Assembly (NCBI GenBank): GCA_964606385.1
Contig: CAZSFZ010000003.1
Location: 29,493 to 93,492, forward strand
Length of the DNA: 64,000 bases
Source of the DNA: an uncultured bacterium
Lineage (GTDB): Bacteria > Omnitrophota > Omnitrophia > Omnitrophales > Aquincolibacteriaceae
Reading direction: 5' to 3'
Shown here: in pieces, positions 1 to 64,000 of the stretch
How the letters are laid out: each line of letters starts with the position of its first letter
Position numbering within the stretch: position 1 is the first letter of the stretch
Translations under genes and position numbers: made by a program
The notes under the pieces: generated by a model
What the model saw: only the letters and a program-made list of their open reading frames with translations
Databases searched by the model: none
Told to the model about the DNA's origin: nothing

Positions 1-732
1 CGGGTCCAGAATATTGATCACATTGGCAAGCGAACGGCCAAAGTGCCCGAAAAATACGTTCATAAAAGCGGCCGCAGCCGGATCGTTCCCGCGGTATTTC
101 AAAACAATATCCCGGAGCGGAAGTTTTTCGCCAAACTCGCGCTCATAGCGCTTTTCAAGACCCCCGCCGCTAATGAACGTTTCGACGCACCCGTGATTCC
201 CGCAATAACACTCCGGCCCCGCGGGATCAACCGACATGTGACCCCACTCCCCCGCGATCCCCTGGAGACCCGTGATCACTTTTCCTTCATGAACGATCCC
301 GCCGCCGCAGCCGGTCCCCATGATCACGCCAAAGACAAGTTTCTTACCCTTGCCGGCACCGAAGAGGGCTTCCGCCATGGCAAAACAATTGGCGTCATTC
401 TGGATCTCAATATCCCGGGCCAGCATTTTCCGGAGGTCTTCACGCAGAGGTTTACCGTTCAAGCAAACGGTGTTGGAATTTTTCAGGAGTCCGGTCGCGC
501 CCGAAATCGCTCCTGGCGTTCCGATGCCGACCGTATGGGGGTGCGGTCCGATCTTTTGCGCCAGTTTTCCGTAAACCCCGGCAAGATTGCGAAGGATATG
601 CGAATAGCCTTTTTCCTGTTCGGTCGGCACGCGCAGGCGATAGATCTCGCGGCCCGCGGGATCAAGGACAATACCTTCGATCTTGGTCCCGCCCAGATCA
701 AGTCCCGCGCGATAGGGGGAAGAATGCGTCAT
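1..732 (-). CDS. ROK family sugar kinase (glucokinase-like). The 3' end runs off the window start.
   Basis: The reverse-strand translation starts MTHSSPYRAGLDLGGTKIEGIVLD... This is the ROK N-terminal DxGGT motif. Later segments GIGTPG and HMSVDPAGPECYCGNHGCVE match the ROK Zn-binding Cys motif. A GGGAGG RBS sits 8 nt upstream of the ATG at 732. The gene is not in the ORF track because it is truncated by the window edge. Confidence 0.8.
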   Translation of the reverse strand, partial: MTHSSPYRAGLDLGGTKIEGIVLDPAGREIYRLRVPTEQEKGYSHILRNLAGVYGKLAQKIGPHPHTVGIGTPGAISGATGLLKNSNTVCLNGKPLREDLRKMLARDIEIQNDANCFAMAEALFGAGKGKKLVFGVIMGTGCGGGIVHEGKVITGLQGIAGEWGHMSVDPAGPECYCGNHGCVETFISGGGLEKRYEREFGEKLPLRDIVLKYRGNDPAAAAFMNVFFGHFGRSLANVINILDP

Positions 733-822
733 CACTTTGATCAGCCTCCCGGAGTCGAGCTCCCAGGCTTTTTGAATTTCAAGGCCCGCCGCTCAGACCA
801 GGTCCCGCTTGCCGCTTCTCAT

Positions 823-3800
823 TTAGAAATCGTAACGGGCGGTGCCGTAGTAGGTATTGCTCAGAAACTGATCTTTAACTTCGCAATCCCAGTTCCCGGT
901 GAGCGTCACGTTCCCTTTGTTCAGGAACGCGAGCTCCGCGCCGAAGATCATGCCGTTCTTGGCGGGTTTGGCGCCGATCGTGTCAAACGAAAGGCCGCCC
1001 CCCGCAAAAGAAGCGGTCGTCTGGAACCGGTCGCCAATATAATCATAGAGCCATGCCGCCTTGATCGAAGGAATGAAGGTGCCCATCTTCTTCGAAACCA
1101 CCGGATAGGCGAGCTTCATACCGAGACCCTGTTCCAGCTGATGGTATCCTTCCCCGTCCACCGTCAGGTTCAAGGCCCCGGCTCCTTTTTCCTTGTACTT
1201 GTTCATGTAAAGGAAGTTGTAGCCCAAGGACGCGAAAGGAGTGACTTCCAGATTCTTGGTCTTCTCGAACGTAAAGGTGTATCCCGTCTCGAAATTTGTG
1301 GAGTACTGCTGGCCATAGTGGTCCGCCTTCGCGACACGTTTGTTGGCAGGCGTCAGCCAGATCTCCCGGCGGCTGTCGTAGTTATTCTGGGTGAAGGCGA
1401 GCATTCCGTCCACGTACCAGAAATCATCCCCCTGGTTACGCACCGCCTCCCGGGAATTCTTGCCGAGCTTACGGGCTTCACAAAGGTTCAGGGAATCGAA
1501 ACTGCCGTAAACTGCCGCTTGAAAAGCATCCATGTCATGTGAGGGGCTGCCAGGCTGCTTGGAATTCACCCTCGCCCAGCCGTAGCTCCCGGCAAGACCC
1601 ATACGGACATGACGGTCGATCAGTTTATCTACACCGATCGTGGTCCCAAAGAGATTCGCTTTGTAACCCCGAATCCCCTTACGTTCGTCCTGCCTCATGT
1701 GGCTCCCGAGCTCCTGGGCCCAAACCCCTACCCCGTTCAGGATTTCTCCGGCGGAAACACCCGTGTTCCTAAACCCGGCGCTTCTTGCCCCTCCCATGCG
1801 ATTGCTTAACATTGAAAACGATTGCCTCGCAAGTGCCCGGCTTACCTCGAGAAGACCGGCGCTTACATCCGGATACATCGTGTCGAGCGCGGCCGCGACG
1901 TGCGCGCCGCTCGAACCTTCAAGTAGGTTCAAAACCGCGGACATATCGACGGTAGGGTTCGTAATGGCATCCAGAACAAGACCGACAGCTTCAGCATTCG
2001 AGTTCGTCGCATCCCCCGCGAAACCTCCGCCCACACGACTCGCCTTCAGGATCAGATCGCTTCCGGTTCCCGTTACAATAAATGTTACGCGGGAATTCCC
2101 GACAACAATTATTGCCGGAGCTACGATACCTGCACCTCCCCCTCCGTCAACAATTGTGTAGCTGGTATTTTCGGGAATGTAACTGGAAACTTTCAGCACG
2201 AGACTATCCCCCGCGTTAATCGTGCAGGCGCCTGTTGCAACAATGGAACCGCTGGCAGTTCCGTCAATGGCAGCCTGAAGCGTTGAAGGCGCCCCCCCCT
2301 GGGTATAAGCCCCGCCAATATTTAAAGTGATCAATCCAATATCGAGCGTGGCATTGTTCGTAACCCCTCCCGCTCCGGTTCCAAACGCGTTGGAGCTGTT
2401 GATTTGAATCGTACCTCCGGTGATCGTCGTCGCACCGGAATAAGTATTTACCCCTCCGAGGACTAATGTCCCGGTATCCGTTTTTGTCAGAGAACCTGCC
2501 CCCGCGATAATTCCGTTGTAGGTCAGGGTCTTGGCCGCATCGACATCGATCGTCCCCGCACCAGTCAAAGCAATACCCCGATTAGCGTGAAGTTCGAATG
2601 TCTCCGAAGCTTCCAGAGTTCCGCCATTAAAAGTAAGGTGCCCCGGCGTGGCTGCCGCCGGAACAGCGCCTAGGCCGGAATCAGCCGCAATGCTTAACGT
2701 GCCGGCGTTGATCGTCGTAGCCCCGCTAAAAGTATTGATCCCGCTCAAAGCGAGGGTTCCGGCCCCTGCCTTGGTCAGAGTATAACCGCTGCCACTGTCA
2801 CCAATCGAACCCCCAACGGTCAGCGTATTTCCGCCAACCGTAACTTGCCGATTAGCGCCCAGAGTCACGGCGCCTGTGCCTAAATTAAGACTTTGAGACG
2901 ACCCCGTGTAAGTAAAATCCCCATTCCAGAGCTGAGCGTTATGGGTCGTTAAAGTCGCGCCGCTCCCTCCGGTACGGTTCAGGGTGCCTCCGTTGATCAC
3001 GAATGTGCCCGTCCCAAGCGCCGTGGCGTTATTTAAATTTAATGTTGTGCCCAACGAAAGAGTTACCCCGCCCGAAAAAGCGCTGTTGTCTCCGGAAAGT
3101 ATCACAACACTCGCCCCGCTTGCCGTCAAGGCTCCTGCCCCGGATAAAGCACCGCTTAATTGAACGCTGCCGCCCGGAGGGCTTCCCGCATTCACGGTAA
3201 GCGCATTGTTTAACGTCATGGCGCCGCTAAAAACCGCCGAAGTCCCTCCGCTATTGCCAATAGTTAGAGTATTCCCGGCGCTGCCTGCCTGCACGGTAAT
3301 AGGGTTGGCAAAAGTCCGATTGTCGCCTAAAAGCGTTGCGTCCGCAGATCCGGAGGTCGCACCGAGAAAAACACTCCCGAGGCCCAAAGCGCTGGAATTG
3401 CTCGTGGCGCTCACGGTTCCGGCGTTGATCACTAACCCTCCGTTAAAGGTATTCGCGCCGCCAAGAGTTAATGTCCCCGTATCTGTTTTTGTCAGAGAAC
3501 CTCCCCCCGCGATGATTCCGCTGTAGGTCAGGGTCTTGGCCGCATCGACATCGATCGTACCCGCACCGGTTAATGCGATGCCTCTGTTGGCATTCAGCGT
3601 AAATGTATCGGACACCTCTAGCGTTCCGCCATTGAAAGTAAGATGTCCCGGCGTGGCCACCCCGGGAGCGGTGCCTAAACCCGAACCAGCGGAGATGCTC
3701 AGCGTACCGCTATTGATCGTTGTAGCGCCGCTGTAAGTATTAAGACCCGCAAGCGTCAACGTCCCGGCTCCGGATTGAGTAAGCGTTCCTACTCCGCTGA

Positions 3801-6800
3801 TAATTCCGCTATAAGTAAGCGCATCCGAACGGTTAAACACTAAAGATGCGTTATTGGTGATATTCCCAAGCACGGAACCTGAGGCGGCACCGGCGCCAAT
3901 CTGAAGCGTGCCACCGCTGATCGTGGTCCCGCCCGCATAAGTGTTGTTTCCGCTTAACACAAGTGTTCCAGCGCCATCCTTGATGAGAGCCCCGTTGCTG
4001 ATCACTCCGGAAACGGCCGTATTCCCCGTGCCATCGGCCGTGAGCGTGAAGCCTCCATTATCGACACTGCCCGCCACAGTAAAAGTATTACTGCTGTTAT
4101 TCAGCCATGTCTGCGCCGCACCCAGCACCACATCGTTATTCATCGTCAGTGCACCGGCGCCGGCGTTGATCGTCACGCCCCCCGCGTTGATCGTGAGCGT
4201 ATTCCCCGCCGCGATGCTCACCGCACTCGTTGCCGTCCCCCCCTGCAGGGTCAGGCTGTGGATCGTGAAATCCTGCCCCAAGGTCGTCGCAAAACTTCCT
4301 GCGCCATCGGCGTAAAAGTAAACATCCGTATTAGATGCCGGGATCGCTCCGGTATCGACCCCGCCGCTTTGCGTCGAATCCCAGTTGGTGGTATTGCCGA
4401 CGGTTTTAGTATTCCACAGATGGTCCCCTTCACCGTCCGTCCACCACGCCGTGGCCGGACCATCCAAGGCGCCGGTGTAGGTCAGTTCGAGATTATGACC
4501 GGTCACCTGAATGCCGAAATACCCGTTGCTGAAAAATCCGGTAATAGGATTGTTATTGGTAAAATTACCCGTCGAAAGCGTGAACGCTGAGGCGGAAAAA
4601 CCGGCAATGCTTGTATCGGAGCTGGCAACGGTCCAGGTATAGTTTGAATATTTGTCAAAATTCACCACCGCTCCAGAGATACTGGCGGCATTCAATCCAG
4701 TGATGTCGATCGTGAATTTGCTGCCGGCTGTGGCCGTTATGTTGAGGCTGCCCGAGGTGATGTTTTGCCAATCCCAGCCCGGATCAGAACCTTGCGTCCC
4801 ATCAACTTTGTTGATTTCCCATTTATAGGTGCCTCCCCCGGCATAAGTTACATCTCCTACGCTTGTGAGCTTACCGGGGCTATTGCCGGGTGAAAGAACG
4901 CTCCCCGTTCCTATGGTAAGATTGCCAGAAACGGTTCCGCTCCCTTTTAGAGTTTGTCCGCTTGCTAAAATCAAATCGTCAGTGCCAGCTAATCCCGTCA
5001 CATCAAGCGCTGCGCCTGAAGCGATGTTGATGGTCGGGGAACTAGCGATATTATTATTGGTTGCTCCGGACAACGCCAGAGTCCCCGCGCTCACGGTGGT
5101 CGTCCCAGTATAGGTGTTTGTTCCTGAGAGATGGAGCGTCCCGGCCCCGGATTTTGTAAGACCTACTGCCCCACCGCCAATGACTCCCCCTACTGTCAGA
5201 GTTCCACCATTGACAGTTACCTGGCGGCCGGCGCTCATCGTCACCGCACCGGCCCCAAGATTAAGATTCTTGGTTCCCAGAAATGTGAAATCGCCATTCC
5301 AGGCCATCGGATAATCGATGGTTGTAATGTCGGCCCCGCTTGTGTTGTCAATCGTGCCCCCAGCAATCGTGAATGTTCCCGCTGCCGTGCCAAGGGCTTG
5401 CGCATTATTGATGTTTAAAGTGCCTGCATTGATCTGAAAACCTCCCGTGAAAGTATTGGCTCCGCTTAATGTCAGTATTCCATCACCCGCCTTAGTAAAC
5501 TTTCTGTTTTGTCCAGAATCACCAACAACTCCAGCCAGTGCCAGCGTGCTCGCGTTGACGGTAATGGTCCGGTTCGCGCCACTGATAGTTGCCGCTCCAT
5601 TGATGGTAAGCGGGTTCGATCCCATAAAAGTGGGGCTGCCACCGCTCATGGTGAATGCATTCGCGATTGTGAGGGCACCGCCGGAGGTGTTATCAAAAGA
5701 AACTGCCGTTGCACCGCCAATGGTATATGTCCCGGATCCTAAGGCATTCACATGACCAATGTTCAGCAACCCGCCATTCGTATTGTGGGTGACGCCTCCG
5801 CTAAATGTGTTATTCCCGCTTAAAGTCAGTGTGCCAGCGCCTGCTTTGGTTAAAGTTCTGGAGGATCCATCTTCACCCACCGCCCCAGCCAGAGTAAGCG
5901 TGCTCGCGGTGACGGTAATGGTCCGGTTATTGCCGCTGATAGTTGTCGCTCCATTGATGGTAAGCGGGTTCGATCCCACAAAAGTGGGGCTGCCACCGCT
6001 CAGGGTGAATGTATTCGCGATCGTGAGGGCGCTACCGGAGGTGTTGTCAAATGAATTGCTTCCACTCATAGTATACGTTCCAGAACCTAAGGCATTCACA
6101 TGGCCGATGTTAAGTCTTCCGCCGCTTGCATTGTGGGTGACACCTCCGCTGAAAGTGTTATTCCCGTTTAAGGTCAGCATTCCAGCACCTGCCTTGATTA
6201 AATCCCCAGACCCGCTGATAACGCGCTCATAGGCGAGATCGTCAGAGCGATTAAAGGCCAAGGTCGCATTATTTGTGATATCCCCGACCACAGAACCCGT
6301 TGTGCCTCCCGCACCAATCTGGAGTCTGCCCCCGCTGATTGTGGTGCTCCCGGCATAAGTGTTATTGCCACTCAAGATGAGAGTGCCCGTACCTTCTTTG
6401 GTGATTCCATAAGAGTTACCACCATCACTCACGATACTGGAGACTGTGAGAGTGGCAACCCCAGATCCATTGTTAGTGGTAGTCCAGGTCTGGCTCGCAC
6501 CAAGGACAAGACTGGCCACACTAATGGTATAAGTCCTAGAAGTAGCTGAAGGAATAGCCGCCGTGATGCCACTAGCTCCGACGGTCAAAATTCCACCGCC
6601 AGAGGCAATTGCAAAAGCGGCTGCGCGATTGAATGTGATGCCAAGAAAATTCGCGTCAGCATTTATGGCAGCCGTAAGGCCAGCCGTACCGAAAGTAACA
6701 GTATCCGCACCCAGAAAGGTCGGATTGATGTCGCCGGACCAGTTAGTCGCTGTGTTGATATTTGTATCTGCCACTCCTCCGCCCCCATCCCACGTAAAAG

Positions 6801-6873
6801 GAGCGGCAAAAGTGGGCGCGGGGGATCCCAAAAGAAGAGCCCCTATCGCTATCATGGATATGATTTTTCTCAT
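823..6873 (-). CDS. Giant (2016 aa) autotransporter. It has an N-terminal signal peptide, a passenger built from autotransporter-associated beta-strand (PATR) repeats, and a C-terminal outer-membrane beta-barrel translocator.
   Basis: The signal peptide is MRKIISMIAIGALLLGSPAPTFAAP. There are dozens of GTLTLSGNNTYSGxTTIxGGTLxI repeats. The C-terminal ~280 aa is rich in aromatic/Gly residues and ends ...GTARYDF with a terminal Phe, which is the type Va beta-barrel signature. Long near-identical DNA repeats occur inside the gene. Confidence 0.85.
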   Translation of the reverse strand: MRKIISMIAIGALLLGSPAPTFAAPFTWDGGGGVADTNINTATNWSGDINPTFLGADTVTFGTAGLTAAINADANFLGITFNRAAAFAIASGGGILTVGASGITAAIPSATSRTYTISVASLVLGASQTWTTTNNGSGVATLTVSSIVSDGGNSYGITKEGTGTLILSGNNTYAGSTTISGGRLQIGAGGTTGSVVGDITNNATLAFNRSDDLAYERVISGSGDLIKAGAGMLTLNGNNTFSGGVTHNASGGRLNIGHVNALGSGTYTMSGSNSFDNTSGSALTIANTFTLSGGSPTFVGSNPLTINGATTISGNNRTITVTASTLTLAGAVGEDGSSRTLTKAGAGTLTLSGNNTFSGGVTHNTNGGLLNIGHVNALGSGTYTIGGATAVSFDNTSGGALTIANAFTMSGGSPTFMGSNPLTINGAATISGANRTITVNASTLALAGVVGDSGQNRKFTKAGDGILTLSGANTFTGGFQINAGTLNINNAQALGTAAGTFTIAGGTIDNTSGADITTIDYPMAWNGDFTFLGTKNLNLGAGAVTMSAGRQVTVNGGTLTVGGVIGGGAVGLTKSGAGTLHLSGTNTYTGTTTVSAGTLALSGATNNNIASSPTINIASGAALDVTGLAGTDDLILASGQTLKGSGTVSGNLTIGTGSVLSPGNSPGKLTSVGDVTYAGGGTYKWEINKVDGTQGSDPGWDWQNITSGSLNITATAGSKFTIDITGLNAASISGAVVNFDKYSNYTWTVASSDTSIAGFSASAFTLSTGNFTNNNPITGFFSNGYFGIQVTGHNLELTYTGALDGPATAWWTDGEGDHLWNTKTVGNTTNWDSTQSGGVDTGAIPASNTDVYFYADGAGSFATTLGQDFTIHSLTLQGGTATSAVSIAAGNTLTINAGGVTINAGAGALTMNNDVVLGAAQTWLNNSSNTFTVAGSVDNGGFTLTADGTGNTAVSGVISNGALIKDGAGTLVLSGNNTYAGGTTISGGTLQIGAGAASGSVLGNITNNASLVFNRSDALTYSGIISGVGTLTQSGAGTLTLAGLNTYSGATTINSGTLSISAGSGLGTAPGVATPGHLTFNGGTLEVSDTFTLNANRGIALTGAGTIDVDAAKTLTYSGIIAGGGSLTKTDTGTLTLGGANTFNGGLVINAGTVSATSNSSALGLGSVFLGATSGSADATLLGDNRTFANPITVQAGSAGNTLTIGNSGGTSAVFSGAMTLNNALTVNAGSPPGGSVQLSGALSGAGALTASGASVVILSGDNSAFSGGVTLSLGTTLNLNNATALGTGTFVINGGTLNRTGGSGATLTTHNAQLWNGDFTYTGSSQSLNLGTGAVTLGANRQVTVGGNTLTVGGSIGDSGSGYTLTKAGAGTLALSGINTFSGATTINAGTLSIAADSGLGAVPAAATPGHLTFNGGTLEASETFELHANRGIALTGAGTIDVDAAKTLTYNGIIAGAGSLTKTDTGTLVLGGVNTYSGATTITGGTIQINSSNAFGTGAGGVTNNATLDIGLITLNIGGAYTQGGAPSTLQAAIDGTASGSIVATGACTINAGDSLVLKVSSYIPENTSYTIVDGGGGAGIVAPAIIVVGNSRVTFIVTGTGSDLILKASRVGGGFAGDATNSNAEAVGLVLDAITNPTVDMSAVLNLLEGSSGAHVAAALDTMYPDVSAGLLEVSRALARQSFSMLSNRMGGARSAGFRNTGVSAGEILNGVGVWAQELGSHMRQDERKGIRGYKANLFGTTIGVDKLIDRHVRMGLAGSYGWARVNSKQPGSPSHDMDAFQAAVYGSFDSLNLCEARKLGKNSREAVRNQGDDFWYVDGMLAFTQNNYDSRREIWLTPANKRVAKADHYGQQYSTNFETGYTFTFEKTKNLEVTPFASLGYNFLYMNKYKEKGAGALNLTVDGEGYHQLEQGLGMKLAYPVVSKKMGTFIPSIKAAWLYDYIGDRFQTTASFAGGGLSFDTIGAKPAKNGMIFGAELAFLNKGNVTLTGNWDCEVKDQFLSNTYYGTARYDF

Positions 6874-7255
6874 TTCTAAGCAACACTCCGTATTTAAAAA
6901 TATTAACTCAACTCTAACGGCCCAATACGCGTCGAACGTGGTCAGTGTACTCCTATACCACCTGCCGGGAAACTCTTATTAGATTATCGGCTATCGAGCC
7001 CAAAGCTTATGACTAAACGAATCACTAGGCTTGTCTGAAGGCGTGGATTTGAAGCGGTAACCCTAAAGAAGAAGCGCGGAAAACATTCTGCAGATACACC
7101 TTCTGGAAAGATGCCTGGATCATTTTCACGATCTTTAGCTTAAAAAAACACCGTTGATCCCGAAAGCGTTAGAAGCGTCCGGGGAAAAAGGAATCTTTTC
7201 CACGGCCAGGAAGTCATGTCTGAAAAGCCTTGATCGCGTGTTGCGCCCGGTAGGA

Positions 7256-8992
7256 TCAATCGTTCAAAATGCAGGTGCGGTTCTTGCCTTCGGCTTTGGC
7301 CTTGAGGAGGGCATCCTGCGCGCGTTCGACGACTTTCTGGGGATTTTTTTCATTCGGCTGAAGGACGGAAACCCCGGCGCTGACCTTGACGGAAAGGGTT
7401 TTGTCCCCGGATTTGAAGGCGGAACGCTCGATGGTTTTGCGGATCCTCTCGGCGACGCCAAAAGTCGCGGTCGCGAGGTTATAACCCACCAGTAACACGA
7501 TAAAAACGTCCTCGCCGTAACGGCCCGCGATGTCGGGCATCGCGCGCCCCTTGGTTCGGATCGAATCCAGGATCACGGAGGCCACGTGTTTTAGGACGTT
7601 GTCCGCCATTTTGGCGCCGTGCTCTTCATTGAACTTTTTGAAGTCATCAATATCGAGCATAATCACAGAGAAGGGCTTGTGGAATGTCCGGGAGTAATTG
7701 AGCGCCTGGGACAGGAAGGTATTTACATAGCGCATGACATAAAGCCCTGTCAGCTCATCCCGCACCGCCAGGCTCAGGAAATACATCCTTTCCTTGTACT
7801 CCTGGATCTTCACGACCGCGAAAGAGATCAGAAAATAAGCTGCGATCAGAAAAAGAGGCGCCACCACTCCCGTCCAGATCCCGGCGTAGGAAAAAAGCAG
7901 GAAGGAGGCCAGGACCCAGATCCCCGCCATTACGAAAGCCATCAGCAGCGAAAAAACGCTCCGGAACGGGATCATCACGCTCATCGTCAGTAGCGCCACC
8001 AGCACCAGCGCCGCCGCAAACACATAAGAGTGGATCTTCCGGATGTACTGCCCGGTCAGGAGGGTATTGATGATATTCCCCAAAGCGCCGATCCCCGGGC
8101 TCGCGGACTCGAGCGGCGTGATCTTGAAATCAGAGGCCGTCATCCCGATGACGCATATTTTATCCTTAAAATCCTTTTCGCCGAGCGGTGCGGCCTGTCC
8201 CTTGGAGACTAACGCGTAGCTATTGAGCACATCGACGAACGGGTAATAGCCGGAAGCGGCATTCCAGCGTTGCGCCCAGTGGATCATGAGGTTGTTCTGT
8301 TCATCGCGCGGAAAATCGCAATCCTGGATCGTCGGCACGGGTTTCCCCAGATAATCATAAGCCACCCGGATCCCGAGATGCGGCACAAGCTGCTGGTTCA
8401 ATTTGACGAACGGGAATATGCGGCGGACCACATGGTCGGGGTCCTGGTTGTAATTGATATGCCCGATCCCCTTGGCCTGTTCGCTATAGACCGGGGAGGA
8501 TTGATTCACGTAATAATAATTTTTGAAACCCTCGGATTCGAAGGAAATGGGAAGGTAAACATTCGAAGTTTTCTTGAACTCCTCAACAAGCGCTTGATCA
8601 TCCTCGGGGGTCTCGGCATCCTGAGTAAAAAAAAGATTGAACACGATGGCCTTCGCGCCCCATTCCCGGAGGATGCGTGCGATCGCGGCGTAATACCGCT
8701 TGGGCCACGGGAAAGGCCGGATGGCCTGCAGGCTGTTCCGGTCGATCCCGATATACACGACCGCAGGGTCGACCTTGGGAGAGGGCTGGTATTTCAGAAA
8801 TTGATCGTAGAAATAATTGTCCAGGGAACGGAAGAAGGACGACCCTGAAAAGTTAAGGCACAGGGCCAGCACGAGGATAAAGCCGAGGATCTGGATCGTG
8901 CGCAGGGGGGTGAAGAAAAGGACCAACTGTCTCAAGGGCTCGGTCGCGTAGCCCTTCCGTTTTTTAACCAGACCTGCCGGCGCTTTTTCCAT
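7256..8992 (-). CDS. CHASE2 sensor domain - TM - GGDEF-domain protein with a degenerate active-site motif (GEDVF), so likely a non-catalytic c-di-GMP-related receptor.
   Basis: The CHASE2 signature is IRPFPWPKRYYA. Transmembrane segments follow, then a C-terminal GGDEF fold (DIDDFKKFNEEHGAKMADNVL...GRYGEDVFIVLL). GEDVF replaces GG(D/E)EF and there is no RxxD I-site. The likely start is MEKAP at 8992 with a GGGAGG RBS; the track's longer N-terminal extension to 9328 is doubtful. Confidence 0.75.
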   Translation of the reverse strand: MEKAPAGLVKKRKGYATEPLRQLVLFFTPLRTIQILGFILVLALCLNFSGSSFFRSLDNYFYDQFLKYQPSPKVDPAVVYIGIDRNSLQAIRPFPWPKRYYAAIARILREWGAKAIVFNLFFTQDAETPEDDQALVEEFKKTSNVYLPISFESEGFKNYYYVNQSSPVYSEQAKGIGHINYNQDPDHVVRRIFPFVKLNQQLVPHLGIRVAYDYLGKPVPTIQDCDFPRDEQNNLMIHWAQRWNAASGYYPFVDVLNSYALVSKGQAAPLGEKDFKDKICVIGMTASDFKITPLESASPGIGALGNIINTLLTGQYIRKIHSYVFAAALVLVALLTMSVMIPFRSVFSLLMAFVMAGIWVLASFLLFSYAGIWTGVVAPLFLIAAYFLISFAVVKIQEYKERMYFLSLAVRDELTGLYVMRYVNTFLSQALNYSRTFHKPFSVIMLDIDDFKKFNEEHGAKMADNVLKHVASVILDSIRTKGRAMPDIAGRYGEDVFIVLLVGYNLATATFGVAERIRKTIERSAFKSGDKTLSVKVSAGVSVLQPNEKNPQKVVERAQDALLKAKAEGKNRTCILND

Positions 8993-9197
8993 AGCCTCCC
9001 CAAAACGATTATCCATATAAAGGAATTCGGGATAATTTACGACCATACTGGTCGAAAACTTATCTTTTTCCAAGAATTTTTTATTTTTAGAAAGTCCATG
9101 CTCTTTGCGAAGCTCTGGGGTATAATCCCGAACCTTTGAAGGGGTGCTGGTTTGCCACATCGCCCGCTTTCCTTTCCTTATGCATTGAGGAGCATCC

Positions 9198-9896
9198 ATG
9201 GCCATACAAGGCTGGTTTAAGTTCAAGAAAATAAGGCTTCTCCTGGCGTGGGGATCGATCCCTATTCTCATAATTTCGTCCCAGATGACCGACGCCACAT
9301 TCCGCTGGGGCGTGATCCTCTTGATCATCGGGGAATTGATCCGCTTCTGGGCGCTTGGCTATATGGAACGCAAGGGCGAAAAACTCGCCATGAGCGGGCC
9401 CTACGCCTTCGTTCGTAATCCTCTTTATGTCGGTAATTTTTTTCTGGGGCTCGGCGTTGCCGTGATCGTCTGGAACTGGGTGATCGGGATCATCTTCCTG
9501 GTCGGGTTCCTGGGGATCTACACCGGAACCATCCTGGGTGAAGAAAAACATCTGCGGGAGATGTTCGGAAAAACCTATGACGATTACTGTAAAAATGTCC
9601 CTTCGTTCCTCCCGCGCCTGACCCCTTATAGAGCTCCCGAGAAGGATTCGTTTCAGTGGGGCCGCATCATCAAGCACCATGAGTACATCACGGTGCTCGG
9701 GATCATCCTCATGACCATCCTTATTCACCTTTACGATGACCTTTTCCTTTCCAAAGAACCCGTGGCGCACGAGATCCCGCTTATCATCGCGGCGGTGGCC
9801 GTGATCCTCATCCTCGTGTTGGAGCGGGTGTTTGTCAGCAAGCTTCACATCACATTCTTCGAACGCCTGCGCGAAAAACACACGCCCAAAAAATAA
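9198..9896 (+). CDS. Isoprenylcysteine carboxyl methyltransferase / phospholipid methyltransferase (ICMT/PEMT) family membrane protein.
   Basis: Multi-TM protein with MSGPYAFVRNPLYVGNF, the ICMT/PEMT family motif. A GAGGA RBS lies upstream of the ATG. Confidence 0.6.
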   Translation: MAIQGWFKFKKIRLLLAWGSIPILIISSQMTDATFRWGVILLIIGELIRFWALGYMERKGEKLAMSGPYAFVRNPLYVGNFFLGLGVAVIVWNWVIGIIFLVGFLGIYTGTILGEEKHLREMFGKTYDDYCKNVPSFLPRLTPYRAPEKDSFQWGRIIKHHEYITVLGIILMTILIHLYDDLFLSKEPVAHEIPLIIAAVAVILILVLERVFVSKLHITFFERLREKHTPKK

Positions 9897-9954
9897 TCTC
9901 CGTTTTCTTCACGATCTCCTCTCGGATATTTTTTCGCAGAAAAGCCGAAAAACG

Positions 9955-9984
9955 TTGACCCGGCCGCGTGAAAGAAAATATAAT
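9955..9984 (+). promoter_or_regulatory. Sigma70-type promoter for the homospermidine synthase operon.
   Basis: TTGACC (9955-9960), an 18-bp spacer, then TATAAT (9979-9984). A GGAG RBS at 9999-10002 precedes the ATG at 10007. Confidence 0.45.
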
Positions 9985-10006
9985 CTGAAAAAAATCACCG
10001 GAGAAC

Positions 10007-11464
10007 ATGATCATGCTGGAATTCAAACAGAAAGTCCTTCTTATCGGTTTCGGCTCCGTAGGCAAATGCACCCTGCCGATCCTTCTTAAACATGTCCGCA
10101 TTCCCTACAAGAACATCACGGTGCTCGACTTTGCCGACAAACGCAAGGAGCTCGCCCCTTGGATCCGCAAGGGCGTCCGTTATTCCCAGGAACGCATCAA
10201 CCCCATCAACATCGCCCGGACCCTTTCCAAGTATGTTTCTCCCGGAGGCATGATCGTCGACCTCTCCTGGAACATCGATTCGATCGACATGCTCTCGTGG
10301 TGCCATGAGAACAAGGTCTTGTATGTTAATACCTCCGTCGAAGAGTGGGACCCGTACGCCAATATCGACAAGAAAACGCCGCTCGAGAAATCCCTTTATT
10401 TCAAACAGATGGAGATCCGCAAGATGACGGCGAAGTGGAACGACGGATGCACGACCGCCGTCCTTGACCATGGCGCGAACCCCGGCTTGATCAGCCATTT
10501 CACCAAGCAGGGCCTGATCGATATCGCCGAAAAATCGATGCATGACAAAACCACGTCCAAGCGGGACCGGAAAACCCTGGAGCATCTCGTCCGCGAGGAA
10601 AAATTCCATCGCCTGGCGATGAAGCTCGGCGTCAAAACGATCCATATCAGCGAACGGGACACCCAGATCACGGATCAGCCCAAAGAAGTCGACGAGTTCG
10701 TCGGCACTTGGTCGATCGAGGGACTGCGCGAAGAAGCGATCTCCCCTTCCGAGATCGGGTGGGGCACGCATGAAAAAGAACTGCCGCCCCTTGCCACCGT
10801 GCCCGAATACGGCCCGCAGAACCAGATCTTCCTGTCCCAGATGGGGATGAACACCTGGGTGCGCTCCTGGGTCCCGAATTACGAGATCGTCGGCATGGTG
10901 ATCCGTCACGGCGAGGCGTTCTCGATCTCGGAGAAACTCACGGTGTGGCGGAACGGAAAAGCGGTTTACCGCCCGACCGTCCATTACGCTTACATGCCCT
11001 GCAATGAAACGCTCGCCTCGGTCCATGAGCTCCGGTGCCGCAATTATGAGCTCCAGCCCAAATGCCGCATCATGTCGGATGAGATCATCAAGGGCGCGGA
11101 CATCCTGGGGGCACTTATCATGGGCCACAAATACAACTCTTGGTGGACCGGAAGCATTCTCACGATCGACGAGGCCCGGGAACTCGTGCCGCACCAGAAC
11201 GCGACCACGATCCAGGTCGCGATCGGGATCGTCACCGCGGCCATGTGGATGATCGAGAACCCGGAAAAAGGCGTTTGCGTTCCCGACGATATTCCCCACA
11301 AAGGGGTCCTCGAGGTCGCCAAGCCGTACCTCGGAACTTTTGTTTCCGAAGCGAATGACTGGACTCCTTTTGAGAATTACCAGGTGTTCTTTCAGGAAAA
11401 TCAGGGCGCGCACCTCGACAAAAAGAATTTCTGGGGTTTCAAGAATTTCCTGTTCAAACCCTAA
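10007..11464 (+). CDS. hss: Homospermidine synthase (saccharopine dehydrogenase-like superfamily).
   Basis: Blocks recalled from bacterial HSS are present: LLIGFGSVGKCTLPIL (NAD fold), DHGANPGLISHFTKQ, GVKTIHISERDTQ, GTWSIEG, GWGTHE, VRSW, AVYRPTVHYAYMPCNE. The length is about 485 aa. Confidence 0.75.
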   Translation: MIMLEFKQKVLLIGFGSVGKCTLPILLKHVRIPYKNITVLDFADKRKELAPWIRKGVRYSQERINPINIARTLSKYVSPGGMIVDLSWNIDSIDMLSWCHENKVLYVNTSVEEWDPYANIDKKTPLEKSLYFKQMEIRKMTAKWNDGCTTAVLDHGANPGLISHFTKQGLIDIAEKSMHDKTTSKRDRKTLEHLVREEKFHRLAMKLGVKTIHISERDTQITDQPKEVDEFVGTWSIEGLREEAISPSEIGWGTHEKELPPLATVPEYGPQNQIFLSQMGMNTWVRSWVPNYEIVGMVIRHGEAFSISEKLTVWRNGKAVYRPTVHYAYMPCNETLASVHELRCRNYELQPKCRIMSDEIIKGADILGALIMGHKYNSWWTGSILTIDEARELVPHQNATTIQVAIGIVTAAMWMIENPEKGVCVPDDIPHKGVLEVAKPYLGTFVSEANDWTPFENYQVFFQENQGAHLDKKNFWGFKNFLFKP

Positions 11465-11482
11465 ACGCGCGAAGACCGCCCT

Positions 11483-11830
11483 ATGATCAAGAACAAAGCG
11501 TCTCAAGAGATCGAAAAGCGTGAAGCGATGCGCGGCGGCACCGGCTCCGTCACCCTCCGTCATTACTTCAAGCCGGAAGAGATCAAGGCCCGTACGCGTC
11601 TTTGCGCAGAACTCACGCTTCCTCCCGGAGCGAGCATCGGTACCCATGACCACACCGGAGAGGACGAGATCTATATCATCCAGAAAGGCCGGGGCCTCAT
11701 GACCGACGGCGGCAAGGAATTCACCGTCACGGCCGGCGACGCGATCCTGACGGGCCAGGGCGCGTCCCACTCCATCAAGAACACGGGCCCGGAAGATCTC
11801 GTGGTCACAGCCGTCATCATTAAGTATTGA
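11483..11830 (+). CDS. Cupin domain protein.
   Basis: A 115-aa protein with the two-His cupin motifs (GTHDHTGEDEIYIIQKG ... GASHSIKNTG). Confidence 0.6.
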   Translation: MIKNKASQEIEKREAMRGGTGSVTLRHYFKPEEIKARTRLCAELTLPPGASIGTHDHTGEDEIYIIQKGRGLMTDGGKEFTVTAGDAILTGQGASHSIKNTGPEDLVVTAVIIKY

Positions 11831-11905
11831 GATTAAAAAATTCACCTAAGACCCACCTCGCCTCGCAGGCGGGGTGGACCACTCCTACGAGGTGTGAGAG
11901 GTACC

Positions 11906-13021
11906 ATGCATCCCCTTTTCCCGCAAGAAACTTTCCTTCCGGCTAAGGTCCTTTTTCAAGCGAAAGCTATTTCCGATCTCGCCAAAGAAGCGGCCCTTTT
12001 CGGAAAAAGGGGCCTCATGGTCCACGGCGCCTCCCTCGAAAAAAACGGCCTCAAGGAAAAAATCGCGGACGACCTCAAGCGCGCGGGGATCGCCGCGGAA
12101 TTCTACTGCCGCCCCCAAGGTGAACCGACGCTTGATGAGATCAGCGCGGTGATCGCACGAGGGTACTCGTTCAAAATTGATTGGATCGCCGGGATCGGCG
12201 GCGGAAGCGTTCTGGACCTTGCCAAAGCCGCGGCCGGCCTTTTCCATGCGAAAGAAAAACCCGTCTTTTACCAGGAAGGCGGCGCCCTGGAAGCCGCGGG
12301 GATCCCGTTCCTTGCAATCCCGACGACGGCCGGGAGCGGTTCGGAAGCCTCGCCTAATTCGGTGATCATCAATCCGGAAAAAAAAGTAAAACTTTCCATC
12401 CGTCATCCGAGCTTTCTTGCCCGGAAAGTGATCCTGGATCCGGATCTTTTGAAAGGACTGCCTTTTTCGATCATGTGCCATTCCGGAATGGACGCCTGGG
12501 TCCAGGCCTATGAATCGTTCATCTCAAAGAACGCGACCTGGTTCAGCGAGAACTTCGCGCTCAAAGCCATTCAGCTGATCAGCCGCCATCTGGTCCCGGC
12601 CCTTAACACGGGGCGTGACGAGGACCTGAGCGGGCTGATGCTCGGGAGTTTTTTGGCCGGCGTCGCTTTTTCCCATTCGCGGCTCGGGGTGATCCATGGC
12701 CTCGCGCATCCGTTGGGCGTCCTTTATAACGTTCCCCACGGCCTGATCTGCTCGCTATTGTTCTCTCCTTCCATCAAGCTCAACATGAACGCCATGGGAA
12801 ACCAGAAATATTCGATCATGAGCCAGGCGGTCGGCATGGACCTCCTGCAAAAAGTGCATGAACTCCAGAAAACGCTCAAGATCGTCTCTCCCTTCAAGGG
12901 GAAGCCCCTCCCCGAAAAAGAAAAGATCATCCGCGAAACGCTGGAGTCCGGCTCCACCGCCGCAAATCCCAAGCCCATCACACGGGAAGACGTGGAGTAT
13001 CTCCTCCGCGAGATCTTTTAA
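11906..13021 (+). CDS. Iron-containing (group III) alcohol dehydrogenase family protein.
   Basis: GIGGGSVLDLAKAAA and PTTAGSGSEAS motifs, plus His-rich metal-site residues (HSGMDAW, HGLAHPLG). A GAGAGG RBS lies 6 nt upstream of the ATG at 11906. The track starts at a GTG at 11894. Confidence 0.8.
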   Translation: MHPLFPQETFLPAKVLFQAKAISDLAKEAALFGKRGLMVHGASLEKNGLKEKIADDLKRAGIAAEFYCRPQGEPTLDEISAVIARGYSFKIDWIAGIGGGSVLDLAKAAAGLFHAKEKPVFYQEGGALEAAGIPFLAIPTTAGSGSEASPNSVIINPEKKVKLSIRHPSFLARKVILDPDLLKGLPFSIMCHSGMDAWVQAYESFISKNATWFSENFALKAIQLISRHLVPALNTGRDEDLSGLMLGSFLAGVAFSHSRLGVIHGLAHPLGVLYNVPHGLICSLLFSPSIKLNMNAMGNQKYSIMSQAVGMDLLQKVHELQKTLKIVSPFKGKPLPEKEKIIRETLESGSTAANPKPITREDVEYLLREIF

Positions 13022-13027
13022 AGATCC

Positions 13028-13092
13028 CACTTCGCGGGGGACGTGGAACGGGAAACCAATTCGTTCAGCGTTCCCCGTTAACCGCTTCCCGG
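13028..13092. repeat. REP-like palindromic element, copy a, of the GGGGAACG / CCGTTAACCG family.
   Basis: ggaacgggaaac...cgttccccgttaaccg, in the intergenic region downstream of the Fe-ADH gene. Confidence 0.5.
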
Positions 13093-13125
13093 CACAGAAA
13101 TAAAAAGGCATCCATTTTTATTTCT

Positions 13126-14046
13126 GTGTTAGCATGCCTCATGCAAGAAAAACCTTCCCTCGGCTATTGGCTTCAGCACCTCATCGTCAAATATCTGGCC
13201 CTTCTCGCGACAGTGCTTCCCGTGGAAGTCTCACATCGCATTGCCTGCGGGTTTGGGACCCTATCCTACTGGATCCTGAAAAAACGCCGCAAGATCGCGG
13301 TTGAAAATATTACGCATGCTTTCGGAAATTCCATCTCTGACTCGAAGAAACAAGCGATCGCGCGTTCTGCTTTCCAAAGCGCCGCGCTTTCCATGATGGA
13401 ACTTTTCGTAGTCGAGAAGATCAAGAAAGAAGCCGCGGCGCGTTTCAAGCTGATCGGCAATGAGTTCCTGGAGGAAGCCTTTTCGAAAGATCAAGGTGTC
13501 GTGCTCGTGATCTCGCATCTGGGTTCCTGGGAATATCTTTCTTTTCTTCCCTACTTCACCAAACAGCCGTGGTCGGTCGTGGTCAAAGACATTAAAAATC
13601 CTTACCTCGATAAGGCCATTGATGCCATGCGCCGCGTCATGACGGTCAATCCGATCGCAAAGGACAGCTCAGTCCGGACGATCCTCCAGGAACTCAAAGC
13701 CGGACGCGGCGTCGCGATCCTGGTCGATCAGTGGGCCGGCAAGGACGGCCTCTGGGTTGATTTTTTCGGCACCAAGACTTCCACGACCTCGATCCCCGCC
13801 CGGCTTTCCGAAAAGACCGGTTGCGCGCTCGTTTCCGCCTGCTGCCTCCGGACGACCCCCGGGCATTATGAGATCCATATCGAAAAACCGATCGTTCATG
13901 ATCTGAATGAACCGGGCTGGGAGAAGACGGTCACTCAAGAGCTGAATGAGGTCCTCGAGCGCCAGATCAAGGCTCATCCTGAACAGTGGCTTTGGGGCCA
14001 CCGCCGATGGAAAGAAAAACCCCATAACCTCCGGGAAACTTCCTGA
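13126..14046 (+). CDS. Lipid A biosynthesis lauroyl/myristoyl acyltransferase-like protein (LpxL/HtrB family, LPLAT superfamily), copy 1.
   Basis: An N-terminal TM helix, then ISHLGSWEY (the H-x4-E/D acyltransferase motif) and a C-terminal ...HPEQWLWGHRRWK that is typical of the LpxL family. The start is ambiguous: GTG at 13126 or ATG at 13141. Confidence 0.7.
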   Translation: MLACLMQEKPSLGYWLQHLIVKYLALLATVLPVEVSHRIACGFGTLSYWILKKRRKIAVENITHAFGNSISDSKKQAIARSAFQSAALSMMELFVVEKIKKEAAARFKLIGNEFLEEAFSKDQGVVLVISHLGSWEYLSFLPYFTKQPWSVVVKDIKNPYLDKAIDAMRRVMTVNPIAKDSSVRTILQELKAGRGVAILVDQWAGKDGLWVDFFGTKTSTTSIPARLSEKTGCALVSACCLRTTPGHYEIHIEKPIVHDLNEPGWEKTVTQELNEVLERQIKAHPEQWLWGHRRWKEKPHNLRETS

Positions 14047-15212
14047 TGGATTTTGAACTCAAGATCGAAAAACTGGTGTTCGGGGGCGACGGCCTGGGCT
14101 TTGTCGACGGGAAGGCCTGTTTCGTGGAAGGAGCGCTCCCCGGCGAAAAAGTTCTGGCGCGCATCCTGAACGAAAAACCCAATTTCGTCAAAGCGAAACT
14201 CCTCCGTGTCCTTGAGCCCTCTTCCTCTCGGATCTATCCTCCGTGTCCTTATGTCGAACGCTGCGGCGGCTGCCAATACCAGCATCTTCCTTACAGCGAA
14301 GAACTGAAATGGAAAGAACTCCAGGTCCGGGAAAGTTTCGCGCAGGCGTTTAAGGGCGAAGAGATCTCCATCCTCCCGATCCGGGCGGGAACCAAGGAGT
14401 ACGGTTACCGGAACAGCATCACGATCCACCGCACAACGGAAAAGAACAACAAGCCCCAGCGGCTCGGATTCATCGGTCATGATAATTATTCGAAGGTCCT
14501 GATCGACTATTGCATGCTGGCCGATGAACGGCTGAGGGAGATCTTCACGGCCGAGCATCAGCTGAGCCGCAGTGAAGAAAAAAGAGGTTTTAAGCTTGAT
14601 GAAAAAGGCCGCATTTTCACAAGCGACGAGGAAAGGCTCTACCGCGTGCGCGTGGGCGGAAAATCCCTCTGGACCAGCTCTTTCGGATTCTTTCAGAATA
14701 ATATCGAGGTTACGGAACTCATCGCGAAGAAATTGACGGGGTCTCTTGAAGCCCTGAAACCCGCGCGGTTCCTGGACCTTTATGCCGGCGTCGGCACCTT
14801 TCCGCTGCTCGCGACTCAAAATGTCCCGGAGATCCATTGTTTCGAAGATAATCCTTACAGCACCGGATGCCTCCGCAGGAATGTGCAGGAATTCAATTTT
14901 CCGCTCGCGGGGATCTTTTCCGGGAAAGTCGAAAAAACCTTCCCTCGTTTCATCATGAAAAGCCCCAAACCCGGAACGCTCGTCTTCATGGACCCACCCC
15001 GGCAAGGGATCGCGTCATCCCTCGCGGATTTTCTTGGGAAAAACGATGTGGGTGAGCATATCTTTTATCTGGCCTGCGACCTGCAGATCCTTTTGCGGGA
15101 CCTTCGCCAGATCCTCGCCGCCGGCCGCTACCAGGTCCGGGAAGTCACTCCCTTCGACATGTTCCCCCGCACCAAACACATCGAAGTCCTCGCCTGGCTG
15201 ACTAAGATCTAA
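14046..15212 (+). CDS. rlmD: 23S rRNA (uracil-5)-methyltransferase of the RlmD/RumA family (TRAM domain, 4Fe-4S cluster, SAM-dependent MTase).
   Basis: An N-terminal TRAM-like segment. The Cys cluster is CPYVERCGGCQYQH. The C-terminal MTase motifs are LDLYAGVGTF and DPPRQG. The start overlaps the upstream stop (ATGA). Confidence 0.75.
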   Translation: MDFELKIEKLVFGGDGLGFVDGKACFVEGALPGEKVLARILNEKPNFVKAKLLRVLEPSSSRIYPPCPYVERCGGCQYQHLPYSEELKWKELQVRESFAQAFKGEEISILPIRAGTKEYGYRNSITIHRTTEKNNKPQRLGFIGHDNYSKVLIDYCMLADERLREIFTAEHQLSRSEEKRGFKLDEKGRIFTSDEERLYRVRVGGKSLWTSSFGFFQNNIEVTELIAKKLTGSLEALKPARFLDLYAGVGTFPLLATQNVPEIHCFEDNPYSTGCLRRNVQEFNFPLAGIFSGKVEKTFPRFIMKSPKPGTLVFMDPPRQGIASSLADFLGKNDVGEHIFYLACDLQILLRDLRQILAAGRYQVREVTPFDMFPRTKHIEVLAWLTKI

Positions 15213-16399
15213 ACCTTGTCTCCCGCTACGGCGCCGCTCGACCAGGCCCAGGCGAGGTTGTAGCCGCCGCGGCGGCCCTGAACGTCAAGGATCTCCCCCG
15301 CGAAATAAAGCCCCGGCTGGTATTCGGATTCCAGCGTCAAAGGCTCAACTTCATCCGCCGGCACACCACCGGCCGTGAATTCCGCTTCGTTCCAGCCGCG
15401 CGTTCCGTTCACCTTGAATTCTTTGTGTTTGAGAAGACGCGCGATCGAGGAGGCGTCGGCGTTCTGGACCTGGCTCCGGAAGGCCAGGAAAAATTTGTGC
15501 GTCAAAAGCCCTTCGAGAAGATTTTCCGGCGCCATGTCTTTTTTGAAGCGGCGCGAAAGTTCTTCCGTAAGTTCCGTTTCACTCATGAAGGGCACAAGAT
15601 CGGCAACGACCGCGACGTCTTTCCGGTGTTCACGGTTCATCGCGACCGAGATCTCGTCGCTCACGTCCAGGACGGCCGTCCCGGAAAGACCGTACTGCGT
15701 GAAAAGCAGCTCCCCGGAGGCCTCACGGACCTTTTTGCCCCTGATCAGGCTCGAGACATTCGCCCGGACCTTCTGCCCCTGAAGGAAATGACAGCACGGG
15801 TCTTTCACAAGAAGCGGGACCGTGCTCGGGACCGGTTCAAGGATCTTGTGCCTGAAGGCTGCCGCGAGCGCGTAACCGTTCCCATCCGCTCCAAGCGCCG
15901 GGTAGGACTTCCCTCCCGCGCAAAGGATCACTTTTTTGCAGGATTCTTTTTCCCCCGTCTTGGCGCAAACCTCAAAGCCCGCCTTGTGGGGCCAGACAGC
16001 TTTGACCTCACAGCCCAGATCGACGGCCACCTTGAGCCTCTCGAGTTCCATCTCGAGCACTTTGAGCACCGAGGCGGCCTGGTTCGTCACCGGAAAGATC
16101 CTTCCCGATTCATCCGCGTAGGTCGCGAGCCCGAGCTCCTTGAAAAACTCCAGCATGGCCTTTTTCCCGAACTGGTCCAGGATCGACCGGACCATCGCCT
16201 GGCTTTCCGGGTTATAAAAGGATTCGTCCAAGGTCTCGTTGAGCAGGTTGCAGCGCCCGGCGCCGGTCACGAGCAGCTTCTTGCCGAGTTTCGGCATTTT
16301 TTCGCAGATCAGCACGGACAGACCGCGGCGTTTCGCGGTGATCGCGGCCATCATCCCGGCCGCGCCGCCCCCGATCACGATCACATCATACGGAGTCAT
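15209..16399 (-). CDS. NAD(P)/FAD-dependent oxidoreductase of the HI0933/YhiN family (aminoacetone oxidase-like flavoprotein).
   Basis: MTPYDVIVIGGGAAGMMAA is the dinucleotide fold. The family-typical C-terminus is GLYFAGEILDVQGRRGGYNLAWAWSSG. Confidence 0.75.
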   Translation of the reverse strand: MTPYDVIVIGGGAAGMMAAITAKRRGLSVLICEKMPKLGKKLLVTGAGRCNLLNETLDESFYNPESQAMVRSILDQFGKKAMLEFFKELGLATYADESGRIFPVTNQAASVLKVLEMELERLKVAVDLGCEVKAVWPHKAGFEVCAKTGEKESCKKVILCAGGKSYPALGADGNGYALAAAFRHKILEPVPSTVPLLVKDPCCHFLQGQKVRANVSSLIRGKKVREASGELLFTQYGLSGTAVLDVSDEISVAMNREHRKDVAVVADLVPFMSETELTEELSRRFKKDMAPENLLEGLLTHKFFLAFRSQVQNADASSIARLLKHKEFKVNGTRGWNEAEFTAGGVPADEVEPLTLESEYQPGLYFAGEILDVQGRRGGYNLAWAWSSGAVAGDKV

Positions 16400-18197
16400 A
16401 GTCGCTTCGCTCCCGCGGGAAACGGTTAACGGAAAACGGGGAACGCTTTGAATTCTTCGTTCGCCGCTGATCGTTCATCGTTCCCCTGTTTTGGGGTTGT
16501 ATCAATTCCCGCTGAAATTGGCGTTCTTTATAGGTTTTTGCCGTCACGACTTTTTCGCCGGTCATCGGGTGCTGTCCCGTGTAATACATGCAGGTCGATA
16601 AGGTCATCGGCAAAGGCATGAAATCCTGCACCTGTTCCGGCCGCATCCGGTGCTCGGTTAAATACGCCGCGAGTCCGCGGGCGTCCGCGTCGGAGCACCC
16701 CGGATGCGCGCTGACAAAATAATTCACGAGGTATTGCTCTTTACCAACTTTTTGATTCATGGCTTTGAACCGCTCGACAAAGCGTTCAAAAACACGGATC
16801 GGCGGTTTATTCATGAGCTTGAGCACCGCGTCCGAAGCATGTTCCGGAGCGACCTTCAGCTGCCCGCTCACATGGTCCCTGCAAAGCGCTTCCAAGTAGG
16901 CATCCGAACCTTTATCGACAAGCAGGTCATACCGGAGACCGCTTTGAATAAAAAGATGTTTCACTTTCGGGACCGCCAGCACCTCTTTCCAAAGCTCCAG
17001 AGATCTTTCGTAGCCAAGCTTCAGCTGAGGGCATTTGGAGGGCATCATGCACTGTCTGTTCCTGCAGGCCCCAGCGGAGTCCCACTCGTCGCAGGTCGCA
17101 GCGTAGAGGTTCGCGGTCGGGCCCCCGATATCGGTGATCGTGCCTTTAAAATCATTCCGGGAAGCCAAGAGCTTCACTTCGCCGAGGATCGATCCCTTGC
17201 TGCGGCTTTGGATCATCCGGCCTTGATGCGCGAAAAGGGAGCAGAAATTGCACTCCCCGGCACAGCCGCGGTGGGAGGTGATCGAAAAACGCACGGTCTC
17301 AAAACCCGGCACGCCTCCGGCGCGTTCGTAAACGGGGTGCCAATTCCGGGCGAACGGCAAACTGTAGAAATGATCTAATATGGAGGCCGTTAGCGGCAAG
17401 GGCGGCGGTTCCTGGATCACGAACCGGGTTCCATGCTGTTGGAGAAGCGGTTTGCCGCGCACCGGATCCCCTTCAAGATAAGCCAAACGAAAGGCCTCAT
17501 TAAATTGATGCTTGTCGGTGCTTGTTTCTTCGTAAGAAGGCAGGCGAACCGCGTGTTCAAAGCCTAGATCACTGTTCCTCAAGATCGCCGTTCCGCGAAT
17601 GCCCTTGAGCTTTTTGATATCTTCCCCGCTCGCAAGCCGGCGCGCGATCTCAAGGATCTGGACTTCCCCCATGCCGTACACCAGCATGTCCGCTTTCGCG
17701 TCCACCAGGACCGAACGGCGTACGCTTTCATCCCAATAATCAAAATGCGCGAGGCGGCGAAGGCTGGCTTCCACCCCGCCCAGCACGACGGGCACGCCCG
17801 GAAAAAACCCTTTGAGCTTGCTGGTGTAAACGATCGAGGCGCGGTTCGGCCTCAGACCCGACCGGCCGCCCGGCGCGTAATCGTCCGTCCGGCGCGGTTT
17901 CTTGCTCGCGGTGTAATTGCTGACCATGGAATCAAGGTTGCCGGCCGTGACCCCGAAAAAAAGTTTGGGGCGCCCGAGCGCCATGAAATCCTTGGGAGTC
18001 CTCCAATCGGGCTGCGCGATGACCCCGACCTTATAGCCCGCGTCCTCGAGGACCCGTCCGATCAGGGCAGTGCCATAGGAAGGATGGTCCACATAAGCGT
18101 CCCCTGTTACCAGGATGATGTCACACGCCTCCCACCCGCGGGCGGCAAGATCTTCTTTAGAAATAGGCAGGAATTTCTTCCGATCTATGCTGGACAT
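16386..18197 (-). CDS. ygiQ: YgiQ family radical SAM protein (UPF0313).
   Basis: The N-terminus WEACDIILVTGDAYVDHPSYGTALIGRVLEDAGYKVGVIAQPDW matches YgiQ. The radical-SAM cluster is HRGCAGECNFCS. The C-terminal tail runs through a REP-like element. Confidence 0.8.
   Translation of the reverse strand: MSSIDRKKFLPISKEDLAARGWEACDIILVTGDAYVDHPSYGTALIGRVLEDAGYKVGVIAQPDWRTPKDFMALGRPKLFFGVTAGNLDSMVSNYTASKKPRRTDDYAPGGRSGLRPNRASIVYTSKLKGFFPGVPVVLGGVEASLRRLAHFDYWDESVRRSVLVDAKADMLVYGMGEVQILEIARRLASGEDIKKLKGIRGTAILRNSDLGFEHAVRLPSYEETSTDKHQFNEAFRLAYLEGDPVRGKPLLQQHGTRFVIQEPPPLPLTASILDHFYSLPFARNWHPVYERAGGVPGFETVRFSITSHRGCAGECNFCSLFAHQGRMIQSRSKGSILGEVKLLASRNDFKGTITDIGGPTANLYAATCDEWDSAGACRNRQCMMPSKCPQLKLGYERSLELWKEVLAVPKVKHLFIQSGLRYDLLVDKGSDAYLEALCRDHVSGQLKVAPEHASDAVLKLMNKPPIRVFERFVERFKAMNQKVGKEQYLVNYFVSAHPGCSDADARGLAAYLTEHRMRPEQVQDFMPLPMTLSTCMYYTGQHPMTGEKVVTAKTYKERQFQRELIQPQNRGTMNDQRRTKNSKRSPFSVNRFPRERSDYDSV
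16411..16496. repeat. REP-like palindromic element, copy b, lying inside the 3' end of ygiQ.
   Basis: gggaaacggttaacggaaaacggggaacg ... cgttcatcgttcccc. It is translated as part of the YgiQ C-terminal tail (..RSPFSVNRFPRER..). Confidence 0.45.
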
Positions 18198-18259
18198 AAA
18201 AAGATTATAACCTTCTTGAAGGTAATGCTAAAGGTCAAAGGTTCGGGATACGGCACCGA

Positions 18260-18288
18260 TTCAAATGACGGCTGACTCATGATATAAT
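18260..18288 (+). promoter_or_regulatory. Putative sigma70 promoter for the Fe/Mn SOD gene (extended -10).
   Basis: TTCAAA (18260-18265), a 17-bp spacer, then TGaTATAAT (-10 at 18283-18288). It lies about 85 nt upstream of the SOD ATG. Confidence 0.4.
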
Positions 18289-18372
18289 GTTCGGGCTTGA
18301 AATCATGTGTGAGGAACCTGCGGCCTAAAGACGGGCCTTCGGTCCTTGTACGTCAGAAGAAAGGAACCTTTT

Positions 18373-18954
18373 ATGGCATTTACACTTCCAGAACTTCCTT
18401 ACGCGATGGACGCCCTGGCGCCCCAGATCAGCAAAGAAACGCTCGAATACCATTACGGTAAGCATCACCAGACCTACGTCACGAACCTGAACAAATTGAC
18501 CGACGGAAAACCGGAAGCCGGAAAATCGCTCGAAGAATTGATCAAGACGGCCAAGGGTCCTCTTTTCAATAACGCGGCCCAGGTCTGGAACCACACGTTC
18601 TACTGGAACTGCCTGAAACCCCAGGGAGGCGGACAGCCCACGGGCGCGTTGCTGGAAGCGATCAACGAATCCTTTGGGAGTTTTGACGAGTTTAAAACGC
18701 TTTTCACGAATATGGCGATCGGGCTCTTCGGCTCGGGCTGGGTGTGGCTCGTGAAGGACGAAGATGGCACGATCGGGATCGAATCCATGCCGAATGCCGG
18801 CAATCCCCTTGTGAACGGCCAAACACCGCTTCTCACCTGCGATGTGTGGGAACACGCCTATTACATCGATTACCGGAATGCCCGCGCGAAATACGTGGAA
18901 ACGTTCTGGAATCTTGTGAATTGGGATTTTGTTTCAAAAAATTTAGGGAACTAA
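18373..18954 (+). CDS. sodB: Fe/Mn superoxide dismutase.
   Basis: MAFTLPELPYAMDALAPQISKETLEYHYGKHH...DVWEHAYYIDYRN is the canonical Fe/Mn-SOD sequence. An AAGGAA RBS is present. The track's longer ORF starts upstream at 18346. Confidence 0.9.
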   Translation: MAFTLPELPYAMDALAPQISKETLEYHYGKHHQTYVTNLNKLTDGKPEAGKSLEELIKTAKGPLFNNAAQVWNHTFYWNCLKPQGGGQPTGALLEAINESFGSFDEFKTLFTNMAIGLFGSGWVWLVKDEDGTIGIESMPNAGNPLVNGQTPLLTCDVWEHAYYIDYRNARAKYVETFWNLVNWDFVSKNLGN

Positions 18955-18965
18955 ATTTTTTGCGG

Positions 18966-19032
18966 GAAACGTAACGCGGGGAACGGGAAACGAAAACACG
19001 GTCTTTCGTTCAACGTTCCCCGTTTTCCTTTC
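18966..19032. terminator. REP-like palindromic element, copy c, acting as a probable intrinsic terminator for sodB. It sits between convergent genes.
   Basis: GGGGAACGGGAAACGAAA-acacggtc-TTTCGTTcaACGTTCCCC followed by GTTTTCCTTTCTT. It shares GGGGAACG/CGTTCCCC arms with the other copies. Confidence 0.5.
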
Positions 19033-19527
19033 TTAATTCAGCATCGCTTCCATCCGCGAGATCGCCTTCGCAGCCAGCGTGTACTCGGGATTCTTTTCGA
19101 GGGCATGACGGTAAGCCTCAAGCGCCTGGGCCCAATCACCCTGATGCTCCCACACACGGCCCAGGTTATACCAGGCATAGAATCTGCCGTCGTAGCGTTC
19201 CGCCACGGTCGCGCGCTGGAGCCAGGAGATCGCTTCCTCCCAGCGGCCTGTCTCGATCATGTAAGCTCCGATATCATTGTAGGGATTTCCATATTCCGGG
19301 TCCAAACGCACCGCTTTTTCGCATTCCCGGATCGCGTCTCCGTAACGCCCTTTGACGCTGTAGGCCCATCCGAGGCACGTGTGCGCTTCGGCCGTGGGCA
19401 CCATCTCAAGCGACTTGAGATAGAGCTCAATGGCCTGATCGACCTTCCCCGCCATCTGTTGGGCGTAGGCTTCCTGAAGCAACCGGCCCGCTTCGTCTTC
19501 TTTATTGGGAATATGAAAATCTTCCAT
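19033..19527 (-). CDS. TPR repeat protein.
   Basis: Several TPR units (AYAQQMAGKVDQAIELYLKSLEMVP, GWAYSVKGRYGDAIRECEKAVRLDP, WYNLGRVWEHQGDWAQALEAYRHALEKNP). The start at MEDFH (19527) is preferred over the overlapping longer ORF. Confidence 0.6.
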   Translation of the reverse strand: MEDFHIPNKEDEAGRLLQEAYAQQMAGKVDQAIELYLKSLEMVPTAEAHTCLGWAYSVKGRYGDAIRECEKAVRLDPEYGNPYNDIGAYMIETGRWEEAISWLQRATVAERYDGRFYAWYNLGRVWEHQGDWAQALEAYRHALEKNPEYTLAAKAISRMEAMLN

Positions 19528-19543
19528 GGAATGATCGCGAGGT

Positions 19544-20149
19544 CTAAAACTGCATAAAGGGGTTCGTCTGCCGTTCGTGTTCGATCGTGGAAGAATCCGC
19601 ATCGCCGTAAGCGTGACCCGGGAACACTTGAAGCGAACCCTCGAGCGACGCGAGACGCTTCAGGCTTTGCAGGATCTTTTTTTCATCGCCGCCCGGAAGA
19701 TCGCATCGCCCGCAAGCACCCACGAAAAGCGTATCACCCGTTACAAGTTTATCGCCCACCAGGATACACTGGGCGCCTTCGGTGTGGCCCGGCGTGTGAA
19801 GGAATGCGAGCTCCATATCCCCGATCTTCAGCTTGAAGCCCTCACGGGTCTCGATGATATGGTCTTTAACGTCTTTCAGGAATTTCGCTTCGTTCTCGTG
19901 GACATAGATTTTGACGCCGGTCTTTTGGACCAAGTCCTCCACGCCGTTCGAATGGTCGAAATGCGTGTGCGTCAGGATCCCCGCCACGACTTTCATGCCG
20001 TCTTTTTCGGCCGTCTTGAGGATCGCGTCCACGTCCCAAGCAGGATCCACCACGGCGCATTCTTTCTTCTTCTTATCGCCGATCAGATAGACGAAGTTCC
20101 CCATGTAGCCCACGGGGATCTGTTTGAAATAGAGGTCTTTAGGATCCAC
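19544..20149 (-). CDS. MBL-fold metallo-hydrolase (glyoxalase II-like).
   Basis: The THTHFDH metal-binding motif, then later HTPGHT and a downstream His/Asp. A GTG start overlaps the folA stop. Confidence 0.75.
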   Translation of the reverse strand: MDPKDLYFKQIPVGYMGNFVYLIGDKKKKECAVVDPAWDVDAILKTAEKDGMKVVAGILTHTHFDHSNGVEDLVQKTGVKIYVHENEAKFLKDVKDHIIETREGFKLKIGDMELAFLHTPGHTEGAQCILVGDKLVTGDTLFVGACGRCDLPGGDEKKILQSLKRLASLEGSLQVFPGHAYGDADSSTIEHERQTNPFMQF

Positions 20150-20636
20150 AGCAACAGCAGCTTTTCTTTTTAGTATTCTCGTAGTAGATCACTTCCAGGA
20201 AAGGATCGTCCTGGAGCTTCAGGCGCTTTTTCTCCGCGAAAAAGGGCGGGATCTCCGGATAAAGCACATCGCCGTCGTAGTCGGCATGGATCCGGGTGAG
20301 ATAAATACCGTCCACGCGCTCGATCGTGGTGCGGTAAAGCTGCGCGCCGCCGATGATGAAGGCGTGCTCCGTCCGGACGTTCTTGAGCGCTTCGTCCACG
20401 GTCGCAAAAAAGGTTTGGCCGGGATAGGGCTTCGCGCCGGTGTGGTCCAGAATGAAATTGGTCCGGTTCGGAAGCGCCTTGCAGCCGAGACTTTCAAAAG
20501 TCTTGAGGCCCATGATCACGGTCTGTCCCGTGGTCGTCACCTTGAAATGCTGAAGGTCTTTCGGGAAATGCCACGGAAGCTGGTTCCCTTTTCCGATCAC
20601 GCGGTTATTCGCGACGGCCACAATGTGATAAAGCAT
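20139..20636 (-). CDS. folA: Dihydrofolate reductase.
   Basis: MLYHIVAVANNRVIGKGNQLPWHFPKDLQHFKVTTTGQTVIMGLKTFESLG is the canonical DHFR sequence. It lies directly downstream of thyA. Confidence 0.85.
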   Translation of the reverse strand: MLYHIVAVANNRVIGKGNQLPWHFPKDLQHFKVTTTGQTVIMGLKTFESLGCKALPNRTNFILDHTGAKPYPGQTFFATVDEALKNVRTEHAFIIGGAQLYRTTIERVDGIYLTRIHADYDGDVLYPEIPPFFAEKKRLKLQDDPFLEVIYYENTKKKSCCCCGS

Positions 20637-20666
20637 GCATCCTCCTGAAAGTTAGATAAAGACCCG

Positions 20667-21461
20667 TTAAACGGCCACCGGCGCTTTGATCGCCGGATGG
20701 GGATCGTAATTTTCGAGCGTGAAATCCTCATATTTAAAATCAAAAATGTTCCGGACCTTGGGATTGAGCGCCATGGTCGGTAGGGCCCGCGGTTCCCGCG
20801 AAAGCTGAAGCTTCACCTGCTCCATATGGTTCAGATAAATATGCACATCCCCAAAGGTGTGGATGAACTCCCCCGGCTCAAGACCTGTGACCTGCGCCAT
20901 CATGAGCGTCAAAAGAGAATAAGAAGCGATATTAAACGGAACACCCAGAAAGACATCCGCGCTCCGCTGATAAAGCTGGCAGGAAAGCTTTCCCCGGAGC
21001 ACATAGAACTGAAAGAACGCGTGGCACGGCGGCAACGCCATCTTGTCGATCTCTCCGGGATTCCAGGCGCTTACGATGATCCTCCGACTGTCCGGTGTTT
21101 TCCTGATCATCTCGACCGCTTGCGTGATCTGGTCTACAACTTTTCCATCCGGACCTTTCCAGGAACGCCATTGGGCCCCATAGACCGGTCCGAGATCCCC
21201 GTTCGCGTCGGCCCACTCGTCCCAGATCGTCACTCCGTTATTCTTCAGGAACTTGATGTTCGTATCGCCGGCAAGCAGCCAAAGAAGCTCGTAGATCACG
21301 GCTTTTGTGTAGATCTTTTTCGTGGTCAGAAGCGGAAAACCTTTGGCGAGATCAAAACGCATCTGATAGCCGAACGTGCTGATCGTCCCCGTGCCGGTAC
21401 GGTCTTTTTTCTCAGCGCCGTGATCCAAAATATGCTGCAGCAGGTCCAAATATGGCTTCAT
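20667..21461 (-). CDS. thyA: Thymidylate synthase.
   Basis: DRTGTGT, the catalytic Cys context [12 protein letters not shown], and ...DVHIYLNH. The gene is 264 aa. Confidence 0.95.
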
Positions 21462-22543
21462 GGGATTTCGATAAGATCTTCCGGCATGCTGGCGGGAAGC
21501 TCCGTCGCCGGGTCTTTGGGAGTTTCCGGAGCGGGAGCAGGATCCTTAAAGAAATGCGTGTCATCGACGTTCAGATCGCCAAAAAAAGACGTCTTGAGCC
21601 CGAGCACGGCGGGATCTCCCGGCCGCTTCACGTAGACGATATCTTCTTTTTCATTTCTGGCGCCGGCGTTCAAGATCGTTTTTTTGCCATCCGCTGTCAC
21701 GATCAGCTGCCAGGCGGGTTTTTCAAGATCATACCCTTCTCCCTGAGGATCCAGGACTTTTTCAGCCTTGATGCTGTTCATCGCGGCGATGAATTTCAAT
21801 ACCTTGTCGGGATCGGGCGGCGAGGTCGTATCCCCGCGCAGAAATTTCCAGGAAGACTTGAGCGGATCACTCGGATCTTTAACGCGTTCCAACCCCACCA
21901 TGCGATTCTTCTCATCGCCCTTCAGCTCATAAAGGGCGATCTTTGTCACTTTCTCGGGATCCAGGTCGAAAAGACCGAGGTCTGCCCAAAACAAGGCCGT
22001 GGGGTTATTGTCCTTGAGGTCCGCGTAGATCCCCCAAAGCTCTTCGATATTCATATCCGTCAGGTAAACCTCATCACGATCGGCTTTTCGGAGGAAAAAC
22101 CCCGAATTCCCGGCCTGCCGGGTTCCGAGCCGGAGGTCCTGAAGCAGCATGTCCCCCGCTCCGAAGAACTTGATCGAAAAAGCCTCAGTGTCCTGAATGC
22201 CGAAGTCCGGCCACAATTTCTTTTCCGAGCCGCGCAGCTCTCCCCTGAGCGACCGAAATGTCTGGATGAATTTTTCCATCTTTTCGGGATCCGCTTTGGC
22301 GTGCCATAGACTTTTCACTTTCCAGACGCCGTTCTCTTTGGCGAGCTCCAGGGTATACGGAGGATTCCCGCGCTCGATCAGGATCCTTTCGAGTTTCCCG
22401 GGATCGAACTCCGTCAGGACCGCGCGGTCGTCCGGACGCGATCCGGCCCGATCGCTCGCGGCCCGCACCCAGGATTTCAGAACGATCCCGAGCACGAGCG
22501 CTCCGAAAATGACGCTCAAAATAATGATCTGTTTGGGTTTCAT
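21458..22543 (-). CDS. DUF4340 domain protein (periplasmic partner of GldG-like ABC systems).
   Basis: An N-terminal TM anchor. It is positioned downstream of, and translationally coupled to, the ABC-2/GldG gene. The architecture is typical of DUF4340. Confidence 0.55.
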
Positions 22544-22571
22544 AGGATTTAAGCCGGCCCGCGCCGGTCCT

Positions 22572-25067
22572 TTAAGAAATATTCAGGCTTTTAAGATAAA
22601 GCTGTTTGGTCCGGCGCCGCATGTAGGCCCGGCCGAACCCCAGAAAAGCGATCAAAACGGGCATCAGGAACATCACGAAGATCCGCCAGGCCATTTTCGC
22701 CGGAGCCGAGATCTTGGGGATCAGGCGTCCCGCCTGCCCTTTCGCCCGGATCCCGATCAACGCGTCCCCCAGCGTCAGGATATCCGCCGCGTTCAGAAAG
22801 AAACTCAGATGCGCATCGTTCTGCATGAGTTGTTTTTGAAAGGGCGTCGCCGCGCCGATCAAAAGCAGTTTCCCGGGAGCGGGCTTCAGGGGCACGGGCG
22901 TCTCTTCTTTTTTATTTTCCTGCGGGAGCTGAGGGGCCGCGGGATCTTGGGGCCATGCCGGCACCGGCTTGTCCGGATAAGCGTTCGCGAATTGACCCTC
23001 GACCAGCACCGCCAGCGGGAAAGGCCCCACGGGACTTGTCGCGGTACGGTCAAAAGCTTCGGGCGTCAGATTTTCGGGCTTGAACGGCACCGTCCAGGAT
23101 CTTTTGGTCGAACGGAACAGCGTTTTTAATTTCAGTCCCTGCTCCTGGGTCTTTTGGGGGTCGATCTTCAGAGCGCTCCCCCAAAGATAGAAGAATGCGG
23201 GAAGGCGGGCCGTAATGGATGTTTCGGAATTGATCTCGGAGTCCGTTAAGAGGATCTGGATCGGCGTCTTAACGGGGAAAGAAAGCCCCAGAAGCGCCCC
23301 GCGGCCGCCGCCGGAGAGCGTGATCGCCTCGCTTTGTTCATCGGCCAGGATCTGGGGATCCACCTGAAAACCCCAGGCTGAAAGCAGGTCGTTCACGGCG
23401 GGATTTTTTTCCTTCGGCACCAAGGTCACGATGCCGGTCTCCTCGGGCTTATAATCAAATTCATAATTCTGGACCGCCATAAAAACGGAGCCCCCCTGAT
23501 GGAGGAACCGGTCGATCTCGTATTTCTGGCGTTCATTCAGGTTGTTCGGCTCGACCACGACAAGCGTCTTGGTGCCCTCCGGGATGCCGGACTTCTCATC
23601 CAGCGCGATACGCGTCACGGGATAGCCTTCGGACTCAAGCCCCACCTGCAGGTATTCGTACGGATCATCCCGGTAGCTTGGGGGGACCTGTCCGCCGAGC
23701 TGCTGCAGAAGCATCATCAAGTTCGGGTCCACGGAACGCTCCGTAAAAGGCGCCATCAACGCGACCTTCGGGATCTCGGGCAGGGTCATGCGGTAAAGCT
23801 TCGCCATGATCGCGTATTCCATGTCCGCGAGATTGCTGGGATGGACCTGCGGCAGGATCTCCTCGGGCCTTTCCTTGTAGGCGATGGTAAGACCGGAATA
23901 AACCAGCCGCACGCCTACTTCATCCGACTGGACGGACTCCACGCGGAAGGGCTGGAGGCCTTTCTTGGAAAGTTGCTCCTCGAGCGTATCCGTTTTGGGG
24001 CCGCCTTCGACCGCGGTCGCGGCATCCATGTGGAAGACCTGATATTGGAAACGGCCGTCCGAGACCGCGCGCAACTCTTCCAGCTTGTCACGCACGTCCT
24101 GCTCCAGGGTTTTCATGGAGGTCGGCATCTTGTCCGCGGAAGAAACATAGTATTTCACGGTGACGGGAGACGGGAGGTCTTTTAAGATCTTCCGGGTCGC
24201 CGGCGAGATCGTGTACGACCGGCCTTCGGTCAGGTCGAACCGTCCGAGCGGCACCCCGGCCACGAGCCAGTTGCTCAAAAGAAAGATCCCGAACGAAATC
24301 ACGACCGCGGCGGTGTAAAGAGACGCGGCCTTGGGGCGCATCCGGCTCTCGATCCAGAAACCGTTCAACACAAGCGCCACGGCGCTCCCCACAACAAAAT
24401 AAATCACATCGCCGTTATCGATCACGCCTTTCGCGAAAGTGTTGTAATGACCCGCGGCACCGAGGAAATGCTGCAGGAAGCTCCCCAAACCCCCGATCCA
24501 TCCGTCGATCGAGGCCGCGACAAATTCGGTACCCGCCAGATAAAGCCCGAAACAGATCATCATGGAAAGGATGAACGCCGCGATCTGGTCCCGGTAAAAA
24601 CCCGACACAAGCGCTCCGATCGCGAGGAAGAACCCGCCCAAAAGCGCCGCGCCGACATAGCCGCTCAGGATCATGCCGAGGTCCGGACGGCCGAGCACGG
24701 CGAGCATCACGGGGATCGTAAACGTACAGGCGAGTGCGATCAGATAGAAAAGAAAGCTCGCGAAAAATTTCCCGAGCACCAGCTCATGCGAACGCATCGG
24801 GAAGGTCAGAAGCAGTTCCTGCGTGTTCCCGCGTTTTTCTTCCGCCCACAAGCGCATGGAGACCGCCGGCAAGAAGACCGACAGGATGAAGGGAAGCGTG
24901 TAAAAAAACGACCGCATGTCCGCGCGGCCCACCAGGAAGAACTGCGTCATGAAAAGCCCGCCGTTCAGCAGGGTAAAAATGATCATGAAGATATAGGCGA
25001 TGGGAGAATTGAAATAAGCCGCCAATTCCCTGTTCAGAATGATCCGGAGGTTGGAACTTTTTTTCAC
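22572..25067 (-). CDS. ABC-2 type permease fused to a GldG-like (ABC-type uncharacterized transport system) extracytoplasmic domain.
   Basis: An N-terminal six-TM ABC-2 permease region, a large GldG-like domain, and a C-terminal TM. The start overlaps the ATPase stop. Confidence 0.7.
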   Translation of the reverse strand: MKKSSNLRIILNRELAAYFNSPIAYIFMIIFTLLNGGLFMTQFFLVGRADMRSFFYTLPFILSVFLPAVSMRLWAEEKRGNTQELLLTFPMRSHELVLGKFFASFLFYLIALACTFTIPVMLAVLGRPDLGMILSGYVGAALLGGFFLAIGALVSGFYRDQIAAFILSMMICFGLYLAGTEFVAASIDGWIGGLGSFLQHFLGAAGHYNTFAKGVIDNGDVIYFVVGSAVALVLNGFWIESRMRPKAASLYTAAVVISFGIFLLSNWLVAGVPLGRFDLTEGRSYTISPATRKILKDLPSPVTVKYYVSSADKMPTSMKTLEQDVRDKLEELRAVSDGRFQYQVFHMDAATAVEGGPKTDTLEEQLSKKGLQPFRVESVQSDEVGVRLVYSGLTIAYKERPEEILPQVHPSNLADMEYAIMAKLYRMTLPEIPKVALMAPFTERSVDPNLMMLLQQLGGQVPPSYRDDPYEYLQVGLESEGYPVTRIALDEKSGIPEGTKTLVVVEPNNLNERQKYEIDRFLHQGGSVFMAVQNYEFDYKPEETGIVTLVPKEKNPAVNDLLSAWGFQVDPQILADEQSEAITLSGGGRGALLGLSFPVKTPIQILLTDSEINSETSITARLPAFFYLWGSALKIDPQKTQEQGLKLKTLFRSTKRSWTVPFKPENLTPEAFDRTATSPVGPFPLAVLVEGQFANAYPDKPVPAWPQDPAAPQLPQENKKEETPVPLKPAPGKLLLIGAATPFQKQLMQNDAHLSFFLNAADILTLGDALIGIRAKGQAGRLIPKISAPAKMAWRIFVMFLMPVLIAFLGFGRAYMRRRTKQLYLKSLNIS

Positions 25068-25816
25068 GCGCTCACCGCCCTCTGAGGCGCCAAAAGCCGG
25101 ATAAAGATCTCTTCGAGCGAAAGTTCCTGCGCCGCCTTCCCCGCGCCCAGGACCTTCTCGGCCAGTTCTCGCTTGGTCCCCTGCGCCACAAGCTTACCTT
25201 CATTGATGATCACGATGCGATCGGCAAGTGCTTCGACTTCCTGCAGGATATGGGTCGAAAAAACGATGGTCTTTTCCTTCGCAAGGCTTTTGACAAGAGA
25301 GCGGATCTCGATGATCTGAATGGGGTCCAGTCCCGAAGTCGGTTCATCCAGGATCAGGACTTTGGGATCATGGATCAAAGCCTGCGCGAGCCCGACCCGC
25401 TGGCCGAACCCTTTGGAAAGTTCGCACAAAAGGTGTTTCCACACATTCCGGAGATGACAGGCCTTTTGAACCCACTCGAGCCGTTCCGCGAGCCTGGCGC
25501 CTGTCAGCGCGCGAGCCTTGCCCACGAACGTCAGGTATTCATCCACCCTCATATCGCCGTAAAGCGGAACGGTTTCGGGCAAATACCCGATCCGCTTACG
25601 GACCTCAATGGGGTTTTCCAGAATATCGAAACCATCGACTTTCGCGGTCCCGGAGGAAGGAAAAAGGTAGGTCGTCAGGATCCGCATGGCCGTGGTCTTC
25701 CCGGCCCCGTTCGGGCCGAGCAACCCGAGCACTTCTCCCGGATTCGCCTGGAAGGACACATGGTCCAACGCGATGGCCGGACCGTAATGCATCGTAAGCT
25801 CTTGAACGTCGATCAC
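25064..25816 (-). CDS. ABC transporter ATP-binding protein.
   Basis: Walker A GPNGAGKTT, the signature LSKGFGQRV, and Walker B LILDEPTSGLD. Confidence 0.9.
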   Translation of the reverse strand: MIDVQELTMHYGPAIALDHVSFQANPGEVLGLLGPNGAGKTTAMRILTTYLFPSSGTAKVDGFDILENPIEVRKRIGYLPETVPLYGDMRVDEYLTFVGKARALTGARLAERLEWVQKACHLRNVWKHLLCELSKGFGQRVGLAQALIHDPKVLILDEPTSGLDPIQIIEIRSLVKSLAKEKTIVFSTHILQEVEALADRIVIINEGKLVAQGTKRELAEKVLGAGKAAQELSLEEIFIRLLAPQRAVSA

Positions 25817-25852
25817 TTGATAAATCTCAAATTTTAAATTTTAAAATTCAAA

Positions 25853-26539
25853 TCAGCGGCGCCGGCCGAAGATCTGGAGCAGGAACAGGAACATATTGAT
25901 AAAATCCAGGTAAAGCATCAGCGCACCGACGACCGCCAGTTGTTCCGGTGCGTTCCCCATGCTCCGGTGGATCATCTTGAGCCGCTGTGTGTCGTACGCC
26001 GTGAGGCCGATGAAGACCGCGACGCCGATGTAAGAAACGATCCAGTTGAACATCGGTGACTGGAAGAACCAGTTCGCGATGCTCGCGATGATCACCCCGA
26101 TCAGGCCCATAAAACAAAAACTCCCGACCGAGGTCAGATCCTGCCGCGTCACCCAGCCGTAAACGCTCACGCCCGCGAAGGTCATGGCGGTAATGAAAAA
26201 AGTCGAGGCGATCGACGCTTGGGCGTAACGGATAAAGATCCAGGACATCGTCAGGCCGTTCAGCGCGGAAAAAATGAGGAAACCGATCACCGCGGTCGAA
26301 GCGGAGATCTTGCTCATGCTTCTCGTCAGCCAGATCACGATCCCGATCTCGGCGATCGCCAGTAAAAGGCCGCCGCCGGAAAGCGTGAAGCGGAGCACCT
26401 CCACGTTGCTGGCCGTCCAGAAAGCAAGGACTCCCGTCAGGGCGAGGCCCATGGCCATCCATTGATAGACCCGCTGCATGAAATTTGAAAAAACGGTTTC
26501 CTGTGAATAGGAAAAAGGCTGTTGATTGGAATCGTTCAT
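25853..26539 (-). CDS. Bax inhibitor-1/YccA family membrane protein.
   Basis: Seven TM segments and the C-terminal family signature ...LYLDFINMFLFLLQIFG. Confidence 0.8.
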   Translation of the reverse strand: MNDSNQQPFSYSQETVFSNFMQRVYQWMAMGLALTGVLAFWTASNVEVLRFTLSGGGLLLAIAEIGIVIWLTRSMSKISASTAVIGFLIFSALNGLTMSWIFIRYAQASIASTFFITAMTFAGVSVYGWVTRQDLTSVGSFCFMGLIGVIIASIANWFFQSPMFNWIVSYIGVAVFIGLTAYDTQRLKMIHRSMGNAPEQLAVVGALMLYLDFINMFLFLLQIFGRRR

Positions 26540-26607
26540 GCGAACCTCCTGATTTTTAAATGACCGGAAAATATTTTAACTAAAATTCACGCCCCAGGCA
26601 ACGCGGC

Positions 26608-27033
26608 TTATCCCTGTGCGTTCGTGCCGCCCTGCATCTCGGACGTTGTCCCGGGCCGCAAAGATTCTGTGGGAACCGGAGGCGCCAAAAACTCCCGGAT
26701 CTTTCTGGCCGGCCTCGCGATGATCGCCTTATCGCCTCGCTCCACGATCGGGCGCTGGAGAAGGTCGGGATAGATCGCCAAAAGGTCCAGCCACTGCCCT
26801 TCGGTTAGCTTCTTTTCTCCGAGCCTGAGATCCTGAAAGAGCTGGTCTTTCTTGCGGATCAATTCTTCCACGGGAAGACCGAGTTTCTGGATCAGTTCCT
26901 TGAGTTTTGCTTTGGGGATCGGGTCGGTGAAATAATCGACCGCTTCGAAATCCGTGCCCGCTTCCTTCAAGACCTGGTAGACCTCTTTACAAGTCGTGCA
27001 GGCCGGTTTCTGATAGATCGTGATATCCGTCAT
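26608..27033 (-). CDS. ArsC/Spx/YffB family thioredoxin-fold protein.
   Basis: MTDITIYQKPACTTCKE carries the N-terminal redox Cys of the ArsC/Spx family. The length is about 140 aa. Confidence 0.65.
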   Translation of the reverse strand: MTDITIYQKPACTTCKEVYQVLKEAGTDFEAVDYFTDPIPKAKLKELIQKLGLPVEELIRKKDQLFQDLRLGEKKLTEGQWLDLLAIYPDLLQRPIVERGDKAIIARPARKIREFLAPPVPTESLRPGTTSEMQGGTNAQG

Positions 27034-27047
27034 AAACTCCTTCGGAG

Positions 27048-27111
27048 CGGGGAACGGCCCATGATGAACGGGGAACGCTTTCGTTAGCCGTTACCCGTTT
27101 CCCGTTCCCCG
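27048..27111. repeat. REP-like palindromic element, copy d.
   Basis: ggggaacggcccatgatgaacggggaacg cttt cgttagccgttacccgtttcccgttcccc, lying between the NUDIX stop and the ArsC-like start. Confidence 0.5.
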
Positions 27112-27115
27112 GCAT

Positions 27116-27622
27116 TTAGATTTTTAGAAAATAAAGCCCCACATAAACCTTGGGGTCCACGAGAAAGCCCTTCCGCTCCATCTCGTAAAGCCAGAGGTCC
27201 ACTTCCTTGAGCGGGATCTCATGCACTTTGATGGATTCCGTCGCGTCCCCGCCGCCGGGTCCTTTTTTGACCGCGTCAAGCGCCTGATAGAATGTGATGA
27301 TCTCGGAACTCAGGCCGCTTGAAACCGGCCCTCCGACCAAAAGCTCCAAATGCTCCGCCTCATAGCCCGTTTCTTCCAGAAGCTCGCGCCGGGCCGCCGC
27401 TTCCATGGTCTCGGCGGTATGCGTCATCTTATCGTTCACAAGTCCCGCCGGCCATTCGATCACCTGGGCCTCCACCGGCCTCCGGAACTGCTCGACCAGG
27501 ATGACCTTGCCGTCCTGGGTCATGGGCACGATCACGACAATGCCGCTGCAATTGATGCGCTTGACGAATTCCCAGCTGTCTTCGCAGATCAGATTGAGGT
27601 ATTTCCCCTTGTGGAGGATCAT
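27116..27622 (-). CDS. NUDIX hydrolase (ADP-ribose pyrophosphatase-like).
   Basis: The Nudix box is GLVNDKMTHTAETMEAAARRELLEETGY (GX5EX7REUXEEXGU). Confidence 0.8.
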   Translation of the reverse strand: MILHKGKYLNLICEDSWEFVKRINCSGIVVIVPMTQDGKVILVEQFRRPVEAQVIEWPAGLVNDKMTHTAETMEAAARRELLEETGYEAEHLELLVGGPVSSGLSSEIITFYQALDAVKKGPGGGDATESIKVHEIPLKEVDLWLYEMERKGFLVDPKVYVGLYFLKI

Positions 27623-27664
27623 GTTCGCTCCGTTAAATTGGAAATGAAAACACGGAATTCAAAA

Positions 27665-29360
27665 TCAGAGACCTTCAGCGCTGCCGCTCCCGCGGGGATC
27701 GCTGATGCCCTCTATTCTACCAGAACCTTCGTCAAAACAAACCATTTGCGCGAGCCCGACCGGATCTTCTTTCTGGATATCATGGCCTGAAAGCACAAGC
27801 TTGAGCCGTATCATTTCCTGATCATAAAGTCCCGGTTCCGCGCGCAGGATCCCGTCCCGCGACAAAAGCCGCGGCCGGCCGACCGCCTCCGAACAGGACG
27901 CTCCCAGATCGATCCTTTGGACCATCACGTTTAAAAGCACCGCGGCCGGATCGTCCGCCCCGTAGGCATCCAGTAAAAGATAGGGTTTTCCGTCTTTAAA
28001 AATAAGAAGAGGCGCTTCCGGGCCTCGCGGCCTTTGTCCCCCGGAAACAAGTTCCGCCGACTCGGCATCTTGGACCGCTGAGGGGTCAGCCGTAAAATCG
28101 GTCAGGAGATCATTCAGGAAAAAGCCGTATTCAGGCACCCGTAAGGCCGATCCGAACGCGTCCCCAAGCGTCGCGGTGAGGATCGCGATATTGCCGCGGG
28201 GGTCCACCACCACGATGGAGGATCCGGCACGTTTTTCTCCTCTTTCGGGCCCCTTGACCGTTGCCTTCTCTGCTTTGAGGACCTGATCGAATTTAATTTC
28301 ACCGGCCCGGTCTTGCGCCCAAGCTTCCGAAAGGAGTTCCTGGGCCGGAACTTCAAAAAGATCGGGATCGGCCACGCCCGAACGGTTCGCGAAAGCGATC
28401 TTCTGCGTTTCTCCGAGGAGATGATAAGTTTCCGGAGCCTGACCGAAACCGGGAATGCCGAACCTTGAAAGGATGTGGAGCGCGCGGAACAACATGATGC
28501 CGCCATCTGCCGGAGGACCCGCGCTGAAAAGGGCATACCCTTGGTAGGTGATATGCACGGGATCACGCGACACAGCCTCATAATCCCGCAGGTCTTTCTC
28601 GTCCAAGAGCCCCGCGCGGTAGCTATTTTTTTGTACGGCGCGGACCATCGACCTGGCGATCGCCCCCCTGTAAAAAGTCTCGGACCCTTTGTCCCGGATC
28701 AACCGGAACGTCTTGGCGAGTTCCGGTTGGGATATTTTAGCTCCCTCCTCAAGAGGGACCTCGTTCTCAAAAAAAATTGTCCTTTGCGGGTCCAGAAGCG
28801 TTAACCGTTTCGCGTTCTCGCGGATAGATTTGGCAAGGGAGGCCGACACCTCGACGCCTTCTTCCGCCTGGAGGATCGCCGGTTCCATAAGCTTTGCGAA
28901 CGGGAGTTTGTGGGTCCCGTATTTAGCATGGACTTCTTCGATCAGCTTTAAAAGCCCGGGGACACCCACCGGAAGCCCGCCCGTGTTCCGGTCGGGTTGA
29001 TAAGGAAGCGGATCGCCGTTCTCATCTAAGAACATCGCGGGCGCGGCTTCTCCCGGCGCTTTCACGCTCCCGTCAAAAAAAAGAATGCGCCGTGTTCCGA
29101 CGTCATAAAAAAGGAAAAGGCCGCCTCCTCCGATCCCGGAAGCCTGCGGTTCGACCACATTTAAAACCCATTGGGCTGCCACCGCCGCGTCCACGGCATT
29201 TCCTCCCTGCTTGAGGATCTCTAAAGCGGCCTGGGTCGCCCGGGGATCCGAGGTAACCACCATACCCTTTTCTCCCGTAGCCGCGGAAGAGACGGATGGA
29301 AGTCCCGAGAGCAAGAAAAGAGAGATGATAAAAGAGGTGAGAATTTTTCTGAAGGTCATT
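27665..29360 (-). CDS. ggt: Gamma-glutamyltransferase.
   Basis: A signal peptide (MTFRKILTSFIISLFLLSGLPSVSSA), GGT family blocks (TSDPRATQAALEILKQGGNAVDAAVAA, IGGGGLFLFYD) and a Thr-containing autoprocessing region. The start at 29360 with a GAGGT RBS is preferred over the track's 29623. Confidence 0.85.
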
Positions 29361-29390
29361 TTAAAAACCTCGGAAATTCCGGAACGCTTT

Positions 29391-30332
29391 TCAGCGGCCC
29401 AGGATCTTTTTCGCGGTCTTAACGATGTGAGGGTACGTGAGCCCGTATTTTTCCAGCAGCTCTTCGGCTTTACCGGACTCGGCAAAAGTGTCCTGGATCG
29501 CCACAAACCCCATCTTGCAAGGGTGTTTGCGCGCGAGGAAAGTCGCGACCGCGCTCCCGAGACCGCCCCAGATCTGGTGTTCTTCCGCGACAAGCACATG
29601 CCCCGTCCGTTTGGCTTCTTCAAGCAGGAGTTCGGTATCCAGGGGCTTCACGGTATGCATATCGATCACGCTCGCGCTGATACCCTCGTCCGCAAGCCGT
29701 TCGGCCGCTTCCAGCGCCTCAAAGACCTCCAGACCGTTGGCGACGATCGTCAGGTCCTTGCCTTCGCGCATCCGGACCCCTTTTCCGATCTTGAAATCCG
29801 TTCCCGATTGGTGGACCACGGGAGCTTTCGGACGCCCGGTACGGATATAAACAGGGCCATTGTGTTTGGCGGTTTCAAGCACCAAGGCACGCGCGGAGAT
29901 CTCGTCGGCAGGAACCATCACAACAAAACCCGGCAGGCTTGTCATCAGAGCCACATCCTCGATCGACATCTGGGAAGCACCATCTTCCCCGACCGTAATG
30001 CCACCGTGGGAGCCAACCACCTTCACATTAAGTTCCGAGAAAGCAACGCCCATGCGGAATTGATCGAAACCCTTACTGACAAGAAAAGAGGCAAAGCTGG
30101 AGATAAAAGGTATTTTCCCGCAGGAGGCCAGTCCGGCCGCGACCCCGACAAGGTTCGCCTCCTGGATCCCGACATTGAAGAAACGTTCCGGGGATATTTC
30201 GGAAAACAACGCGGACTTGGTGGACTTGGAAAGGTCCGCATCCAGCACCACCACGTTCGGATCCATCTTACCGATCTCGACCAAGGCTTCCCCATATGCG
30301 TCCCGCGTGGCTTTTCCCAGGATCTTTTTCAT
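29391..30332 (-). CDS. Transketolase, C-terminal section (pyrimidine-binding plus C-terminal domain). Split-gene form.
   Basis: The transketolase Pyr domain (FFNVGIQEANLVGVAAGLA) and C-terminal domain. It is immediately downstream of, and coupled to, the N-terminal section gene. Confidence 0.85.
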   Translation of the reverse strand: MKKILGKATRDAYGEALVEIGKMDPNVVVLDADLSKSTKSALFSEISPERFFNVGIQEANLVGVAAGLASCGKIPFISSFASFLVSKGFDQFRMGVAFSELNVKVVGSHGGITVGEDGASQMSIEDVALMTSLPGFVVMVPADEISARALVLETAKHNGPVYIRTGRPKAPVVHQSGTDFKIGKGVRMREGKDLTIVANGLEVFEALEAAERLADEGISASVIDMHTVKPLDTELLLEEAKRTGHVLVAEEHQIWGGLGSAVATFLARKHPCKMGFVAIQDTFAESGKAEELLEKYGLTYPHIVKTAKKILGR

Positions 30333-31150
30333 TAGGATAATTCCTTCAGGGCTTTTTCGACTTGTTCCTGCGTCGGCGCAACTCCGTGGAAAGCGTTGTT
30401 CCCCTCCATGAAGGAGACGCCTTTGCCCTTCACTGTGTGCGACACGATCATGACCGGTTGATTGGTGACCTTCTTGGCTTTTTCTACCGCGTTCAAGATC
30501 TGCTTGAGATCATGCCCGTCGATCTCAAAGGTGTGCCAACGGAAGGCTTTCCATTTTTCGATCACCGGTTCCATGTCGCAGATATTTTTCGTCGAATCGT
30601 CCAGCTGGAATTTGTTGTAGTCGAGGAACGCGATCAGGTGATCGACCTTGTGGTGCGCCGCCATTGCGGCCGCTTCCCATGTCTGGCCTTCGTTCATCTC
30701 TCCGTCGCTTGTCACGACGTAGGTATAATATTTTTTCTTGTCCAGGCGCCGCGCAAGGGCCATCCCGATCCCCATCGAAAGACCTTGTCCGAGAGAACCC
30801 GTAGAAGCCTCCACGCCCGGCAACTTACGCCGGTCAGGATGTCCCTGAAGCGGACTGCCGAGTTTGCGGAAATCTGTGAGTGTCTTGGGATCAAAATATC
30901 CCGTTTCCGCCAGGGCGGCATAAAGCGCGGGGCAACCATGCCCTTTACTCAGAATGAGCCGGTCACGGTCCGGCCACTGCGGATCCTGGGGATTGTGGTC
31001 CATGAGGTTGAAATAGAGGGCGACCAGGATCTCGGTCGCGGAAAGAGAACCGCCGGGGTGGCCCGAAGCCGCGGCTCCGGTCATCTCGACGATGTGGCGG
31101 CGGACTAATTTCGCCTTCGCTTTAAGTTGTTCTACGGAAAGCTTTTCCAT
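30332..31150 (-). CDS. Transketolase, N-terminal section (TPP-binding). Split-gene form.
   Basis: GHPGGSLSATEIL and SKGHGCPALYA, which are the TPP-binding transketolase N-terminal motifs. The gene is 272 aa. Confidence 0.85.
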   Translation of the reverse strand: MEKLSVEQLKAKAKLVRRHIVEMTGAAASGHPGGSLSATEILVALYFNLMDHNPQDPQWPDRDRLILSKGHGCPALYAALAETGYFDPKTLTDFRKLGSPLQGHPDRRKLPGVEASTGSLGQGLSMGIGMALARRLDKKKYYTYVVTSDGEMNEGQTWEAAAMAAHHKVDHLIAFLDYNKFQLDDSTKNICDMEPVIEKWKAFRWHTFEIDGHDLKQILNAVEKAKKVTNQPVMIVSHTVKGKGVSFMEGNNAFHGVAPTQEQVEKALKELS

Positions 31151-31251
31151 TAAAAAATATGAATGCCTTGGCTGATTTGTATAGAGGAAAAAGACAGCGG
31201 AGTTTAACGGCTTTCGGGCGTATCGTCAATGATTAAAAACGCCCTTTTCTC

Positions 31252-32199
31252 TCAAATCCCCGGAGGCGGTGTCCGCCATCGCCGGTGGGCCCAAAGCCAG
31301 TCGCCGGGACGCTTCCGGATCTCTTCTTCGATCTTCGCGACATACTGCTGGGTGTTCGCTAAAAGATCCGCTTGAAGATTTCCGGTCCGGATCAAGGGGA
31401 ATTCCGGGCCATAGTGAACCGTCGAGCGCCCTTTTTCATTACGATAAAAAAAGGCGGGGAAAACCGGCGTTCCGTATTTCAGCGCCAGCATCGCGGGTAG
31501 CGTGCTCGTAGAAGCCTTCCTCCCGAAAAAATCCACCCACACCGCCCCGCGGCTCTCATGCTGGTCGATCAAGACCGCCACGATCTCTTTCCTTTTGAGA
31601 CACGCGATGGAATCTTTGACCGCTCCGGATTTCTCGATATTTTTGAGATTGGCCGCCTCACGCAGCCGGCGGAGGTGGGCGTAAACATAAGGATTTTTAA
31701 GCGGCCGGCCCACGGCGTTCGTGAAAAGTCCGAACGGCTTGATCGGGATCGAAAGCCACTCCCAGTTCCCGAAATGCGAGACGATCGCGATCGCCCCTTT
31801 TTCCTTTTTCATCCACTGCAAGAATGCTTCCATCTCGGGCTTTTCGATATAACGCTCGGGGGAAGCGCCCGCGGGGACATTCCGGACCAGCTCGAATGCC
31901 AATTTAATGATGCTGGCCATCGAAGCCTCCGCGATCTTGAGAAGCTCCGCGTCGGGCTTCTCCTTCCCGAAAGCCAGCCGCAGGTTTTCCATCATGACCC
32001 TGCGCCGGACACCGAGATACCGAACAGCTAGCATCCCCAGGCTGTCCGCGATTCTGTAGCTGATACGGAGAGGGATGAGGCGGAATAAGAACGAAAGGAA
32101 CCGGAAGGCGGCATATTCGAAAAAGAATAAAATTTTTTTGAATGGGGACATTATTCTATTTTTCGAGAGCGTTCTGAAATGTTTTAGACGTGTGCGCAT
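31252..32199 (-). CDS. LpxL/HtrB family lipid A biosynthesis acyltransferase-like protein, copy 2.
   Basis: VSHFGNWEW (H-x4-E motif) and the C-terminal PGDWLWAHRRWR. It is a paralog of the gene at 13126-14046. Confidence 0.7.
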   Translation of the reverse strand: MRTRLKHFRTLSKNRIMSPFKKILFFFEYAAFRFLSFLFRLIPLRISYRIADSLGMLAVRYLGVRRRVMMENLRLAFGKEKPDAELLKIAEASMASIIKLAFELVRNVPAGASPERYIEKPEMEAFLQWMKKEKGAIAIVSHFGNWEWLSIPIKPFGLFTNAVGRPLKNPYVYAHLRRLREAANLKNIEKSGAVKDSIACLKRKEIVAVLIDQHESRGAVWVDFFGRKASTSTLPAMLALKYGTPVFPAFFYRNEKGRSTVHYGPEFPLIRTGNLQADLLANTQQYVAKIEEEIRKRPGDWLWAHRRWRTPPPGI

Positions 32200-32338
32200 G
32201 GCGGGAATCGGCGCCTTTCGCTCATTTCATTCGCTACAGGTCGGCACTGACTCTCATTCAAAAATTCCAAAGGTAGTTAGTGCCGTCCCAACTACCCGTC
32301 AAATATTTATGGAGAGCTGGGACAGCCACCCACCCCTC

Positions 32339-32360
32339 AAATATGACGCACGTCATATTT
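32339..32360. promoter_or_regulatory. Palindrome AAATATGACG-ca-CGTCATATTT about 85-105 nt downstream of tRNA-Gly (10-bp arms).
   Basis: A perfect inverted repeat. It shares the TATGAC/GTCATA arms with a palindrome downstream of tRNA-Ser. The function is unknown. Confidence 0.4.
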
Positions 32361-32444
32361 GACTTCGGGGCTCCCTTCGATTCCCGAATTACAACCAATG
32401 AACCACGTCGGGTTCCGAAAAGCTATGAACCCTATGCGGTTCAT

Positions 32445-32515
32445 AGCGGGCAGCGGGAATCGAACCCGCATAGTCAGCTTGGAAGGCTGAGACTTTACCA
32501 TTAAGCTATGCCCGC
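32445..32515 (-). tRNA. tRNA-Gly (anticodon TCC).
   Basis: The sequence on the minus strand is GCGGGCATAGCTTAATGGTAAAGTCTCAGCCTTCCAAGCTGACTATGCGGGTTCGATTCCCGCTGCCCGCT. It folds into a cloverleaf with acceptor GCGGGCA/TGCCCGC, anticodon loop CTTCCAA, T-arm GCGGG-TTCGATT-CCCGC and discriminator T. No CCA is encoded. Immediately 3' is the hairpin ATGAACC-gcatag-GGTTCAT followed by AGCTTTT. Confidence 0.85.
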
Positions 32516-32605
32516 GTGAGACCTGCATCCTGAATGAGGGGTTATTCTAGCCAAGGAACAAAGGACGCGCCACTTTTTTTAAAAAGGCGGAAAAAGCGGC
32601 GGGAG

Positions 32606-33421
32606 CTAGGCGATTTTTGTTTTGCGGGATCCGGAACGTTGGCGGTAGATGAGACCCGTCACAAAGACCGTGAGGCGCCTCGGGATCAAACGTTCCGAAT
32701 ACATCATGAGCTTATTCCAAAAACCGTAGATCGCGGAAGGCTGCCTTGTCTTCAGGAATTTCCTCAAAGCGAAACGCGCGACATCCGCCGCGGACGCGCT
32801 GAAAAACATCCGCTGTTTATCGATCCCGGCGTTCTGGTGAAAACGCGTGAGCGTATTCCCCGGACAAAGGCAAAACACACGCACGTCCCGGCCCCGGCAC
32901 TCTTCGGACAAGGCCTCGGAAAAGTGAAGGACAAAGGCCTTGGTCGCCGCGTAAACGGCAAGGTTCGGAAGCGGCTGGAATCCGGCCGTGGAGGCCACGT
33001 TCAGAATGCCGCCGTTCCTTCTCTCGATCATCCCCGGAAGGAAAAGCCATGTTAAATGCGTCAGGGCGTGGACATTCAGGTCCAGCATCGCCCCCGTTTC
33101 CTTAAAATTCGATTCCGCGAAGGGACCGTAAGACGCAAACCCCGCGTTATTGACCAGCACATCGACCGTGAGACCGCTCTTCTGGACCCAGGCAAAAAGC
33201 TCCAGCCGTTCTTCAAAATGCTCGAGATCCTCGGGAAATACATGAACGTTCACGCCGAAGCGGACACGTAGATCCTCGGCTTCCTGGTCCAAACGTTGGG
33301 CATTCCTCGATACAAGGATCAGATGCGCGCCTTGCGCCGCCAGTTCGCGCGCCATGGCCTTACCAATCCCGGAGGAAGCCCCAGTCACGAGCACCGTGAG
33401 GTCTTTGAAGGAAGTGATCAT
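32606..33421 (-). CDS. SDR family oxidoreductase.
   Basis: TGASSGIG (the glycine-rich NAD(P) motif) and YAATKAF (catalytic YxxxK). Confidence 0.85.
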   Translation of the reverse strand: MITSFKDLTVLVTGASSGIGKAMARELAAQGAHLILVSRNAQRLDQEAEDLRVRFGVNVHVFPEDLEHFEERLELFAWVQKSGLTVDVLVNNAGFASYGPFAESNFKETGAMLDLNVHALTHLTWLFLPGMIERRNGGILNVASTAGFQPLPNLAVYAATKAFVLHFSEALSEECRGRDVRVFCLCPGNTLTRFHQNAGIDKQRMFFSASAADVARFALRKFLKTRQPSAIYGFWNKLMMYSERLIPRRLTVFVTGLIYRQRSGSRKTKIA

Positions 33422-34017
33422 ACAGCGTGACGGCCGGCCATCGCGCGGGCGAGCGTGGCCTGGTCTGTGTATTCGATGTGACTGCCGACGGGGATCCCGC
33501 GCGCGAGCCGCGTCACTTTGACCTTGGAGGGCGCCAGGACCTTGGCAAGATAAAGCGCGGTCGTATCGCCTTCGGTATTGGGATTTGTCGCGAGAATGAC
33601 CTCACGGATCTTCTTCTGCTTCACGCGCTCGATCAGGTCCTGGATGCAGATCTGGTCCGGCCCGATGCCGTCCAACGGTGACAGCGCGCCGAGCAGGACG
33701 TGGTAGACGCCCGGATACCCCCCCGTCTTTTCGATCGCCGCGACATCTTTGGGATCTTCGACCACGCAGATGATCCCCGGGTCCCGCCCGGGATCCGAGC
33801 AGATATGGCAGAGTTTCTGGTCCGAGAAGTTGTGGCAGACGCTGCAGAAAATCACGCTTTCGCGGAGTTGTTTCACAAGTTCCCCGAGCGTGAGGGCGTC
33901 CTCTTTTTTCGTTTTGAGAAGATGGAAAACGATGCGCTCGGCCGACCGCTTTCCGATGCCGGGGAGCTTGGAAAGGGCTTCGACCAGCCGCGTCATGAGT
34001 TCCGAGTAGGCTTTCAT
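33418..34017 (-). CDS. recR: Recombination protein RecR.
   Basis: LPGIGKRSAERI (HhH), the C4 zinc finger CSVCHNFSDQKLCHIC, and Toprim (VVEDPKDV...ATNPNTEGD). Confidence 0.95.
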   Translation of the reverse strand: MKAYSELMTRLVEALSKLPGIGKRSAERIVFHLLKTKKEDALTLGELVKQLRESVIFCSVCHNFSDQKLCHICSDPGRDPGIICVVEDPKDVAAIEKTGGYPGVYHVLLGALSPLDGIGPDQICIQDLIERVKQKKIREVILATNPNTEGDTTALYLAKVLAPSKVKVTRLARGIPVGSHIEYTDQATLARAMAGRHAV

Positions 34018-34037
34018 GGGGATATTTCCGTTCCGGA

Positions 34038-35699
34038 TCAGCCCTTGCGGATCACTTTGGCCCCATCAAAGATCTCGAGGGCCTTTGAAACAATGTCCGG
34101 CACGTCTTCATCTTTCGCGGAAGCGGCCGGGGCGTCCGCATCCTGGGTCGTGCCATCACGTTCGGTCACAACGCACTGAACGCGGACTTTCATGCCCAGG
34201 GCCTGCGTGAAGGCTTCTTCGATCACCTGCTTATTAAGATCTTTTTCGAGCGTTTCTTTGTGGAACCGGAACTCCGAAGGAAGGCCCAGCACGATCACCG
34301 ATCCTTCCACCTCCGCGGGTTCGGCTTCCGCGAGATAAAGGCTCAGGGACATACGCTTGGCTTTCACAAGTTCTAGGACCTGCGGCCACGCTTTTTCAAC
34401 ATCGTTCAGCGTCAGGCCTTCACCGGGGGGCGTATGACTTGCTGAATTTTTAAGAGAAGCGACTGGAGTCTCAGCCGGCCGCGAGGGTGTCCCGGACTTA
34501 GAGAGGACCGGATCCTGTTTTAATGTTTTTTTTTCCACAACCGGAACCGGGGAACCGCTTTTTTGACCCGAGGAGGCGCTCTGGATGAGACCGTCCACGG
34601 ACTTCAGGCCTTCCAGATAAACAAGTTTCAGAAGGGCGGCCTCCACAAGCAGTTTGGGCGACGCGATCGGCCGGCGCAGCTGGACCTGAAGGTTCTGCAG
34701 GATCGAAAGAGCCAGGAGCAGCTCGCCTTGCGAAAAATCAGCCGTGAGTTTTTTCAGCTTGGAGATCATCTCAGAGCTTGCCTCGATCAGCCCTTCGACC
34801 TTGGACGCTGTCTTGAGGACCAACAGATGGCGGAAAACCTCAAAAAGGCCTTTCGCGAATTGCGCGAGGTCGGCGCCTTCCTCATAAAGTTTTTTCACAA
34901 GCCCGAAGATCTCATCCCCCTTTTTTCCCCGGATCGCCACAAGCACCGAAACATACATGTCCTCCGGAGCAAGTCCGAGGAGCGTCAGGACATCCTCCTC
35001 CTTGATCTTTCCTTCCGAAAAACTGGCGAGCTGGTCCAGAAGGCTTTCGGCGTCACGCAGCGCGCCTTCCGTGGCCTTCGCGATCATGAAAAGCACGTTC
35101 TTTTCGCATTTCAGCTTTTCTTTTTGCGCGATCTTTTCGAGTTTCTCGACCGCTTCCGGCACCGAGATCCTTTTAAACTGAAGCCGTTGGCAGCGCGACA
35201 GGATCGTGAGCGGCACCTTGTGGGATTCGGTCGTGGCGAAAATAAATTTCACGTGGGCCGGCGGTTCTTCGAGGGTCTTGAGGAGCGCGTTAAAGGCGTC
35301 CCCCGTCAAGGAATGGACTTCGTCAATGATGTAGATCTTGTAACGGCCGGAGGAGGGTTTGAATTTCACGTTCTCGCGAAGCGTCCGGATCTCTTCGATG
35401 CCGCGGTTCGACGCGCCGTCCACCTCGAGCACGTCCATGGAATTCCCCTGTTCGATCTCTTTGCAGGAATGGCATTTGCCGCAGGGTTTTTCTGTCGGGC
35501 CTTCCTTGCAATTCAGGGCCTTCGCGAGGATGCGCGCGGTGGAGGTCTTTCCCACGCCCCGGGGACCGGAAAAGAGGAAGCTTTGCGGCACGCGTTCCTG
35601 GCGGATCGCGTTCTTCAGGGTCGTGGTGATGGTTTCCTGCCCGACGATCTCTTCAAAGGTTTGCGGCCTGAATTTCCTGGCGAAGATCAGATATTCCAT
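34038..35699 (-). CDS. dnaX: DNA polymerase III subunit gamma/tau.
   Basis: The AAA+ clamp-loader is present: FSGPRGVGKTSTARILAKALNC. The Zn module is CGKCHSCKEI and the DEAD-like box is IIDEVHSL. The gene is 553 aa and recR follows 21 bp downstream. Confidence 0.95.
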   Translation of the reverse strand: MEYLIFARKFRPQTFEEIVGQETITTTLKNAIRQERVPQSFLFSGPRGVGKTSTARILAKALNCKEGPTEKPCGKCHSCKEIEQGNSMDVLEVDGASNRGIEEIRTLRENVKFKPSSGRYKIYIIDEVHSLTGDAFNALLKTLEEPPAHVKFIFATTESHKVPLTILSRCQRLQFKRISVPEAVEKLEKIAQKEKLKCEKNVLFMIAKATEGALRDAESLLDQLASFSEGKIKEEDVLTLLGLAPEDMYVSVLVAIRGKKGDEIFGLVKKLYEEGADLAQFAKGLFEVFRHLLVLKTASKVEGLIEASSEMISKLKKLTADFSQGELLLALSILQNLQVQLRRPIASPKLLVEAALLKLVYLEGLKSVDGLIQSASSGQKSGSPVPVVEKKTLKQDPVLSKSGTPSRPAETPVASLKNSASHTPPGEGLTLNDVEKAWPQVLELVKAKRMSLSLYLAEAEPAEVEGSVIVLGLPSEFRFHKETLEKDLNKQVIEEAFTQALGMKVRVQCVVTERDGTTQDADAPAASAKDEDVPDIVSKALEIFDGAKVIRKG

Positions 35700-35801
35700 A
35701 ACAGCTTTCTGGGAGAAAATTTAATAGTTCTCAGGGGATCGCGAGGCACCATGATGCGGGAAAAACATCCGGTTTTCAAGCAGTACTTCCCATCGGAATC
35801 C

Positions 35802-36425
35802 CTAATCCGTAAAGTGCAAGGTTTCCAAAGTGTGTTCAAAAAAGGGAAGGAACGTCTTGTACTGCTCGCGGGTCCCCACAAAACTAATTTGATAGTAGAA
35901 ATTTTTCCGGATCAGGAAAAGCTCCCTATTTAAGATCACCGCCCGTTGTTTTTCAGGAGCATATAGGGGAAGCAGGGAAACATACTGGTACTCGATGTAA
36001 GGGACTGTCCCGGCGCTGATCTGCTGATTGCCCTTTTTTATGAGCTCGAATTCCAAGAATCTTTTCTTTCCACTTAAAACGTTTTCCGCTATTTGGGCCC
36101 CGGTTTGGTTGAAAGGTGCCGATTTTTTTACAATAAAGATCGATACGGAAAACTTTGTCTTTGTGTCCTGAGGCCCTAACACGCTCACCATGTCAAATTT
36201 TCCGGAAAATTGACTGGTCGACATCTTCCATGTGGTGGGATATTCGAAACTAAAATCAAAAGGAGGATTTTTTTCATGAAAAGCTTTCCAGGAAGAGGGC
36301 GTGAAAGGAATCGATGTCTTTTGCGGAGACACTGTCGGCCGGTAAAGCGATAGCCACAGAACCAGAACGGCCCCCAATAAAATCATTCCTATTAGCAAAA
36401 ATGTTTTTTTGTTTTTAAAAGACAT
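35802..36425 (-). CDS. Hypothetical membrane-anchored protein (single N-terminal TM; possibly a PsbP/DUF1795-like fold).
   Basis: MSFKNKKTFLLIGMILLGAVLVLWL is the anchor. It contains ...FSFEYPTTWKMS. It lies in a lower-GC stretch. No confident family assignment. Confidence 0.35.
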   Translation of the reverse strand: MSFKNKKTFLLIGMILLGAVLVLWLSLYRPTVSPQKTSIPFTPSSWKAFHEKNPPFDFSFEYPTTWKMSTSQFSGKFDMVSVLGPQDTKTKFSVSIFIVKKSAPFNQTGAQIAENVLSGKKRFLEFELIKKGNQQISAGTVPYIEYQYVSLLPLYAPEKQRAVILNRELFLIRKNFYYQISFVGTREQYKTFLPFFEHTLETLHFTD

Positions 36426-36436
36426 AGAAGCCCCGC

Positions 36437-37987
36437 TTAGTAATCAAAAAGTTTTCCGTAATCTCCACGGCTTTTCAAATATTTTATCATTTCGTCATCA
36501 AACGGCTGAACGCCTTGCAGGGCCCCTTGATCATCCAGGATCAAAAACTGGTCCAGGTCGCTATCAAAAGAATCGTAGTCTTGTTGAAGCTTCTCGTCCA
36601 GCGATGACCGGCTCACGCTACTCCTCAGATCATACCAAGCCTGGGCATCCGCCACAAAAGCGCTATATTCCTGAAAAAGAGAATTGCTGGACCGCGGGCC
36701 CGTCCAACCTTCCGGCGCGACCCACCCGGCAGGCGGCAACCCGTACGCGGGAAGCGGGGCGTTCGGATCCGCTTGAATTCTCTCTTGATAATCAAGCAGG
36801 TCTTTGTCCCAAATATTATGAAGTATTTCGTGAGCCAAAAGCGATGAGGTCATTCCTTCGGGAGCTTCGGAGAATCTCTCATCGACGACGATCACACTCT
36901 GCACAACGTCATTGTTCTCCGAAATGGCATGCGTGTAGTAAGCATAAGCGCCATTGTTGCCGGGAGTTCCTCCATATAAAATTTTTGTGGTCTCCCCATC
37001 AAGAAATGTAATCTCATCCTCGCCGCTGGTAATGGCCTGACCGGGAAACTGAAACGCATAAGCGTCGATCGCATCCAGGGCATTCTTGCTCGAGGTAACC
37101 ATCTTGTCAAAGTCCGCATTATTCCCGGCCTTGCCGCAGACCTCGGAAGAGTATTCTGACTGATATTGGACTCCCTGGTGCTCAACTATCGTTTTTGCCC
37201 GGAAACAATAGGTGCGTCCATTCCTTCCTTGCTCCAGATCCCCTGCAAAATCGGAGCAAATCGTTTCCGAAGTTCCTCCTATATATTCCCAGTCGGAAGT
37301 AACCCCTTTATACTCTTCCCTCATTTGCATGATATACCCCAAAGCATCCGCATAGGGTGTAAAACTGAAATCTAACCATCCTCCCGTGTTGGAAAAAACC
37401 TCTAGATCCTGAGGCGCAAGCACCGTGTAATAAGTGCCGCCCCCTATCGTGTATGAGAATGAGCCCCCGGAACCTCCGCCCGAACCTCCGCCTCCAGAGC
37501 CGCCGCCGGACCCGCCGCCTTCAGAGCCGCTGCCGGAACCTCCTCCGGAACCGGCTCCTCCAGAACCCGAACCATAATTTCCGCTTGATCCTGAATTAAA
37601 ATTCACAAAACCATCTTTATTGATACCGATAGTATCAAGCCATTCGCTTAAAGGGCCGACAGGCGTTGCCAGCGCCAAAAAATCTACCTCATCCGCGTTG
37701 ATAATGCTGTAATCGTAAAAACCTCCTCCCACGATAAGCCCCAAGACAGATTCGATCCCCGACTCGTCCTCGGCGCCAACGAACTTCCCAAGCAATTCAT
37801 ACATACGCAACTCAGCGAGGCGTATGGAACCGAGGTTATTAACCGCCTCCGCCTTCTTGGATTGTTCGATCTGGTGGACCACCCGGGTGATCGCAATGGT
37901 CGCAAGAACCGCGATAATGACGATCGAAATCAACATTTCAAGAAGGGTCACCCCTTGCTGCTTTTTACGCGTAAAAATGGTTTTCAA
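36437..37987 (-). CDS. Type IV pilin-like (prepilin N-terminal methylation site) protein fused through a Gly/Ser-rich linker to a large C-terminal domain carrying an HExxH zinc-metallopeptidase-like motif.
   Basis: The N-terminus MKTIFTRKKQQG|VTLLEMLISIVIIAVLATIAI is a class III signal peptide, with Gly at -1 and Glu at +5. A short pilin-like region follows, then GSGSGGAGSGGGSGSGSEGGGSGGGSGGGGSGGGSGG, then a ~330-aa domain with LLAHEILHNIWD. No pilus assembly genes are in the window. Confidence 0.6.
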   Translation of the reverse strand: MKTIFTRKKQQGVTLLEMLISIVIIAVLATIAITRVVHQIEQSKKAEAVNNLGSIRLAELRMYELLGKFVGAEDESGIESVLGLIVGGGFYDYSIINADEVDFLALATPVGPLSEWLDTIGINKDGFVNFNSGSSGNYGSGSGGAGSGGGSGSGSEGGGSGGGSGGGGSGGGSGGSFSYTIGGGTYYTVLAPQDLEVFSNTGGWLDFSFTPYADALGYIMQMREEYKGVTSDWEYIGGTSETICSDFAGDLEQGRNGRTYCFRAKTIVEHQGVQYQSEYSSEVCGKAGNNADFDKMVTSSKNALDAIDAYAFQFPGQAITSGEDEITFLDGETTKILYGGTPGNNGAYAYYTHAISENNDVVQSVIVVDERFSEAPEGMTSSLLAHEILHNIWDKDLLDYQERIQADPNAPLPAYGLPPAGWVAPEGWTGPRSSNSLFQEYSAFVADAQAWYDLRSSVSRSSLDEKLQQDYDSFDSDLDQFLILDDQGALQGVQPFDDEMIKYLKSRGDYGKLFDY

Positions 37988-39273
37988 CGGATTTCTTCCC
38001 CTCGGATGGCTTCTTCAAGAATCTTTTTATTCTGGGCAGCTTCACGCAAGCCAGGGTCGATCTCAAGCGCCCGATTCCACTCTTTAAGAGCTTTATCCGC
38101 ATCATTTAAAAAAGCATGCGCAAGCCCCTTGTTCGCGTGCCCCTTAGCATAAAACTCGTTAGATGCCAACACCCTCCCAAAAACATCAAGGGCCTTACGG
38201 GGCTCATTCATTTTGATATAAAGGAGACCTAAATTATTTCCGGCAACCCAATCACGCGGATCTTTCTCAAGAATCTCCTCATAAATCACGGATGCTTTGG
38301 CGAGTTCTCCTTGCCCGGCAAGAAGTTGCGCCCGGACATGTTTTACATTTTTATTGCCCGGGTCACTTCCGGAGATCCGGCCAAGATATTCTTCAGCCTC
38401 TCTGAAATTATTCTCTTTTAAAAGGACTTTTGCCATCCCGATCTGGGCATCGGCATTTTGGGGCTCTTTTTTTAGCACCATCCCGTAGTAGCGTTTGGAC
38501 TCATCATAGTCCCCCGTCAATCGGTAAAGTTCAGCCAAATTTAAGAAAGGCTTTGAAAAAACCACGGGGCCGGACGTCAAGGGAAGAAGAATTTTCTTCG
38601 CTTCCTCAAAACGTCTAAGCTGGATAAGCGCAGCGGCCTGATTATTTAGAAAAGGAGTTTCGTTGGCCCGCTTAAGGGAGCGGTAAAGATCGTATGCTTT
38701 TTGATATTGCCCCAAGGCGTAATAACCGTTCGCCACACCCGATATCGCCACTTCATCGTCGGGTCTCAACTTCAGATACTCCTGGAAAACCTCCACGGCC
38801 CGCGGAAAATTCTTGACGGTAAGGTACAGATTGGCCAGATTCAGAAGGATTTCAGGCTTTTGGGATTCCCCTTCCAAGGCTTTCAAAAAACTTTCCTCCG
38901 CCTTTTGAGCCTCGCCGGCAGAAGCATACGCGCTTCCCAGATTCGCGTAAATCACCGTATTGATAGAGTCAGAACCCAGAGATTGCTCGAAGCTTTCCGC
39001 GGCTTCCTTAAAACGGCCGCTCTTATACATCTCGACGCCTTTTGCAAAATAAACCGCTTTCCCGCGGACCTCCACCAGTTCTTCCTTGGAACCGCGCCAG
39101 ACCATTTTTATATCAGATTTTGGAATCTTAACTTTTCCTCCGGGCGCCTCAACAATCACAAATTGGTCGTCTTCCCTTAAGACCTTGGCTTCAATCGCAT
39201 TACCATTTTTGAGTTGAATGATATCCGCAAGGGCTAAGGGAGAAATCGTGGCAAAGCAGAACAAAAAAAGCAT
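37984..39273 (-). CDS. TPR repeat protein with an N-terminal signal peptide.
   Basis: MLFLFCFATISPLALA, then many TPR units through the C-terminus. The track's longer ORF (to 39585) reads through the tRNA genes and is rejected. The start codon abuts a tRNA-like 3' end. Confidence 0.6.
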   Translation of the reverse strand: MLFLFCFATISPLALADIIQLKNGNAIEAKVLREDDQFVIVEAPGGKVKIPKSDIKMVWRGSKEELVEVRGKAVYFAKGVEMYKSGRFKEAAESFEQSLGSDSINTVIYANLGSAYASAGEAQKAEESFLKALEGESQKPEILLNLANLYLTVKNFPRAVEVFQEYLKLRPDDEVAISGVANGYYALGQYQKAYDLYRSLKRANETPFLNNQAAALIQLRRFEEAKKILLPLTSGPVVFSKPFLNLAELYRLTGDYDESKRYYGMVLKKEPQNADAQIGMAKVLLKENNFREAEEYLGRISGSDPGNKNVKHVRAQLLAGQGELAKASVIYEEILEKDPRDWVAGNNLGLLYIKMNEPRKALDVFGRVLASNEFYAKGHANKGLAHAFLNDADKALKEWNRALEIDPGLREAAQNKKILEEAIRGEEIR

Positions 39274-39443
39274 GGCGGAGAGGGGGAGATGCGGCTCCCT
39301 TCGCTTCGTTGCGGGTAGGCCACCCGCCCCGCTCTTATGACATGAGTCATAAGCGCCTGCGGGGCTCCCTTCGAATCTCCCGTCCAAAGAACGGGAGCCC
39401 GAACCGTCATGATCTCCCGTTTTTTTTGATTGAATAGAAAACA
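39273..39443 (-). other. tRNA-Ser-derived structured element or pseudo-tRNA. It repeats the 18-nt 3' terminus of tRNA-Ser (tggcggagagggggagat, including CCA) at 39273-39290 and contains nested hairpins.
   Basis: There is an exact 18-bp direct repeat with 39444-39461. Between the copies the following hairpins occur: ACGGGAG-16nt-CTCCCGT, CTCCCGT-TCTTTGG-ACGGGAG (mutually exclusive with the first), GCGGGT-aggcc-ACCCGC, and CCCCGC..CTTATGAC-atga-GTCATAAG..GCGGGG. The region reads like a T-arm (GGGAG-ATTCGAA..TCTCCC) interrupted by about 80 nt. It has no standard cloverleaf. Confidence 0.3.
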
Positions 39444-39533
39444 TGGCGGAGAGGGGGAGATTCGAACTCCCGATACGCTTGCGCGTATAACAGTTTTCGA
39501 GACTGCCGCATTCGGCCACTCTGCCACCTCTCC
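39444..39533 (-). tRNA. tRNA-Ser (anticodon CGA), class II with a long variable arm. CCA is encoded.
   Basis: The sequence on the minus strand is GGAGAGGTGGCAGAGTGGCCGAATGCGGCAGTCTCGAAAACTGTTATACGCGCAAGCGTATCGGGAGTTCGAATCTCCCCCTCTCCGCCA. The acceptor is GGAGAGG/CCTCTCC, the anticodon loop is CTCGAAA, the variable-arm hairpin is ATACGC-GCAA-GCGTAT, and the T-arm is GGGAG-TTCGAAT-CTCCC. Confidence 0.9.
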
Positions 39534-39726
39534 GTGGTATGGAGGAAAATGCTCGGACTTTGCAGGATCCGCGTTCCGGATACAAAAGCGTTTAGAGTCT
39601 ATGTATTTCTTTAAGGTTGGTCAAGGCGAGAGAATAGGGCTCTCCGCGGCTTCCGCCATTATCGTAAGATGCCCCAAAACGATGAATCTAATTTACATTT
39701 CGGAGGCCCTTCCTTAAAATCATGCC

Positions 39727-40902
39727 ATGCACGCATGCCTGGGCCTATTCATTTTCCTGCTCCCCTTATCACTCGCCTCCTCCAGCGCCGTGGAACCCGA
39801 GATTTTTTTAAGCACCGTCTATTTTGCCCTATTGCTGGTCTTCCTGGCCGTCTGGATCATCGTCAAGGGACTTTCCTTTAAAAAACTGGGAACGATCCAA
39901 TATCCGGTAATCATCTTGTCGCTCTTTCTGGTCATGGCGGTCCCGTTCACGCTCAACCGGGCAAACGGCCTTTGGGAGATCACCCAGTTCACAGTCAGCC
40001 TGATCCTGTTCCTCGTGATAGCGCCTCTCGAGGAGGATAAAAAAAAGCGCCTCGCCGCGGAGATCGTGCTGGGAGCACTGGCCATAAGCCTTCTCGCGAT
40101 CTTTCAATATTTCTTCGGTTTCCAGCTCCTATCGGATTATGTCCAAAGGACAAATATCACCGATCCCTTCGTCTTAGAAAAGATCGCGCAGCGAAGGGTC
40201 TTTTTCCCGTTCCCGACCCCGGGGATCCTGGGGGGATACCTTGCCATGGCCCTCCCCCTCGCGCTTTGTTCCGGCAAACGGGCTTTTTTTGCAATTCCCA
40301 TCGGCCTGGCGCTGCTCCTCACTCAATCGCTCAGCGCCCTGCTGAGCCTTATGGTGATCCTCGCCGCATTTTCCGTATGGAAGAACCGTTCTTCAAAAAA
40401 GAAGGTTTTTCTCCTGCTCGGGCTCGGCATGGTCCTAGGAGGCCTGTTCGCCCTGAGAACAAGCAATGTTCATCAGCATCTGCTACCCTCATTCTCAATG
40501 ACCGCACGGCTTGATTACTGGAAAGAAACATTGCGGGTTATTTCCGCGCATCCCTGGCTGGGTACCGGATTCGGGAATTTCGACCTGCAGTCATCACGAT
40601 ACGCCCATAATTCCTTCCTTCAATTATGGGCTGAGACAGGTGTGATCGGCATGACGGTTTTTATCTGGTTGTGGACTGCCATCCTCAGGAACGGTTGGAA
40701 AAGCATCCCGTCCTTTTACAAGGATCAACAGAAATGGGCCTTGCTCGCCGGGATTTGTATTTTTTTGGTCCACAACCTGATGGATTTTACCCTTTTCCTT
40801 CCGGCCGTAAGTTTTATCTGGTGGGTCATGCTGGGGATGTTCGCCGTCCCCGTTTCACAGGAAGCAAAGGAAGGGCTTGCGAGCGCTTCGAAACGAATTT
40901 AG
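39727..40902 (+). CDS. O-antigen ligase family protein (WaaL/Wzy_C domain).
   Basis: About 10 TM segments plus a periplasmic loop with RYAHNSFLQLWAETGVIG, the O-antigen ligase motif. Confidence 0.7.
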   Translation: MHACLGLFIFLLPLSLASSSAVEPEIFLSTVYFALLLVFLAVWIIVKGLSFKKLGTIQYPVIILSLFLVMAVPFTLNRANGLWEITQFTVSLILFLVIAPLEEDKKKRLAAEIVLGALAISLLAIFQYFFGFQLLSDYVQRTNITDPFVLEKIAQRRVFFPFPTPGILGGYLAMALPLALCSGKRAFFAIPIGLALLLTQSLSALLSLMVILAAFSVWKNRSSKKKVFLLLGLGMVLGGLFALRTSNVHQHLLPSFSMTARLDYWKETLRVISAHPWLGTGFGNFDLQSSRYAHNSFLQLWAETGVIGMTVFIWLWTAILRNGWKSIPSFYKDQQKWALLAGICIFLVHNLMDFTLFLPAVSFIWWVMLGMFAVPVSQEAKEGLASASKRI

Positions 40903-40906
40903 GCCG

Positions 40907-42214
40907 CTACAAAGATTCCGCCGCTCTTTTCCCGTCCCAGATCGCATCCTCCATGGACATATAAGTCCATGAGCCATAACGGCCGCAGGGAATGATCCCG
41001 TGCCCGCTCAGGAATTTCAGGATCTTTTGAGTGGCTTCTTGATACTGCCGGTCGTAGATCGGATATCCATACCGGATATCATTCACATCTTTCGCGCAGA
41101 TCCTGTCTTGCGGCCCGAGCAATCCTTTCTTTCTGAGATCCCGGAGGATGCGGGTCCCGATCTTCTTCTTGGAAACCGCCTTGTAGCGCGAGTAAGAAAC
41201 TTCGGCATAAAAAGATCTTTGGCGTAATGGAGCAACACCGGAAGAATAATGATGCGGAAATCCCACCCGGAAGAAACACGTTTCGGGCTGCGGGAAATAG
41301 ATCCAATGCCGTTTGGGGTCCCGGCCGTTGGCGCTCACGCCCAGGTTCAGATTATAAATGGAATTCCAGCGCAGCTTCGCCAAGGCTTTTTGAATTGCCG
41401 CGGGCAGCTTCCGGATCAGGCGGGACATCTCGGGTAAAGGGATCGTCGAGATCAGGGTGTCATATTTTTCTTTTTTCCCGGAAACCAGCGTCACCTCTTT
41501 TTTATCAAGATCGATCCGCGTGATCCCGCTTTTAAGCCGGATATCCTTAAGCCGCCGGGCAAAAGCCTTCGGAAGTTTTTCGATGCCGCCCGCGCGGGGA
41601 TACCAAAAATAAACGTTATAACCCAGCTGGTTCTTGCTCTCGTTCTTCGCGCCTTCGAGCACGCGCCTGAGGGACGGGACCGGAACCATCCCGGAAAGCC
41701 AATCGCAGCTCAGCTCTTTCGGCGGCACTGTCCAGAACTTCGCGTTATACGGCTCCATGAAATGACGGGCTATTCCGGCCCCGAAAGTCCGCCGGGCCCA
41801 TTGAGAAAAATTCATATTTTTGCCGGGCGAGTCTTTACGTTTTGTTTTTTTTGCGCGAAGGAATCCGTCCAGGCATTCCTTGAGGATCTTGGGAGGAAGA
41901 CCGAAGAGGTTGGCCTGAAAAGGATAGGGCGTGTAACGCTCCCCCATGGACACCCAGGCGCTCCTCGGCTGTTTCACGCACTGCTTGCCGAGCAATTTCC
42001 GGACGAGCCCGGCAACGTAGGGTTTCTTGAAATGGAGCAGATGTCCGCTGTAGTCAAAAGTAAAACCGCGGACATGTTTGGAGCGGCAAAGCCCGCCGAC
42101 CTCCGATTCTTTTTCAAAAATGCGGCTTGGGATCCCTCTCTCGCGCAAATGCCACGCCGCGCTCAATCCGGCGATACCGGCCCCCAGGATCAGGATCTTT
42201 TTTCGAGCTTTCAA
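40907..42214 (-). CDS. FAD-dependent oxidoreductase (amine oxidase / protoporphyrinogen oxidase-like Rossmann protein) within a glycan cluster.
   Basis: KKILILGAGIAGLSAAWHL is the GxGxxG dinucleotide fold. The proposed start is TTG at 42214 with a GGTGAAGG RBS, overlapping the upstream stop. The track's ATG at 42343 would overlap the upstream gene by 130 bp. Confidence 0.55.
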   Translation of the reverse strand: MKARKKILILGAGIAGLSAAWHLRERGIPSRIFEKESEVGGLCRSKHVRGFTFDYSGHLLHFKKPYVAGLVRKLLGKQCVKQPRSAWVSMGERYTPYPFQANLFGLPPKILKECLDGFLRAKKTKRKDSPGKNMNFSQWARRTFGAGIARHFMEPYNAKFWTVPPKELSCDWLSGMVPVPSLRRVLEGAKNESKNQLGYNVYFWYPRAGGIEKLPKAFARRLKDIRLKSGITRIDLDKKEVTLVSGKKEKYDTLISTIPLPEMSRLIRKLPAAIQKALAKLRWNSIYNLNLGVSANGRDPKRHWIYFPQPETCFFRVGFPHHYSSGVAPLRQRSFYAEVSYSRYKAVSKKKIGTRILRDLRKKGLLGPQDRICAKDVNDIRYGYPIYDRQYQEATQKILKFLSGHGIIPCGRYGSWTYMSMEDAIWDGKRAAESL

Positions 42215-43191
42215 ACCTTCACCCGGCTCATTTTTTTGATCAGGACAAGGCTTCCCAACCCCGCCAGGATTAGGATCAGGATCCCGAAAAGGTTCGAAGC
42301 TTGGCTGAGCATGGCGCCTGCGGCGACAAAAAAGAGGGTCCATCCCATCATCGCCGCGAGAGTTCTCTTTTTCGAATAACCTTTTTTCAGGAATCTCAAG
42401 GCGATATGGTCCTCACTTTTATTGAAAGCGGAGGTCCCCTTGCGGACGCGCATCAGGATCAGAAAAAGCGTGTCCAGGATGGGGAAACCGAGCAAAAGCA
42501 GCGGGGTCAGAAGCGCGACATTCCTCTCCAGGGTCGCGTAACGCGCGGTGATCGCGAGCGCCGCGAGCACCAGTCCCAAAAAATGGCTCCCATTGTTCCC
42601 CATGTACACCTTGGCCGGCGGAAGATTAAAGATCCAGAACCCAAGGACCGCGCCTCCCAGGATGGCGGAAACGATGAAGGTCAGACTGTCGCCGTTCACG
42701 GCGGAGATCACGCAGAAGCCCGAGAGGATCACGAGGGCCGTCCCTCCCGCCAATCCGTCCATCACATCCAGAAGATTCATGGCGTTGGTAATCGCGATGA
42801 TCCAGAAAAGAGATATAGCGATATTCAAAAGATTTCCCGCGTACGCGAAATCGGTCCGGACCCCGAAACCGACCAGGATCGCCGCAGCAACAAGCTGGAC
42901 GAAAAATTTTTGGGCCACGGACAGCTCCCGATGATCATCCAAGATACCCGTGACAAGCATGAAGGCCGAAGCGATCACGATCCCTTTAATCTCCCGCGGA
43001 AGTCCGGCCAGAGAGGTTCCGGTCAGCAACAGGACTATCCCGAAGGCCAGCCCCATGCTGACCCCGCCGATCGAAGGAACGCCCTTGGTGGTTAAAAACT
43101 TCCAGCGGGCGGAAGCTTCTTTAAAAAAAAGCACAAAAAGCGCGGACAGAAGAAATCCGCTCAAAGCGCCCCAAAAAGAACTAGCGATCAC
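42211..43191 (-). CDS. Polyprenyl-phosphate N-acetylhexosamine-1-phosphate transferase (WecA/MraY/TagO family, GT4-type initiating enzyme).
   Basis: A multi-TM protein with NAMNLLDVMDGLAGG, the family NxxNxxDGIDGL motif, and DDxxD-like ILDDHRE. Confidence 0.85.
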   Translation of the reverse strand: MIASSFWGALSGFLLSALFVLFFKEASARWKFLTTKGVPSIGGVSMGLAFGIVLLLTGTSLAGLPREIKGIVIASAFMLVTGILDDHRELSVAQKFFVQLVAAAILVGFGVRTDFAYAGNLLNIAISLFWIIAITNAMNLLDVMDGLAGGTALVILSGFCVISAVNGDSLTFIVSAILGGAVLGFWIFNLPPAKVYMGNNGSHFLGLVLAALAITARYATLERNVALLTPLLLLGFPILDTLFLILMRVRKGTSAFNKSEDHIALRFLKKGYSKKRTLAAMMGWTLFFVAAGAMLSQASNLFGILILILAGLGSLVLIKKMSRVKV

Positions 43192-44338
43192 AGGCTGTGC
43201 CTTTCGTTCCGGTCAATTGCCGGTAAAGTTCCTCGTGAGATTTCACCATCATCTTTGTCTCAAACCTTTCATCCACGCACTCTGCTGCTTTTAGCGCGAT
43301 GCGTTTCTTCGGGCCATCCTCCCGGAGAAGCAAAGTGAGCTTTTTTAACATAGAAGGCACATCATGGCAAGGCGCAAGAAATCCCGTTTCCCCTTCCAAG
43401 ATCACTTCCGCGATCCCTCCCGTATCGGTCGCCAGAACCGGAACACCGCTGGCCATAGCCTCAAGGACCGCGATCGGCAATCCTTCCCAAAGGGAGATCA
43501 ACACGAGGACGTCCATCGCAAAGAGGACCCGGGCCACATCTGTCCGCCAACCCGTCAGAATAAACCGGGAGCGCAAGCCGGATCTTTCGATCTGACGTTC
43601 AAGCTTCTTCCGAAGGACACCGTCCCCCACCATTAAAAACCGGGCTTGGGGAAAAAGCTGCCCGGCTAAAGAAGCCAGCCGCACGAAATCCTCAAGGCCT
43701 TTTTGCGGTTTGAAGCAGGCGATGGTCCCTATCACCAGCGCGTCTTCACTGAGGCCGAGTTCCTTGCGGATCGAGGCGTCCTTCGCGCCAAATTCAGCCC
43801 TGGAGATGCCGTACCGTATCAAGCCGTATCGATCTTCGGAACCTATTTTGAGGCCGAGCCCTTTTTGCTTGTCATGATCGGAAACCACTACGATCCTGTC
43901 CGTGAATTTCGCGCTGAATTTTTCGAGCTTTTTGTAAAGTCCGCAAATCAAGGGGTTCTGGAAATCGTGGAAGGACCAGCCGTGGACAGTGTGAAGAATG
44001 ATCTTGGTTTTGGCCAACGCCGCGGCCCAACGGCCTAAAATACCCGCTTTCGAGCTGTGGGTATGGACCATATCGATCCGGTTCTTCCGGATGAAAGCCC
44101 TGAGCTCCATCAAGGCTAGAAGATCCCGTAGCGGGTTGATCAGCCTTTGCAAATACCGGGACCGGTACAGGCTCAAACCGGGAATGGCCAAGGCTTCTTC
44201 CATGAGGAACCCGTCCTTGGCGGTAAAAAGAAAAATGTTGTAGCGGTCTTGATCGAGATTTTTGATCAGGCTCAGAAGCTGTTTCTGCGCGCCGCCGAGC
44301 TCCAACTGAGTAATCACATAAAGGATATTGATCTTCAT
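43181..44338 (-). CDS. Glycosyltransferase family 4 (group 1).
   Basis: The N-terminus MKINILYVITQLELGGAQKQ. The C-terminal GT4 region carries the E-x7-E-like motif (LEAMASGVPVLATDTGGIAEV). Confidence 0.85.
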   Translation of the reverse strand: MKINILYVITQLELGGAQKQLLSLIKNLDQDRYNIFLFTAKDGFLMEEALAIPGLSLYRSRYLQRLINPLRDLLALMELRAFIRKNRIDMVHTHSSKAGILGRWAAALAKTKIILHTVHGWSFHDFQNPLICGLYKKLEKFSAKFTDRIVVVSDHDKQKGLGLKIGSEDRYGLIRYGISRAEFGAKDASIRKELGLSEDALVIGTIACFKPQKGLEDFVRLASLAGQLFPQARFLMVGDGVLRKKLERQIERSGLRSRFILTGWRTDVARVLFAMDVLVLISLWEGLPIAVLEAMASGVPVLATDTGGIAEVILEGETGFLAPCHDVPSMLKKLTLLLREDGPKKRIALKAAECVDERFETKMMVKSHEELYRQLTGTKGTACDR

Positions 44339-44418
44339 GCTGGTCTCGGCTCTTAGTCTATGGAATTCGGTTCAGGTTGAAGTTTGGCCATAAGCCGATA
44401 GAGAACGGATGCCGCTGG

Positions 44419-46191
44419 TCACAAGGTTTCCATGCAAACACGGTTCTTCCCCGACGCCTTGGCCCGGTAGAGGGCCGCATCGGCGCGATGAACCATCGGA
44501 TCGGGAACATTTTCCCCGGGACGGCGCACGGCAACCCCCAGACTGATCGTCACCCGGATCGGCTTCCCCTCCCATTCGAACCGGGTCTCCTCGACTTTCT
44601 TTCGGATCCTTTCGGCCGCGATCTCGGCCGCTTCGCGCAGGCCGGCCTTTCGGAGCATGATAATGAATTCCTCGCCCCCGTAACGGGCCGCGAAATCGAT
44701 CTCGCGGAAGGCCCGGCGTTTCCGGATAAAAGCGAGAAGGATCGCCGCGACTTTTTTAAGCACCATGTCCCCCGCCGGATGTCCGTAGGTGTCGTTGATC
44801 TGCTTGAAGTTGTCGATATCCATCAGGATGACGGATAAAGGCTGGTTTCGCACGCTCGCTTCCCGCACGATATGATTCATGATCAAACGGAAATGCCGGA
44901 TCACATAGAGCTCCGTCAGACCGTCCCGCGTCGCGAGATGGAAAAGCTGGGATTTTTCTCGAATCGCCGTCGCCTGGACATAGATAGCCGAAAAAACAAA
45001 CAGGCTGAGCATGAGCAGGACGGGGTAGACCACATAGAACCAGACGTGCCATTTCATCAAAGCAAAAAAGCAGAAAACGATCCATCCTGCGACGAGCAAA
45101 AGCCCGGCGACAAGAGACCAGATGCCGCTCAAAGTCACGAACAGAAAAATCGCCAGAAAACCGCTCCCCAGAAGACACAGGAAATTCCCCGTGGCCGAAA
45201 CGGGGCGGATCCAGTTGCCCGTTAATGCCGCGTTCAGCACCTGAGCGTAAATACCGATCTGGGGGTATGAAATATTTAGCGGGGTCACCTTAAGCTCCGC
45301 GGCTCCTGGCGCCGTTGGTCCGACAAGACAGATCTTCCCCGCGAGCGCGGCCGGATCAATGAGGGGACGCATTCCTTTCTGGATCGCGTAAAAACTGTGG
45401 ATCAGGTCCGCGTAGTTGTAGCGCACGAATCCACGGTCCCAGACCCGGCTCCACGGGATGAGCATTTTCCCCTGCGCATCTTCATATTTTTTCCATTCTT
45501 GCGGCGCCGGAACGGCTAGCTGCATATGGTCAAAAGCCACGCGAAGCGGAAGAAAATGATGGCCTTCACCCCCCTCGTCAGCAAAAGGTTCGAACCGGCG
45601 CAAGATCCCGTCCGGATCCGGGCCAAGGAAACTGTGTCCTGTTACTTTTACCTCTTTTTCGAATTCCGGCATGGCGTGGACCCAGACCTTCTGTCCCTCG
45701 CTTTTTTCCAGTACCACCGGCATGCCATGCACCCAGAATTTCTTTTCTTTTTTGGGCTTCAGTTCCACTGGAATATAAATGGGAGTTTTGATCTTCGCGA
45801 GCGATTGAGCCAGGTCCTGATCATTCTTGGGATCCGTCGGTTCCGAAAGATCGAGATCGAAAATGATCGCGGCCGCCTTCCATTCGTTTAAAAGGCGCGC
45901 CATGATGGCGTGATAGCTTCTCGGCCAAGGCCATGCCCCGATCTCATCCAAGGCGGTTTCCGAGATTTCGATCAGCGCGATGTCCGGGTGGGCTTGCCCC
46001 CAAGCGATATGTTTGAGGAAACTATCACGGGCAAGATCTTCCATCCGGTCTAACTTGCGGGTTCCCAAAAGAAGCGCGAAAACAATGATGATGAGAAAGT
46101 AGGTCCCGAACCGGAGCCAGTCTTGGTAGGAGCGCGAGCGGGTGCGCGTAAAAAGTTTTTCGGTCGCTTCGATCGGTTCGTGGGCCGTCAT
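44419..46191 (-). CDS. CHASE2 sensor - TM - GGDEF diguanylate cyclase (canonical GGEEF with an RxxD I-site).
   Basis: The CHASE2 signature is IGAWPWPRSYHA. After the TM segments come REIDFAARYGGEEFIIML and the D-I-D metal site (LMDIDNFKQIND). It is a paralog of 7256-8992. Confidence 0.85.
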   Translation of the reverse strand: MTAHEPIEATEKLFTRTRSRSYQDWLRFGTYFLIIIVFALLLGTRKLDRMEDLARDSFLKHIAWGQAHPDIALIEISETALDEIGAWPWPRSYHAIMARLLNEWKAAAIIFDLDLSEPTDPKNDQDLAQSLAKIKTPIYIPVELKPKKEKKFWVHGMPVVLEKSEGQKVWVHAMPEFEKEVKVTGHSFLGPDPDGILRRFEPFADEGGEGHHFLPLRVAFDHMQLAVPAPQEWKKYEDAQGKMLIPWSRVWDRGFVRYNYADLIHSFYAIQKGMRPLIDPAALAGKICLVGPTAPGAAELKVTPLNISYPQIGIYAQVLNAALTGNWIRPVSATGNFLCLLGSGFLAIFLFVTLSGIWSLVAGLLLVAGWIVFCFFALMKWHVWFYVVYPVLLMLSLFVFSAIYVQATAIREKSQLFHLATRDGLTELYVIRHFRLIMNHIVREASVRNQPLSVILMDIDNFKQINDTYGHPAGDMVLKKVAAILLAFIRKRRAFREIDFAARYGGEEFIIMLRKAGLREAAEIAAERIRKKVEETRFEWEGKPIRVTISLGVAVRRPGENVPDPMVHRADAALYRAKASGKNRVCMETL

Positions 46192-46230
46192 GGAAGAAAA
46201 TTTTACCGTATTTCTTCCGAAAGAGCCAGC

Positions 46231-46281
46231 AGGGAGAGAAAAAGAAAAGGCGCAAAGCGTTAAGGTCTAACGCCTTGCGCC
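46231..46281 (-). terminator. Rho-independent terminator downstream of nrdJ.
   Basis: On the minus strand a 14-bp stem GGCGCAAGGCGTTA / TAACGCTTTGCGCC (one mismatch) with a 5-nt loop is followed by TTTTCTTTTTCTCTCCC. Confidence 0.6.
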
Positions 46282-46300
46282 TTCAACTTCCGGGGTAAGA

Positions 46301-49300
46301 TCAGGAACACCCCATGCTATTACCGCAATTAAGGCACTTGTAGCAGGAGCCGCTCCGCACGGTCACATGGCCGCAATTCGTGCAAAAGGGAGCGTCTCCC
46401 ATCATGTTCGAAAGATGCTCGTTCGCGCCGGCCGCCGCAACGGAAGCGTTCTTTTTGACGGCGCTTGCCTGCGGGGGCACTTCTTCCTTGGCCGGAGCCG
46501 GGATCTCGATCATCGGCGCCTGTGTTACGGCCGAGGCCACGCTCTTATTCACTTGAAGGTCTTCGGGTTTGGGCGGGATCTGGACAAACTCGGTCATTCC
46601 AAGATATTCCATCCCGAGCACCCGGAAGAGATAATCCACGATCGAGGTGGAGAGCTTGATATTCGGATGGTCCACAAGCCCCTGCGGCTCAAAACGCGTG
46701 AATGTGAACACATTCACGAATTCTTCAAGCGGCACGCCGTACTGCAAGCCAAGCGAGACCGCGATCGCGAAACAGTTCATCATGGAACGGAACGCGGCTC
46801 CTTCCTTGTGCATATCGACAAAGATCTCGCCGAGCATCCCGTCCGGATATTCCCCCGTCCTGAGGTAGATCTTCTGCCCTCCCACGCGGGATTCCACCGT
46901 GATCCCGGCGCGTTTCTTGGGCAGACGCCTGCGCTGCAGGACCGGAGGATGCGCGGTCTGGATCTCGTTTTTCTTTTCGGATTTTTTGTCCGAAGCTGAA
47001 TCCCCGGATTTTGTGTTCAGCGGCTGCGAAAGCTTCGAGCCGTCCCGGTAAAGCGCGACGGCCTTGAGCCCCATTTTCCAGGATTCGACGTAGATCTTTT
47101 CGATATCCTCCACCGTGCTTTCATGCGGCAGGTTCACGGTCTTGGAAATGGCGCCGGAAATGAACGGCTGCGCCGCGGCCATCATGCGAACATGCGTCAT
47201 GGGTTCGATAAAACGTTTGCCGTATTTCCCGCATCGATTCGCGCAATCAAAGACCGGCAAGTGCTCAGGCTTAAGGTGCGGCGCTCCTTCGATCGTCATC
47301 ATCCCGCAGATCACATTGTTCGCTTCCTCGATCTCCGTCTTGGAAAAACCGAGAGCCTCGAGCACGTTAAAACGAAGATGGCTGTAATCCTCGGGCTTGA
47401 AACCGAGACGTTTCAGCGTGTCTTCTCCAAGGGTCCACTTGGTGAAAGCAAAGCTCAGATCAAAGACGGACGGCAGCATAGTCTCGATCTTGTCGAGTTC
47501 GGGGCTCGTGAAACCTTTGGCCGCCAAAGTCGAACGGTTGATCCAGGGAGTGCCTTCGAGACGCGACGTCCCTTGAATGTATTCCACGATACTCTGGACC
47601 TCGGTCTCGGAATACCCGAGTTTATGGAGCGCCGCGGGGACGCCCTGGTTGATGATCTTGAAATAACCGCCGCCGGCGAGTTTTTTGAACTTCACCAGCG
47701 CGAAATCCGGCTCGATCCCGGTCGTGTCACAATCCATGAGAAGCCCGATCGTACCGGTCGGGGCGATCACCGAGACCTGGGCGTTGCGATAACCGTAAAG
47801 CTTCCCGATCTCATACGCGTCTTCCCAATCCTCATGCGCCGCGACCAGAATGTCCTGCCAGCAATGTTCGGCTGGGATCTTGTGCGCCGCCGCGCGGTGT
47901 TTCTCGATCACGCGAAGCATGGAGCTTTCATTCTTTTTATAATCCACAAAAGTGCCCTTCGACGCCGCGATCTCGGCCGAGGTCCGGTAAGCATGCCCAG
48001 TAAGGATCGCCGTAAGCGCGCCGCAGATCGCGTACGCCTGCGGGCTGTCGTAGGGAATACCGCTCACCATAAGAAGACTTCCGAGGTTCGCATAACCGAT
48101 CCCAAGCGGACGGTAAACATGGCTATTCCGGGAGATCTGTTCGGTCGGGTACGACGCGTAATCCACCAGAATATCCATCGCCGTGATAAAAACCCGCGTG
48201 GTATGGCGGAATCCTTCGACATCGAACGTTCCATCCGGCCGTTGGTACTTCATCACATTGATGGAGGCGAGGTTACAGGCCGAATCATCAAGGAACATGT
48301 ATTCCGAGCAGGGATTCGAGGCATGGATGCGGTCCGTGTTCGCGCAGGTATGCCAATCATTGATCGTGGTATCGAACTGGACGCCGGGATCGGCGCAAGC
48401 CCAAGCGGCGAACGCGATCTGGTCCATCATGTCCTTGGCCTGGAAAGTCTCGCAAACATCTCCTGTCGTACGAAAACGCGTCTGCCATTTCCCGTCATTG
48501 AGATAAGCGCGCATGAACTCATCCGAGATCCTCACAGAATTATTCGAGTTCTGTCCCGCCACGGTCTTATAAGCTTCGCCGTTAAAATCCGAGGAATAGC
48601 CGGCCGCGATAAGCGCCGCGACCTTTTTCTCCTCGCGGACCTTCCAGTTAATGAAGTCCATGATCTCGGGATGATCGAGGTCCAGGCAGCACATCTTTGC
48701 CGCGCGGCGCGTGGTCCCGCCGGATTTCGTCGCACCGGCCCCGCGATCCAGCACCTCCAAAAAGGACATGAGGCCCGACGAAGTCCCGCCGCTTGAGAGT
48801 TTCTCCTGGCGTCCGCGCAGCTTCGAAAAATTCGTCCCCGTTCCGGAGCCGTACTTGAAAAGCCGTGCTTCATTTTTGATCAGGTCAAAGATCGACATCA
48901 AATTATCTTCGACGGACTGGATGAAGCAAGCTGAACACTGCGGGTTGGAGTAAGAATCGGTGGACTGACGGATCGTATCGGTCACGGGGTCCCAGTAATA
49001 ATTCCCGCCGCTTCCTTTGATGCCGTAGAGGTCCATGCCGCAGTTGAACCACACGGGAGAATTGAAGGCACATTTCTGGCTGATCATCAAATGAAGCAGT
49101 TCTTCTTCAAAAACCTGGGCATCCGCCGGCGTTTTGAAGTAACCCCCGAACTTTTCGCCGGCAACGCGGATCGAATGCGCGATCCGGTACACCACCTGAC
49201 GAGCGCTCACTTCGGATCCCGTCTCGGGAACCCCCGCCTTGCGGAAATATTTCGATACAATGATGTCCGTCGCAAGTTGGCTCCAACCTTCGGGGACTTC

Positions 49301-49477
49301 CACGTTCTCCATCTTGAAAACGACCGACCCGTCAGGATTCGTGATCACCGAACTGCGCTTGACGTATTTGACCTCATCCAGCGGATGCAGGCCGGGCTTT
49401 GTGAAAAACCTCTTGAATACGAGCCCTTTGCCCTGGCCCTGCCCCTCTTCGACGGTGGATACCTTCTCAGTCTTCAT
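46301..49477 (-). CDS. nrdJ: Adenosylcobalamin-dependent (class II) ribonucleoside-diphosphate/triphosphate reductase, long monomeric form.
   Basis: The RNR active-site block [21 protein letters not shown], large 10-stranded barrel regions, and a C-terminal Cys zinc ribbon ([26 protein letters not shown]). The gene is 1058 aa. Confidence 0.85.
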
Positions 49478-49520
49478 AAAGCCTATTTTCTCCTTAAACT
49501 TTTTAAAAGCTTATTAAAGA

Positions 49521-49568
49521 TTACTATATGTGGGTGATTTCAACGAACCATCCACTACATATAGTATC
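49521..49568. promoter_or_regulatory. Two NrdR-box-like palindromes upstream of nrdJ.
   Basis: ttACTATATgTGggtg (49521-49536) and ccACTACATATAGTATcg (49551-49568). The second matches the NrdR consensus aCaCtATATaTaGtGt at about 13 of 16 positions. The centre-to-centre spacing is about 30 bp and the boxes are 45-90 bp upstream of the nrdJ start. Confidence 0.35.
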
Positions 49569-49658
49569 GAACGTGCCTGTTTTTCTCAGATCAATTTTTG
49601 TCACAGGGAACGCCCGAAACTTCAGGAACTTGCGATTTGTTGTCGAACCTCAGGATAC

Positions 49659-49694
49659 CAAAAAAAATTTCACCGCCAACCCACTGCGGCGGTG
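49659..49694 (-). terminator. Rho-independent terminator downstream of mnmE.
   Basis: On the minus strand the stem CACCGCC-gcagtgggtt-GGCGGTG is followed by AAA and then TTTTTTTT. Confidence 0.5.
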
Positions 49695-49831
49695 AATCCT
49701 ATTTTTAAGAAAACATTTTTTATTAATTTTTATGCTGAAAAAAAATTCAAATCGTCCAGCGAGTGGAATTTTAACAAAGAAACATCCGATGTCAACGCAA
49801 TTTAAAAATTATTTTCAAAATTTTTAAAAAA

Positions 49832-51223
49832 TTATTTACCGATGCAAAATTCCGAAAAAATTATATCCAAAAGATCCTCGGAATAGACCTCCCCGGTCAG
49901 TTCTTTCAGGGCTTCCAGGGCTGCGCGAAGGTCCGGTGAGATGCATTCGAGCGAAACATTCATCTGGAAAGACGCTTCCGCGCGCCGGATCATTTCCAGC
50001 GCCGCCTCCAGCGCCTTCTTGTGGCGCAATTTCGTGATCTGTTCTCCCGATTCCGAGGTCCCGGTCTCCAGATACGCCGCGATCCTGTTCTCAAGCTCAT
50101 GAAATCCCGTCCGGGTTTTTGCGGAGATCGCGATTGCCGGCAGATCGCCGCATAACGCCTTGATCTCGTGATCTTGGATCTTTAAAGGGAGGTCGGATTT
50201 GTTTGTTAGCACAATGATCTTTTTATTTTTGGGAATAAGCCCGAAAACATGGTGGTCGGCGTCCTCAAGCGGCGCGTGGCTATCTAATAAAAACAGCACC
50301 AGGTGACTTTCCCGCAGTGCTTCAAGCGATCGCTCCATGCCCATTTTGTCCAGGGGATGATCCGCCGCGGCGATGAGCCCCGCCGTGTCCCTCAAGCGCA
50401 CATAAAAGCCGCGGATCTCGAGCTCTTCTTCGAGGGGATCGCGTGTCGTGTGCGGCAGATCGGAAACAAGCGCCCGGTCCCGTTCCAAGAGCGCGTTAAA
50501 AAGCGAGGACTTCCCCACGTTGGGTTTTCCCGCGAGCGTCACGAGCATCCCTTCGCGGATCAACTGATTGCGTTCAAATCCCGCGATCAGGGCCTTGATC
50601 CTTTCCTGGAGCTTCGCGAATTGCTGCCGCATGCCGTCTTTAACATCCACCTCCAGATCCTCTTCCGGAAAATCAAGATAGGCTTCCATGTGGGCCAAAA
50701 GCCGCATGAGCTCTTCTTTTAATGCTTTGAGGGTGCGGGAAAGCGACCCGGAAAGCTGACGGACCGCGATCTCAAGCGAAGAATCGCTTTTGGCATGAAT
50801 AAGATCGAGCACGGCTTCGGCCTGCGTCAGGTCGATCTTGCCGTTTATGAAAGCGCGCCGCGTGAACTCCCCCGGTTCGGCATGGCGGGCGCCTTTTTCC
50901 AAAAGAAATCCCAGGATCTTCTTCGTGACCGCGAAACCTCCGTGACAGCTGATCTCGATCACGTCCTGCCCCGTATAGGAACGGGGGGCGCGAAAACAAC
51001 TCACGAGCACCTGGTCCAAAAGGGCCCCCGAAGGGTCCGTGAATTTCCCCCATTGGACCGTGTTCGCGGTCGCCTCTTTGAGTTTCTTCTTTTCGTGAGG
51101 GACAAAGAACGGCTCCACCAGATCGTAGGCTTGGGGGCCGCTCACGCGGATCACCGCGATGCCGCCTTCGCCCGCCGGCGTTGCTACCGCGGCGATCGTA
51201 TCGTCCATTTCCATTTTAGCCAT
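49832..51223 (-). CDS. mnmE: tRNA modification GTPase MnmE (TrmE).
   Basis: An N-terminal THF-binding domain (IAAVATPAGEGGIAVIRVSG), the GTPase motifs GKPNVGKSS and DTAG, and the C-terminal CIGK tetrapeptide. The start at MAKME (51223) is preferred over the track's 51412. Confidence 0.9.
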   Translation of the reverse strand: MAKMEMDDTIAAVATPAGEGGIAVIRVSGPQAYDLVEPFFVPHEKKKLKEATANTVQWGKFTDPSGALLDQVLVSCFRAPRSYTGQDVIEISCHGGFAVTKKILGFLLEKGARHAEPGEFTRRAFINGKIDLTQAEAVLDLIHAKSDSSLEIAVRQLSGSLSRTLKALKEELMRLLAHMEAYLDFPEEDLEVDVKDGMRQQFAKLQERIKALIAGFERNQLIREGMLVTLAGKPNVGKSSLFNALLERDRALVSDLPHTTRDPLEEELEIRGFYVRLRDTAGLIAAADHPLDKMGMERSLEALRESHLVLFLLDSHAPLEDADHHVFGLIPKNKKIIVLTNKSDLPLKIQDHEIKALCGDLPAIAISAKTRTGFHELENRIAAYLETGTSESGEQITKLRHKKALEAALEMIRRAEASFQMNVSLECISPDLRAALEALKELTGEVYSEDLLDIIFSEFCIGK

Positions 51224-52535
51224 GAGTGAGAACCTTTCGCGCTTCACCGACCAAATAGAACGATCCCGCCACCACGACGCTATCTCCCGTACTTGAAACC
51301 TTCCGGACCAGCTCAAAGGCTTCACGGATATTCTGGGCCGGGAGCATGCATTTGAAAAGTCCTTTAGCTTCATCGAGAAGCATGGAAACGGTTTTCGCCC
51401 GGTTCCCGTCAATGCCGGTCAGGATTATTTTAGAAAAAAATCCGCTCAGGATCCGGAGCATCTCGCGGCTGTTCTTGTCATTCATCGCGCCAAACACCAA
51501 CCAAAGATTCCTCTTTTTTTCGTCATTGCGAGCGCAGCGAAGCAATCTATAGCGTGCGAGATTGCCGCGTCGCCTCTCCTCCGTCGCGGCTCCTCGCAAT
51601 GACATAATAAGCCCTTTCGTTGAGATCGGATTGTGGGCGCCATCCAGAATGAACCTCCGTCCATGTTGCTGGAAGGCTTCCATCCTTCCTTTCCAGTGAC
51701 GGCATTGCAATCCCTGTTTGGATCGCTCGAGCGTGAGTGGATAATGAAAATATTTTTGAAGAATCTCAGCTGCTTTCCAAGCGACGCCCGCGTTCTGCTT
51801 TTGAAAACCTCCGGCCAGTCCCAGCCTGACGCCGGAAAAAGGTCCGGCTTTCCACAAAGTTCCGCGGTTCTTTTTGACCGACCCGTGGATCACCCTCAAA
51901 GCCTCCGGGGCCTGATTTCCGATCACCACATGGTTTCGGAATTTGATGATCGCGGCCTTTTCCGCGGCGATCCTCGCGATCGTGCTCCCCAGGAACGCTT
52001 CATGATCGAGATGGATGGGCGTGAGGATCACCAGCGGTGCTTTCAGGACATTGGTCGCGTCAAGACGCCCGCCAAGCCCGATCTCGAAGATGCCGATCCG
52101 GACGCCTGTCCTCGCGAAGATCCAGATCGCCAAAAAGGTCAGGATCTCGAAATAGGTCAGAACTCCCAATCGGCCCGGGAGAGGGTTTTTGTTTAAAAGA
52201 TTCCGGATCACCGAAAGGCCTTCCGCCCAAAGCTTGGGGGATGCCATGTCCCCTTGGATCCGGATGCGTTCACGCGGGGTTTCCACATGCGGTGAATGAT
52301 AATAGCCTGTCTGGATGCCGTTGGTTTTGAGAATGGACTCCAGAAAAAACCCTGTAGAGCCCTTACCGGTCGTACCGGCGATCAGGATCGGGAAAAATTT
52401 CTTTTCGGGGTGGCCGCTGATCCGGAGCAGATGCTCCATGCGTTTCAGATTAAAGAAGGCGTTGTCCGGGAACCGGCTCAGCTTTTCGAGGTTCAGGAAG
52501 GAATCAAGATAGCTGAGGGATTGGGAGTAATTCAT
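51216..52535 (-). CDS. folC: Bifunctional folylpolyglutamate synthase / dihydrofolate synthase, carrying an in-frame ~27-aa insertion encoded by a palindromic element.
   Basis: The Mur-ligase family P-loop IAGTTGKGST, plus DATNV and LDGAHNP. Between AHNP and LVFGAM lies an extra segment ...GAATEERRRGNLARYRLLRCARNDEKK..., encoded by the 51522-51603 TIR element. Confidence 0.85.
   Translation of the reverse strand: MNYSQSLSYLDSFLNLEKLSRFPDNAFFNLKRMEHLLRISGHPEKKFFPILIAGTTGKGSTGFFLESILKTNGIQTGYYHSPHVETPRERIRIQGDMASPKLWAEGLSVIRNLLNKNPLPGRLGVLTYFEILTFLAIWIFARTGVRIGIFEIGLGGRLDATNVLKAPLVILTPIHLDHEAFLGSTIARIAAEKAAIIKFRNHVVIGNQAPEALRVIHGSVKKNRGTLWKAGPFSGVRLGLAGGFQKQNAGVAWKAAEILQKYFHYPLTLERSKQGLQCRHWKGRMEAFQQHGRRFILDGAHNPISTKGLIMSLRGAATEERRRGNLARYRLLRCARNDEKKRNLWLVFGAMNDKNSREMLRILSGFFSKIILTGIDGNRAKTVSMLLDEAKGLFKCMLPAQNIREAFELVRKVSSTGDSVVVAGSFYLVGEARKVLTHG
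51522..51603. repeat. 82-bp palindromic MITE/RPE-like element inserted in-frame in folC.
   Basis: The 11-bp terminal inverted repeats are GTCATTGCGAG ... CTCGCAATGAC. Internal nested inverted repeats are gcaatct/agattgc and gccgcg/cgcggc. Flanks are AT-rich (tttttttc | ataataag). The core gtcattgcgagcgcagcgaagcaatc resembles a palindromic repeat seen in many uncultivated-bacterial genomes. Confidence 0.55.
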
Positions 52536-52540
52536 TTTCT

Positions 52541-52603
52541 CGGGAAACGGGGAACGGCAAACGAGAAACGATCCGTTAACCGTTCGTCGTTACCCGTTCC
52601 CCG
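52541..52603. repeat. REP-like palindromic element, copy e, between purH and folC.
   Basis: gggaaacggggaacggcaaacgagaaacgatccgttaaccgttcgtcgttacccgttcccc. The arms are GGGGAACGG/CCGTTCCCC and the core is CCGTTAACCG. Confidence 0.5.
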
Positions 52604-52608
52604 ATGTT

Positions 52609-54186
52609 TTAATGTTTAAAATGCCGCTCGCCGGTGAAGGCCATCGCGATGCCGGCCTGGTCGCAGGCGGCGATCACATCGTTATCGCGGATGGAACCAC
52701 CGGGCTGGATGATCGCCTTGATCTTGTGCTTGGCCGCGAATTCGATCGAATCCGGCATTGGGAAAAAAGCGTCGCTTCCGAGCATCGCGCCTTCGGCTAG
52801 GTATCCCGCCTTCTGGATCGCGATCTGCACCGAGTCCACGCGGGACATCTGCCCTGCCCCGATCCCGACCGTTCGTTTGCCCTGCGTCAGCACGATCGCG
52901 TTCGATTTCACAACTTTGGAGCACTGGAACGCGAAGATCAGCTCTTCGGTCTCGGCTTCGGACAGTTTGGCCTTTGTAACAAAGTTCAGTTTCTTTTTAA
53001 GTTCCGCCATGTGATCTTTGATGGGACGGTTCTTTTCCTGGACCAGGATGCCTGTGCGAAGGAACTTCACGTCGTAAAGGTTCTCGTCGCGGAATTGATG
53101 GACCTCGATCAGGCGGAGGTTTTTGCGCGCTTTAAGAAGCTTGAGCGCTCCCGGCTTGAAGGACGGGGCGACCAGCACTTCAAAGAACGCGAGCTTCTCG
53201 AGCACCTTTTCCGCGATCTTCCGGTCGCAGCAACGGTTCACGCCCACGATCCCGCCAAAAGCGGAGAGCGGATCGCCGTCGATCGCCTTTTCGACCGCGA
53301 CAAGCGCTTGCGTGTCCTGCGCGATGCCGCAGGGATTGTTGTGCTTAATGACGCACGCGGCCGGCGCGTTGAACTCCGCGAGCACATCGAGCGTCGCGTC
53401 CACGTCCATGAGGTTATTAAAGGAAAGCTCCTTGCCGTGAAGCTGGGTCCAGGAGGCCCCGGCCTTTTGCGTGGTCGGGATGTAATAGGCGGCTTTTTGA
53501 TGCGGGTTCTCGCCGTACCGCAGGTCCTGCGCCTTTTTGAAATGGAACACAAATTGCGGCGGGAGCGCGGCGTCTTCCGCGGTTTTCTTTTTATGTTTGG
53601 CCATGTATTGGCTGATCACCGCGTCATACGCGGACGTTTTTTCAAAAACCTTTTGTGAAAGCGCGAACCGCGTTTCATCCGTCACGCTTCCCTTGTGCTC
53701 ATCAAGTTCTTTGGCGACGCGATCATAGTCCGCAACGTCCGTGATCACGGTCACCGATTCATAGTTCTTGGCCGCGGAACGGAGCATGGACGGCCCGCCG
53801 ATATCGATGAATTCCTTGGCCTCGTCCATACTGAGGTTCCCCTTGCTCGTCGCTTCTTCGAAGGGATACAGGTTCACGACCACGAGGTCGATGGGCTTGA
53901 TCCCGTGCGCTTTGACCTGTTTCTGGTGGCTTTTTTTGTGGCGGAGGAAAAGAAGCCCGCCGTGGATCTTCGGGTGAAGGGTTTTCACGCGGCCGTCGAG
54001 CATTTCGGGAAAACCCGTGTAATCCTCGACCGCCATCGCGGGGACCTTGGCGTCCTTCAGGGCTTTCAGCGTGCCGCCGGTGGAAAGGATCTCCGCGCCG
54101 TGTCTTCGCAGGGTTTTGGCAAAAGGGATAAGACCTGTTTTATCAGAGACGCTGATGAGCGCGCGATGGACCGTGTGACGTGACAT
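52609..54186 (-). CDS. purH: Bifunctional AICAR formyltransferase / IMP cyclohydrolase.
   Basis: The N-terminal MGS-like segment ALISVSDKTGLIPFAKTLRRHGAEILSTGGT. The protein is 525 aa with the AICARFT/IMPCHase blocks. Confidence 0.95.
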   Translation of the reverse strand: MSRHTVHRALISVSDKTGLIPFAKTLRRHGAEILSTGGTLKALKDAKVPAMAVEDYTGFPEMLDGRVKTLHPKIHGGLLFLRHKKSHQKQVKAHGIKPIDLVVVNLYPFEEATSKGNLSMDEAKEFIDIGGPSMLRSAAKNYESVTVITDVADYDRVAKELDEHKGSVTDETRFALSQKVFEKTSAYDAVISQYMAKHKKKTAEDAALPPQFVFHFKKAQDLRYGENPHQKAAYYIPTTQKAGASWTQLHGKELSFNNLMDVDATLDVLAEFNAPAACVIKHNNPCGIAQDTQALVAVEKAIDGDPLSAFGGIVGVNRCCDRKIAEKVLEKLAFFEVLVAPSFKPGALKLLKARKNLRLIEVHQFRDENLYDVKFLRTGILVQEKNRPIKDHMAELKKKLNFVTKAKLSEAETEELIFAFQCSKVVKSNAIVLTQGKRTVGIGAGQMSRVDSVQIAIQKAGYLAEGAMLGSDAFFPMPDSIEFAAKHKIKAIIQPGGSIRDNDVIAACDQAGIAMAFTGERHFKH

Positions 54187-55039
54187 CGTGTTGAACCCTC
54201 CTCTTAAAGCAGCGGTGTAGTTTTAAAGTGATGGGACCGGGTTTTCCGGACCCGATCGAGCGACCATCCAACTCGCGGACCGGCAGGACCTCCCAGGAAG
54301 TATTGCAAAGAAAAGCTTCATCCGCGTTGAAAAATTCGTGCCGGGTCAGCGGAACTTCCCGGACTTTTATCCCGCATTCGAGGGCGCATTTTATCACAAA
54401 CCTCCGGGTCACTCCATTCAAGATTCCGTGCTCCGGCGGCGTCAAAAGCTCCGCGCCCTGACCTGTCCGACCTCCGGGGTCGGATCGGTCCGACCTCCGG
54501 GGTCGGATCCGGTATTTCACGATGAAGAAATTCCCGATCCGGGTCTCGGTCAGCAGACCCTCCCGGTCCAGGAATACCCATTCATAGACCTTATCCGCGT
54601 GGGGCTCGGTACTCGCCATGATCGCCTGCTGATAGGCCGAGGTTTTGGCCTGCCAGGGAAAGGTGCTGGGCCCACCCCTCGGGAACGTCGCGGTCTTCAG
54701 GGCGACCCCTTCCTCGTAAATTCTTTGGGGATGCTCCCGGAACCCCAGCATCACAAAAGAACGGCCCTCCCATAAAGTCAGCCGCACAAAACATTCCGGA
54801 GCCCCGAAAGCGTGAAGTGCCGCCGCGAGCTCCCGCCGCAGCCGCGCCGGATCCGGCATCGGCCGGTAACCCACGGTCCTGGCCGACTCCAGAAGCCGCG
54901 CGAGATGTTCCTTTTCATGAAAGATACGGCCGCGATAAGCGCGCATGCTCTCAAAAACGCCGGCGGCTTCGGTCTTCGCCAGGTCCAGCGAGATCTGCCC
55001 CGCGATTTCTTTTCCGTTCTCGTAAATTTTATAAGCCAT
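54143..55039 (-). CDS. pabC: Class IV aminotransferase fold protein, probably aminodeoxychorismate lyase (PabC), with a repeat-derived loop insertion.
   Basis: The fold-type IV PLP motifs are present (E..GNFFIVK ... LLTPPEHGILNGVTRRFVI). It is immediately downstream of the pabB-like gene. About 16 extra residues (RIRPRRSDRSDPGGRTGQG) are encoded by a tandem 2x23-bp hairpin repeat at 54466-54511. The start at MAYKIY (55039) is preferred. Confidence 0.65.
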   Translation of the reverse strand: MAYKIYENGKEIAGQISLDLAKTEAAGVFESMRAYRGRIFHEKEHLARLLESARTVGYRPMPDPARLRRELAAALHAFGAPECFVRLTLWEGRSFVMLGFREHPQRIYEEGVALKTATFPRGGPSTFPWQAKTSAYQQAIMASTEPHADKVYEWVFLDREGLLTETRIGNFFIVKYRIRPRRSDRSDPGGRTGQGAELLTPPEHGILNGVTRRFVIKCALECGIKVREVPLTRHEFFNADEAFLCNTSWEVLPVRELDGRSIGSGKPGPITLKLHRCFKRRVQHDVTSHGPSRAHQRL

Positions 55040-55052
55040 AGGGTGACAGGGT

Positions 55053-56510
55053 TTAACGTCCGGCTTGTCGAAGCGCCTGAACAAGCGCTTTCGCTTTGTG
55101 AAGGGTCTCTTCATATTCTTTTCCGGGGTCCGAATCATGAACGATCCCCGCCCCGACCTGGAGATGCCCTTTGCCTTTTTTCAGGATCAGGGTCCGGATC
55201 ACGATGTTCAGGTCCATGTCCCCGTGAAGGTCGATATACCCGAGGGAACCCGTATAAACACCGCGCCGCACGGGCTCCAGCTCGTCGATGATCTCCATGC
55301 AGCGGATCTTCGGGCACCCCGTGATCGTCCCGCCCGGGAACATCGCCCGGATCAGGTCGAAGGCACCCCTGTCTTTTTTGAGATGGCCCACGATCTTCGA
55401 GACGATATGCACCACATGAGAGTATTTTTCAAGCGTCATGAATTCCTCAACCTTCACGGAGCGGTAACCGCAAACGCGGCCGAGATCGTTCCGTTCAAGG
55501 TCCACAAGCATCAAGTGTTCCGACTTTTCTTTTTCATTCCGGAGAAGGTTCCGGCGCCACTCCGCCAGCTTGTTTGAGGAACGGCGGACGGGGCAGGTCC
55601 CCGCGATCGGACGGGTCTCGCAAAGCCGTCCTTTTTTCCGGACCAGCCGCTCCGGAGAAGAACTAACGATCTCCAGATCCCCTGTTTTGAGAAAACAGGA
55701 GAAAGGCGACGGATTGATCGAACGAAGTTTTCCGTAAAGCGCCAGCGGCGATCCCTGGTATCCGAACGAGAAACGCTGCGACAGGTTCGCCTGGTAGATA
55801 TCCCCGGCCGCGATATATTCTTTCGCCTTCTCCACCATGATTTTGAACCGTCGCCTCGTCATCTCCGCCGTAAATTTCTTCAACTTGAACTGCCGTTTTG
55901 TTTTCATGACGGGCTTTCCAAAATATGCTCTGAGCTTTTTCGATTCCCGTTCCCCGTTCCCCGTTCCCCGAACATTGATCACGACGTGATAAACACGTTT
56001 TCGGTGATCATAAACGATCACATCCCGGAAAAGGCCGAGATAAACCCGGGGGACGCGCGGATCGGGCTTGGCGCGGAACCGGATCTTGTCGCAAAGTTCG
56101 GCCGCCTCATACCCGAAATAACCCACCCACCCTCCCGTAAAAAAAGGGCGGCGTGGCGCTGCCGGAAGCCGGTATTTTTTAAAGAGCTTTTTGAGAACGG
56201 GAAAAAGGTCGCGCGCGGGATACCGTCCGCGACATTCGCCTTCTATGGAAAGAGACTCCCGGTCCAGCCGGATCTCGAGGGCCGGGTCCATCCCGATATA
56301 GGAATAAACCTGGTCCGGGGGCGCATATTGAGGAGAACCCTGACTTTTATTTTTTTTTAGAAAGTCAGGATTGCCCCAATTTCCTCGAAGAGGAAATTGA
56401 TTGGGGTCGGGACTATCCAGGAAAAAGCAGGCTTGGGAATCAGCGTGGACGGCTTGAAAGATCTCCCAAGGGGTTCGGGACGATCGGAAGGTTTCGATCA
56501 CAAAGGACAT
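55053..56510 (-). CDS. pabB: Aminodeoxychorismate synthase / anthranilate synthase component I family (chorismate-binding enzyme).
   Basis: The C-terminal chorismate-binding domain (FPGGTITGCPKIRCMEIIDELE...RGVYTGSLGY). It is coupled to pabC. It contains an in-frame (cgttcccc)x3 microsatellite at 55944-55970 that encodes ..GTGNGERE.. Confidence 0.8.
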   Translation of the reverse strand: MSFVIETFRSSRTPWEIFQAVHADSQACFFLDSPDPNQFPLRGNWGNPDFLKKNKSQGSPQYAPPDQVYSYIGMDPALEIRLDRESLSIEGECRGRYPARDLFPVLKKLFKKYRLPAAPRRPFFTGGWVGYFGYEAAELCDKIRFRAKPDPRVPRVYLGLFRDVIVYDHRKRVYHVVINVRGTGNGERESKKLRAYFGKPVMKTKRQFKLKKFTAEMTRRRFKIMVEKAKEYIAAGDIYQANLSQRFSFGYQGSPLALYGKLRSINPSPFSCFLKTGDLEIVSSSPERLVRKKGRLCETRPIAGTCPVRRSSNKLAEWRRNLLRNEKEKSEHLMLVDLERNDLGRVCGYRSVKVEEFMTLEKYSHVVHIVSKIVGHLKKDRGAFDLIRAMFPGGTITGCPKIRCMEIIDELEPVRRGVYTGSLGYIDLHGDMDLNIVIRTLILKKGKGHLQVGAGIVHDSDPGKEYEETLHKAKALVQALRQAGR

Positions 56511-56552
56511 GGGGCACCCAAGGAACCGCTGGGAATTCCGGAGATCTTTAAA

Positions 56553-57890
56553 TTATTCTTTATGCGAATAAAAAACAAGCCCGGTCGCGAGCTTGGGATA
56601 GAAATAGGTGGATTTCTGGGGCATGCGTTCGTTCACGGCGCCCATTTTTTCGAGCATATCGACCTTCGGCGGCTGTAAAAGAAACACCGCCTGGGCCTCG
56701 CCCTTTTGGAGCGGCGTGACCGCCCCGTCCACCGTGTGCTCAAAGCGGAGAACCGATTCCCACCGGTCTTCCTTGAGCCCGAGCAGTTCGGAGAAGATCA
56801 GGTGCGCGAGAACGTTCACGTTCAGGTCATACCACACATCCGGTTTCCCCTGGATCATCCGTTCTTTGGCCTTTTCCTTGTCGATCATGGTGAGGAGGAA
56901 ACATCCTTCGTCGAGCACGAGCCCGAACACCCGGCCTTCCTGGTCGTAAGAAGCGGTCATTTCCTTCAATTGATTGAGGGAAACTTTTTCCACTTTGAAA
57001 TATTCGCTCAAACGGCGGATCGCTTCGCCTCCGGTCATCCCGAGCTTGGTCATGATCCGGTGCGTCGGAAGCACGATGAACCCCGGATCATCAAAGCTCA
57101 CAAGCGCCATATACATGTAATCGAAAGGAAACAGCACGAGATCCGACAAACATCCTTCCTCCCGTTGTTGTCTCGCGTATTCAAGCGCCGTCTCGTAGCG
57201 GTGGTGCCCGTCGGCGATATAGACCTTCTTGGATTGAAGCGCCTTGTGAAGTTTGGCAAGAATATCCGGATCTTCGATCGCCCAAAGAGTGTGGACGATC
57301 TTGTCATCATCCTCCGCCTCAAAAAGCGGGCTGGAGTTCATCGGATCCTGGATGATGCTCCGGACTTCGAAGCCTTTATCCTTATAAAGACCGAAGACCG
57401 GAGAAAAATTGGTCTGCACGGTCCGGAGAAGCTTCATGCGGTCTTCTTTGGGGCCGCGGAGCGTCTTCTCGTGCGGGACGATGATCCCTTTTTCAAAAGG
57501 CTCGAGGCGAACGCGCCCCAACAAAGCGAACCGGTTCTTGACGACCTGGCTGACGGGGTCCTTGAAAGTCTGCCGGTACACATAAAAACAGGGCTCTTTT
57601 TCCTGAACAAGAACGCCTTTTTTTTGCCATTCCTGGAACGTATCGCGGGCGCGCGTGTAGGCGTTATTCTGGTCGGTATCCGCCGGATCTTTTTTGTTCA
57701 GGATCAGCCGGATACAATTGAAAGGGGAGTTTTCATAAAGCTTCTGCTGCTTTTCGGCCGAGATGACGTCGTAGGGCGGCGCCAGCACGGAGGCCGCCTT
57801 GACGCGCGAAGGGTCATAGCGCCAAGCCTTGAACGGCTGGAAATCCAGATGTTTGGTGGAAGTGCGGGAACCGCGTTGGTCAATGGTCAT
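56553..57890 (-). CDS. DUF1015 domain-containing protein.
   Basis: A ~445-aa protein with an N-terminal F.PFKAWRYDP segment, APPYD, ADGHHRYETAL and a C-terminal ..TYFYPKLATGLV, all typical of the DUF1015 family. Confidence 0.7.
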   Translation of the reverse strand: MTIDQRGSRTSTKHLDFQPFKAWRYDPSRVKAASVLAPPYDVISAEKQQKLYENSPFNCIRLILNKKDPADTDQNNAYTRARDTFQEWQKKGVLVQEKEPCFYVYRQTFKDPVSQVVKNRFALLGRVRLEPFEKGIIVPHEKTLRGPKEDRMKLLRTVQTNFSPVFGLYKDKGFEVRSIIQDPMNSSPLFEAEDDDKIVHTLWAIEDPDILAKLHKALQSKKVYIADGHHRYETALEYARQQREEGCLSDLVLFPFDYMYMALVSFDDPGFIVLPTHRIMTKLGMTGGEAIRRLSEYFKVEKVSLNQLKEMTASYDQEGRVFGLVLDEGCFLLTMIDKEKAKERMIQGKPDVWYDLNVNVLAHLIFSELLGLKEDRWESVLRFEHTVDGAVTPLQKGEAQAVFLLQPPKVDMLEKMGAVNERMPQKSTYFYPKLATGLVFYSHKE

Positions 57891-57987
57891 AGGGTCGGAA
57901 TCTTAACACAGCGTATGTTCTTTGACAAGAACATGCCGAGGAAACTGGCCGCGACTCACGGATCGTTCGCCGTTCTCCGGTTTTTAA

Positions 57988-58308
57988 CTATTTCACCTTC
58001 GCGCCGTCCGCGATGGGCCGTTCGGGACAAACCAGCGTTAGCGTTGTCGCGTCGGAAGCGGCAAGAAGCATTCCGTTGGACTCCACCCCGCGGATCACCA
58101 CAGGGTCCAGGTTGTCGATAATGACGATCTTCTTGCCTTTCAACTGTTCTTCGGTGTAGTGGGCCCGGATCCCCGCTACGATCTGCTTGCGGACCTCGCC
58201 CACCTTGATACCGAGCACATAAAGGCGGTCCGCGTTCGGGTGCGCCGCGACGGTCTCAATTTCAGCTACTTTGATATCTAATTTCTGGAAATCTTCATAG
58301 GAAGCCAT
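57988..58308 (-). CDS. tRNA-binding protein (CsaA/Trbp111, Myf/EMAP-like OB-fold domain).
   Basis: FQKLDIKVAEIETVAAHPNADRLYVLGIKVGEVRKQIVAGIRAHYT..IIDNLDPVVIRGVESNGML is the tRNA-binding OB-fold. The start at MASYED (58308) has a GGGGGA RBS. Confidence 0.7.
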   Translation of the reverse strand: MASYEDFQKLDIKVAEIETVAAHPNADRLYVLGIKVGEVRKQIVAGIRAHYTEEQLKGKKIVIIDNLDPVVIRGVESNGMLLAASDATTLTLVCPERPIADGAKVK

Positions 58309-58614
58309 ACATCCCCCATTTTCTTGAAAATAAAGTGCTTGTGAGCGAGCGAATGGGCGACATTCTAGCATAAAATCCAAACAGACCAATGGCTGATAGC
58401 TCATCGCCTATAGTCAAAAGTTTTTAAGCAATGGGCTATTTAATAGAGGTCACAGTCTATTTTTTTCGGATTATCGGACGTATCTGATGTAACTTTTTAT
58501 CTCTAAAACGCTTAGAAACGCCTTCTTTCGCTTGATTTTCGAAAGCTTGCTGATATGATATCGACCCTCGGCTTTAAATCCTATCGTCTTCATATAAATC
58601 AACAGGAGGAATCA

Positions 58615-59730
58615 ATGGGCAAGATCAAGATCGCTATTGTGGGGACCGGCAATTGCGCGGCATCCCTCGTCCAAGGGCTCGAACACTACCGGGCTCTCGC
58701 CAGCCAGAAGCCGTCCAAGAACAAACCTATCGAATGGTTTGGCCTCATGAACTATGACATGGGCGGTTACTTCCCCCAGGATATCGAGGTCGTGGCGGCA
58801 TTTGATATTGATAAGCGCAAAGTGGGCGAACGCCTGGATGTGGCTCTTGCCGCAAAACCCAACTGCGTGTGGAGCATCGGTCCGGTCCCCAAAAGCAAGG
58901 TTAAGGTCGAAATGGGTAATGTTCTGGACGGCGTTTCCGAGCATATGGCCAACTATAAGGAAGACCGCACTTTTGTCGTCTCTGACAGGAAACCGTGCAA
59001 CGTCGAGAAGGTCTTGAGGGAAAGCGGCGCCGAGATTCTGATCAATTACCTCCCGGTCGGTTCTCAGAAGGCCACGGAATTCTATGCCGAAGCCTGCCTG
59101 AAAACGGGCGTCAGCCTCATCAACTGCATGCCGGTCTTCATCGTCTCCAATCCGGCTTGGGCGAAACGTTTTGAAGCGAAGCGTATCCCTTGCGTCGGCG
59201 ATGATATCAAGGCCCAGATCGGCGCGACGGTCACGCACCGCACGCTCGCGAAGCTTTTCATGGACCGCGGCGTACGGATCGACCGCACTTACCAGCTCAA
59301 TACCGGCGGCAACACGGACTTCTTGAACATGCTCAACCGCGCCCGCCTGGAATCCAAGAAGATCTCCAAGACCTCCGCGGTGCAAAGCCAGCTGGATGTG
59401 CCGCTCGATGAGGACAATATCCACATCGGCCCTTCGGATTATGTTCCCTGGCAGAATGATAACAAGGTCTGCTACCTGCGCATCGAAGGCCGCGGATTCG
59501 GGGGCTTCCCTGTCACGGCGGAAATGCGCCTCTCCGTCGAAGATTCTCCGAATAGCGCCGGCTGCTCCATTGACGCCATCCGGGCCTGCAAGATCGCCCG
59601 CGACCGCAAGATCGGCGGGCCGCTCATCTCCATGTCCGCTTACACGATGAAGCATCCGCCCAAACAGATCGTGGACTACGAAGCCAAAGAACTGGTCCGT
59701 AAGTTCATCCAGGGCACCTGCCCCCGGTAA
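58615..59730 (+). CDS. ino1: Inositol-3-phosphate synthase (myo-inositol-1-phosphate synthase), archaeal/bacterial short form.
   Basis: KIKIAIVGTGNCAASLVQG (NAD fold), about 370 aa, C-terminal MIPS catalytic blocks (NTGGNTDFLNMLNR, SKKISKTSAV). An AGGAGGA RBS lies upstream of the ATG at 58615. Confidence 0.8.
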   Translation: MGKIKIAIVGTGNCAASLVQGLEHYRALASQKPSKNKPIEWFGLMNYDMGGYFPQDIEVVAAFDIDKRKVGERLDVALAAKPNCVWSIGPVPKSKVKVEMGNVLDGVSEHMANYKEDRTFVVSDRKPCNVEKVLRESGAEILINYLPVGSQKATEFYAEACLKTGVSLINCMPVFIVSNPAWAKRFEAKRIPCVGDDIKAQIGATVTHRTLAKLFMDRGVRIDRTYQLNTGGNTDFLNMLNRARLESKKISKTSAVQSQLDVPLDEDNIHIGPSDYVPWQNDNKVCYLRIEGRGFGGFPVTAEMRLSVEDSPNSAGCSIDAIRACKIARDRKIGGPLISMSAYTMKHPPKQIVDYEAKELVRKFIQGTCPR

Positions 59731-59735
59731 CGGCC

Positions 59736-60332
59736 ATGTCCTTGCGCGAAACGGTTTATCCCAAAGTCGAACCGATCGCCAATGCGATCGTCTCTTTTTT
59801 GAAGGAGCAGGGTATTTCTCCGATGCAGTTGACGCTCGGAGGCGCAGCGCTCAGCCTCCTAACAGGCGTCATCTACGCGAAGGGTTATCTTTTCCTCGGC
59901 GGCGTGATGCTTTTCATCGCGGGAGCGGCCGATCTGCTCGACGGCCTGCTCGCGCGCACGACCGGCAAGACAAGCCTTTTCGGCGCCTTTCTCGACTCGG
60001 TCGTCGACCGCTACTCGGATTTTTTTGTTTTTGGAGGGCTCGCAGTTTACTTTGCTCGTAACAGCGAGATATTCTGGTTCCTCGTCACGCTTGGGATCAT
60101 CCTTGGTTCTTTCGCGGTCAGCTACACCAAGGCGCGGGCCGAGAATTTTATTAAAAATTGCGGTATCGGCGTCTTCGGAAGGTCGGAAAGAGTTTGCCTT
60201 TTGATCATCGGAACTCTGGTTTGGCCGCTCCTGAAGCTTGTGTTGCTCGTCCTGCTGGTGGGCACACACGCTACGGCCGTCCAACGGATCCTTCACACGA
60301 GAAAGACCCTCGCCGAAAACCCCCAAGGTTAA
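59736..60332 (+). CDS. CDP-alcohol phosphatidyltransferase family protein. Adjacent to MIPS, it is probably a phosphatidylinositol-phosphate synthase-like enzyme.
   Basis: The CDP-OH transferase motif D-x2-DG-x2-AR...G-x3-D-x3-D appears as AADLLDGLLARTTGKTSLFGAFLDSVVDRYSD. It is a multi-TM protein and is coupled to the MIPS gene. Confidence 0.8.
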   Translation: MSLRETVYPKVEPIANAIVSFLKEQGISPMQLTLGGAALSLLTGVIYAKGYLFLGGVMLFIAGAADLLDGLLARTTGKTSLFGAFLDSVVDRYSDFFVFGGLAVYFARNSEIFWFLVTLGIILGSFAVSYTKARAENFIKNCGIGVFGRSERVCLLIIGTLVWPLLKLVLLVLLVGTHATAVQRILHTRKTLAENPQG

Positions 60333-61532
60333 ATGAACGCGCTGCGTTCCTTTTCCGGGGTATTCCTCCTGGCGGTCCTTCTGGGCCTTCCTCCCGTCTT
60401 CGCGGCTGAAACAGCCCCAAACCGGGAGCTTGAGGGCATCCTTCAGAAGATCGAGTCCCGGCATTACCGCTGGATCGGGCTTCGCGCCGACGTGCTCCTT
60501 TTTTTCGCCAAGACCGGGGACCCGAACGCGATGTGCGGCGGGGAACTTTTGTACCAGCGGCTCGACGAGCGCATGTTCCTCACCTGCGTGGACGCCCAAC
60601 AACAGCTGATGTTCATATTCCGGATGTTTGACCGCCGCTTCGATCTTTACCTCCCCTCCCAAAATACGGTCTATCACGGATCCATCTTTGATATGGAGGA
60701 CTCTCCGGACATCGAAAGCCATCTCAAGGCCCGCGACCTTTACCGCGCGCTCAAACCGATGGCGGTCGATCCCCGCCGGGCGAAAGTCGAGCGGACGAAT
60801 GACGCGATCACGAGCCTGGACGTTTATGGCCGGAACGAGGACGAGGGAAAACTCGTGAGAAAACTCTACCTGACCCCGGAAGGCGACGTGCGCGGCGAGC
60901 TTTTTTATGACTCCAAAGGACGCCCGATGACGGAGATCCAGCGTTATGATTTCCGGGAGATCAAGGGCCAGGCCGGGTCCTATGACTCCATCATCTTCCC
61001 GAAGAAGATCACGATCACATCCCCCGAAACAAAAAAAGGAAGCGCGATATTCTTTAACCGGGTCAAGGCCCTGGATACGGTCGACCCTTTGGAATTCATG
61101 CTGAGGTTCCCGAGCAAGACCAAAGAAGTGTACCTGGATGAAAGAGACCCCCGCTTCGCGTCAAAATCTAAAGAAACGGCCGTCACCCAACCGCCGGTCC
61201 AGCAACAACCCGAAGTTTACCTAGCCACGCCGATCCCCAACGCTTCGCGTCCGAAAAGCAAAGAAACCGCTCCTAAATCGAAACCCAGGGAAAAGAAATC
61301 GAAGAAAGATCTGCCGCCGGCTCCCCGGGAAGAAAAAACAGAACCGAAGAGCGAGAAGCCTTCCGGATCTCCAGCCCCCGCGGCGGAGCCCGTAGCGACT
61401 GTCGTTTCAGAACCCGCGGAAGCGGATCTGGTGGTGGAGGATCGCGCGCCGGCCGTTCCGCTTTCAACCGCGGATGCCCAAACCACGCTTGATCCTTCCG
61501 TGGATCCTATGACGGAAATGGAAAAGCAGTAG
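60333..61532 (+). CDS. Secreted hypothetical protein (possible LolA-like lipoprotein-sorting fold) with a Pro/Lys/Glu-rich disordered C-terminal tail.
   Basis: The signal peptide is MNALRSFSGVFLLAVLLGLPPVFAAE. A globular ~260-aa region follows. The C-terminal ~110 aa are low complexity (PKSKETAPKSKPREKKSKK...). The start overlaps the upstream stop (TAAATG). Confidence 0.4.
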   Translation: MNALRSFSGVFLLAVLLGLPPVFAAETAPNRELEGILQKIESRHYRWIGLRADVLLFFAKTGDPNAMCGGELLYQRLDERMFLTCVDAQQQLMFIFRMFDRRFDLYLPSQNTVYHGSIFDMEDSPDIESHLKARDLYRALKPMAVDPRRAKVERTNDAITSLDVYGRNEDEGKLVRKLYLTPEGDVRGELFYDSKGRPMTEIQRYDFREIKGQAGSYDSIIFPKKITITSPETKKGSAIFFNRVKALDTVDPLEFMLRFPSKTKEVYLDERDPRFASKSKETAVTQPPVQQQPEVYLATPIPNASRPKSKETAPKSKPREKKSKKDLPPAPREEKTEPKSEKPSGSPAPAAEPVATVVSEPAEADLVVEDRAPAVPLSTADAQTTLDPSVDPMTEMEKQ

Positions 61533-61565
61533 GCCTTCCGGGAACGGGATCGAGGAAAGCAGTTC

Positions 61566-62558
61566 CTAGCGGAAAAACAGTTTGACCGTGGCGTAGGAGA
61601 TCGCCGCGATCACCGCGGAGCAAGGGATCGTCAGGACCCAGGCCCAAATGATCGTCCCGGCAACGCCCCATTTCACCGCGCTCATGCGCTTCAAGGACCC
61701 GACCCCCATGATCGCGCCCGTAATCGTGTGGGTCGTGCTCACCGGGATCCCCATCGAGGAAGAAATAAAAAGGGTCACCGCTGCGCCAGATTCGGCGCAA
61801 AAGCCATCCAGCGGGCGCAGTTTTGCGACCTTCTGTCCCATGGTCTTCACGATCCTCCATCCTCCGAACATGGTCCCTAACGCGATCGCCACATAGCATG
61901 AAAGACCGACCCAGATCGGAATATCGAATTCCTTGCCAAGCAGTCCCGCGCTGAAAAGAAGGCTCGCGATGATCCCCATGGTTTTTTGCGCGTCGTTGCC
62001 GCCGTGCCCCAGACTGTAAAGCGCCGCCGAGAGGAGCTGCCCCTTCCGGAAGAGATGATCGACCTTAAGCGGCGCCGTTTTCCGGAAGATCCAGTAAACC
62101 GCGATCCCGAAAACAACGCCAAGTAAAAGGCCCACGATCGGGGAAATAAAAATAAAAGCGACGGTCTTAATGATCCCGCTCCAGACCAGGGATTCCGGGC
62201 CTGTTTTTACGAGGGCCGACCCGACCAGGCCGCCGATCAAGGCATGCGAGGAGCTTGTCGGAAGACCGAAATACCAGGTGATGATGTTCCAAAGACAGGC
62301 GCCCATAAGCGTCCCGAAAATAATGTGGTTGTCCACGATGGCGATATCGATGATCCCTTTGCCCATGGTCTTCGCGACGTGATGTCCGAAAAAGAAAAAA
62401 GCGACGAGATTGAAAAAGGCCGCCCAGATGACCGCTTTTTGGGGAGAAAGCACACGGGTGGAAACGATCGTCGCGATCGAATTGGCAGAATCGTGGAAAC
62501 CGTTCAAAAAATCAAAAAGCAACGCGAGGAAGATCAGAAAAGCGATATAGGTCGTCAT
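61566..62558 (-). CDS. pitA: Inorganic phosphate transporter (PiT family).
   Basis: GFHDSANSIAT near the N-terminus and a repeated GHGGNDAQKTMG motif, which are hallmark PiT/PHO4 signatures. About 10 TM segments. Confidence 0.9.
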   Translation of the reverse strand: MTTYIAFLIFLALLFDFLNGFHDSANSIATIVSTRVLSPQKAVIWAAFFNLVAFFFFGHHVAKTMGKGIIDIAIVDNHIIFGTLMGACLWNIITWYFGLPTSSSHALIGGLVGSALVKTGPESLVWSGIIKTVAFIFISPIVGLLLGVVFGIAVYWIFRKTAPLKVDHLFRKGQLLSAALYSLGHGGNDAQKTMGIIASLLFSAGLLGKEFDIPIWVGLSCYVAIALGTMFGGWRIVKTMGQKVAKLRPLDGFCAESGAAVTLFISSSMGIPVSTTHTITGAIMGVGSLKRMSAVKWGVAGTIIWAWVLTIPCSAVIAAISYATVKLFFR

Positions 62559-62569
62559 GTTCTTCGGGC

Positions 62570-63202
62570 TTAAGCGTGCTTCACGAGAATGGATTCGACC
62601 ACGTGCACGGCATCTTCACAGATGTCCAGGACCGTTTCGGCATCCTGGTAAATATCTTTCCATTTCACGACCGCGACGGGATCTTTGCTGTATTTTTCGA
62701 AAAGCTCTCCCAGCATGTCATCGCGCATCTTGTCGCCGAGATTCTCGAGGTTGTTGACCTCAATACAGGCTTTCAGGATCTCCTTGCTTTGTTTCATATC
62801 CCGGAGGCCTTTGACCGCCTGCGAAACGCCTTTGACGGACATTTCAATCACCCGCGCGAATTCCGAAAGATTTCTCTCCATGCTCAGGATCTTGTAAACG
62901 CGAAGCCGCTTGGTGATGGTGTAGAGCATATCGATGATATCATCCATCTCTTTAGCCAGATCATGGATGTCTTCCCGATCAAAAGGCGTGATGAAGGTAT
63001 TATTCAGCTGGTCCATGATCTGGTGCGACACCTCATCGCCAAGATGCTCGATCTCCTTCATGATCCCGACTTCAACTTCAGACACTTTATAATCGGCCAC
63101 CGTTTTCGCGAAATGGGTCGCGGCTTGCACCGCGTAATCCGCCTGCTTGTCAAAAAGATCGAAGAAGCTGGTTTCTTTAGGAAGAAGGAACCCGAATGCC
63201 AT
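62570..63202 (-). CDS. DUF47 (TIGR00153, PhoU-like) protein, the usual partner of PiT transporters.
   Basis: A ~210-aa helical protein immediately upstream of, and co-directional with, the PiT gene. The family-typical start is MAFGFLLPKETSFFDLFDKQ. Confidence 0.8.
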   Translation of the reverse strand: MAFGFLLPKETSFFDLFDKQADYAVQAATHFAKTVADYKVSEVEVGIMKEIEHLGDEVSHQIMDQLNNTFITPFDREDIHDLAKEMDDIIDMLYTITKRLRVYKILSMERNLSEFARVIEMSVKGVSQAVKGLRDMKQSKEILKACIEVNNLENLGDKMRDDMLGELFEKYSKDPVAVVKWKDIYQDAETVLDICEDAVHVVESILVKHA

Positions 63203-63352
63203 AGTGATCTCCTTTACAAGTTCAAAAACTTTAAGAAGGTTGGAGGGAGCGCGTTGGACTCCACAGGGAAAATATTTTAAGAGAACTAAAAACCGTGGGT
63301 ATGGTACTTGCCCGAATCCCGTTCGTAAAGCGAAAAAACCTCGGGTGCAGGC

Positions 63353-64000
63353 TCAGGCGGCTTCGAAGTGATGGCGCACTTCCTTGCCCTGTTTGAGATA
63401 GATCGTGTCTTCCGCGATATTATTGGCGAGATCCGCGATGCGTTCGAGATTGCGGCCGATCATGATAAAGTGCAGGGCGCGGCGCACAACCGAAGGATCC
63501 TTTTCCATCAAGCCCGCCATTTCTTCATAGAGCTTGTCGTTGAGGTCGTCGATCTTGTCGTCGCTTTGAAGCACTTTACGGGCAAGATCCACGTTCTCGT
63601 TCATAAAACAATCCAAGGCGTCCCGGACCATGCGCTGGACCGCTTCCGCCATACTGTTTAAAGGAAATTCGATCTTGAGAAAAGTCTCAGCTTGTAGGGC
63701 TTTGCCTTTTTCGGCAATATTGACCGCGTGGTCTCCCATCCGCTCGAGGTCGGTATTGATCTTGAGGATCATGGTCAGAAGCCTCAGGTCCCCAGCCACG
63801 GGTTGGGCGAGGGCAAAAAGAGCGTGGCCCTTTTCGTCGATCTCGATCTCAAGCTGGTTGATCATCGCTTCGTCCTTAAAAACAGCCTCCGCGAGGTCCG
63901 AAGACCGGGTCAGCAGCGCCTCGATCGATTTCTGGATCGCCCCTTCCACCAAGAGGCCCATCTGAAAAAGCTTTTGTTTCAAAGTTTTAAGTTCTTCCGC
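63353..64000 (-). CDS. phoU: Phosphate signaling complex protein PhoU (5' end beyond the window).
   Basis: Two PhoU repeats, each with an E/D..D metal motif (DLERMGDHAVNIAE; NLERIADLANNIAED). The reading frame continues past position 64000. Confidence 0.8.
   Translation of the reverse strand, partial: AEELKTLKQKLFQMGLLVEGAIQKSIEALLTRSSDLAEAVFKDEAMINQLEIEIDEKGHALFALAQPVAGDLRLLTMILKINTDLERMGDHAVNIAEKGKALQAETFLKIEFPLNSMAEAVQRMVRDALDCFMNENVDLARKVLQSDDKIDDLNDKLYEEMAGLMEKDPSVVRRALHFIMIGRNLERIADLANNIAEDTIYLKQGKEVRHHFEAA

What the first reader, a model, noticed from the sequence alone, without database searches (positions are those of the whole stretch)
35800..39443. Lower-GC islet next to tRNA-Ser encoding a pilin-anchored HExxH protein, a TPR protein and a small membrane protein
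Three co-directional genes (35802-36425, 36437-37987, 37984-39273) sit in a stretch that is visibly AT-richer, roughly 45-50% GC by eye, than the ~60% GC flanks (dnaX, waaL). The islet lies immediately 3' of tRNA-Ser(CGA) and ends at a partial direct repeat of the tRNA 3' end. The central gene has a bona fide type IV prepilin leader and cleavage/methylation site (KQQG|VTLLEM, Glu+5). A 37-aa Gly/Ser linker follows, then a ~330-aa globular domain carrying HEILH (HExxH). The architecture predicts a pilus- or pseudopilus-displayed metalloprotease/adhesin. No cognate pilus assembly, integrase or transposase genes are present in the window. That leaves the origin and the partner machinery open.
Basis: partly seen in the sequence, partly recalled or inferred. 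Interest (0 to 1): 0.75.

Follow-up and report, generated by a model that had tools for sequence, protein, structure and literature searches.

The report
Pilin-anchored zinc protease gene cassette
An uncultured Omnitrophota bacterium carries a conserved, fast-evolving gene set for a probable zinc protease on a type IV pilin stalk plus a membrane-tethered partner protein; it is an inherited part of the chromosome, not a recently inserted island.

Summary
The three co-directional genes, the adjacent tRNA-Ser(CGA), the prepilin motif and the HEILH motif are all real. All lie on the minus strand.

The "islet" reading fails. The order tRNA-Ser, TPR, pilin-HExxH, small gene, dnaX, recR recurs in other Omnitrophota species whose DnaX is 75-84% identical. 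The tRNA 3'-end repeat brackets only a 171-nt spacer upstream of the TPR gene, not the cassette. The GC dip is real (GC3 0.51-0.53 against about 0.68). It recurs in orthologous cassettes, so it is a property of these genes.

The exhaustive search found 293 representatives. Some carry T4-type and some Flp/TadE-like N-termini. In 11 of 11 contexts a PsbP-like, membrane-tethered partner gene follows.

Best reading: a modular pilin displaying a metallopeptidase, with a chaperone or inhibitor partner. The assembly machinery lies outside the window. This is a new variant of the known modular-pilin theme. Activity and display are untested.

The parts
39444..39533 (-). tRNA-Ser(CGA). It lies immediately upstream of the cassette and is probably co-transcribed with it.
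   Evidence: ARAGORN and Rfam tRNA at 56 bits. The only sigma-70-like promoter match upstream of the cassette on this strand is at 39624-39596, before the tRNA.
39273..39443 (-). 171-nt spacer that ends in a second copy of the tRNA 3' end. The repeat copies are at 39267-39293 and 39438-39464. It looks like a small insertion or remnant at the tRNA 3' end.
   Evidence: Repeat of 27 nt at 93%, none expected by chance. The rest of the spacer is unrelated to the tRNA or its upstream region. In L004, L006 and L007 the TPR ORF follows the tRNA with no spacer. The spacer is strongly structured as RNA (z = -2.8). No Rfam family reaches threshold.
37984..39273 (-). Secreted TPR protein of 429 aa. It has a short signal peptide (MLFLFCFATISPLALA|D), a small N-terminal beta-rich domain and about 10 TPR repeats. 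Its stop codon overlaps the pilin start (TTGA).
   Evidence: Pfam TPR_2 E 4.6e-40. NCBIfam PrsT, PilW and BepA TPR regions all score below their cutoffs. Orthologs are 44-47% identical in L004-L010. A TPR gene precedes the pilin gene in most contexts but not all.
37598..37987 (-). Type IV pilin module of the central protein, residues 1-130. It comprises the leader MKTIFTRKKQQG, the cleavage site G|V, Glu+5, a long alpha-1 helix and a small beta-sheet head. The start codon is TTG.
   Evidence: Pfam N_methyl E 1.2e-8 and TIGR02532. The AlphaFold model has helix 15-66 plus a beta-sheet. Foldseek matches Thermus PilA4 (6xxd_A, TM 0.65 on the target).
37433..37597 (-). Gly/Ser linker, residues about 131-185, encoded by imperfect 12/15-nt DNA repeats.
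   Evidence: pLDDT below 50 over residues 131-185. Direct-repeat family D1 at 37467-37567. 60 of 70 T4-type family members have a window that is at least 70% Gly+Ser.
37118..37432 (-). FnIII-like beta-sandwich, residues about 186-290. It is an optional module, absent from the shorter orthologs.
   Evidence: Beta-strands at 193-285 in the model. The top Foldseek PDB hits are cytokine-receptor FnIII domains. The module is absent in P0005-P0007 and in the 376-aa L006 ortholog.
36437..37117 (-). C-terminal zincin-like (gluzincin-type) domain, residues 291-516. HEILH is at 36818-36832, Glu440 at 36668-36670, Trp451 follows, and the protein ends in ...LFDY.
35802..36425 (-). Partner protein of 207 aa with an N-terminal membrane anchor and a PsbP/Mog1-like domain. 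A member of this family follows the pilin-zincin gene in every context examined.
   Evidence: Pfam PsbP_2 E 1.3e-4 for the window protein, below the gathering score; the best family member scores 2.9e-10. Homologs lie directly downstream in 11 of 11 contexts, three of them with lipoboxes.

Best explanation
The region is a chromosomal, vertically inherited, fast-evolving operon of an Omnitrophota bacterium. Its core is a two-gene module.

Gene 1 encodes a modular type IV pilin. It has a prepilin signal, a pilin head, a flexible Gly/Ser tether of about 50 aa and, here, an extra FnIII-like spacer. At the C-terminus it carries a gluzincin-type zinc metallopeptidase domain of the uncharacterised DUF6782-like superfamily.

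Gene 2 encodes a membrane-anchored or lipoprotein PsbP/Mog1-like protein.

In this lineage a secreted TPR protein is encoded first. The operon appears to be transcribed from the promoter of the tRNA-Ser(CGA) gene that abuts it.

Inferred mechanism:
1. The prepilin is inserted into the inner membrane and cleaved after Gly12 by a prepilin peptidase.
2. It is incorporated, probably as a low-abundance or tip subunit, into a type IV filament (T4aP or Tad) encoded elsewhere in the genome.
3. The tethered peptidase is thereby exposed outside the cell, where it cleaves external protein targets such as host or prey envelope or matrix proteins.
4. The PsbP-like partner faces the periplasm. It is proposed to hold, chaperone or inhibit the peptidase module before export.
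5. The TPR protein is proposed as an accessory docking or assembly factor.

Shown here: the gene architecture, motif conservation, fold class, the obligate gene pairing, the synteny and the composition.

Inferred only: proteolytic activity, filament incorporation and the roles of the partner and the TPR protein.
For: - Pilin module: N_methyl and TIGR02532 score above cutoff. The model has a long alpha-1 helix plus a beta head that matches Thermus PilA4. Most homologs keep G-1, F+1, E+5, and also G14 and P22 (my reading of the N-terminal sequences printed).
- Peptidase module: H386, E387, H390, E440 and W451 are invariant or nearly invariant across 23 sequences that share 14-28% identity with the window domain. 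166 of 169 retrieved proteins keep HExxH.
- Sequence relatives: the profile hits minigluzincin MJ1213 at E 0.005 and M48 proteases at E 0.13. hhalign gives 99.7% (E 1e-25) to a group whose members match Pfam DUF6782 above cutoff and Tox-MPTase4 weakly.
- Different anchors: the same module is joined through Gly/Ser linkers to T4-type prepilin N-termini (70 proteins). It is also joined to Flp/TadE-like N-termini, with the pattern G|xxxxEY (about 13 proteins). This argues that presentation by type IV filament systems is the selected feature.
- Obligate partner: a homologous PsbP-like gene lies directly downstream in 11 of 11 contexts. These include a Flp-type member (L015) and contexts with no TPR gene (L012, L013).
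- Vertical inheritance: synteny holds in L006, L009, L004 and L007 and in the P0007 contig.
- Fast evolution: the TPR protein is 44-47% identical, the pilin 35-57% and the partner 26-31%. DnaX and RecR are 75-89% identical in the same genome pairs. The FnIII module is gained or lost between close species.
- Machinery elsewhere: Omnitrophota commonly encode T4aP and Tad systems (PMC10066038). L009 has TadB/TadC-like genes a few kb upstream of its tRNA-Ser.
- Precedent: modular pilins are an established concept (PMC8179133).
Against: - No pilus machinery or prepilin peptidase lies in the window or next to the cassette in most contexts, so filament incorporation is not shown.
- The window protein itself does not reach any Pfam peptidase threshold.
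- It has V+1, A14 and T22 instead of the commoner F+1, G14 and P22.
- The partner is periplasm-facing and the TPR protein is periplasmic. Both fit equally well with a complex that never leaves the periplasm.
- The cassette sits among housekeeping genes, which is compatible with an envelope-maintenance role.
Confidence: 0.55

Rival explanations
1. A horizontally acquired genomic islet, integrated at the 3' end of tRNA-Ser(CGA) and bounded by an att-like direct repeat.
For: - GC3 of the three genes is 0.51-0.53, against about 0.68 for neighbours.
- A tRNA gene is adjacent, and a 27-nt repeat of its 3' end exists.
- The tRNA-Ser(cga) site is an insertion hot spot in relatives. L004 has a tyrosine integrase abutting it. 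L009 has two GDSL-lipase genes inserted between the tRNA and the TPR gene.
- More distant members carry the cassette in other genomic contexts.
Against: - The repeat copies are 171 nt apart and both lie upstream of the TPR start. No copy lies at the dnaX end.
- Identical synteny from tRNA-Ser to tRNA-Gly is found in L006 and L009 (DnaX 84% and 75% identical), with partial synteny in L004, L007 and the P0007 contig.
- The window has no integrase or transposase.
- Orthologous cassettes also have lower GC3 than their flanks in L006, L001 and L002.
- PHROGs and PADLOC give nothing specific.
- Ancient acquisition, or allele replacement by recombination at a fixed locus, cannot be excluded.
Confidence: 0.1
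2. A periplasmic envelope-maintenance protease complex tethered to the inner membrane. In this view the prepilin-type N-terminus serves only as a membrane anchor, as with a pseudopilin that never polymerises. The zincin works in the periplasm together with the TPR protein and the membrane-anchored PsbP-like protein. This would be functionally analogous to the M48-TPR protease BepA.
For: - The profile is weakly similar to M48/BepA and minigluzincins.
- A TPR protein is co-encoded. Its TPR region matches the BepA model at E 1.5e-12, below cutoff.
- The partner is periplasm-facing, either anchored or a lipoprotein.
- The cassette is conserved next to dnaX, recR and lipid A genes, with no pilus genes nearby.
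Against: - The same module is fused independently to T4-type and Flp/TadE-like class III signals rather than to ordinary TM anchors or lipoboxes.
- Glu+5, which matters for filament assembly, is conserved.
- A 45-55-aa Gly/Ser tether plus an optional FnIII spacer suggests reach beyond a surface.
- The very fast divergence is unusual for a housekeeping quality-control enzyme.
- The TPR gene is missing in some contexts.
- All TPR matches are generic and below family cutoffs.
Confidence: 0.25
3. A contact-dependent toxin and immunity pair. The pilin-tethered zincin is an antagonistic effector used against prey, host or competitor cells. The downstream PsbP-like membrane protein is its cognate immunity protein or inhibitor.
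For: - Distant family members match Tox-MPTase4, a zincin of polymorphic toxins (E 7e-4 to 3e-3, below cutoff). Some carry unrelated N-terminal carrier regions, which is a polymorphic-toxin-like trait.
- The partner gene is strictly adjacent downstream in 11 of 11 contexts.
- Both genes diverge very fast and have atypical GC3.
- PsbP/MOG1-like genes are known neighbours of toxin genes and fusion partners of immunity domains (PMC3482391).
- Omnitrophota are inferred predators or parasites that rely on T4aP and Tad pili (PMC10066038).
Against: - There is one copy per genome at a fixed housekeeping locus. No arrays of alternative toxin tips or orphan immunity genes were seen.
- The Tox-MPTase4 matches are below threshold.
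- In T6SS systems the PsbP/Mog1-like proteins are adaptors or chaperones rather than immunity proteins (PMC3482391).
- Nothing was tested about toxicity.
Confidence: 0.15

Closest known systems
Modular type IV pilins, such as Streptococcus sanguinis PilB (pilin + vWA) and PilC (pilin + lectin). Predicted pilin-peptidase architectures IPR012902-S74 and IPR012902-M26 were catalogued by Raynaud et al. 2021 (PMC8179133).
   Same: A class III signal peptide and small pilin module are joined by a linker to a functional module, which the filament is predicted to present. Peptidase modules on pilins have been predicted before from InterPro architectures.
   Different: - The module here is a DUF6782-like gluzincin, not S74, M26, vWA or a lectin.
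- The linker is an unusually long Gly/Ser tract, with an optional FnIII spacer.
- The gene is always paired with a PsbP-like membrane protein.
- Relatives carry the same module on Flp/TadE-like N-termini.
- No member has been studied experimentally.
Pfam DUF6782 (putative metallopeptidase family) and Tox-MPTase4 of polymorphic toxin systems (Zhang et al. 2012, PMC3482391).
   Same: The HExxH zincin core, the downstream conserved Glu in the 'SIDQEY' motif and the C-terminal 'LPEY' are all shared. hhalign gives 99.7% between the pilin-fused group and a DUF6782-matching group.
   Different: - The window protein does not itself reach the Pfam DUF6782 threshold.
- The Tox-MPTase4 similarity is weak and is seen only in distant members.
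- Known Tox-MPTase4 toxins ride on RHS, T6SS or T7SS carriers, not on pilins.
- DUF6782 has no literature in the searched library.
Minigluzincins (proabylysin; projannalysin/selecase MJ1213) and the M48/M56 catalytic domains (BepA, Ste24, BlaR1).
   Different: - The domain here is larger, about 225 aa.
- The TPR repeats are on a separate polypeptide.
- Whether the conserved C-terminal tail acts as an autoinhibitory plug, as in minigluzincin zymogens, is unknown. That comparison rests on my own knowledge of López-Pelegrín et al. 2013 and was not tested.
DUF1795/Eag and other PsbP/Mog1-like proteins encoded next to secreted toxins (T6SS adaptors or chaperones).
   Same: A PsbP/Mog1-like protein is encoded directly beside a secreted protein that has a hydrophobic N-terminal helix.
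   Different: The partner here has its own N-terminal membrane anchor or lipobox, so it is extracytoplasmic. Eag chaperones are cytoplasmic. Membership in DUF1795 was not detected; only PsbP_2 and PsbP matches were found.

Membership tests
Type IV pilin / pseudopilin (class III signal peptide proteins) | N-terminal prepilin cleavage/methylation motif: short basic leader ending in Gly, a hydrophobic stretch of about 20 aa, and Glu at +5 | tested here: met
   The motif is MKTIFTRKKQQG|VTLLEMLISIVIIAVLATIAI. Pfam N_methyl scores 34.6 bits (cutoff 21.2). TIGR02532 scores 26.9 bits (cutoff 16.3). The motif is conserved in homologs.
Type IV pilin / pseudopilin (class III signal peptide proteins) | Lollipop fold: an extended alpha-1 helix of about 50 aa packed on a beta-sheet head | tested here: met
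   The AlphaFold model has helix 15-66 followed by strands at 91-128, with pLDDT about 65-78. Foldseek matches Thermus PilA4, 6xxd_A, with probability 1.00 and TM 0.65 on the target. The model is of moderate confidence only.
Type IV pilin / pseudopilin (class III signal peptide proteins) | Processing by a prepilin peptidase and polymerisation into a filament by a T4P, T2SS or Tad machine | not testable with these tools
   No machinery genes lie in the 64-kb window. The rest of the genome is not available. The phylum commonly has T4aP and Tad systems (PMC10066038).
Specific pilin equivalogs (GspG, PilA, ComGC, PilV, etc.) | Full-length match above the NCBIfam cutoff | tested here: not met
   Only the N-terminal 25-55 residues match. 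GspG scores 26.8 bits against a cutoff of 88.85, and Myxococcus PilA 25.7 against 400.
Zincin metallopeptidases, gluzincin type | HExxH on one helix plus a third Glu ligand on a downstream helix, conserved across the family | tested here: met
   H386, E387, H390 and E440 are invariant or nearly invariant. They lie on helices 377-406 and 436-457 of the model. 166 of 169 relatives keep HExxH.
Zincin metallopeptidases, gluzincin type | Zincin fold: a mixed beta-sheet, the active-site helix and the Glu helix | tested here: inconclusive
   [not shown]
Zincin metallopeptidases, gluzincin type | Zinc binding and peptide-bond hydrolysis | not testable with these tools
   This needs biochemistry.
Pfam DUF6782 (putative metallopeptidase family) | Match to PF20573 at or above the gathering score of 27 bits | tested here: not met
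   The window protein has no DUF6782 hit at E up to 0.1. The distant relative P0062 scores 32.9 bits. Profile-profile comparison links the two groups at 99.7% probability. This indicates a superfamily relationship, not direct Pfam membership.
M48 peptidases / BepA | Match to Peptidase_M48 or the BepA model above cutoff; protease and TPR on one chain | tested here: not met
   There is no Pfam M48 hit. The profile against PDB gives E 0.13 for BepA and Ste24. The TPR protein matches the BepA model only in its TPR region, at 47 bits against a cutoff of 570.
PsbP/Mog1-like superfamily (partner protein) | Match to PsbP-family models | tested here: inconclusive
   The window protein scores 22.5 bits on PsbP_2, below the gathering score of 27. 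Three of 7 orthologs match PsbP_2, the best at E 2.9e-10, and three match PsbP. P0195 and the L012 neighbour carry precomputed PF18933 hits. No structure was predicted.
tRNA-targeted genomic island | Island bounded by the tRNA gene and a direct repeat of its 3' end, with an integrase, and absent from related genomes | tested here: not met
   The repeat copies are 171 nt apart, upstream of the first gene. No integrase is present. The cassette is present at the same site in L004, L006, L007 and L009.
Pilus-associated TPR proteins (PilF/PilW, Tgl, TadD) | Equivalog-level match, lipobox | tested here: not met
   PilW scores 91.9 bits against a cutoff of 154, and Tgl 52 against 225. The protein has a signal peptide with an ALA|D site and no lipobox Cys at the cleavage site. 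Only generic TPR similarity was found.

The most novel reading that the evidence does not exclude
The cassette may be a weapon delivered by a type IV filament. In this reading Omnitrophota nanobacteria display a tethered DUF6782-like zinc protease on T4a or Tad pili to breach or remodel the envelope of host or prey cells. The obligate PsbP-like membrane partner would serve as the cognate inhibitor or immunity protein that protects the producer's periplasm. That would make this a new delivery route for polymorphic-toxin-type metallopeptidases.

A second unusual feature may ride along. In several species the operon's first ORF can start, by canonical rules, only inside the tRNA-Ser gene. If so, tRNA maturation and operon translation would be mutually exclusive fates of one transcript.
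Probability: 0.15. Interest if true: 0.85.

Novelty: new variant of a known kind. Interest (0 to 1): 0.55.

Why it matters
Type IV filaments are known to adhere, pull, take up DNA and secrete. An enzymatically active protease presented on a pilin has only been predicted from database architectures and never studied.

This work defines a coherent and previously undescribed family:
- It has at least 293 representative clusters at 50% identity.
- A conserved gluzincin module is tethered by a long flexible linker to T4-type or Flp/TadE-like pilin N-termini.
- It is always paired with a PsbP-like membrane protein.

The family is concentrated, as far as names are available, in Omnitrophota. This is an uncultured phylum of ultra-small, probably predatory or parasitic bacteria whose pili are thought to be central to host interaction.

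If the protease is displayed on pili, it offers a concrete, testable molecule for how these cells attack or feed on partners. It would also give Pfam DUF6782 its first functional context.

The work also corrects the 'genomic island' reading. Low GC together with a neighbouring tRNA here marks a hypervariable but ancestral surface-protein locus.

Tried and rejected
- Recent-island hypothesis: rejected on synteny, repeat geometry and shared low GC3.
- Spacer as a tandem duplicate: I tested whether the 171-nt spacer duplicates the tRNA plus its upstream region. Only the last 20-27 nt match. No Rfam family reaches threshold there.
- Full-length fold search: it returned only FnIII domains and a pilin, nothing for the C-terminal domain. 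A domain-only model was needed.
- AFDB50 fold search: the library is unavailable.
- First genome-collection scan with the C-domain alignment: it failed because no stretch was conserved enough. It was repeated with a closer full-length alignment.
- PHROGs and PADLOC: no phage or defence signal beyond the generic pilin N-terminus and TPR matches.
- Direct Pfam and NCBIfam peptidase assignment for the window protein: none.
- 'Standalone' HExxH proteins of about 180 aa: at least one (P0015) looks like a fragment of a split pilin-zincin gene. A 98-aa ORF lies directly upstream, and the locus is syntenic with L002. Standalone versions should therefore not be over-interpreted.
- Source genome: only two contigs of about 4 kb from sequencing-run assemblies (Logan source) were returned for the window's own partner protein. 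The rest of the genome could not be searched for pilB, pilC, pilD or tad genes.
- Literature searches for DUF6782, PF18933 and metalloprotease pilins found nothing specific.

Full report
**1. What is in the sequence**

All features lie on the minus strand. From upstream to downstream they are:
- tRNA-Ser(cga) at 39444-39533.
- A 171-nt spacer.
- A 429-aa TPR protein at 37984-39273.
- A 516-aa pilin-like protein at 36437-37987. Its TTG start overlaps the TPR stop.
- A 207-aa protein at 35802-36425.
- dnaX at 34038-35699 and recR at 33418-34017.

The central protein starts MKTIFTRKKQQG|VTLLEMLISIVIIAVLATIAI. It matches the prepilin N-methylation models above their cutoffs: Pfam N_methyl at E 1.2e-8 and TIGR02532. 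HEILH is at residues 386-390.

About 45 ORFs of the window were scanned with Pfam. They are housekeeping genes plus one 2016-aa autotransporter. None is a pilus-assembly, integrase or transposase gene. A six-frame motif scan finds no second prepilin motif.

**2. Composition**

The window averages 54.5% GC, and the flanking genes 52-60%. The three genes have 42.6%, 50.6% and 49.3% GC. Their GC3 is 0.51-0.53, against about 0.62-0.78 for neighbouring genes.

It is not a sign of recent transfer. Orthologous cassettes in other genomes are also poorer in GC3 than their flanks:
- L006: 0.47-0.55 against about 0.60.
- L001: 0.64-0.67 against 0.75-0.80.
- L002: 0.52-0.54 against 0.60-0.73.

**3. The tRNA repeat**

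A 27-nt copy of the tRNA 3' end, 93% identical with a 20-nt exact core, does exist. None is expected by chance.

Both copies (39438-39464 and 39267-39293) lie upstream of the first gene, 171 nt apart. The second copy overlaps the TPR start codon. No copy lies at the dnaX end. The repeat therefore brackets a 151-nt insert and not the cassette.

The insert is unrelated to the tRNA or its upstream region. It is strongly structured as RNA (z = -2.8) and matches no Rfam family.

In L004, L006 and L007 the TPR ORF follows the tRNA with no spacer. The window's spacer is therefore a secondary small insertion, or the remnant of one, at the tRNA 3' end.

That site is a hot spot in relatives. L009 has two GDSL-lipase genes between the tRNA and the TPR gene. 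L004 has a tyrosine integrase abutting the tRNA.

**4. Organism and synteny**

A scan of one genome per GTDB species returned eight loci. Six are titled Candidatus Omnitrophota or Omnitrophica MAGs. The other two, L005 and L006, are titled 'uncultured bacterium'.

- L006 has the order tRNA-Ser(cga) - TPR - pilin - small - dnaX - recR - SDR - tRNA-Gly(tcc), as in the window. L009 has the same order but no SDR match, and two extra genes lie between its tRNA-Ser and TPR gene.
- L004 and L007 share tRNA-Ser(cga) - TPR - pilin.
- The P0007 contig has the cassette followed by dnaX.

The cassette is therefore ancestral at this locus.

It evolves far faster than its neighbours. Against L006 and L009, DnaX is 84% and 75% identical and RecR 89% and 86%. 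The TPR protein is only 47% and 44% identical and the small protein 27% and 26%. The pilin module is 57% and 52% identical. Its C-terminal domain is about 35% identical against L006 and gave no detectable match in L009.

Domain content changes too. The L006 ortholog (376 aa) lacks the FnIII-like module.

**5. Anatomy of the central protein**

The full-length AlphaFold model (pLDDT 65) shows four parts:
- A pilin lollipop: helix 15-66 plus a small beta-sheet. Foldseek matches Thermus PilA4.
- A disordered Gly/Ser linker at residues 131-185, encoded by imperfect 12/15-nt repeats.
- An FnIII-like beta-sandwich at about residues 190-285. Foldseek matches FnIII domains.
- An alpha/beta C-terminal domain.

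The C-terminal domain was modelled alone with a 23-sequence alignment. It reaches pLDDT 82 and pTM 0.82.

H386, E387, H390, E440 and W451 are invariant or nearly so in sequences that share only 14-28% identity with the window domain. HExxH lies in one long helix and E440 in the next, which is the gluzincin arrangement.

The family profile hits the minigluzincin MJ1213 at E 0.005 and M48 proteases at E 0.13 among PDB sequences.

**6. The wider family**

The word-indexed search found only 12 relatives. The exhaustive HMM search with the C-domain profile found 293 representatives at E up to 1e-3, of which 79 are at E up to 1e-10.

Among the 169 sequences inspected:
- 166 keep HExxH.
- 70 carry a T4-type prepilin motif, and 60 of those also have a strong Gly/Ser linker.
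- About 13 carry Flp/TadE-like N-termini instead, with the pattern G|xxxxEY (for example P0104, P0106, P0113, P0119, P0151), again with Gly/Ser linkers.
- Others are short, or carry unrelated N-terminal regions.
- 102 end in Tyr or Phe, typically as ...LPEY.

The Flp/TadE call rests on motif inspection only. Pfam did not confirm it.

Distant members match Pfam DUF6782, a 'putative metallopeptidase family'. P0062 scores 32.9 bits against a gathering score of 27. They also match Tox-MPTase4 weakly. A profile-profile comparison of the pilin-fused group with the DUF6782-like group gives 99.7% probability (E 1e-25) over the whole domain, including the C-terminal LPEY.

No paper in the searched library mentions DUF6782.

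**7. The partners**

The gene directly downstream of the pilin-zincin gene is homologous in 11 of 11 contexts examined. These include the Flp-type member L015 and two contexts with no upstream TPR gene (L012, L013).

These proteins are about 160-210 aa long. Seven have an N-terminal membrane anchor and three have a lipobox. The 161-aa L014 copy shows no N-terminal anchor in the alignment. They match PsbP_2 and PsbP (best member E 2.9e-10), although the window protein scores below the gathering threshold.

The invariant unit is therefore a two-gene module: the anchored zincin plus an extracytoplasmic PsbP/Mog1-like partner.

The TPR gene is common but not universal. All its matches to named TPR families (PrsT, PilW, Tgl, BepA) fall below their cutoffs.

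**8. Mechanism**

Modular pilins are an accepted concept. A functional module grafted by a linker onto a pilin is presented by the filament. Peptidase modules (S74, M26) have been predicted from InterPro architectures but not studied (PMC8179133).

Omnitrophota commonly encode T4aP and Tad systems and are inferred to be predators or parasites (PMC10066038). L009 has TadB/TadC-like genes just upstream of its tRNA-Ser.

The best-supported reading is that this protein is a prepilin-peptidase-processed modular pilin. It would expose a tethered metallopeptidase on a type IV filament that is assembled by machinery encoded elsewhere. The PsbP-like partner would act in the periplasm as a holder, chaperone or inhibitor. 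The fast divergence and the module gain and loss fit a surface-exposed protein engaged in conflict or interaction.

Nothing here shows processing, polymerisation, zinc binding or proteolysis. Those steps are inferred.

The main rival is a BepA-like periplasmic complex that uses the pilin helix only as an anchor. A toxin and immunity reading is also possible.

**9. Verdict**

The pilin-HExxH interpretation is supported and extended. The island interpretation is not supported.

The thing itself is a new variant of the modular-pilin theme. It has a novel zincin module, an obligate partner and a phylum-level distribution. It is moderately interesting and experimentally tractable.

Noticed in passing
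L004:6596-6800, L006:2405-2560, L007:5415-5580; window 39273-39585 (-): In three related genomes the TPR ORF follows tRNA-Ser with no spacer. The only canonical in-frame start codon between the upstream stop and the mature N-terminus lies inside the tRNA gene itself (a GTG in the D-arm region; L007 also has a TTG 3 nt upstream of the tRNA). If that start is used, the basic n-region of the signal peptide (...YTRKRIGSSN / ...YPRKGIVGSN) would be encoded by the tRNA sequence on the same strand. tRNA processing and translation of the operon's first gene would then be mutually exclusive. In the window, the duplicated junction supplies an ATG whose A is the last base of the copied CCA.
   Followed up: partly
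window 39273-39443 (-): The 151-nt insert between the two copies of the tRNA 3' end is highly structured as RNA (MFE -75 kcal/mol, z = -2.8). It also contains an inverted copy of 12 nt of the tRNA T-arm (39370-39381 against 39455-39466). It could be the scar of an excised tRNA-targeting element or a small structured RNA. No Rfam family matches.
   Followed up: partly
L004:5481-6584 and L004:100-5500: A tyrosine integrase gene (Phage_integrase, E 8e-34) ends 12 nt before tRNA-Ser(cga). Low-GC genes (39-43% GC) with zinc-ribbon-like N-termini precede it. This is probably an integrated element on the 5' side of the same tRNA that precedes the cassette.
   Followed up: partly
L009:304-2100 and L009:4085-6553: Two T2SSF-domain (TadB/TadC-like) genes lie 2-3.6 kb upstream of tRNA-Ser. 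Two GDSL-lipase genes are inserted between the tRNA and the TPR gene. This is a possible physical link between a Tad locus and the cassette in one species.
   Followed up: partly
window 823-6873 (-): A 2016-aa autotransporter with 10 PATR repeats and a C-terminal beta-barrel domain. Like the cassette, it has lower GC3 (0.58) than its housekeeping neighbours. It is another surface protein with atypical composition.
   Followed up: partly
window 7256-9328 (-) and 44419-46191 (-): Two paralogous CHASE2-GGDEF diguanylate cyclases lie in one 64-kb window. A CHASE2-GGDEF gene also lies upstream of the cassette on the P0007 contig.
   Followed up: no
Family level (P0001-P0170): The very C-terminus of the zincin domain is conserved as ...LP(E/D)Y-COOH. 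102 of 169 proteins end in Tyr or Phe. The tail is modelled with high confidence. In minigluzincin zymogens a C-terminal tail blocks the active site (my recollection, not checked here), so this tail could be an autoinhibitory plug or a recognition tag.
   Followed up: partly
P0001, P0002, P0004 compared with window 36437-37987 and L008:7995-9545: Public gene calls for several family members start downstream of the true start, at an internal GTG or ATG inside the hydrophobic helix. This removes the prepilin motif, so the precomputed annotations miss the N_methyl domain. The family is therefore under-recognised as pilin-like in databases.
   Followed up: yes
L014:5708-6561: The 'standalone' 186-aa HExxH protein P0015 is preceded by an overlapping 98-aa ORF, and the locus is syntenic with the full-length L002 locus. 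It is probably a pilin-zincin gene split in the repetitive Gly/Ser-linker region, either by a frameshift or by an assembly error.
   Followed up: partly

What the first reader, a model, noticed from the sequence alone, without database searches (positions are those of the whole stretch)
39273..39443. tRNA-Ser-derived structured element with an 18-nt direct repeat of the tRNA 3' terminus (including CCA)
The sequence tggcggagagggggagat at 39273-39290 is identical to the 3' end of tRNA-Ser at 39444-39461. That span covers the acceptor 3' strand, discriminator, CCA and part of the T-stem. The 153 nt in between read, on the tRNA strand, like a T-arm (GGGAG-ATTCGAA ... TCTCCC-CCTCTCC-G-CCA) interrupted by an ~80-nt insert. 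The insert is made of stable hairpins: GCGGGT/ACCCGC, and CCCCGC..CTTATGAC-atga-GTCATAAG..GCGGGG. The 5' part contains three heptamers, ACGGGAG / CTCCCGT / ACGGGAG, that can form two mutually exclusive hairpins, which is a switch-like arrangement. The AUG of the downstream TPR gene starts with the A of this pseudo-CCA. Possible explanations: an att-site remnant of a tRNA-targeting integrative element, a pseudo-tRNA, or a tRNA-like regulatory leader for the islet genes.
Basis: seen in the sequence. Interest (0 to 1): 0.6.

Follow-up and report, generated by a model that had tools for sequence, protein, structure and literature searches.

The report
Small structured cassette at tRNA 3' ends
The repeat of the tRNA-Ser 3' end is real and marks one copy of an apparently undescribed family of 120-270-nt non-coding, structured cassettes that sit behind many different tRNA genes in uncultured bacteria, each bounded by a copy of its own host tRNA from the T-loop to the 3' end.

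Summary
Observation confirmed. The repeat is exact over 20 nt (39271-39290 = 39442-39461). The hairpins and heptamers are present.

It is not a pseudo-tRNA and not the scar of a large island. It is one member of a multi-copy family. The window holds a second copy behind tRNA-Gly (32187-32397). A core pattern found 39 metagenome loci, and a covariance model found more, behind at least 17 tRNA species.

Each copy has the same anatomy:
- an intact tRNA and a variable trailer;
- a left arm that is the reverse complement of that tRNA's T-loop and T-stem 3' strand;
- a conserved G-rich core (GAAGGGAGC, P1, GCGGGTGGCCGACC, P3, GGAGGGCGCC) with covarying hairpins;
- a direct copy of the tRNA from position 56/57 to the 3' end.

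Both arms follow T-loop variants of the host tRNA. No protein gene is shared across loci, and nothing matches in Rfam, plasmids or phages.

Best reading: a non-autonomous cassette inserted Campbell-style at the T-loop, carrying its own replacement tRNA 3' end. The enzyme is unknown.

Side observation: at this locus the TPR reading frame stays open from a GTG inside tRNA-Ser through the cassette.

The parts
39444..39533 (-). tRNA-Ser(CGA), intact. Its last 20 nt plus 2 flanking nt (39442-39461) form the proximal repeat copy D1.
   Evidence: ARAGORN; Rfam tRNA 56.3 bits; repeat
39385..39443 (-). Trailer module S, specific to this cassette. It holds the hairpin AACGGGAG (39390-39397) / CTCCCGTT (39414-21). 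On the plus strand the hairpin is followed by T8 (39420-39427). It shares CTCCCGT with an alternative hairpin formed with the left arm.
   Evidence: Sequence; fold. Entirely different in the 90%-identity relative L081.
39370..39384 (-). Left arm. On the minus strand it reads ACGGGAGATTCGAA, the reverse complement of tRNA positions 54 to about 65 (T-loop plus T-stem 3' strand). It is the 5' strand of closing helix P0.
   Evidence: 12-nt perfect inverted repeat with 39455-39466. Host-matched in the family.
39291..39369 (-). Conserved core: GGGAGC, P1 hairpin (39327-39364), P2 GCGGGTGGCCTACCCGC (39311-39327), then AACGAAGCGAAGGGAGCCGC (39291-39310).
   Evidence: CM R1 hit 39270-39391, 99.3 bits, E=4e-25; alignment A1; covariation.
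39271..39290 (-). Distal repeat copy D2 (tRNA T-loop end, T-stem 3' strand, acceptor 3' strand, G, CCA, then TG). Its first bases form the 3' strand of P0. Its CCATG supplies a candidate ATG for the TPR gene.
37984..39273 (-). TPR protein gene with a signal peptide (MLFLFCFATISPLALA|DIIQLK). Its reading frame is open upstream through D2, the core, S and the tRNA.
32187..32397 (-). Second family member in the window, behind tRNA-Gly(UCC). Left arm CGGGAATCGAA and right arm CGATTCCCGC match the Gly T-loop variant TTCGATT. There is an 84-nt insertion in the P2 loop.
   Evidence: CM R1 69.9 bits, E=4e-17; sequence
32445..32515 (-). tRNA-Gly(UCC), host of the second copy.

Best explanation
The 171-nt unit (39271-39441: trailer S, inverted T-loop arm, structured core and one repeat copy) is a complete member of a family of small non-coding cassettes that reside at the 3' end of tRNA genes.

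Shown:
- The family is multi-copy and occurs behind many different tRNAs.
- Each copy is bounded by a direct repeat of its own host tRNA from T-loop position 56/57 to at least the discriminator base.
- Each copy carries an inverted copy of the host T-loop and T-stem 3' strand that pairs with the distal repeat (helix P0).
- The core has invariant G-rich junction strands and covarying hairpins.
- Close relatives carry different cassettes at the same tRNA, and tandem arrays occur.

Inferred: the cassette enters by a Campbell-type exchange inside the T-loop, between G57 and A58, as tRNA-targeting integrative elements do. The proximal repeat, which completes the working tRNA, would then be cassette-borne together with its own trailer. 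The distal repeat would be the displaced original 3' end.

Also inferred: the reaction is done in trans by a recombinase encoded elsewhere. That enzyme would recognise the conserved core and/or the P0 stem, which in single-stranded form mimics the double-stranded T-loop/T-stem target. P0 would also keep the displaced tRNA fragment from mispairing with the upstream tRNA in the common precursor transcript.

The enzyme, the physical form of the mobile intermediate, and the way a cassette acquires a new host's 3' end are not known.
For: - **Family and hosts.** The core pattern found 39 metagenome loci. In every locus where the contig holds the upstream sequence, the core lies about 16-110 nt behind a tRNA-type 3' end. 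The hosts ARAGORN called there are Ser(CGA, GGA, GCU, UGA), Gln, Lys, Tyr, Trp, Val(CAC, UAC), Glu, Asn and Gly(CCC). The right end is always ...GGCGCCG|AATCC followed by that tRNA's own 3' sequence.
- **Copies found without the pattern.** CM R1 found further copies independent of the pattern, including window 32187-32397.
- **Arms follow T-loop variants.** For TTCGATT (Gly) the arms are CGGGAATCGAA / CGATTCCCGC. For TTCAAGT (Leu) they are GAGGGACTTGAA / CAAGTCCCTC. TTCAAAT (Thr) behaves the same way.
- **Left arm is host-matched.** The reverse complement of the left arm matches the host tRNA over 9-14 nt. It extends beyond the generic 9 nt in 22 of the 25 copies with a canonical T-loop.
- **Covariation.** 95.3% of cells are paired against 82.4% in shuffles (0/500). 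9 of 15 pairs have changes on both sides, and slid controls give 32-57%. The tRNA-sense strand folds better in 31 of 31 cores.
- **Cassette swap.** The window and L081 (TPR 90% identical) have identical tRNAs but completely different S and P1 between the repeats. L081's tRNA-Gly carries a different insert built on the same logic.
- **Tandem copies.** Seen in L102, L101, L109 and L123.
- **Trailers differ between the two repeat copies.** The proximal and distal copies carry different trailers, with or without an encoded CCA. Cassette-free relatives (L088, L087, L001) have the CCA-type trailer that in L110 follows the distal copy.
- **No shared protein.** No protein family is shared in the flanks across hosts. 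Units are 118-273 nt.
- **Integrases use this tRNA.** Genuine integrase-bearing elements use the same tRNA-Ser in the clade.
- **Published precedent.** Integration splits a tRNA gene and the element restores it, so a displaced fragment marks the end of the element (PMC4383910). A T-loop attB can be retargeted by changing the attP core (PMC1762012).
Against: - No recombinase, excised circle or empty/filled polymorphism was observed.
- None of the 20 window ORFs tested is a recombinase, transposase or reverse transcriptase.
- A cassette that enters a new tRNA by T-loop crossover would create a chimeric tRNA unless it already carries the matching 3' end. Yet near-identical cores sit behind different tRNAs in the same samples (Ser-GGA and Gly-CCC in L094/L127 and L108/L114). 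Host switching is therefore frequent and unexplained.
- The strongest conservation is in unpaired core strands, with variable covarying hairpins. That pattern is more typical of a functional RNA than of a recombination site.
- Terminators follow the distal copy in only 9 of 28 loci.
- All loci were retrieved with a pattern derived from this family, so its breadth and typical context are biased.
Confidence: 0.5

Rival explanations
1. It is primarily a functional non-coding RNA co-transcribed with the tRNA, for example the scaffold of an RNP. Its single-stranded 3' tail is identical to the tRNA's acceptor 3' strand, which would be guide-like for the tRNA gene's template strand. The T-loop TTCG would act as the adjacent motif, replaced by GCCG in the element's own copy. 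Its 5' arm is antisense to the tRNA T-arm. The RNA's partner protein would be encoded elsewhere, and spreading between tRNA loci would be a consequence of that activity.
For: - Invariant unpaired G-rich strands combined with variable, covarying P1 and P3 and an 84-nt insertion tolerated in the P2 loop.
- The sense strand folds better in 31 of 31 cores.
- There is no terminator between tRNA and element in 25 of 28 loci, and many copies lie inside tRNA operons.
- The layout, a scaffold followed by 16 or more nt identical to the tRNA gene, resembles TnpB/Cas12-type guides (own knowledge).
Against: - No nuclease or transposase gene lies next to any copy.
- No Rfam family, including omega-RNA-type families, matches.
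- The first 5-12 nt of the would-be guide are paired in P0.
- Distal copies decay without loss of the core (L081 has 4 of 18 positions changed; the window Gly copy is slip-deleted).
- No expression data are available.
Confidence: 0.22
2. It is a transposon- or retroelement-type insertion, for example target-primed. One strand is nicked precisely in the T-loop and joined to the element's right end through CGAATCC microhomology. The second nick falls at a variable distance downstream. The repeat would then be a long, variable target-site duplication, and the left junction would be imprecise.
For: - The right junction is precise and the left boundary is variable.
- Repeat length ranges from about 15 nt to about 100 nt.
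- Near-identical cores with different host repeats occur in the same samples.
- The repeat includes the gene's trailer and not a post-transcriptional CCA, so the template is DNA or pre-tRNA.
Against: - It does not explain why the trailers of the two repeat copies differ in type.
- It does not explain the host-specific inverted left arm.
- No reverse transcriptase or transposase was found near any copy.
Confidence: 0.15
3. It is the scar of a once large integrase-bearing island, with attL and attR left after internal deletion.
For: It has an att-like direct repeat. Integrase-bearing elements use this tRNA in relatives.
Against: All 40-plus copies are small and share one conserved core behind many different tRNAs. 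Two copies lie in one 64-kb window.
Confidence: 0.04
4. It is a decayed second tRNA-Ser (pseudo-tRNA) from a local tandem duplication.
For: Tandem tRNA-Ser genes precede dnaX in other phyla (L050). The T-arm-like ends also fit this reading.
Against: - There is no tRNA signal.
- The left arm is the inverted T-loop, not a T-arm 5' half.
- The same core lies behind unrelated tRNAs.
Confidence: 0.01

Closest known systems
tRNA-targeting integrative elements (genomic islands, prophages, ICEs with tyrosine integrases; T-loop class of attB)
   Same: There is a direct repeat of the tRNA gene from the T-loop to the 3' end. The intact tRNA is regenerated next to the insert, a displaced 3' fragment marks the far end, and tandem accretion occurs at the same tRNA (PMC4383910, PMC1762012).
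   Different: The unit is only 118-273 nt with no integrase or any other gene. One conserved structured core lies behind at least 17 tRNA species. It has an inverted host-matched T-loop arm, which att sites do not have.
Non-autonomous att-flanked elements (CIMEs) and MITEs
   Same: Non-coding, multi-copy and presumably mobilised in trans, with short inverted ends.
   Different: CIMEs are kilobase-sized derivatives of a known ICE (own knowledge). MITEs have element-borne TIRs and a short target duplication of fixed length. Here the inverted arms are host-derived and the duplication is 15-100 nt.
Integron cassettes (attC) and CTX-phage/IMEX attP hairpins
   Same: Small cassettes that can lack an ORF and form arrays. 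The site is formed by two inverted arms that, when folded in a single strand, imitate the double-stranded target (own knowledge).
   Different: No intI/attI platform or dif site is present, and the target is a tRNA T-loop. The region between the arms is the conserved part, whereas in attC it is the variable part.
TnpB/IscB omega-RNAs and tRNA-homing guides of type V-K CRISPR-associated transposons
   Same: A structured scaffold is followed at its 3' end by 16 or more nt identical to a tRNA gene's 3' end, and it is located just downstream of that tRNA (own knowledge).
   Different: There is no adjacent effector or transposon and no Rfam match. Part of the 'guide' is base-paired.

Membership tests
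tRNA-targeting integrative element (Islander-type definition) | The insert is bounded by the regenerated tRNA and a displaced direct-repeat fragment of its 3' part | tested here: met
   A 20-nt exact repeat in the window. The same holds for every family member with both ends on the contig.
tRNA-targeting integrative element (Islander-type definition) | An integrase gene inside the element | tested here: not met
   Units are 118-273 nt with no ORF. No protein family is shared in +/-5 kb flanks across hosts.
tRNA-targeting integrative element (Islander-type definition) | Excision and integration through a circular form | not testable with these tools
   This needs raw reads or experiments.
MITE | Element-borne terminal inverted repeats | tested here: inconclusive
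   The arms GGATTCG/CGAATCC exist but follow the host T-loop variant.
MITE | A short target-site duplication of fixed length | tested here: not met
   Repeats range from about 15 nt to about 100 nt.
Integron cassette / attC | An adjacent intI-attI platform | tested here: not met
   There is no shared flanking protein. The sites are tRNA genes.
Integron cassette / attC | An imperfect hairpin site with conserved ends and a variable middle | tested here: not met
   The middle (core) is the most conserved part.
TnpB/IscB omega-RNA or CRISPR guide | Encoded next to its effector or at a transposon end | tested here: not met
TnpB/IscB omega-RNA or CRISPR guide | A scaffold followed by a guide that matches a target next to a fixed motif | tested here: inconclusive
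   The 3' tail equals the tRNA gene. The tRNA has TTCG and the element's own copy has GCCG at the adjacent position. No functional evidence exists.
tRNA / pseudo-tRNA | A cloverleaf recognisable by ARAGORN or the Rfam tRNA model | tested here: not met
Any Rfam 15 family | A match to a curated covariance model | tested here: not met
   Only tRNA and tRNA-overlapping models hit, even at E up to 10.

The most novel reading that the evidence does not exclude
The core is the RNA, or folded single-strand DNA, component of a new kind of tRNA-directed mobile system. One form would be an RNA-guided or self-templating element. It would read the host tRNA's T-loop through its antisense arm, copy the tRNA 3' end as its own terminus, and move without any cis-encoded protein. 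Another form would be an integron-like cassette system whose docking site is the universal T-loop. Either would be a class of mobile element not covered by current categories.
Probability: 0.2. Interest if true: 0.9.

Novelty: new variant of a known kind. Interest (0 to 1): 0.75.

Why it matters
If the family is what it appears to be, it shows three things.
- The universal T-loop of tRNA genes is used as a docking site by minimal, gene-less cassettes, not only by large islands.
- These cassettes switch between tRNA species while always carrying a matching replacement 3' end and a matching antisense arm. No known mechanism explains that behaviour.
- The family gives a defined, conserved roughly 100-nt structure to look for a partner protein, either a recombinase or an RNP.

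It also matters for annotation. Gene callers read through these cassettes and through the tRNA (486-, 483- and 506-aa TPR models). Island-finding tools that rely on tRNA fragments would flag these cassettes as island ends.

The side observation deserves its own test. A conserved secreted protein may be translated from a start codon inside a tRNA gene, with cassettes at that locus kept in frame.

Tried and rejected
- **Islet bounded by a third repeat.** I searched the window with up to 3 mismatches for a further repeat near dnaX and found none. The 'islet' genes are syntenic across Omnitrophota.
- **SRP RNA.** This RNA often lies between tRNA-Ser and dnaX in other phyla. There was no Rfam hit here.
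- **Phage attP.** The 20-mer and the core pattern are absent from viral contigs. The 14 viral hits to a 15-mer of the left junction do not contain the core.
- **Known ribozymes or riboswitches.** No Rfam hits. P1 loops that look hammerhead-like lack the essential G5 (and reading).
- **Insertion into a second T-arm copy, IS200/605-style.** Rejected because the left flank is the inverted right half. It has an extra A, and reads AATCGAA for the TTCGATT loop, so it is not the natural left half.
- **Priming by mature tRNA, retrovirus-like.** Rejected because many repeats lack CCA and continue into the gene's trailer.
- **Shared flanking gene.** Clustering ORFs within +/-5 kb gave only synteny groups.
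- **Partner enzyme in the window.** 20 ORFs scanned with Pfam were all housekeeping or had no Pfam match.
- **Literature.** Five full-text searches found no description of such an element. This is a limited search, not proof of novelty.
Full report
**1. The observation**

tRNA-Ser(CGA) lies on the minus strand at 39444-39533 (ARAGORN; Rfam 56.3 bits). The reported 18-mer is present twice. The exact repeat is 20 nt, CATGGCGGAGAGGGGGAGAT, at 39271-39290 and 39442-39461, and 25 of 27 positions agree over a slightly longer span. Allowing 3 mismatches gives only these two matches in the window, against 0.01 expected.

That feature turned out to be the key.

**2. Context**

The source organism is an Omnitrophota-like MAG. 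The best dnaX relatives are uncultured Omnitrophota, and TPR homologues are named Omnitrophota.

The order GGDEF, (polysaccharide genes), tRNA-Ser(CGA), TPR, pilin-like, about-200-aa gene, dnaX, recR is conserved in relatives whose TPR proteins are 46-90% identical to the window's. The lower-GC genes downstream are therefore not a recent islet. tRNA-Ser just upstream of dnaX is also common in other phyla.

**3. The element is conserved at this locus, and its repeat follows each genome's own tRNA**

L081/L082 (TPR 90% identical) and L083 (64%) have a homologous insert behind tRNA-Ser. It consists of GATTCGAAGGGAGC, a long hairpin, GCGGG(T/G)GGCC(G/T)ACCCG, a variable stretch, GGGCGCCGA(A)TC, and then a copy of the tRNA 3' end.

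In L083 the terminal copy is ATCCTATCCTCTCCG. That is L083's own tRNA sequence, which differs from the window's. In L081 the copy has decayed at 4 of 18 positions.

Relatives without the insert exist:
- L088 has the TPR start 10 nt after the CCA.
- L087 has a 180-aa gene between the tRNA and TPR.
- L001 has different cargo between tRNA-Ser and dnaX.

**4. It is a family behind many tRNAs**

The pattern GATTCGAAGGGAGC-N25-55-GCGGGKGGCCKACC found 39 metagenome loci and none in viral contigs. In every locus where the contig holds the upstream sequence, the core lies about 16-110 nt behind a tRNA-type 3' end. ARAGORN called the host tRNA in most of these loci: Ser(CGA, GGA, GCU, UGA), Gln, Lys, Tyr, Trp, Val(CAC, UAC), Glu, Asn and Gly(CCC). 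The element ends with ...GGCGCCG|AATCC followed by that tRNA's own T-stem 3' strand and acceptor 3' strand, sometimes with trailer sequence as well.

A covariance model (R1) built from 31 copies (A1) found copies the pattern could not have found. One is a second copy in this window at 32187-32397 behind tRNA-Gly(UCC), scoring 69.9 bits with E=4e-17. Others lie behind Leu(UAG), Leu(CAG), Thr(UGU), Gly(UCC) and Ser(GGA).

About a quarter of the other tRNAs on the same contigs also carry a copy. The unit length from repeat to repeat is 118-273 nt.

There is no Rfam match to the core even at E up to 10. There is no blastn match in plasmid or phage records. No protein family is shared in the flanks across hosts.

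**5. Anatomy**

Reading on the tRNA strand, each copy has:
- the tRNA, whose 3' part is proximal repeat D1;
- a trailer S, variable in length and type;
- a left arm that is the reverse complement of tRNA positions 54 to about 65;
- GGGAGC;
- P1, a long hairpin in at least three sequence types;
- GCGGGUGGCCGACC (P2);
- P3, an optional hairpin;
- GGAGGGCGCC;
- distal repeat D2, which is the tRNA from position 56/57 to at least position 73.

The left arm pairs with the start of D2 to form helix P0.

Both arms track the host's T-loop variant:

| Host tRNA | T-loop | Left arm | Right arm |
|---|---|---|---|
| Gly(UCC), window | TTCGATT | CGGGAATCGAA | CGATTCCCGC |
| Leu(UAG), L099 | TTCAAGT | GAGGGACTTGAA | CAAGTCCCTCCGGCCGCA |

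TTCAAAT (Thr) behaves the same way.

The reverse complement of the left arm matches the host tRNA over 9-14 nt. It exceeds the generic 9 nt in 22 of the 25 copies with a canonical T-loop. The left arm is therefore the inverted right half of the T-arm and not the natural left half. This excludes a simple insertion into a second T-arm.

On the model-based alignment of 43 copies, 95.3% of cells are paired against 82.4% in shuffles (0 of 500 shuffles reached the observed value). Nine of 15 pairs show changes on both sides, and slid controls give 32-57%. The caveat is that this alignment was fitted to the model. P0 and the base of P1 also come out of RNAalifold on the MAFFT alignment.

The tRNA-sense strand folds better than its complement in 31 of 31 cores, with means of -36.2 and -29.2 kcal/mol. 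G-rich composition contributes to that difference.

**6. Behaviour**

- The window and L081 have identical tRNAs and roughly 85-90% identical flanks. Everything between their repeats (S and P1) is different, so the cassette has been exchanged.
- L081's tRNA-Gly carries a different insert with the same logic: inverted arm GGACAGCGGGAA and distal copy GATTCCCGCTGCCCGCT.
- Near-identical cores sit behind Ser(GGA) and Gly(CCC) in the same two samples (L094/L127 and L108/L114).
- Tandem copies occur in L102, L101, L109 and L123.
- Trailers come in types, either CCA plus an A-type trailer or no CCA plus a B-type trailer. Either type can follow either repeat copy.
- Cassette-free relatives have the CCA type, and in L110 that type follows the distal copy while the working tRNA has the B-type trailer without CCA.
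- I read this as meaning that the proximal 3' end and its trailer came in with the cassette, and that the distal copy is the displaced original. This is the Campbell-type outcome known for tRNA-targeting integrative elements (PMC4383910; T-loop attB, PMC1762012).
- Integrase-bearing elements do use this same tRNA in the clade. L147-149 have HTH_17 and Phage_integrase genes directly upstream of tRNA-Ser, and L089 has 5'-half duplications of the tRNA.

**7. Mechanism: what is shown and what is inferred**

Shown:
- the family;
- the direct and inverted host-derived repeats;
- the covarying structure;
- the turnover between relatives;
- the absence of any gene in cis.

Inferred:
- entry by exchange at G57/A58;
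- a trans-acting recombinase that recognises the core and/or P0;
- P0 as a single-strand mimic of the double-stranded target, and as a clamp that keeps the displaced tRNA fragment from interfering with tRNA folding.

Co-transcription with the tRNA is plausible because only 3 of 28 loci have a terminator between the tRNA and the element.

Unexplained: how a cassette comes to carry the correct 3' end and antisense arm for a new tRNA.

The conservation pattern, with invariant unpaired strands and variable paired ones, is what a functional RNA would show. I therefore keep an RNA-centred rival at about 0.2 and a transposition or retro-type rival at about 0.15.

**8. Side observation at this locus**

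The TPR reading frame contains no stop codon from inside the tRNA, through S, the core and D2, in the window, L081, L103 and L128. The other two frames have 1-6 stops each.

L103, L128 and L081 have no in-frame ATG, GTG or TTG between the core and the start of the signal peptide's hydrophobic region.

The repeat-to-repeat period at Ser(CGA)-TPR loci is 171, 171, 180, 183, 183 and 273 nt, all multiples of 3. The family as a whole shows no such bias, with residue counts of 9, 9 and 13.

Gene callers start several TPR homologues at a GTG at tRNA position about 15 (MVECGGLENRYPRKG...; P0007, P0009, P0012, P0023, P0039). That GTG lies 7 nt after GGAGAGG, the acceptor 5' strand, which reads as a Shine-Dalgarno sequence.

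This suggests, but does not prove, that the TPR protein is translated from within the tRNA gene and that only in-frame, stop-free cassettes are tolerated here. In the window an ATG in D2 is an alternative start.

**9. Verdict**

The att-type reading is right in kind. The pseudo-tRNA, scar and islet readings are wrong.

The element belongs to a family I could not find in Rfam, in the annotated plasmid and phage collections, or in five literature searches.

I file it as a new variant of the tRNA-targeting integrative-element kind. The probability that it is something categorically new is about 0.2.

Noticed in passing
window 32187-32397 (-), behind tRNA-Gly 32445-32515: A second family member. 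Its arms are adapted to the Gly T-loop variant TTCGATT, and its distal copy appears slip-deleted (GATTCCCGC-CATG). Both tRNA genes in this 64-kb window carry a cassette.
   Followed up: yes
window 39273-39520 (-); L081, L103, L128, L088, L146, L147: The TPR reading frame is open from a GTG at tRNA-Ser position about 15, which lies 7 nt after GGAGAGG. It stays open through the tRNA and, where present, the cassette. Cassettes at this locus are multiples of 3 nt and stop-free in that frame. Several relatives have no canonical start codon downstream of the tRNA or cassette. Translation may therefore start inside a tRNA gene.
   Followed up: partly
L081 13012-13175: In the 90%-identity relative, tRNA-Gly is followed by a different insert with no GAAGGGAGC core but the same logic. 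It has an inverted arm GGACAGCGGGAA, two hairpins, and a 17-nt direct copy of the tRNA 3' end followed by CCA. There may be further cassette families.
   Followed up: partly
L089 2410-2608 (also L090, L091, L097, L112): Upstream of tRNA-Ser(CGA) there are one or two partial copies of the tRNA's 5' half, ending in the anticodon loop and separated by about 80 nt. In the same loci the core is truncated and abuts the C-terminal remnant of a 180-aa gene.
   Followed up: no
L147-L149 73-1474: HTH_17 (excisionase-like) and Phage_integrase genes lie immediately upstream of tRNA-Ser(CGA) in place of the usual GGDEF gene. An integrase-bearing element uses the 5' side of the same tRNA in this clade.
   Followed up: partly
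window 39390-39427: The hairpin AACGGGAG...CTCCCGTT is followed on the plus strand by T8. That makes it a good intrinsic terminator for transcription antisense to the tRNA and element, and only a weak one on the tRNA strand. The simple terminator scan missed it because of its 16-nt loop.
   Followed up: no
window 32236-32319: The P2 loop of the tRNA-Gly copy holds an 84-nt insertion with its own hairpins (GTCCCA/TGGGAC and GGTAGTT/AACTACC). It could be a nested small element.
   Followed up: no
L001 855-985; L092, L093, L120 downstream of the distal copy: 'Solo' GGATTCGAA(C/G) motifs, which are an inverted T-loop without a core, follow trailer modules. They could be footprints of lost cassettes or part of the duplicated unit.
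   Followed up: partly
window 35802-39273 versus L001 882-2734: L001 has 92% dnaX identity to the window. Between tRNA-Ser and dnaX it carries a different, AT-rich TPR gene plus the 180-aa gene. Upstream it lacks the four polysaccharide genes (window 39727-44338). Both sides of this tRNA are therefore variable between close relatives.
   Followed up: partly
window 14046-15212 (+): This ORF has TRAM and tRNA (uracil-5)-methyltransferase domains, the family of the enzyme that modifies U54 of the T-loop. This is probably a coincidence.
   Followed up: no

Follow-up and report, generated by a model that had tools for sequence, protein, structure and literature searches.

An 82-bp palindrome inside the folC gene of the window (the whole 64-kb stretch of Omnitrophota DNA that was analysed) is most probably a member of a dispersed family of palindromic repeats without coding capacity, lying in frame in the FolC linker as a tolerated passenger, resembling the Rickettsia palindromic elements (RPEs), at a site that acts as a recurrent landing pad. 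What we directly observe is its anatomy, its relationship to a repeat family, its reading frame, and its position in the linker, together with a nearest ortholog that lacks it and related genomes in which several hairpin families have repeatedly filled that linker. The folC case is one of a recurrent landing pad with allele exchange, rather than of one simple insertion. Rickettsia provides the best-known cases of palindromic repeats lying in frame in housekeeping genes, and the present case extends them to a candidate phylum that is uncultured and free-living. Of more use is the context, namely a linker and a neighbouring beta-turn that are repeatedly filled by different repeat families, with orthologs of 92–96% identity differing in whether they are filled. 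Such filled and empty pads provide a concrete, testable case for repeats choosing, or surviving at, their sites. They also have practical consequences, as insertions of this kind lengthen proteins, cause gene callers to extend N- and C-termini spuriously, and adjoin junctions of metagenome assemblies that are mosaic or possibly chimeric.

Anatomy of the element and its place in FolC

The element spans positions 51522–51603 (no strand assigned) and, from its sequence, its fold and a profile search, is a head-to-head dimer of two unlike monomers. The original prediction had placed an 82-bp palindromic element with terminal inverted repeats here, in frame in folC, with perfect 11-bp ends, nested palindromes and AT-rich flanks; the sequence is exactly as claimed, the ORF is intact and has no stop, and all of these features are present. 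The outer ends are GTCATTGCGAG (51522–51532) and its perfect reverse complement CTCGCAATGAC (51593–51603), 11 bp each and 60 nt apart, with A/T-rich flanks (T7 on one side and ATAATAA on the other). Further in, GCAATCT (51542–51548) pairs with AGATTGC (51559–51565) as a 7-bp stem around a central 10-nt spacer or loop, ATAGCGTGCG (51549–51558, from the sequence and the inverted-repeat listing), and a further inverted repeat joins 51564–51572 to 51582–51590. Monomer 1, of the short type, lies on the forward strand (51521–51548) and comprises a CGTC tag (51521–51524), GTCATTGCGAG, the interior CGCAGCGAA, a GCAATC core, and a T tail. Monomer 2, of the long type, lies on the reverse strand (51559–51604) and comprises a TGTC tag (51604–51601), GTCATTGCGAG, a 27-nt interior, and GCAATCT; its interior holds a hairpin of its own, with the 51564–51572 and 51582–51590 repeats as arms, and the monomer alone folds at -15.2 kcal/mol (z -3.7). 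The folC element of L004 shares this left-monomer subtype. The tails of the window copy are CTA and CTC.

As single-stranded DNA the whole element folds at -23.8 kcal/mol (z -3.85; 0 of 200 shuffles fold as well), and the corresponding values for its sense-strand RNA are -37.3 kcal/mol and z -2.2. A search of the whole window against Rfam 15 at gathering thresholds returned two tRNAs only, both away from the element, and at permissive thresholds all matches at the element locus had E > 1. Scanning for promoters and terminators revealed no such site at the element.

The host gene folC (folylpolyglutamate synthase / dihydrofolate synthase) is an intact 439-aa ORF on the reverse strand (51216–52535, from the ORF list) with a Pfam Mur_ligase_C match (4.7e-14). 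Its close homologs are FPGS/DHFS proteins of Candidatus Omnitrophota, typically of 416 aa, its PDB relatives are 1o5z and 1fgs, and it keeps all invariant columns of a 38-sequence alignment. The frame passes through the element without a stop codon; residues S312–D338, between DGAHNP and LVFGAM, are element-encoded, and the conserved S-L-R residues of FolC are encoded by the element's left end itself. A surface-loop position had been proposed, and in agreement with this the insert aligns to the 7-residue helix-to-strand linker in the C-terminal domain of T. maritima FPGS (1o5z), while residues 318–341, i.e., the insert, form the sole segment of the AlphaFold model with pLDDT <50. The element is best read as being translated into about 24–27 FolC residues predicted to be mostly disordered and surface-exposed, so that the enzyme probably stays intact.

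Since 82 bp is no multiple of 3, a plain insertion would shift the folC frame, and the present reading frame requires an accompanying 13- or 15-nt replacement. Compared with the nearest empty ortholog (L001/P0002), 84 nt stand in place of 15 native nt; the gene is longer by a net 69 nt and the protein by 23 residues, somewhat less than the approximately 27 added residues originally proposed. As with RPEs, a functional gene here accommodates a palindromic element in frame, at a surface position whose structure tolerates it.

A dispersed family of hairpin repeats

An nhmmer profile built from 137 unrelated copies matches the window element at E = 2.9e-14, so this palindrome did not arise by chance. 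The expectation that its core recurs elsewhere was well founded, as more than 120 IMG/VR loci carry the same two ends 40–70 nt apart, and named bacteria of several phyla carry it as well. The IMG/VR search yielded 143 copies of 64–92 nt (mode 82–84), all of them head-to-head dimers, as the search pattern selected for these. A family copy may be described as a head-to-head pair of ~30–45-nt monomers of the form [C/T]GTC-ATTGCGAG-(variable interior)-GCAAT-CCA/CTC, which as single-stranded DNA or RNA would form one long hairpin. The ATTGC...GCAAT core is present in all collected copies, and the spacer between the inner arms is a variable part of them. Monomer interiors vary from 1 to 27 nt, some with a hairpin of their own, and the interior CGCAGCGAA represents the second commonest monomer type (21/234 monomers). 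Across 129 copies, 63% have C and 33% have T at position -1, and the outer ends are C..G in 72 and T..A in 33; 57% of monomers carry a CCA tail and 23% a CTC tail, and the tails co-vary between both arms. Within a consensus monomer only ATTGC/GCAAT (5 bp) can pair, and its fold, at about -2.7 kcal/mol, is matched by shuffled sequences.

Alphaproteobacteria, Omnitrophota and phage-like contigs alike retain these ends. Named hosts include Novosphingobium, Methylosinus, Methylobacterium, Aulosira (a cyanobacterium), and Helicobacter canis prophages, with at least 40 matching places in the 1.76 Mb of Novosphingobium resinovorum pSA1. Credible in-frame copies elsewhere lie in two phage portal genes (L116 and L093); other long stop-free frames spanning IMG/VR copies were rejected as mostly GC-rich junk. 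No recurrent mobilising gene was found among the 1904 ORFs beside the 143 IMG/VR copies, where neighbours are phage or GTA-like structural genes, and no parent insertion sequence (IS) with the same ends was found among ORFs near these copies. Nor was a target-site duplication seen among the 129 family copies, in which flank direct repeats of 1–3 nt are at or below chance and those of 4–5 nt occur in single copies only. A full-text literature search for the end repeat and core strings returned unrelated primers only, and one combining Omnitrophota with palindromic repeats returned nothing relevant. Given a family with neither target duplication nor coding capacity, and by analogy with REP/REPIN sequences, the element presumably moved in trans via a single-stranded hairpin intermediate.

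The original prediction also hinged on the element not being unique in its genome. Relatives elsewhere were indeed found, but in DNA from this lineage the picture is sparser: the GTCATTGCGAG 11-mer has no further occurrence in the 64 kb, the 20-nt core is unique there even with 3 mismatches allowed, and family copies in ~289 kb of related Omnitrophota DNA are confined to the same folC linker. A sole copy in the window and folC copies only in the related DNA do not show that a multi-copy family has spread through this genome, or that the family is now mobile in these genomes.

Filled and empty folC alleles and their origin

The identical element occurs in an independent JGI assembly (L003), and related folC elements occur in L004 and in two separate runs (L005 and L006); the independent assemblies with the element are those of the window, L003, and L005/L006. 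The closest ortholog (L001/P0002) carries no insert, and neither do ~55 of the 95 clade FolC orthologs; among the matches listed, the linker is short in 59 FolC genes of other phyla. A genome-collection scan with the FolC alignment returned, among the matches listed, other-phyla FolC only (best 44% identity), as its back-translated motifs were too general, and these matches were reused as controls for linker length and element density. The sequence comparison indicates that the filled linker is the derived state, and the proposal that the insertion is lineage-specific is borne out by the empty P0002 and by the short linkers of the other phyla. We considered whether the empty linker could be an eroded element and rejected this, as the empty length is the universal FolC linker length; variable S-L codon usage among empty alleles also counters it.

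Among filled alleles, same-family elements sit at an identical codon and point the same way in orthologs of ~70% identity, and these copies agree in their upstream flank as well (K-S/G-L-V/I-M/T). Presence and absence nonetheless differ in close pairs, i.e., P0003 vs P0020 (96.3% identity) and P0008 vs P0021 (92.4%), with P0003 and P0006 standing outside the DNA-level comparisons. A rare left-monomer subtype is common to the window and L004 copies, and the best match of the L004 copy is the window copy, yet the nearest relative of the window copy is an IMG/VR copy rather than that of L004 or L005; for the three folC copies, neither an independent origin nor a closest mutual relationship is clear. 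Against the near-identical contig L003, the window shows a change of identity at a mosaic breakpoint 60–120 nt upstream of the element in gene sense (51661–51721, no strand assigned), with ~99.5% identity from 51661 down to 48989 and ~88% from 51661 to 52441. P0003 vs P0020 is a second mosaic with a breakpoint adjoining the element, and these mosaics may reflect either recombination or chimeric metagenome assembly. Possible footprints, in the form of left-end-like sequence, occur in L224 (10/12), L227, and L221; L224 has the left-end-like 12-mer with the rest of the element absent, and some empty alleles read CGT TCA TTG AGG at the insertion point.

The same linker holds at least 5 insert types, including at least 4 hairpin families besides the window's, in sister lineages. 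Every linker insert examined as DNA is a strong hairpin, with RNA folds of -40 to -58 kcal/mol across five unrelated families. A second pad is the beta-turn of a neighbouring pabC-like gene in the same operon, filled in 7 of 8 loci, the window included, and in L228 one hairpin family fills both pads. The hairpin families at the pads are C/TGTC-ATTGC, CCCCG[C/T]AGAGACC, GGGGACAG, GGGACTCG, and the window's GATCCGACCCCGGAGGTCGGAC, with GGGGACAG-ended hairpins occupying the folC linker in L221 and L229; in their own genomes these families are ordinary multi-copy intergenic repeats. We propose that the folC linker serves as a landing pad at which hairpin repeats would insert into, or replace, earlier ones, that homologous recombination would then shuffle filled and empty alleles between lineages, and that hairpins may sometimes be deleted, leaving footprints. 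More tentatively, and on balance we doubt it, the folC linker and the pabC-like beta-turn might be true pads to which at least five unrelated hairpin families are directed, guided by structure or by remnants. In that case an arriving hairpin would insert into or replace an earlier one and survival in a permissive loop would be insufficient, and the pads would be a natural assay for the machinery moving CGTC-type repeats across phyla.

It is unlikely, though well worth weighing, that there was instead one ancient folC insertion in the clade ancestor, now immobile and without site preference, whose patchiness comes from recombination, lineage sorting and deletions. Such a history would account for the agreement of same-family copies in position, orientation and upstream flank, for the rare subtype and best match linking L004 to the window, for the P0003/P0020 and window/L003 mosaics that break beside the element, for the confinement of the family to folC in ~289 kb of clade DNA, and for the possible footprints in L224, L227, and L221. 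One single event is insufficient, however, because several unrelated hairpin families sit at the folC linker and the pabC-like beta-turn, with L228 filled at both sites; in addition, the C-terminal halves of insert-bearing alleles group weakly, and the window copy lies nearest to an IMG/VR copy, not to L004 or L005.

A hairpin kept by selection is improbable as well. Here the folC stem-loop would be useful (in mRNA stability or processing, interdomain translational pausing, or protein binding), so that any hairpin repeat would be kept, as might be suggested by the strong folding of all DNA-examined linker inserts, by the hairpins likewise found at the beta-turn of the same operon, and by the window's own sense RNA at -37.3 kcal/mol. 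Yet about 55 of the 95 clade orthologs and the FolC of other phyla do without an insert, orthologs of 92–96% identity differ in its presence, the element matches no Rfam family and coincides with no terminator-like or promoter-like site, and the same families are ordinary intergenic repeats in their own genomes.

Far less probable still is that template switching, or an inverted duplication, built the inverted repeat on the spot from native folC sequence. In favour of this, native S-L-R residues are encoded by the left end, some empty alleles have CGT TCA TTG AGG there, and L224 carries the left-end-like 12-mer without the remaining element, but the ends and monomer interior fit the family consensus in more than 120 unrelated contigs of several phyla, a match that local duplication cannot yield, which effectively refutes a local origin. 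Finally, a mis-assembled element or an inactivated folC is scarcely credible: the window and its relatives are metagenome assemblies with mosaic patterns nearby, but the identical element is present in the independent L003 and related ones in L004, L005, and L006, and the ORF is intact with all invariant residues kept.

Comparison with known repeat systems

Rickettsia palindromic elements (RPE-1 and relatives) were reportedly described by Ogata et al. in 2000 and are summarised in PMC3733652. Like these, the window element lies in frame in a housekeeping gene, at a surface position, and does not destroy the protein. RPEs are present in many copies within one genus of intracellular bacteria, whereas here there is one copy in the window, from a free-living candidate phylum, and, unlike RPE sites, the folC site is reused by several unrelated hairpin families.

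The element also shares traits with MITEs (e.g., Neisseria Correia/NEMIS and Coxiella QMITEs), which are short, non-coding, bounded by terminal inverted repeats, and sometimes transcribed or translated with host genes. MITEs, however, descend from an IS whose ends they share and make target-site duplications, whereas the window family shows no duplication in 129 copies. Like REPINs, it consists of two inverted short repeats that form one long hairpin, is non-autonomous, and makes no target duplication, and like REPINs, which are mobilised by RAYT (TnpA_REP, Y1 HUH), it presumably moves through single-stranded DNA. The tag of REPINs is GTAG, and copies of their repeats flank the RAYT gene to which they are linked; the window family, by contrast, ends in C/TGTC, and the 1904 ORFs near IMG/VR copies showed no recurrent transposase-like neighbour. 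REPINs also tend to be extragenic and confined to one species, whereas the ends of the window family are the same across phyla. The TIR repeats associated with TIRYT (subclass 2.1 TnpA_REP) have the end consensus GGGG[AT][CG]A[CG] (PMC3733652, PMC6006769). They match the GGGGACAG-ended hairpins in the folC linker of L221 and L229, and, being a sequence family other than the window element, are co-users of the pad only.

CGTC-tagged REPs, which include Rickettsia conorii RPE-4/RPE-6 and Neisseria dRS3, occur in several phyla, and a dedicated transposase for them was not found (Di Nocera, De Gregorio & Rocco 2013, BMC Genomics 14:522, PMC3733652). Each monomer has an 8–9-bp stem with a 4–5-nt loop and a 3-nt tail, mostly CCA, and the head-to-head dimers of RPE-4 and RPE-6, both members of this group, code for 20–30 residues in frame (PMC3733652). 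Unlike them, the monomers of the window family lack an 8–9-bp stem and have a variable interior, the ATTGCGAG motif was not found in the text and supplements of PMC3733652, and CGTC-tagged REPs are repeated within their host genome, whereas the window element is the only copy in its 64 kb, with family copies in ~289 kb from relatives confined to folC. Like them, the window family has a C/TGTC outer tag (CGTC, with TGTC/CCTC variants allowed), a core that starts with A-T and T-A pairs (ATTGC...GCAAT), and head-to-head dimers, often of unlike monomers, that are spread over several phyla and in some cases lie in frame in genes. The likeness to Rickettsia RPEs noted at the outset is apt, as RPE-4/RPE-6 dimers likewise encode in-frame residues and, compared as peptides only, RPE-6 (SFLRK...SRFRGND) and the window peptide (SLRGA...CARND) have similar ends in the same end frames (PMC3733652). 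Overall, the folC element is genuine and RPE-like, and is best read as a tolerated passenger of a linker that serves as a recurrent landing pad.

The palindromic element within folC

The element lies in a 439-aa minus-strand open reading frame (51216-52535) that contains a Mur_ligase_C domain and whose closest homologs are FPGS/DHFS (FolC) proteins, typically 416 aa, of Candidatus Omnitrophota MAGs. Across an alignment of 38 sequences, the encoded protein retains all invariant columns, among them the P-loop and DGAHNP. The 82-bp palindrome of the original prediction was confirmed at 51522-51603, where the sequence reads GTCATTGCGAG-CGCAGCGAA-GCAATCT-ATAGCGTGCG-AGATTGC-CGCGTCGCCTCTCCTCCGTCGCGGCTC-CTCGCAATGAC. 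Its 11-nt termini are perfect reverse complements of each other, GCAATCT (51542-51548) pairs with AGATTGC (51559-51565) further inside, and the 27 nt at 51566-51592 hold an additional inverted repeat. Folded as single-stranded DNA, the element region reached -23.8 kcal/mol (z -3.85; 0 of 200 shuffles as stable), and its sense RNA -37.3 kcal/mol.

The element is translated without a stop (S312-D338; ...LIM SLRGAATEERRRGNLARYRLLRCARND EKKRNLW...). Against Thermotoga maritima FPGS (1o5z), the insert falls in a 7-residue helix-strand linker of the C-terminal domain, with both flanks aligning, and it forms the sole segment with pLDDT below 50 (residues 318-341) in an AlphaFold2 model of mean pLDDT 82.6; together these observations support the predicted placement in a surface loop. 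The insertion is also in frame as proposed, but the added length is 23 residues rather than ~27 when judged against the nearest insert-free ortholog (P0002, locus L001; 84% identity to the window outside the linker). The latter reads ...ATT CGT TCG CTT CAG GCT CAA AAG... where the window has ...ATT AT-[82 bp]-GAA AAA AAG..., such that 84 nt replace 15 nt and the net gain is therefore 69 nt, or 23 codons. The 82 bp by themselves would shift the frame, and the conserved S-L-R of the helix end is now encoded by the element's left end (G TCA TTG CGA G).

Recurrent insertion sites in folC and a pabC-like gene

The key feature is a recurrent landing pad: in the best-supported reading, the FolC linker repeatedly receives hairpin repeats, and the window element is one copy of a dispersed palindromic repeat with C/TGTC ends, translated and tolerated in this permissive linker. 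Among 99 Omnitrophota orthologs with a delimitable DGAHN-to-FGAM segment, that segment is 31 aa long in ~55, and 59 FolC genes from other phyla have a linker of equal length, which makes the short form the ancestral one. All other surveyed orthologs carry inserts at the identical point, among which five types recur: the window family (type A; P0001 from the window, P0005, P0053, and P0003), perfect palindromes of the form CCCCG[C/T]AGAGACCGGGTCTCT (type B; loci L228 and L222), GGGGACAG-ended hairpins matching a TIRYT-type end consensus (PMC6006769) (type C; L221 and L229), a peptide-level type (...SPLYTPGVY...; type D; P0006, P0025, P0030, P0085, and P0087), and GGGACTCG repeats (type E; L227). 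All linker inserts inspected at the DNA level are strong hairpins, while for L208, the sole type-D member with DNA, the palindromic nature is not clear. In a loop-masked tree the insert types are scattered, and every type-A allele adjoins an empty or differently filled one. P0003 (type A) is 96.3% identical to the empty P0020, and P0008 (type C) 92.4% identical to the empty P0021. The non-A families are multi-copy within their own loci, chiefly in intergenic positions.

Possible left-end footprints occur in L224 (P0019; empty length; TGTCCTTGCGGG) and, ahead of the type-E hairpin, in L227 (CGTCATTGAGA), and a degenerate short A-like element ahead of the type-C hairpin of L221 is a further possible footprint. 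L224 reads GTC ATG TCC TTG CGG GCC, a 10/12 match to the element's left end with the remainder absent, which reflects either a footprint left by deletion or a target mimicking the end. Separately, extensions recur at the FolC N-terminus (e.g., MADG..PSAIRHPS; P0004, P0008, P0030, P0065, and P0066) and C-terminus (..GQRSA..KAQRK..LRADR; P0009, P0011, P0019, P0044, and P0074), and they look like gene calls entering folC-flanking repeat elements.

A second landing pad was found in the neighboring Aminotran_4 (pabC-like) gene, at the beta-turn GNFF[LI][VI]K-...-LLTPPEH, where hairpin inserts of 17-25 residues and differing families are present in seven of eight loci. The window copy, at 54465-54509 within the minus-strand ORF 54146-55138, lies between GNFFIVK and LLTPPEH and consists of two tandem GATCCGACCCCGGAGGTCGGAC units translated as RIRPRRSDRSDPGGRTGQG. 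In L228, one perfect-palindrome family (CAGAGACCGGGTCTCTG...) occupies the pabC-like site as well as the folC site (1146-1185 and 4065-4114), which points to lineage-specific re-colonisation by a locally active repeat.

The window is hairpin-rich, with 14 perfect 11-nt inverted repeats (spacer ≤100 nt) versus 3.0 ± 2.3 in Markov shuffles. Another family, CGGGGAACGG...CCGTTCCCCG, is intergenic at 18977-19023, 27048-27111, and 52548-52603, one copy occupying the 73-bp folC-purH spacer immediately upstream of the folC start; its half-motif also appears as an in-frame tandem CCCGTTCCCCGTTCCCCGTTCCCCG (55945-55970), within NVRGTGNGERES of a minus-strand chorismate-binding (pabB-like) ORF (55056-56510).

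Probable allele exchange and competing explanations

Comparison with L003, a near-identical contig from an independent assembly, revealed ~99.5% identity from the element downstream through mnmE and ~88% upstream of ~51661, with a sharp change at 51661-51721, 60-120 nt from the element. Similarly, P0003 and P0020 are identical across their first ~267 residues, and their differences form a cluster that starts ~30-45 codons ahead of the linker and runs to the end, including the residues directly before the element (KSLVM vs KEQVR). Given mosaics in both pairs, homologous recombination seems to carry filled alleles from one lineage to another, though such mosaics may also be chimeric metagenome assemblies. 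Although related to one another, the three sequenced copies of type A are not decisively mutual nearest relatives, and the C-terminal halves of filled alleles group only weakly.

Such exchange is the sole means of spread in a rival scenario of one ancient insertion, which is unable to account for the other hairpin families or the pabC-like site. Selection of the hairpin for a function is weakened as an explanation because most orthologs lack any insert. With the linker as a landing pad, the element would have arrived by insertion or replacement, plus allele exchange, and could be lost through deletion that leaves footprints behind; by analogy, mobilisation might proceed via a single-stranded hairpin, a REP/REPIN-like route.

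A dispersed family and its known relatives

The last rivals are an artefact and a local origin of the element, the latter standing against a profile of IMG/VR copies that matches the window element with E = 2.9e-14. The pattern GTCATTGCGAG-N40-70-CTCGCAATGAC matched at least 120 IMG/VR loci, and 143 copies, 64-92 nt long with a mode of 82-84, were extracted from the matches listed. Their layout is [C/T]GTC-ATTGCGAG-(interior)-GCAAT-CCA or CTC, a variable spacer, and then the mirror image; the commonest monomer interiors are CG[N]AGCGAA, as in window monomer 1 (51521-51548), and longer ones bear their own variable hairpin, as in monomer 2 (51559-51604). Of 129 copies, 72 have C..G just outside the ends and 33 have T..A, which makes C/TGTC the true end; the flanks of these copies show no target-site duplication. 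Tails co-vary across arms (CCA/CCA in 64 copies, CTC/CTC in 21).

Named hosts are Novosphingobium resinovorum (pSA1; at least 40 matching places in 1.76 Mb), N. aromaticivorans, Methylosinus trichosporium, Methylobacterium, the cyanobacterium Aulosira laxa, and Helicobacter canis prophages, together with one Desulfobacteraceae MAG and one Acidobacteriota MAG, the latter copy (L157, 20425-20510) having compensating changes at both ends (GTCATTCCGAG/CTCGGAATGAC). Mean density is low: the DNA surrounding folC in 80 genomes from other phyla, 1.30 Mb in all, contained 2 copies. IMG/VR copies mostly have phage/GTA-like structural neighbors, and many are intergenic in clusters encoding portal, capsid, and host-specificity proteins; no recurring transposase-like protein was found among the neighbors of the copies listed. 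Two more credible in-frame copies, translated as VIAS...PRND, lie in phage portal genes (L116, 941-1015, SPP1_portal 2.7e-20; L093, 5727-5810, Phage_portal 7.9e-54). No Rfam family matched the element; the sole window matches at gathering thresholds were two tRNA genes (32445-32515 and 39447-39533, minus strand). The element gains interest from a family that spans phyla and for which no transposase is known, and from two reusable insertion sites.

The proposed likeness to Rickettsia palindromic elements (RPEs) was largely right, with no support for multi-copy colonisation of this genome: the end 11-mer and 20-nt core have no second occurrence in the 64 kb, mismatches allowed, and in ~289 kb of clade DNA type A is confined to this folC linker. 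The class of in-frame palindromic repeats is itself already known. CGTC-tagged REPs, as defined by Di Nocera et al. 2013 (PMC3733652), have a CGTC (often TGTC) tag, stems beginning A-T, and CCA tails, form mainly head-to-head dimers, occur in five phyla without a dedicated transposase, encode 20-30 residues when intragenic dimers, and include Rickettsia conorii RPE-4 and RPE-6 and Neisseria dRS3 (PMC3733652). In-frame peptides encoded by RPE-6 dimers, for example SFLRKQES...LDSRFRGND (PMC3733652), share their end frames with SLRGA...LLRCARND of the window, and the window family agrees with CGTC-tagged REPs in tag, A-T start, and dimer layout, and partly in tail (CCA in 57% of monomers and CTC in 23%, with CTA and CTC in the window copy). 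However, published monomer stems are 8-9 bp, whereas the window family pairs just ATTGC with GCAAT, and its consensus monomers are no more stable than their shuffles, so that only the dimer forms a stable hairpin. As this defining monomer-stem feature is lacking, we do not assign the family to any of the four CGTC families in print; its core strings had no occurrence in the searchable literature. We describe it as working like CGTC-type REP dimers and RPEs, to which it is probably related.
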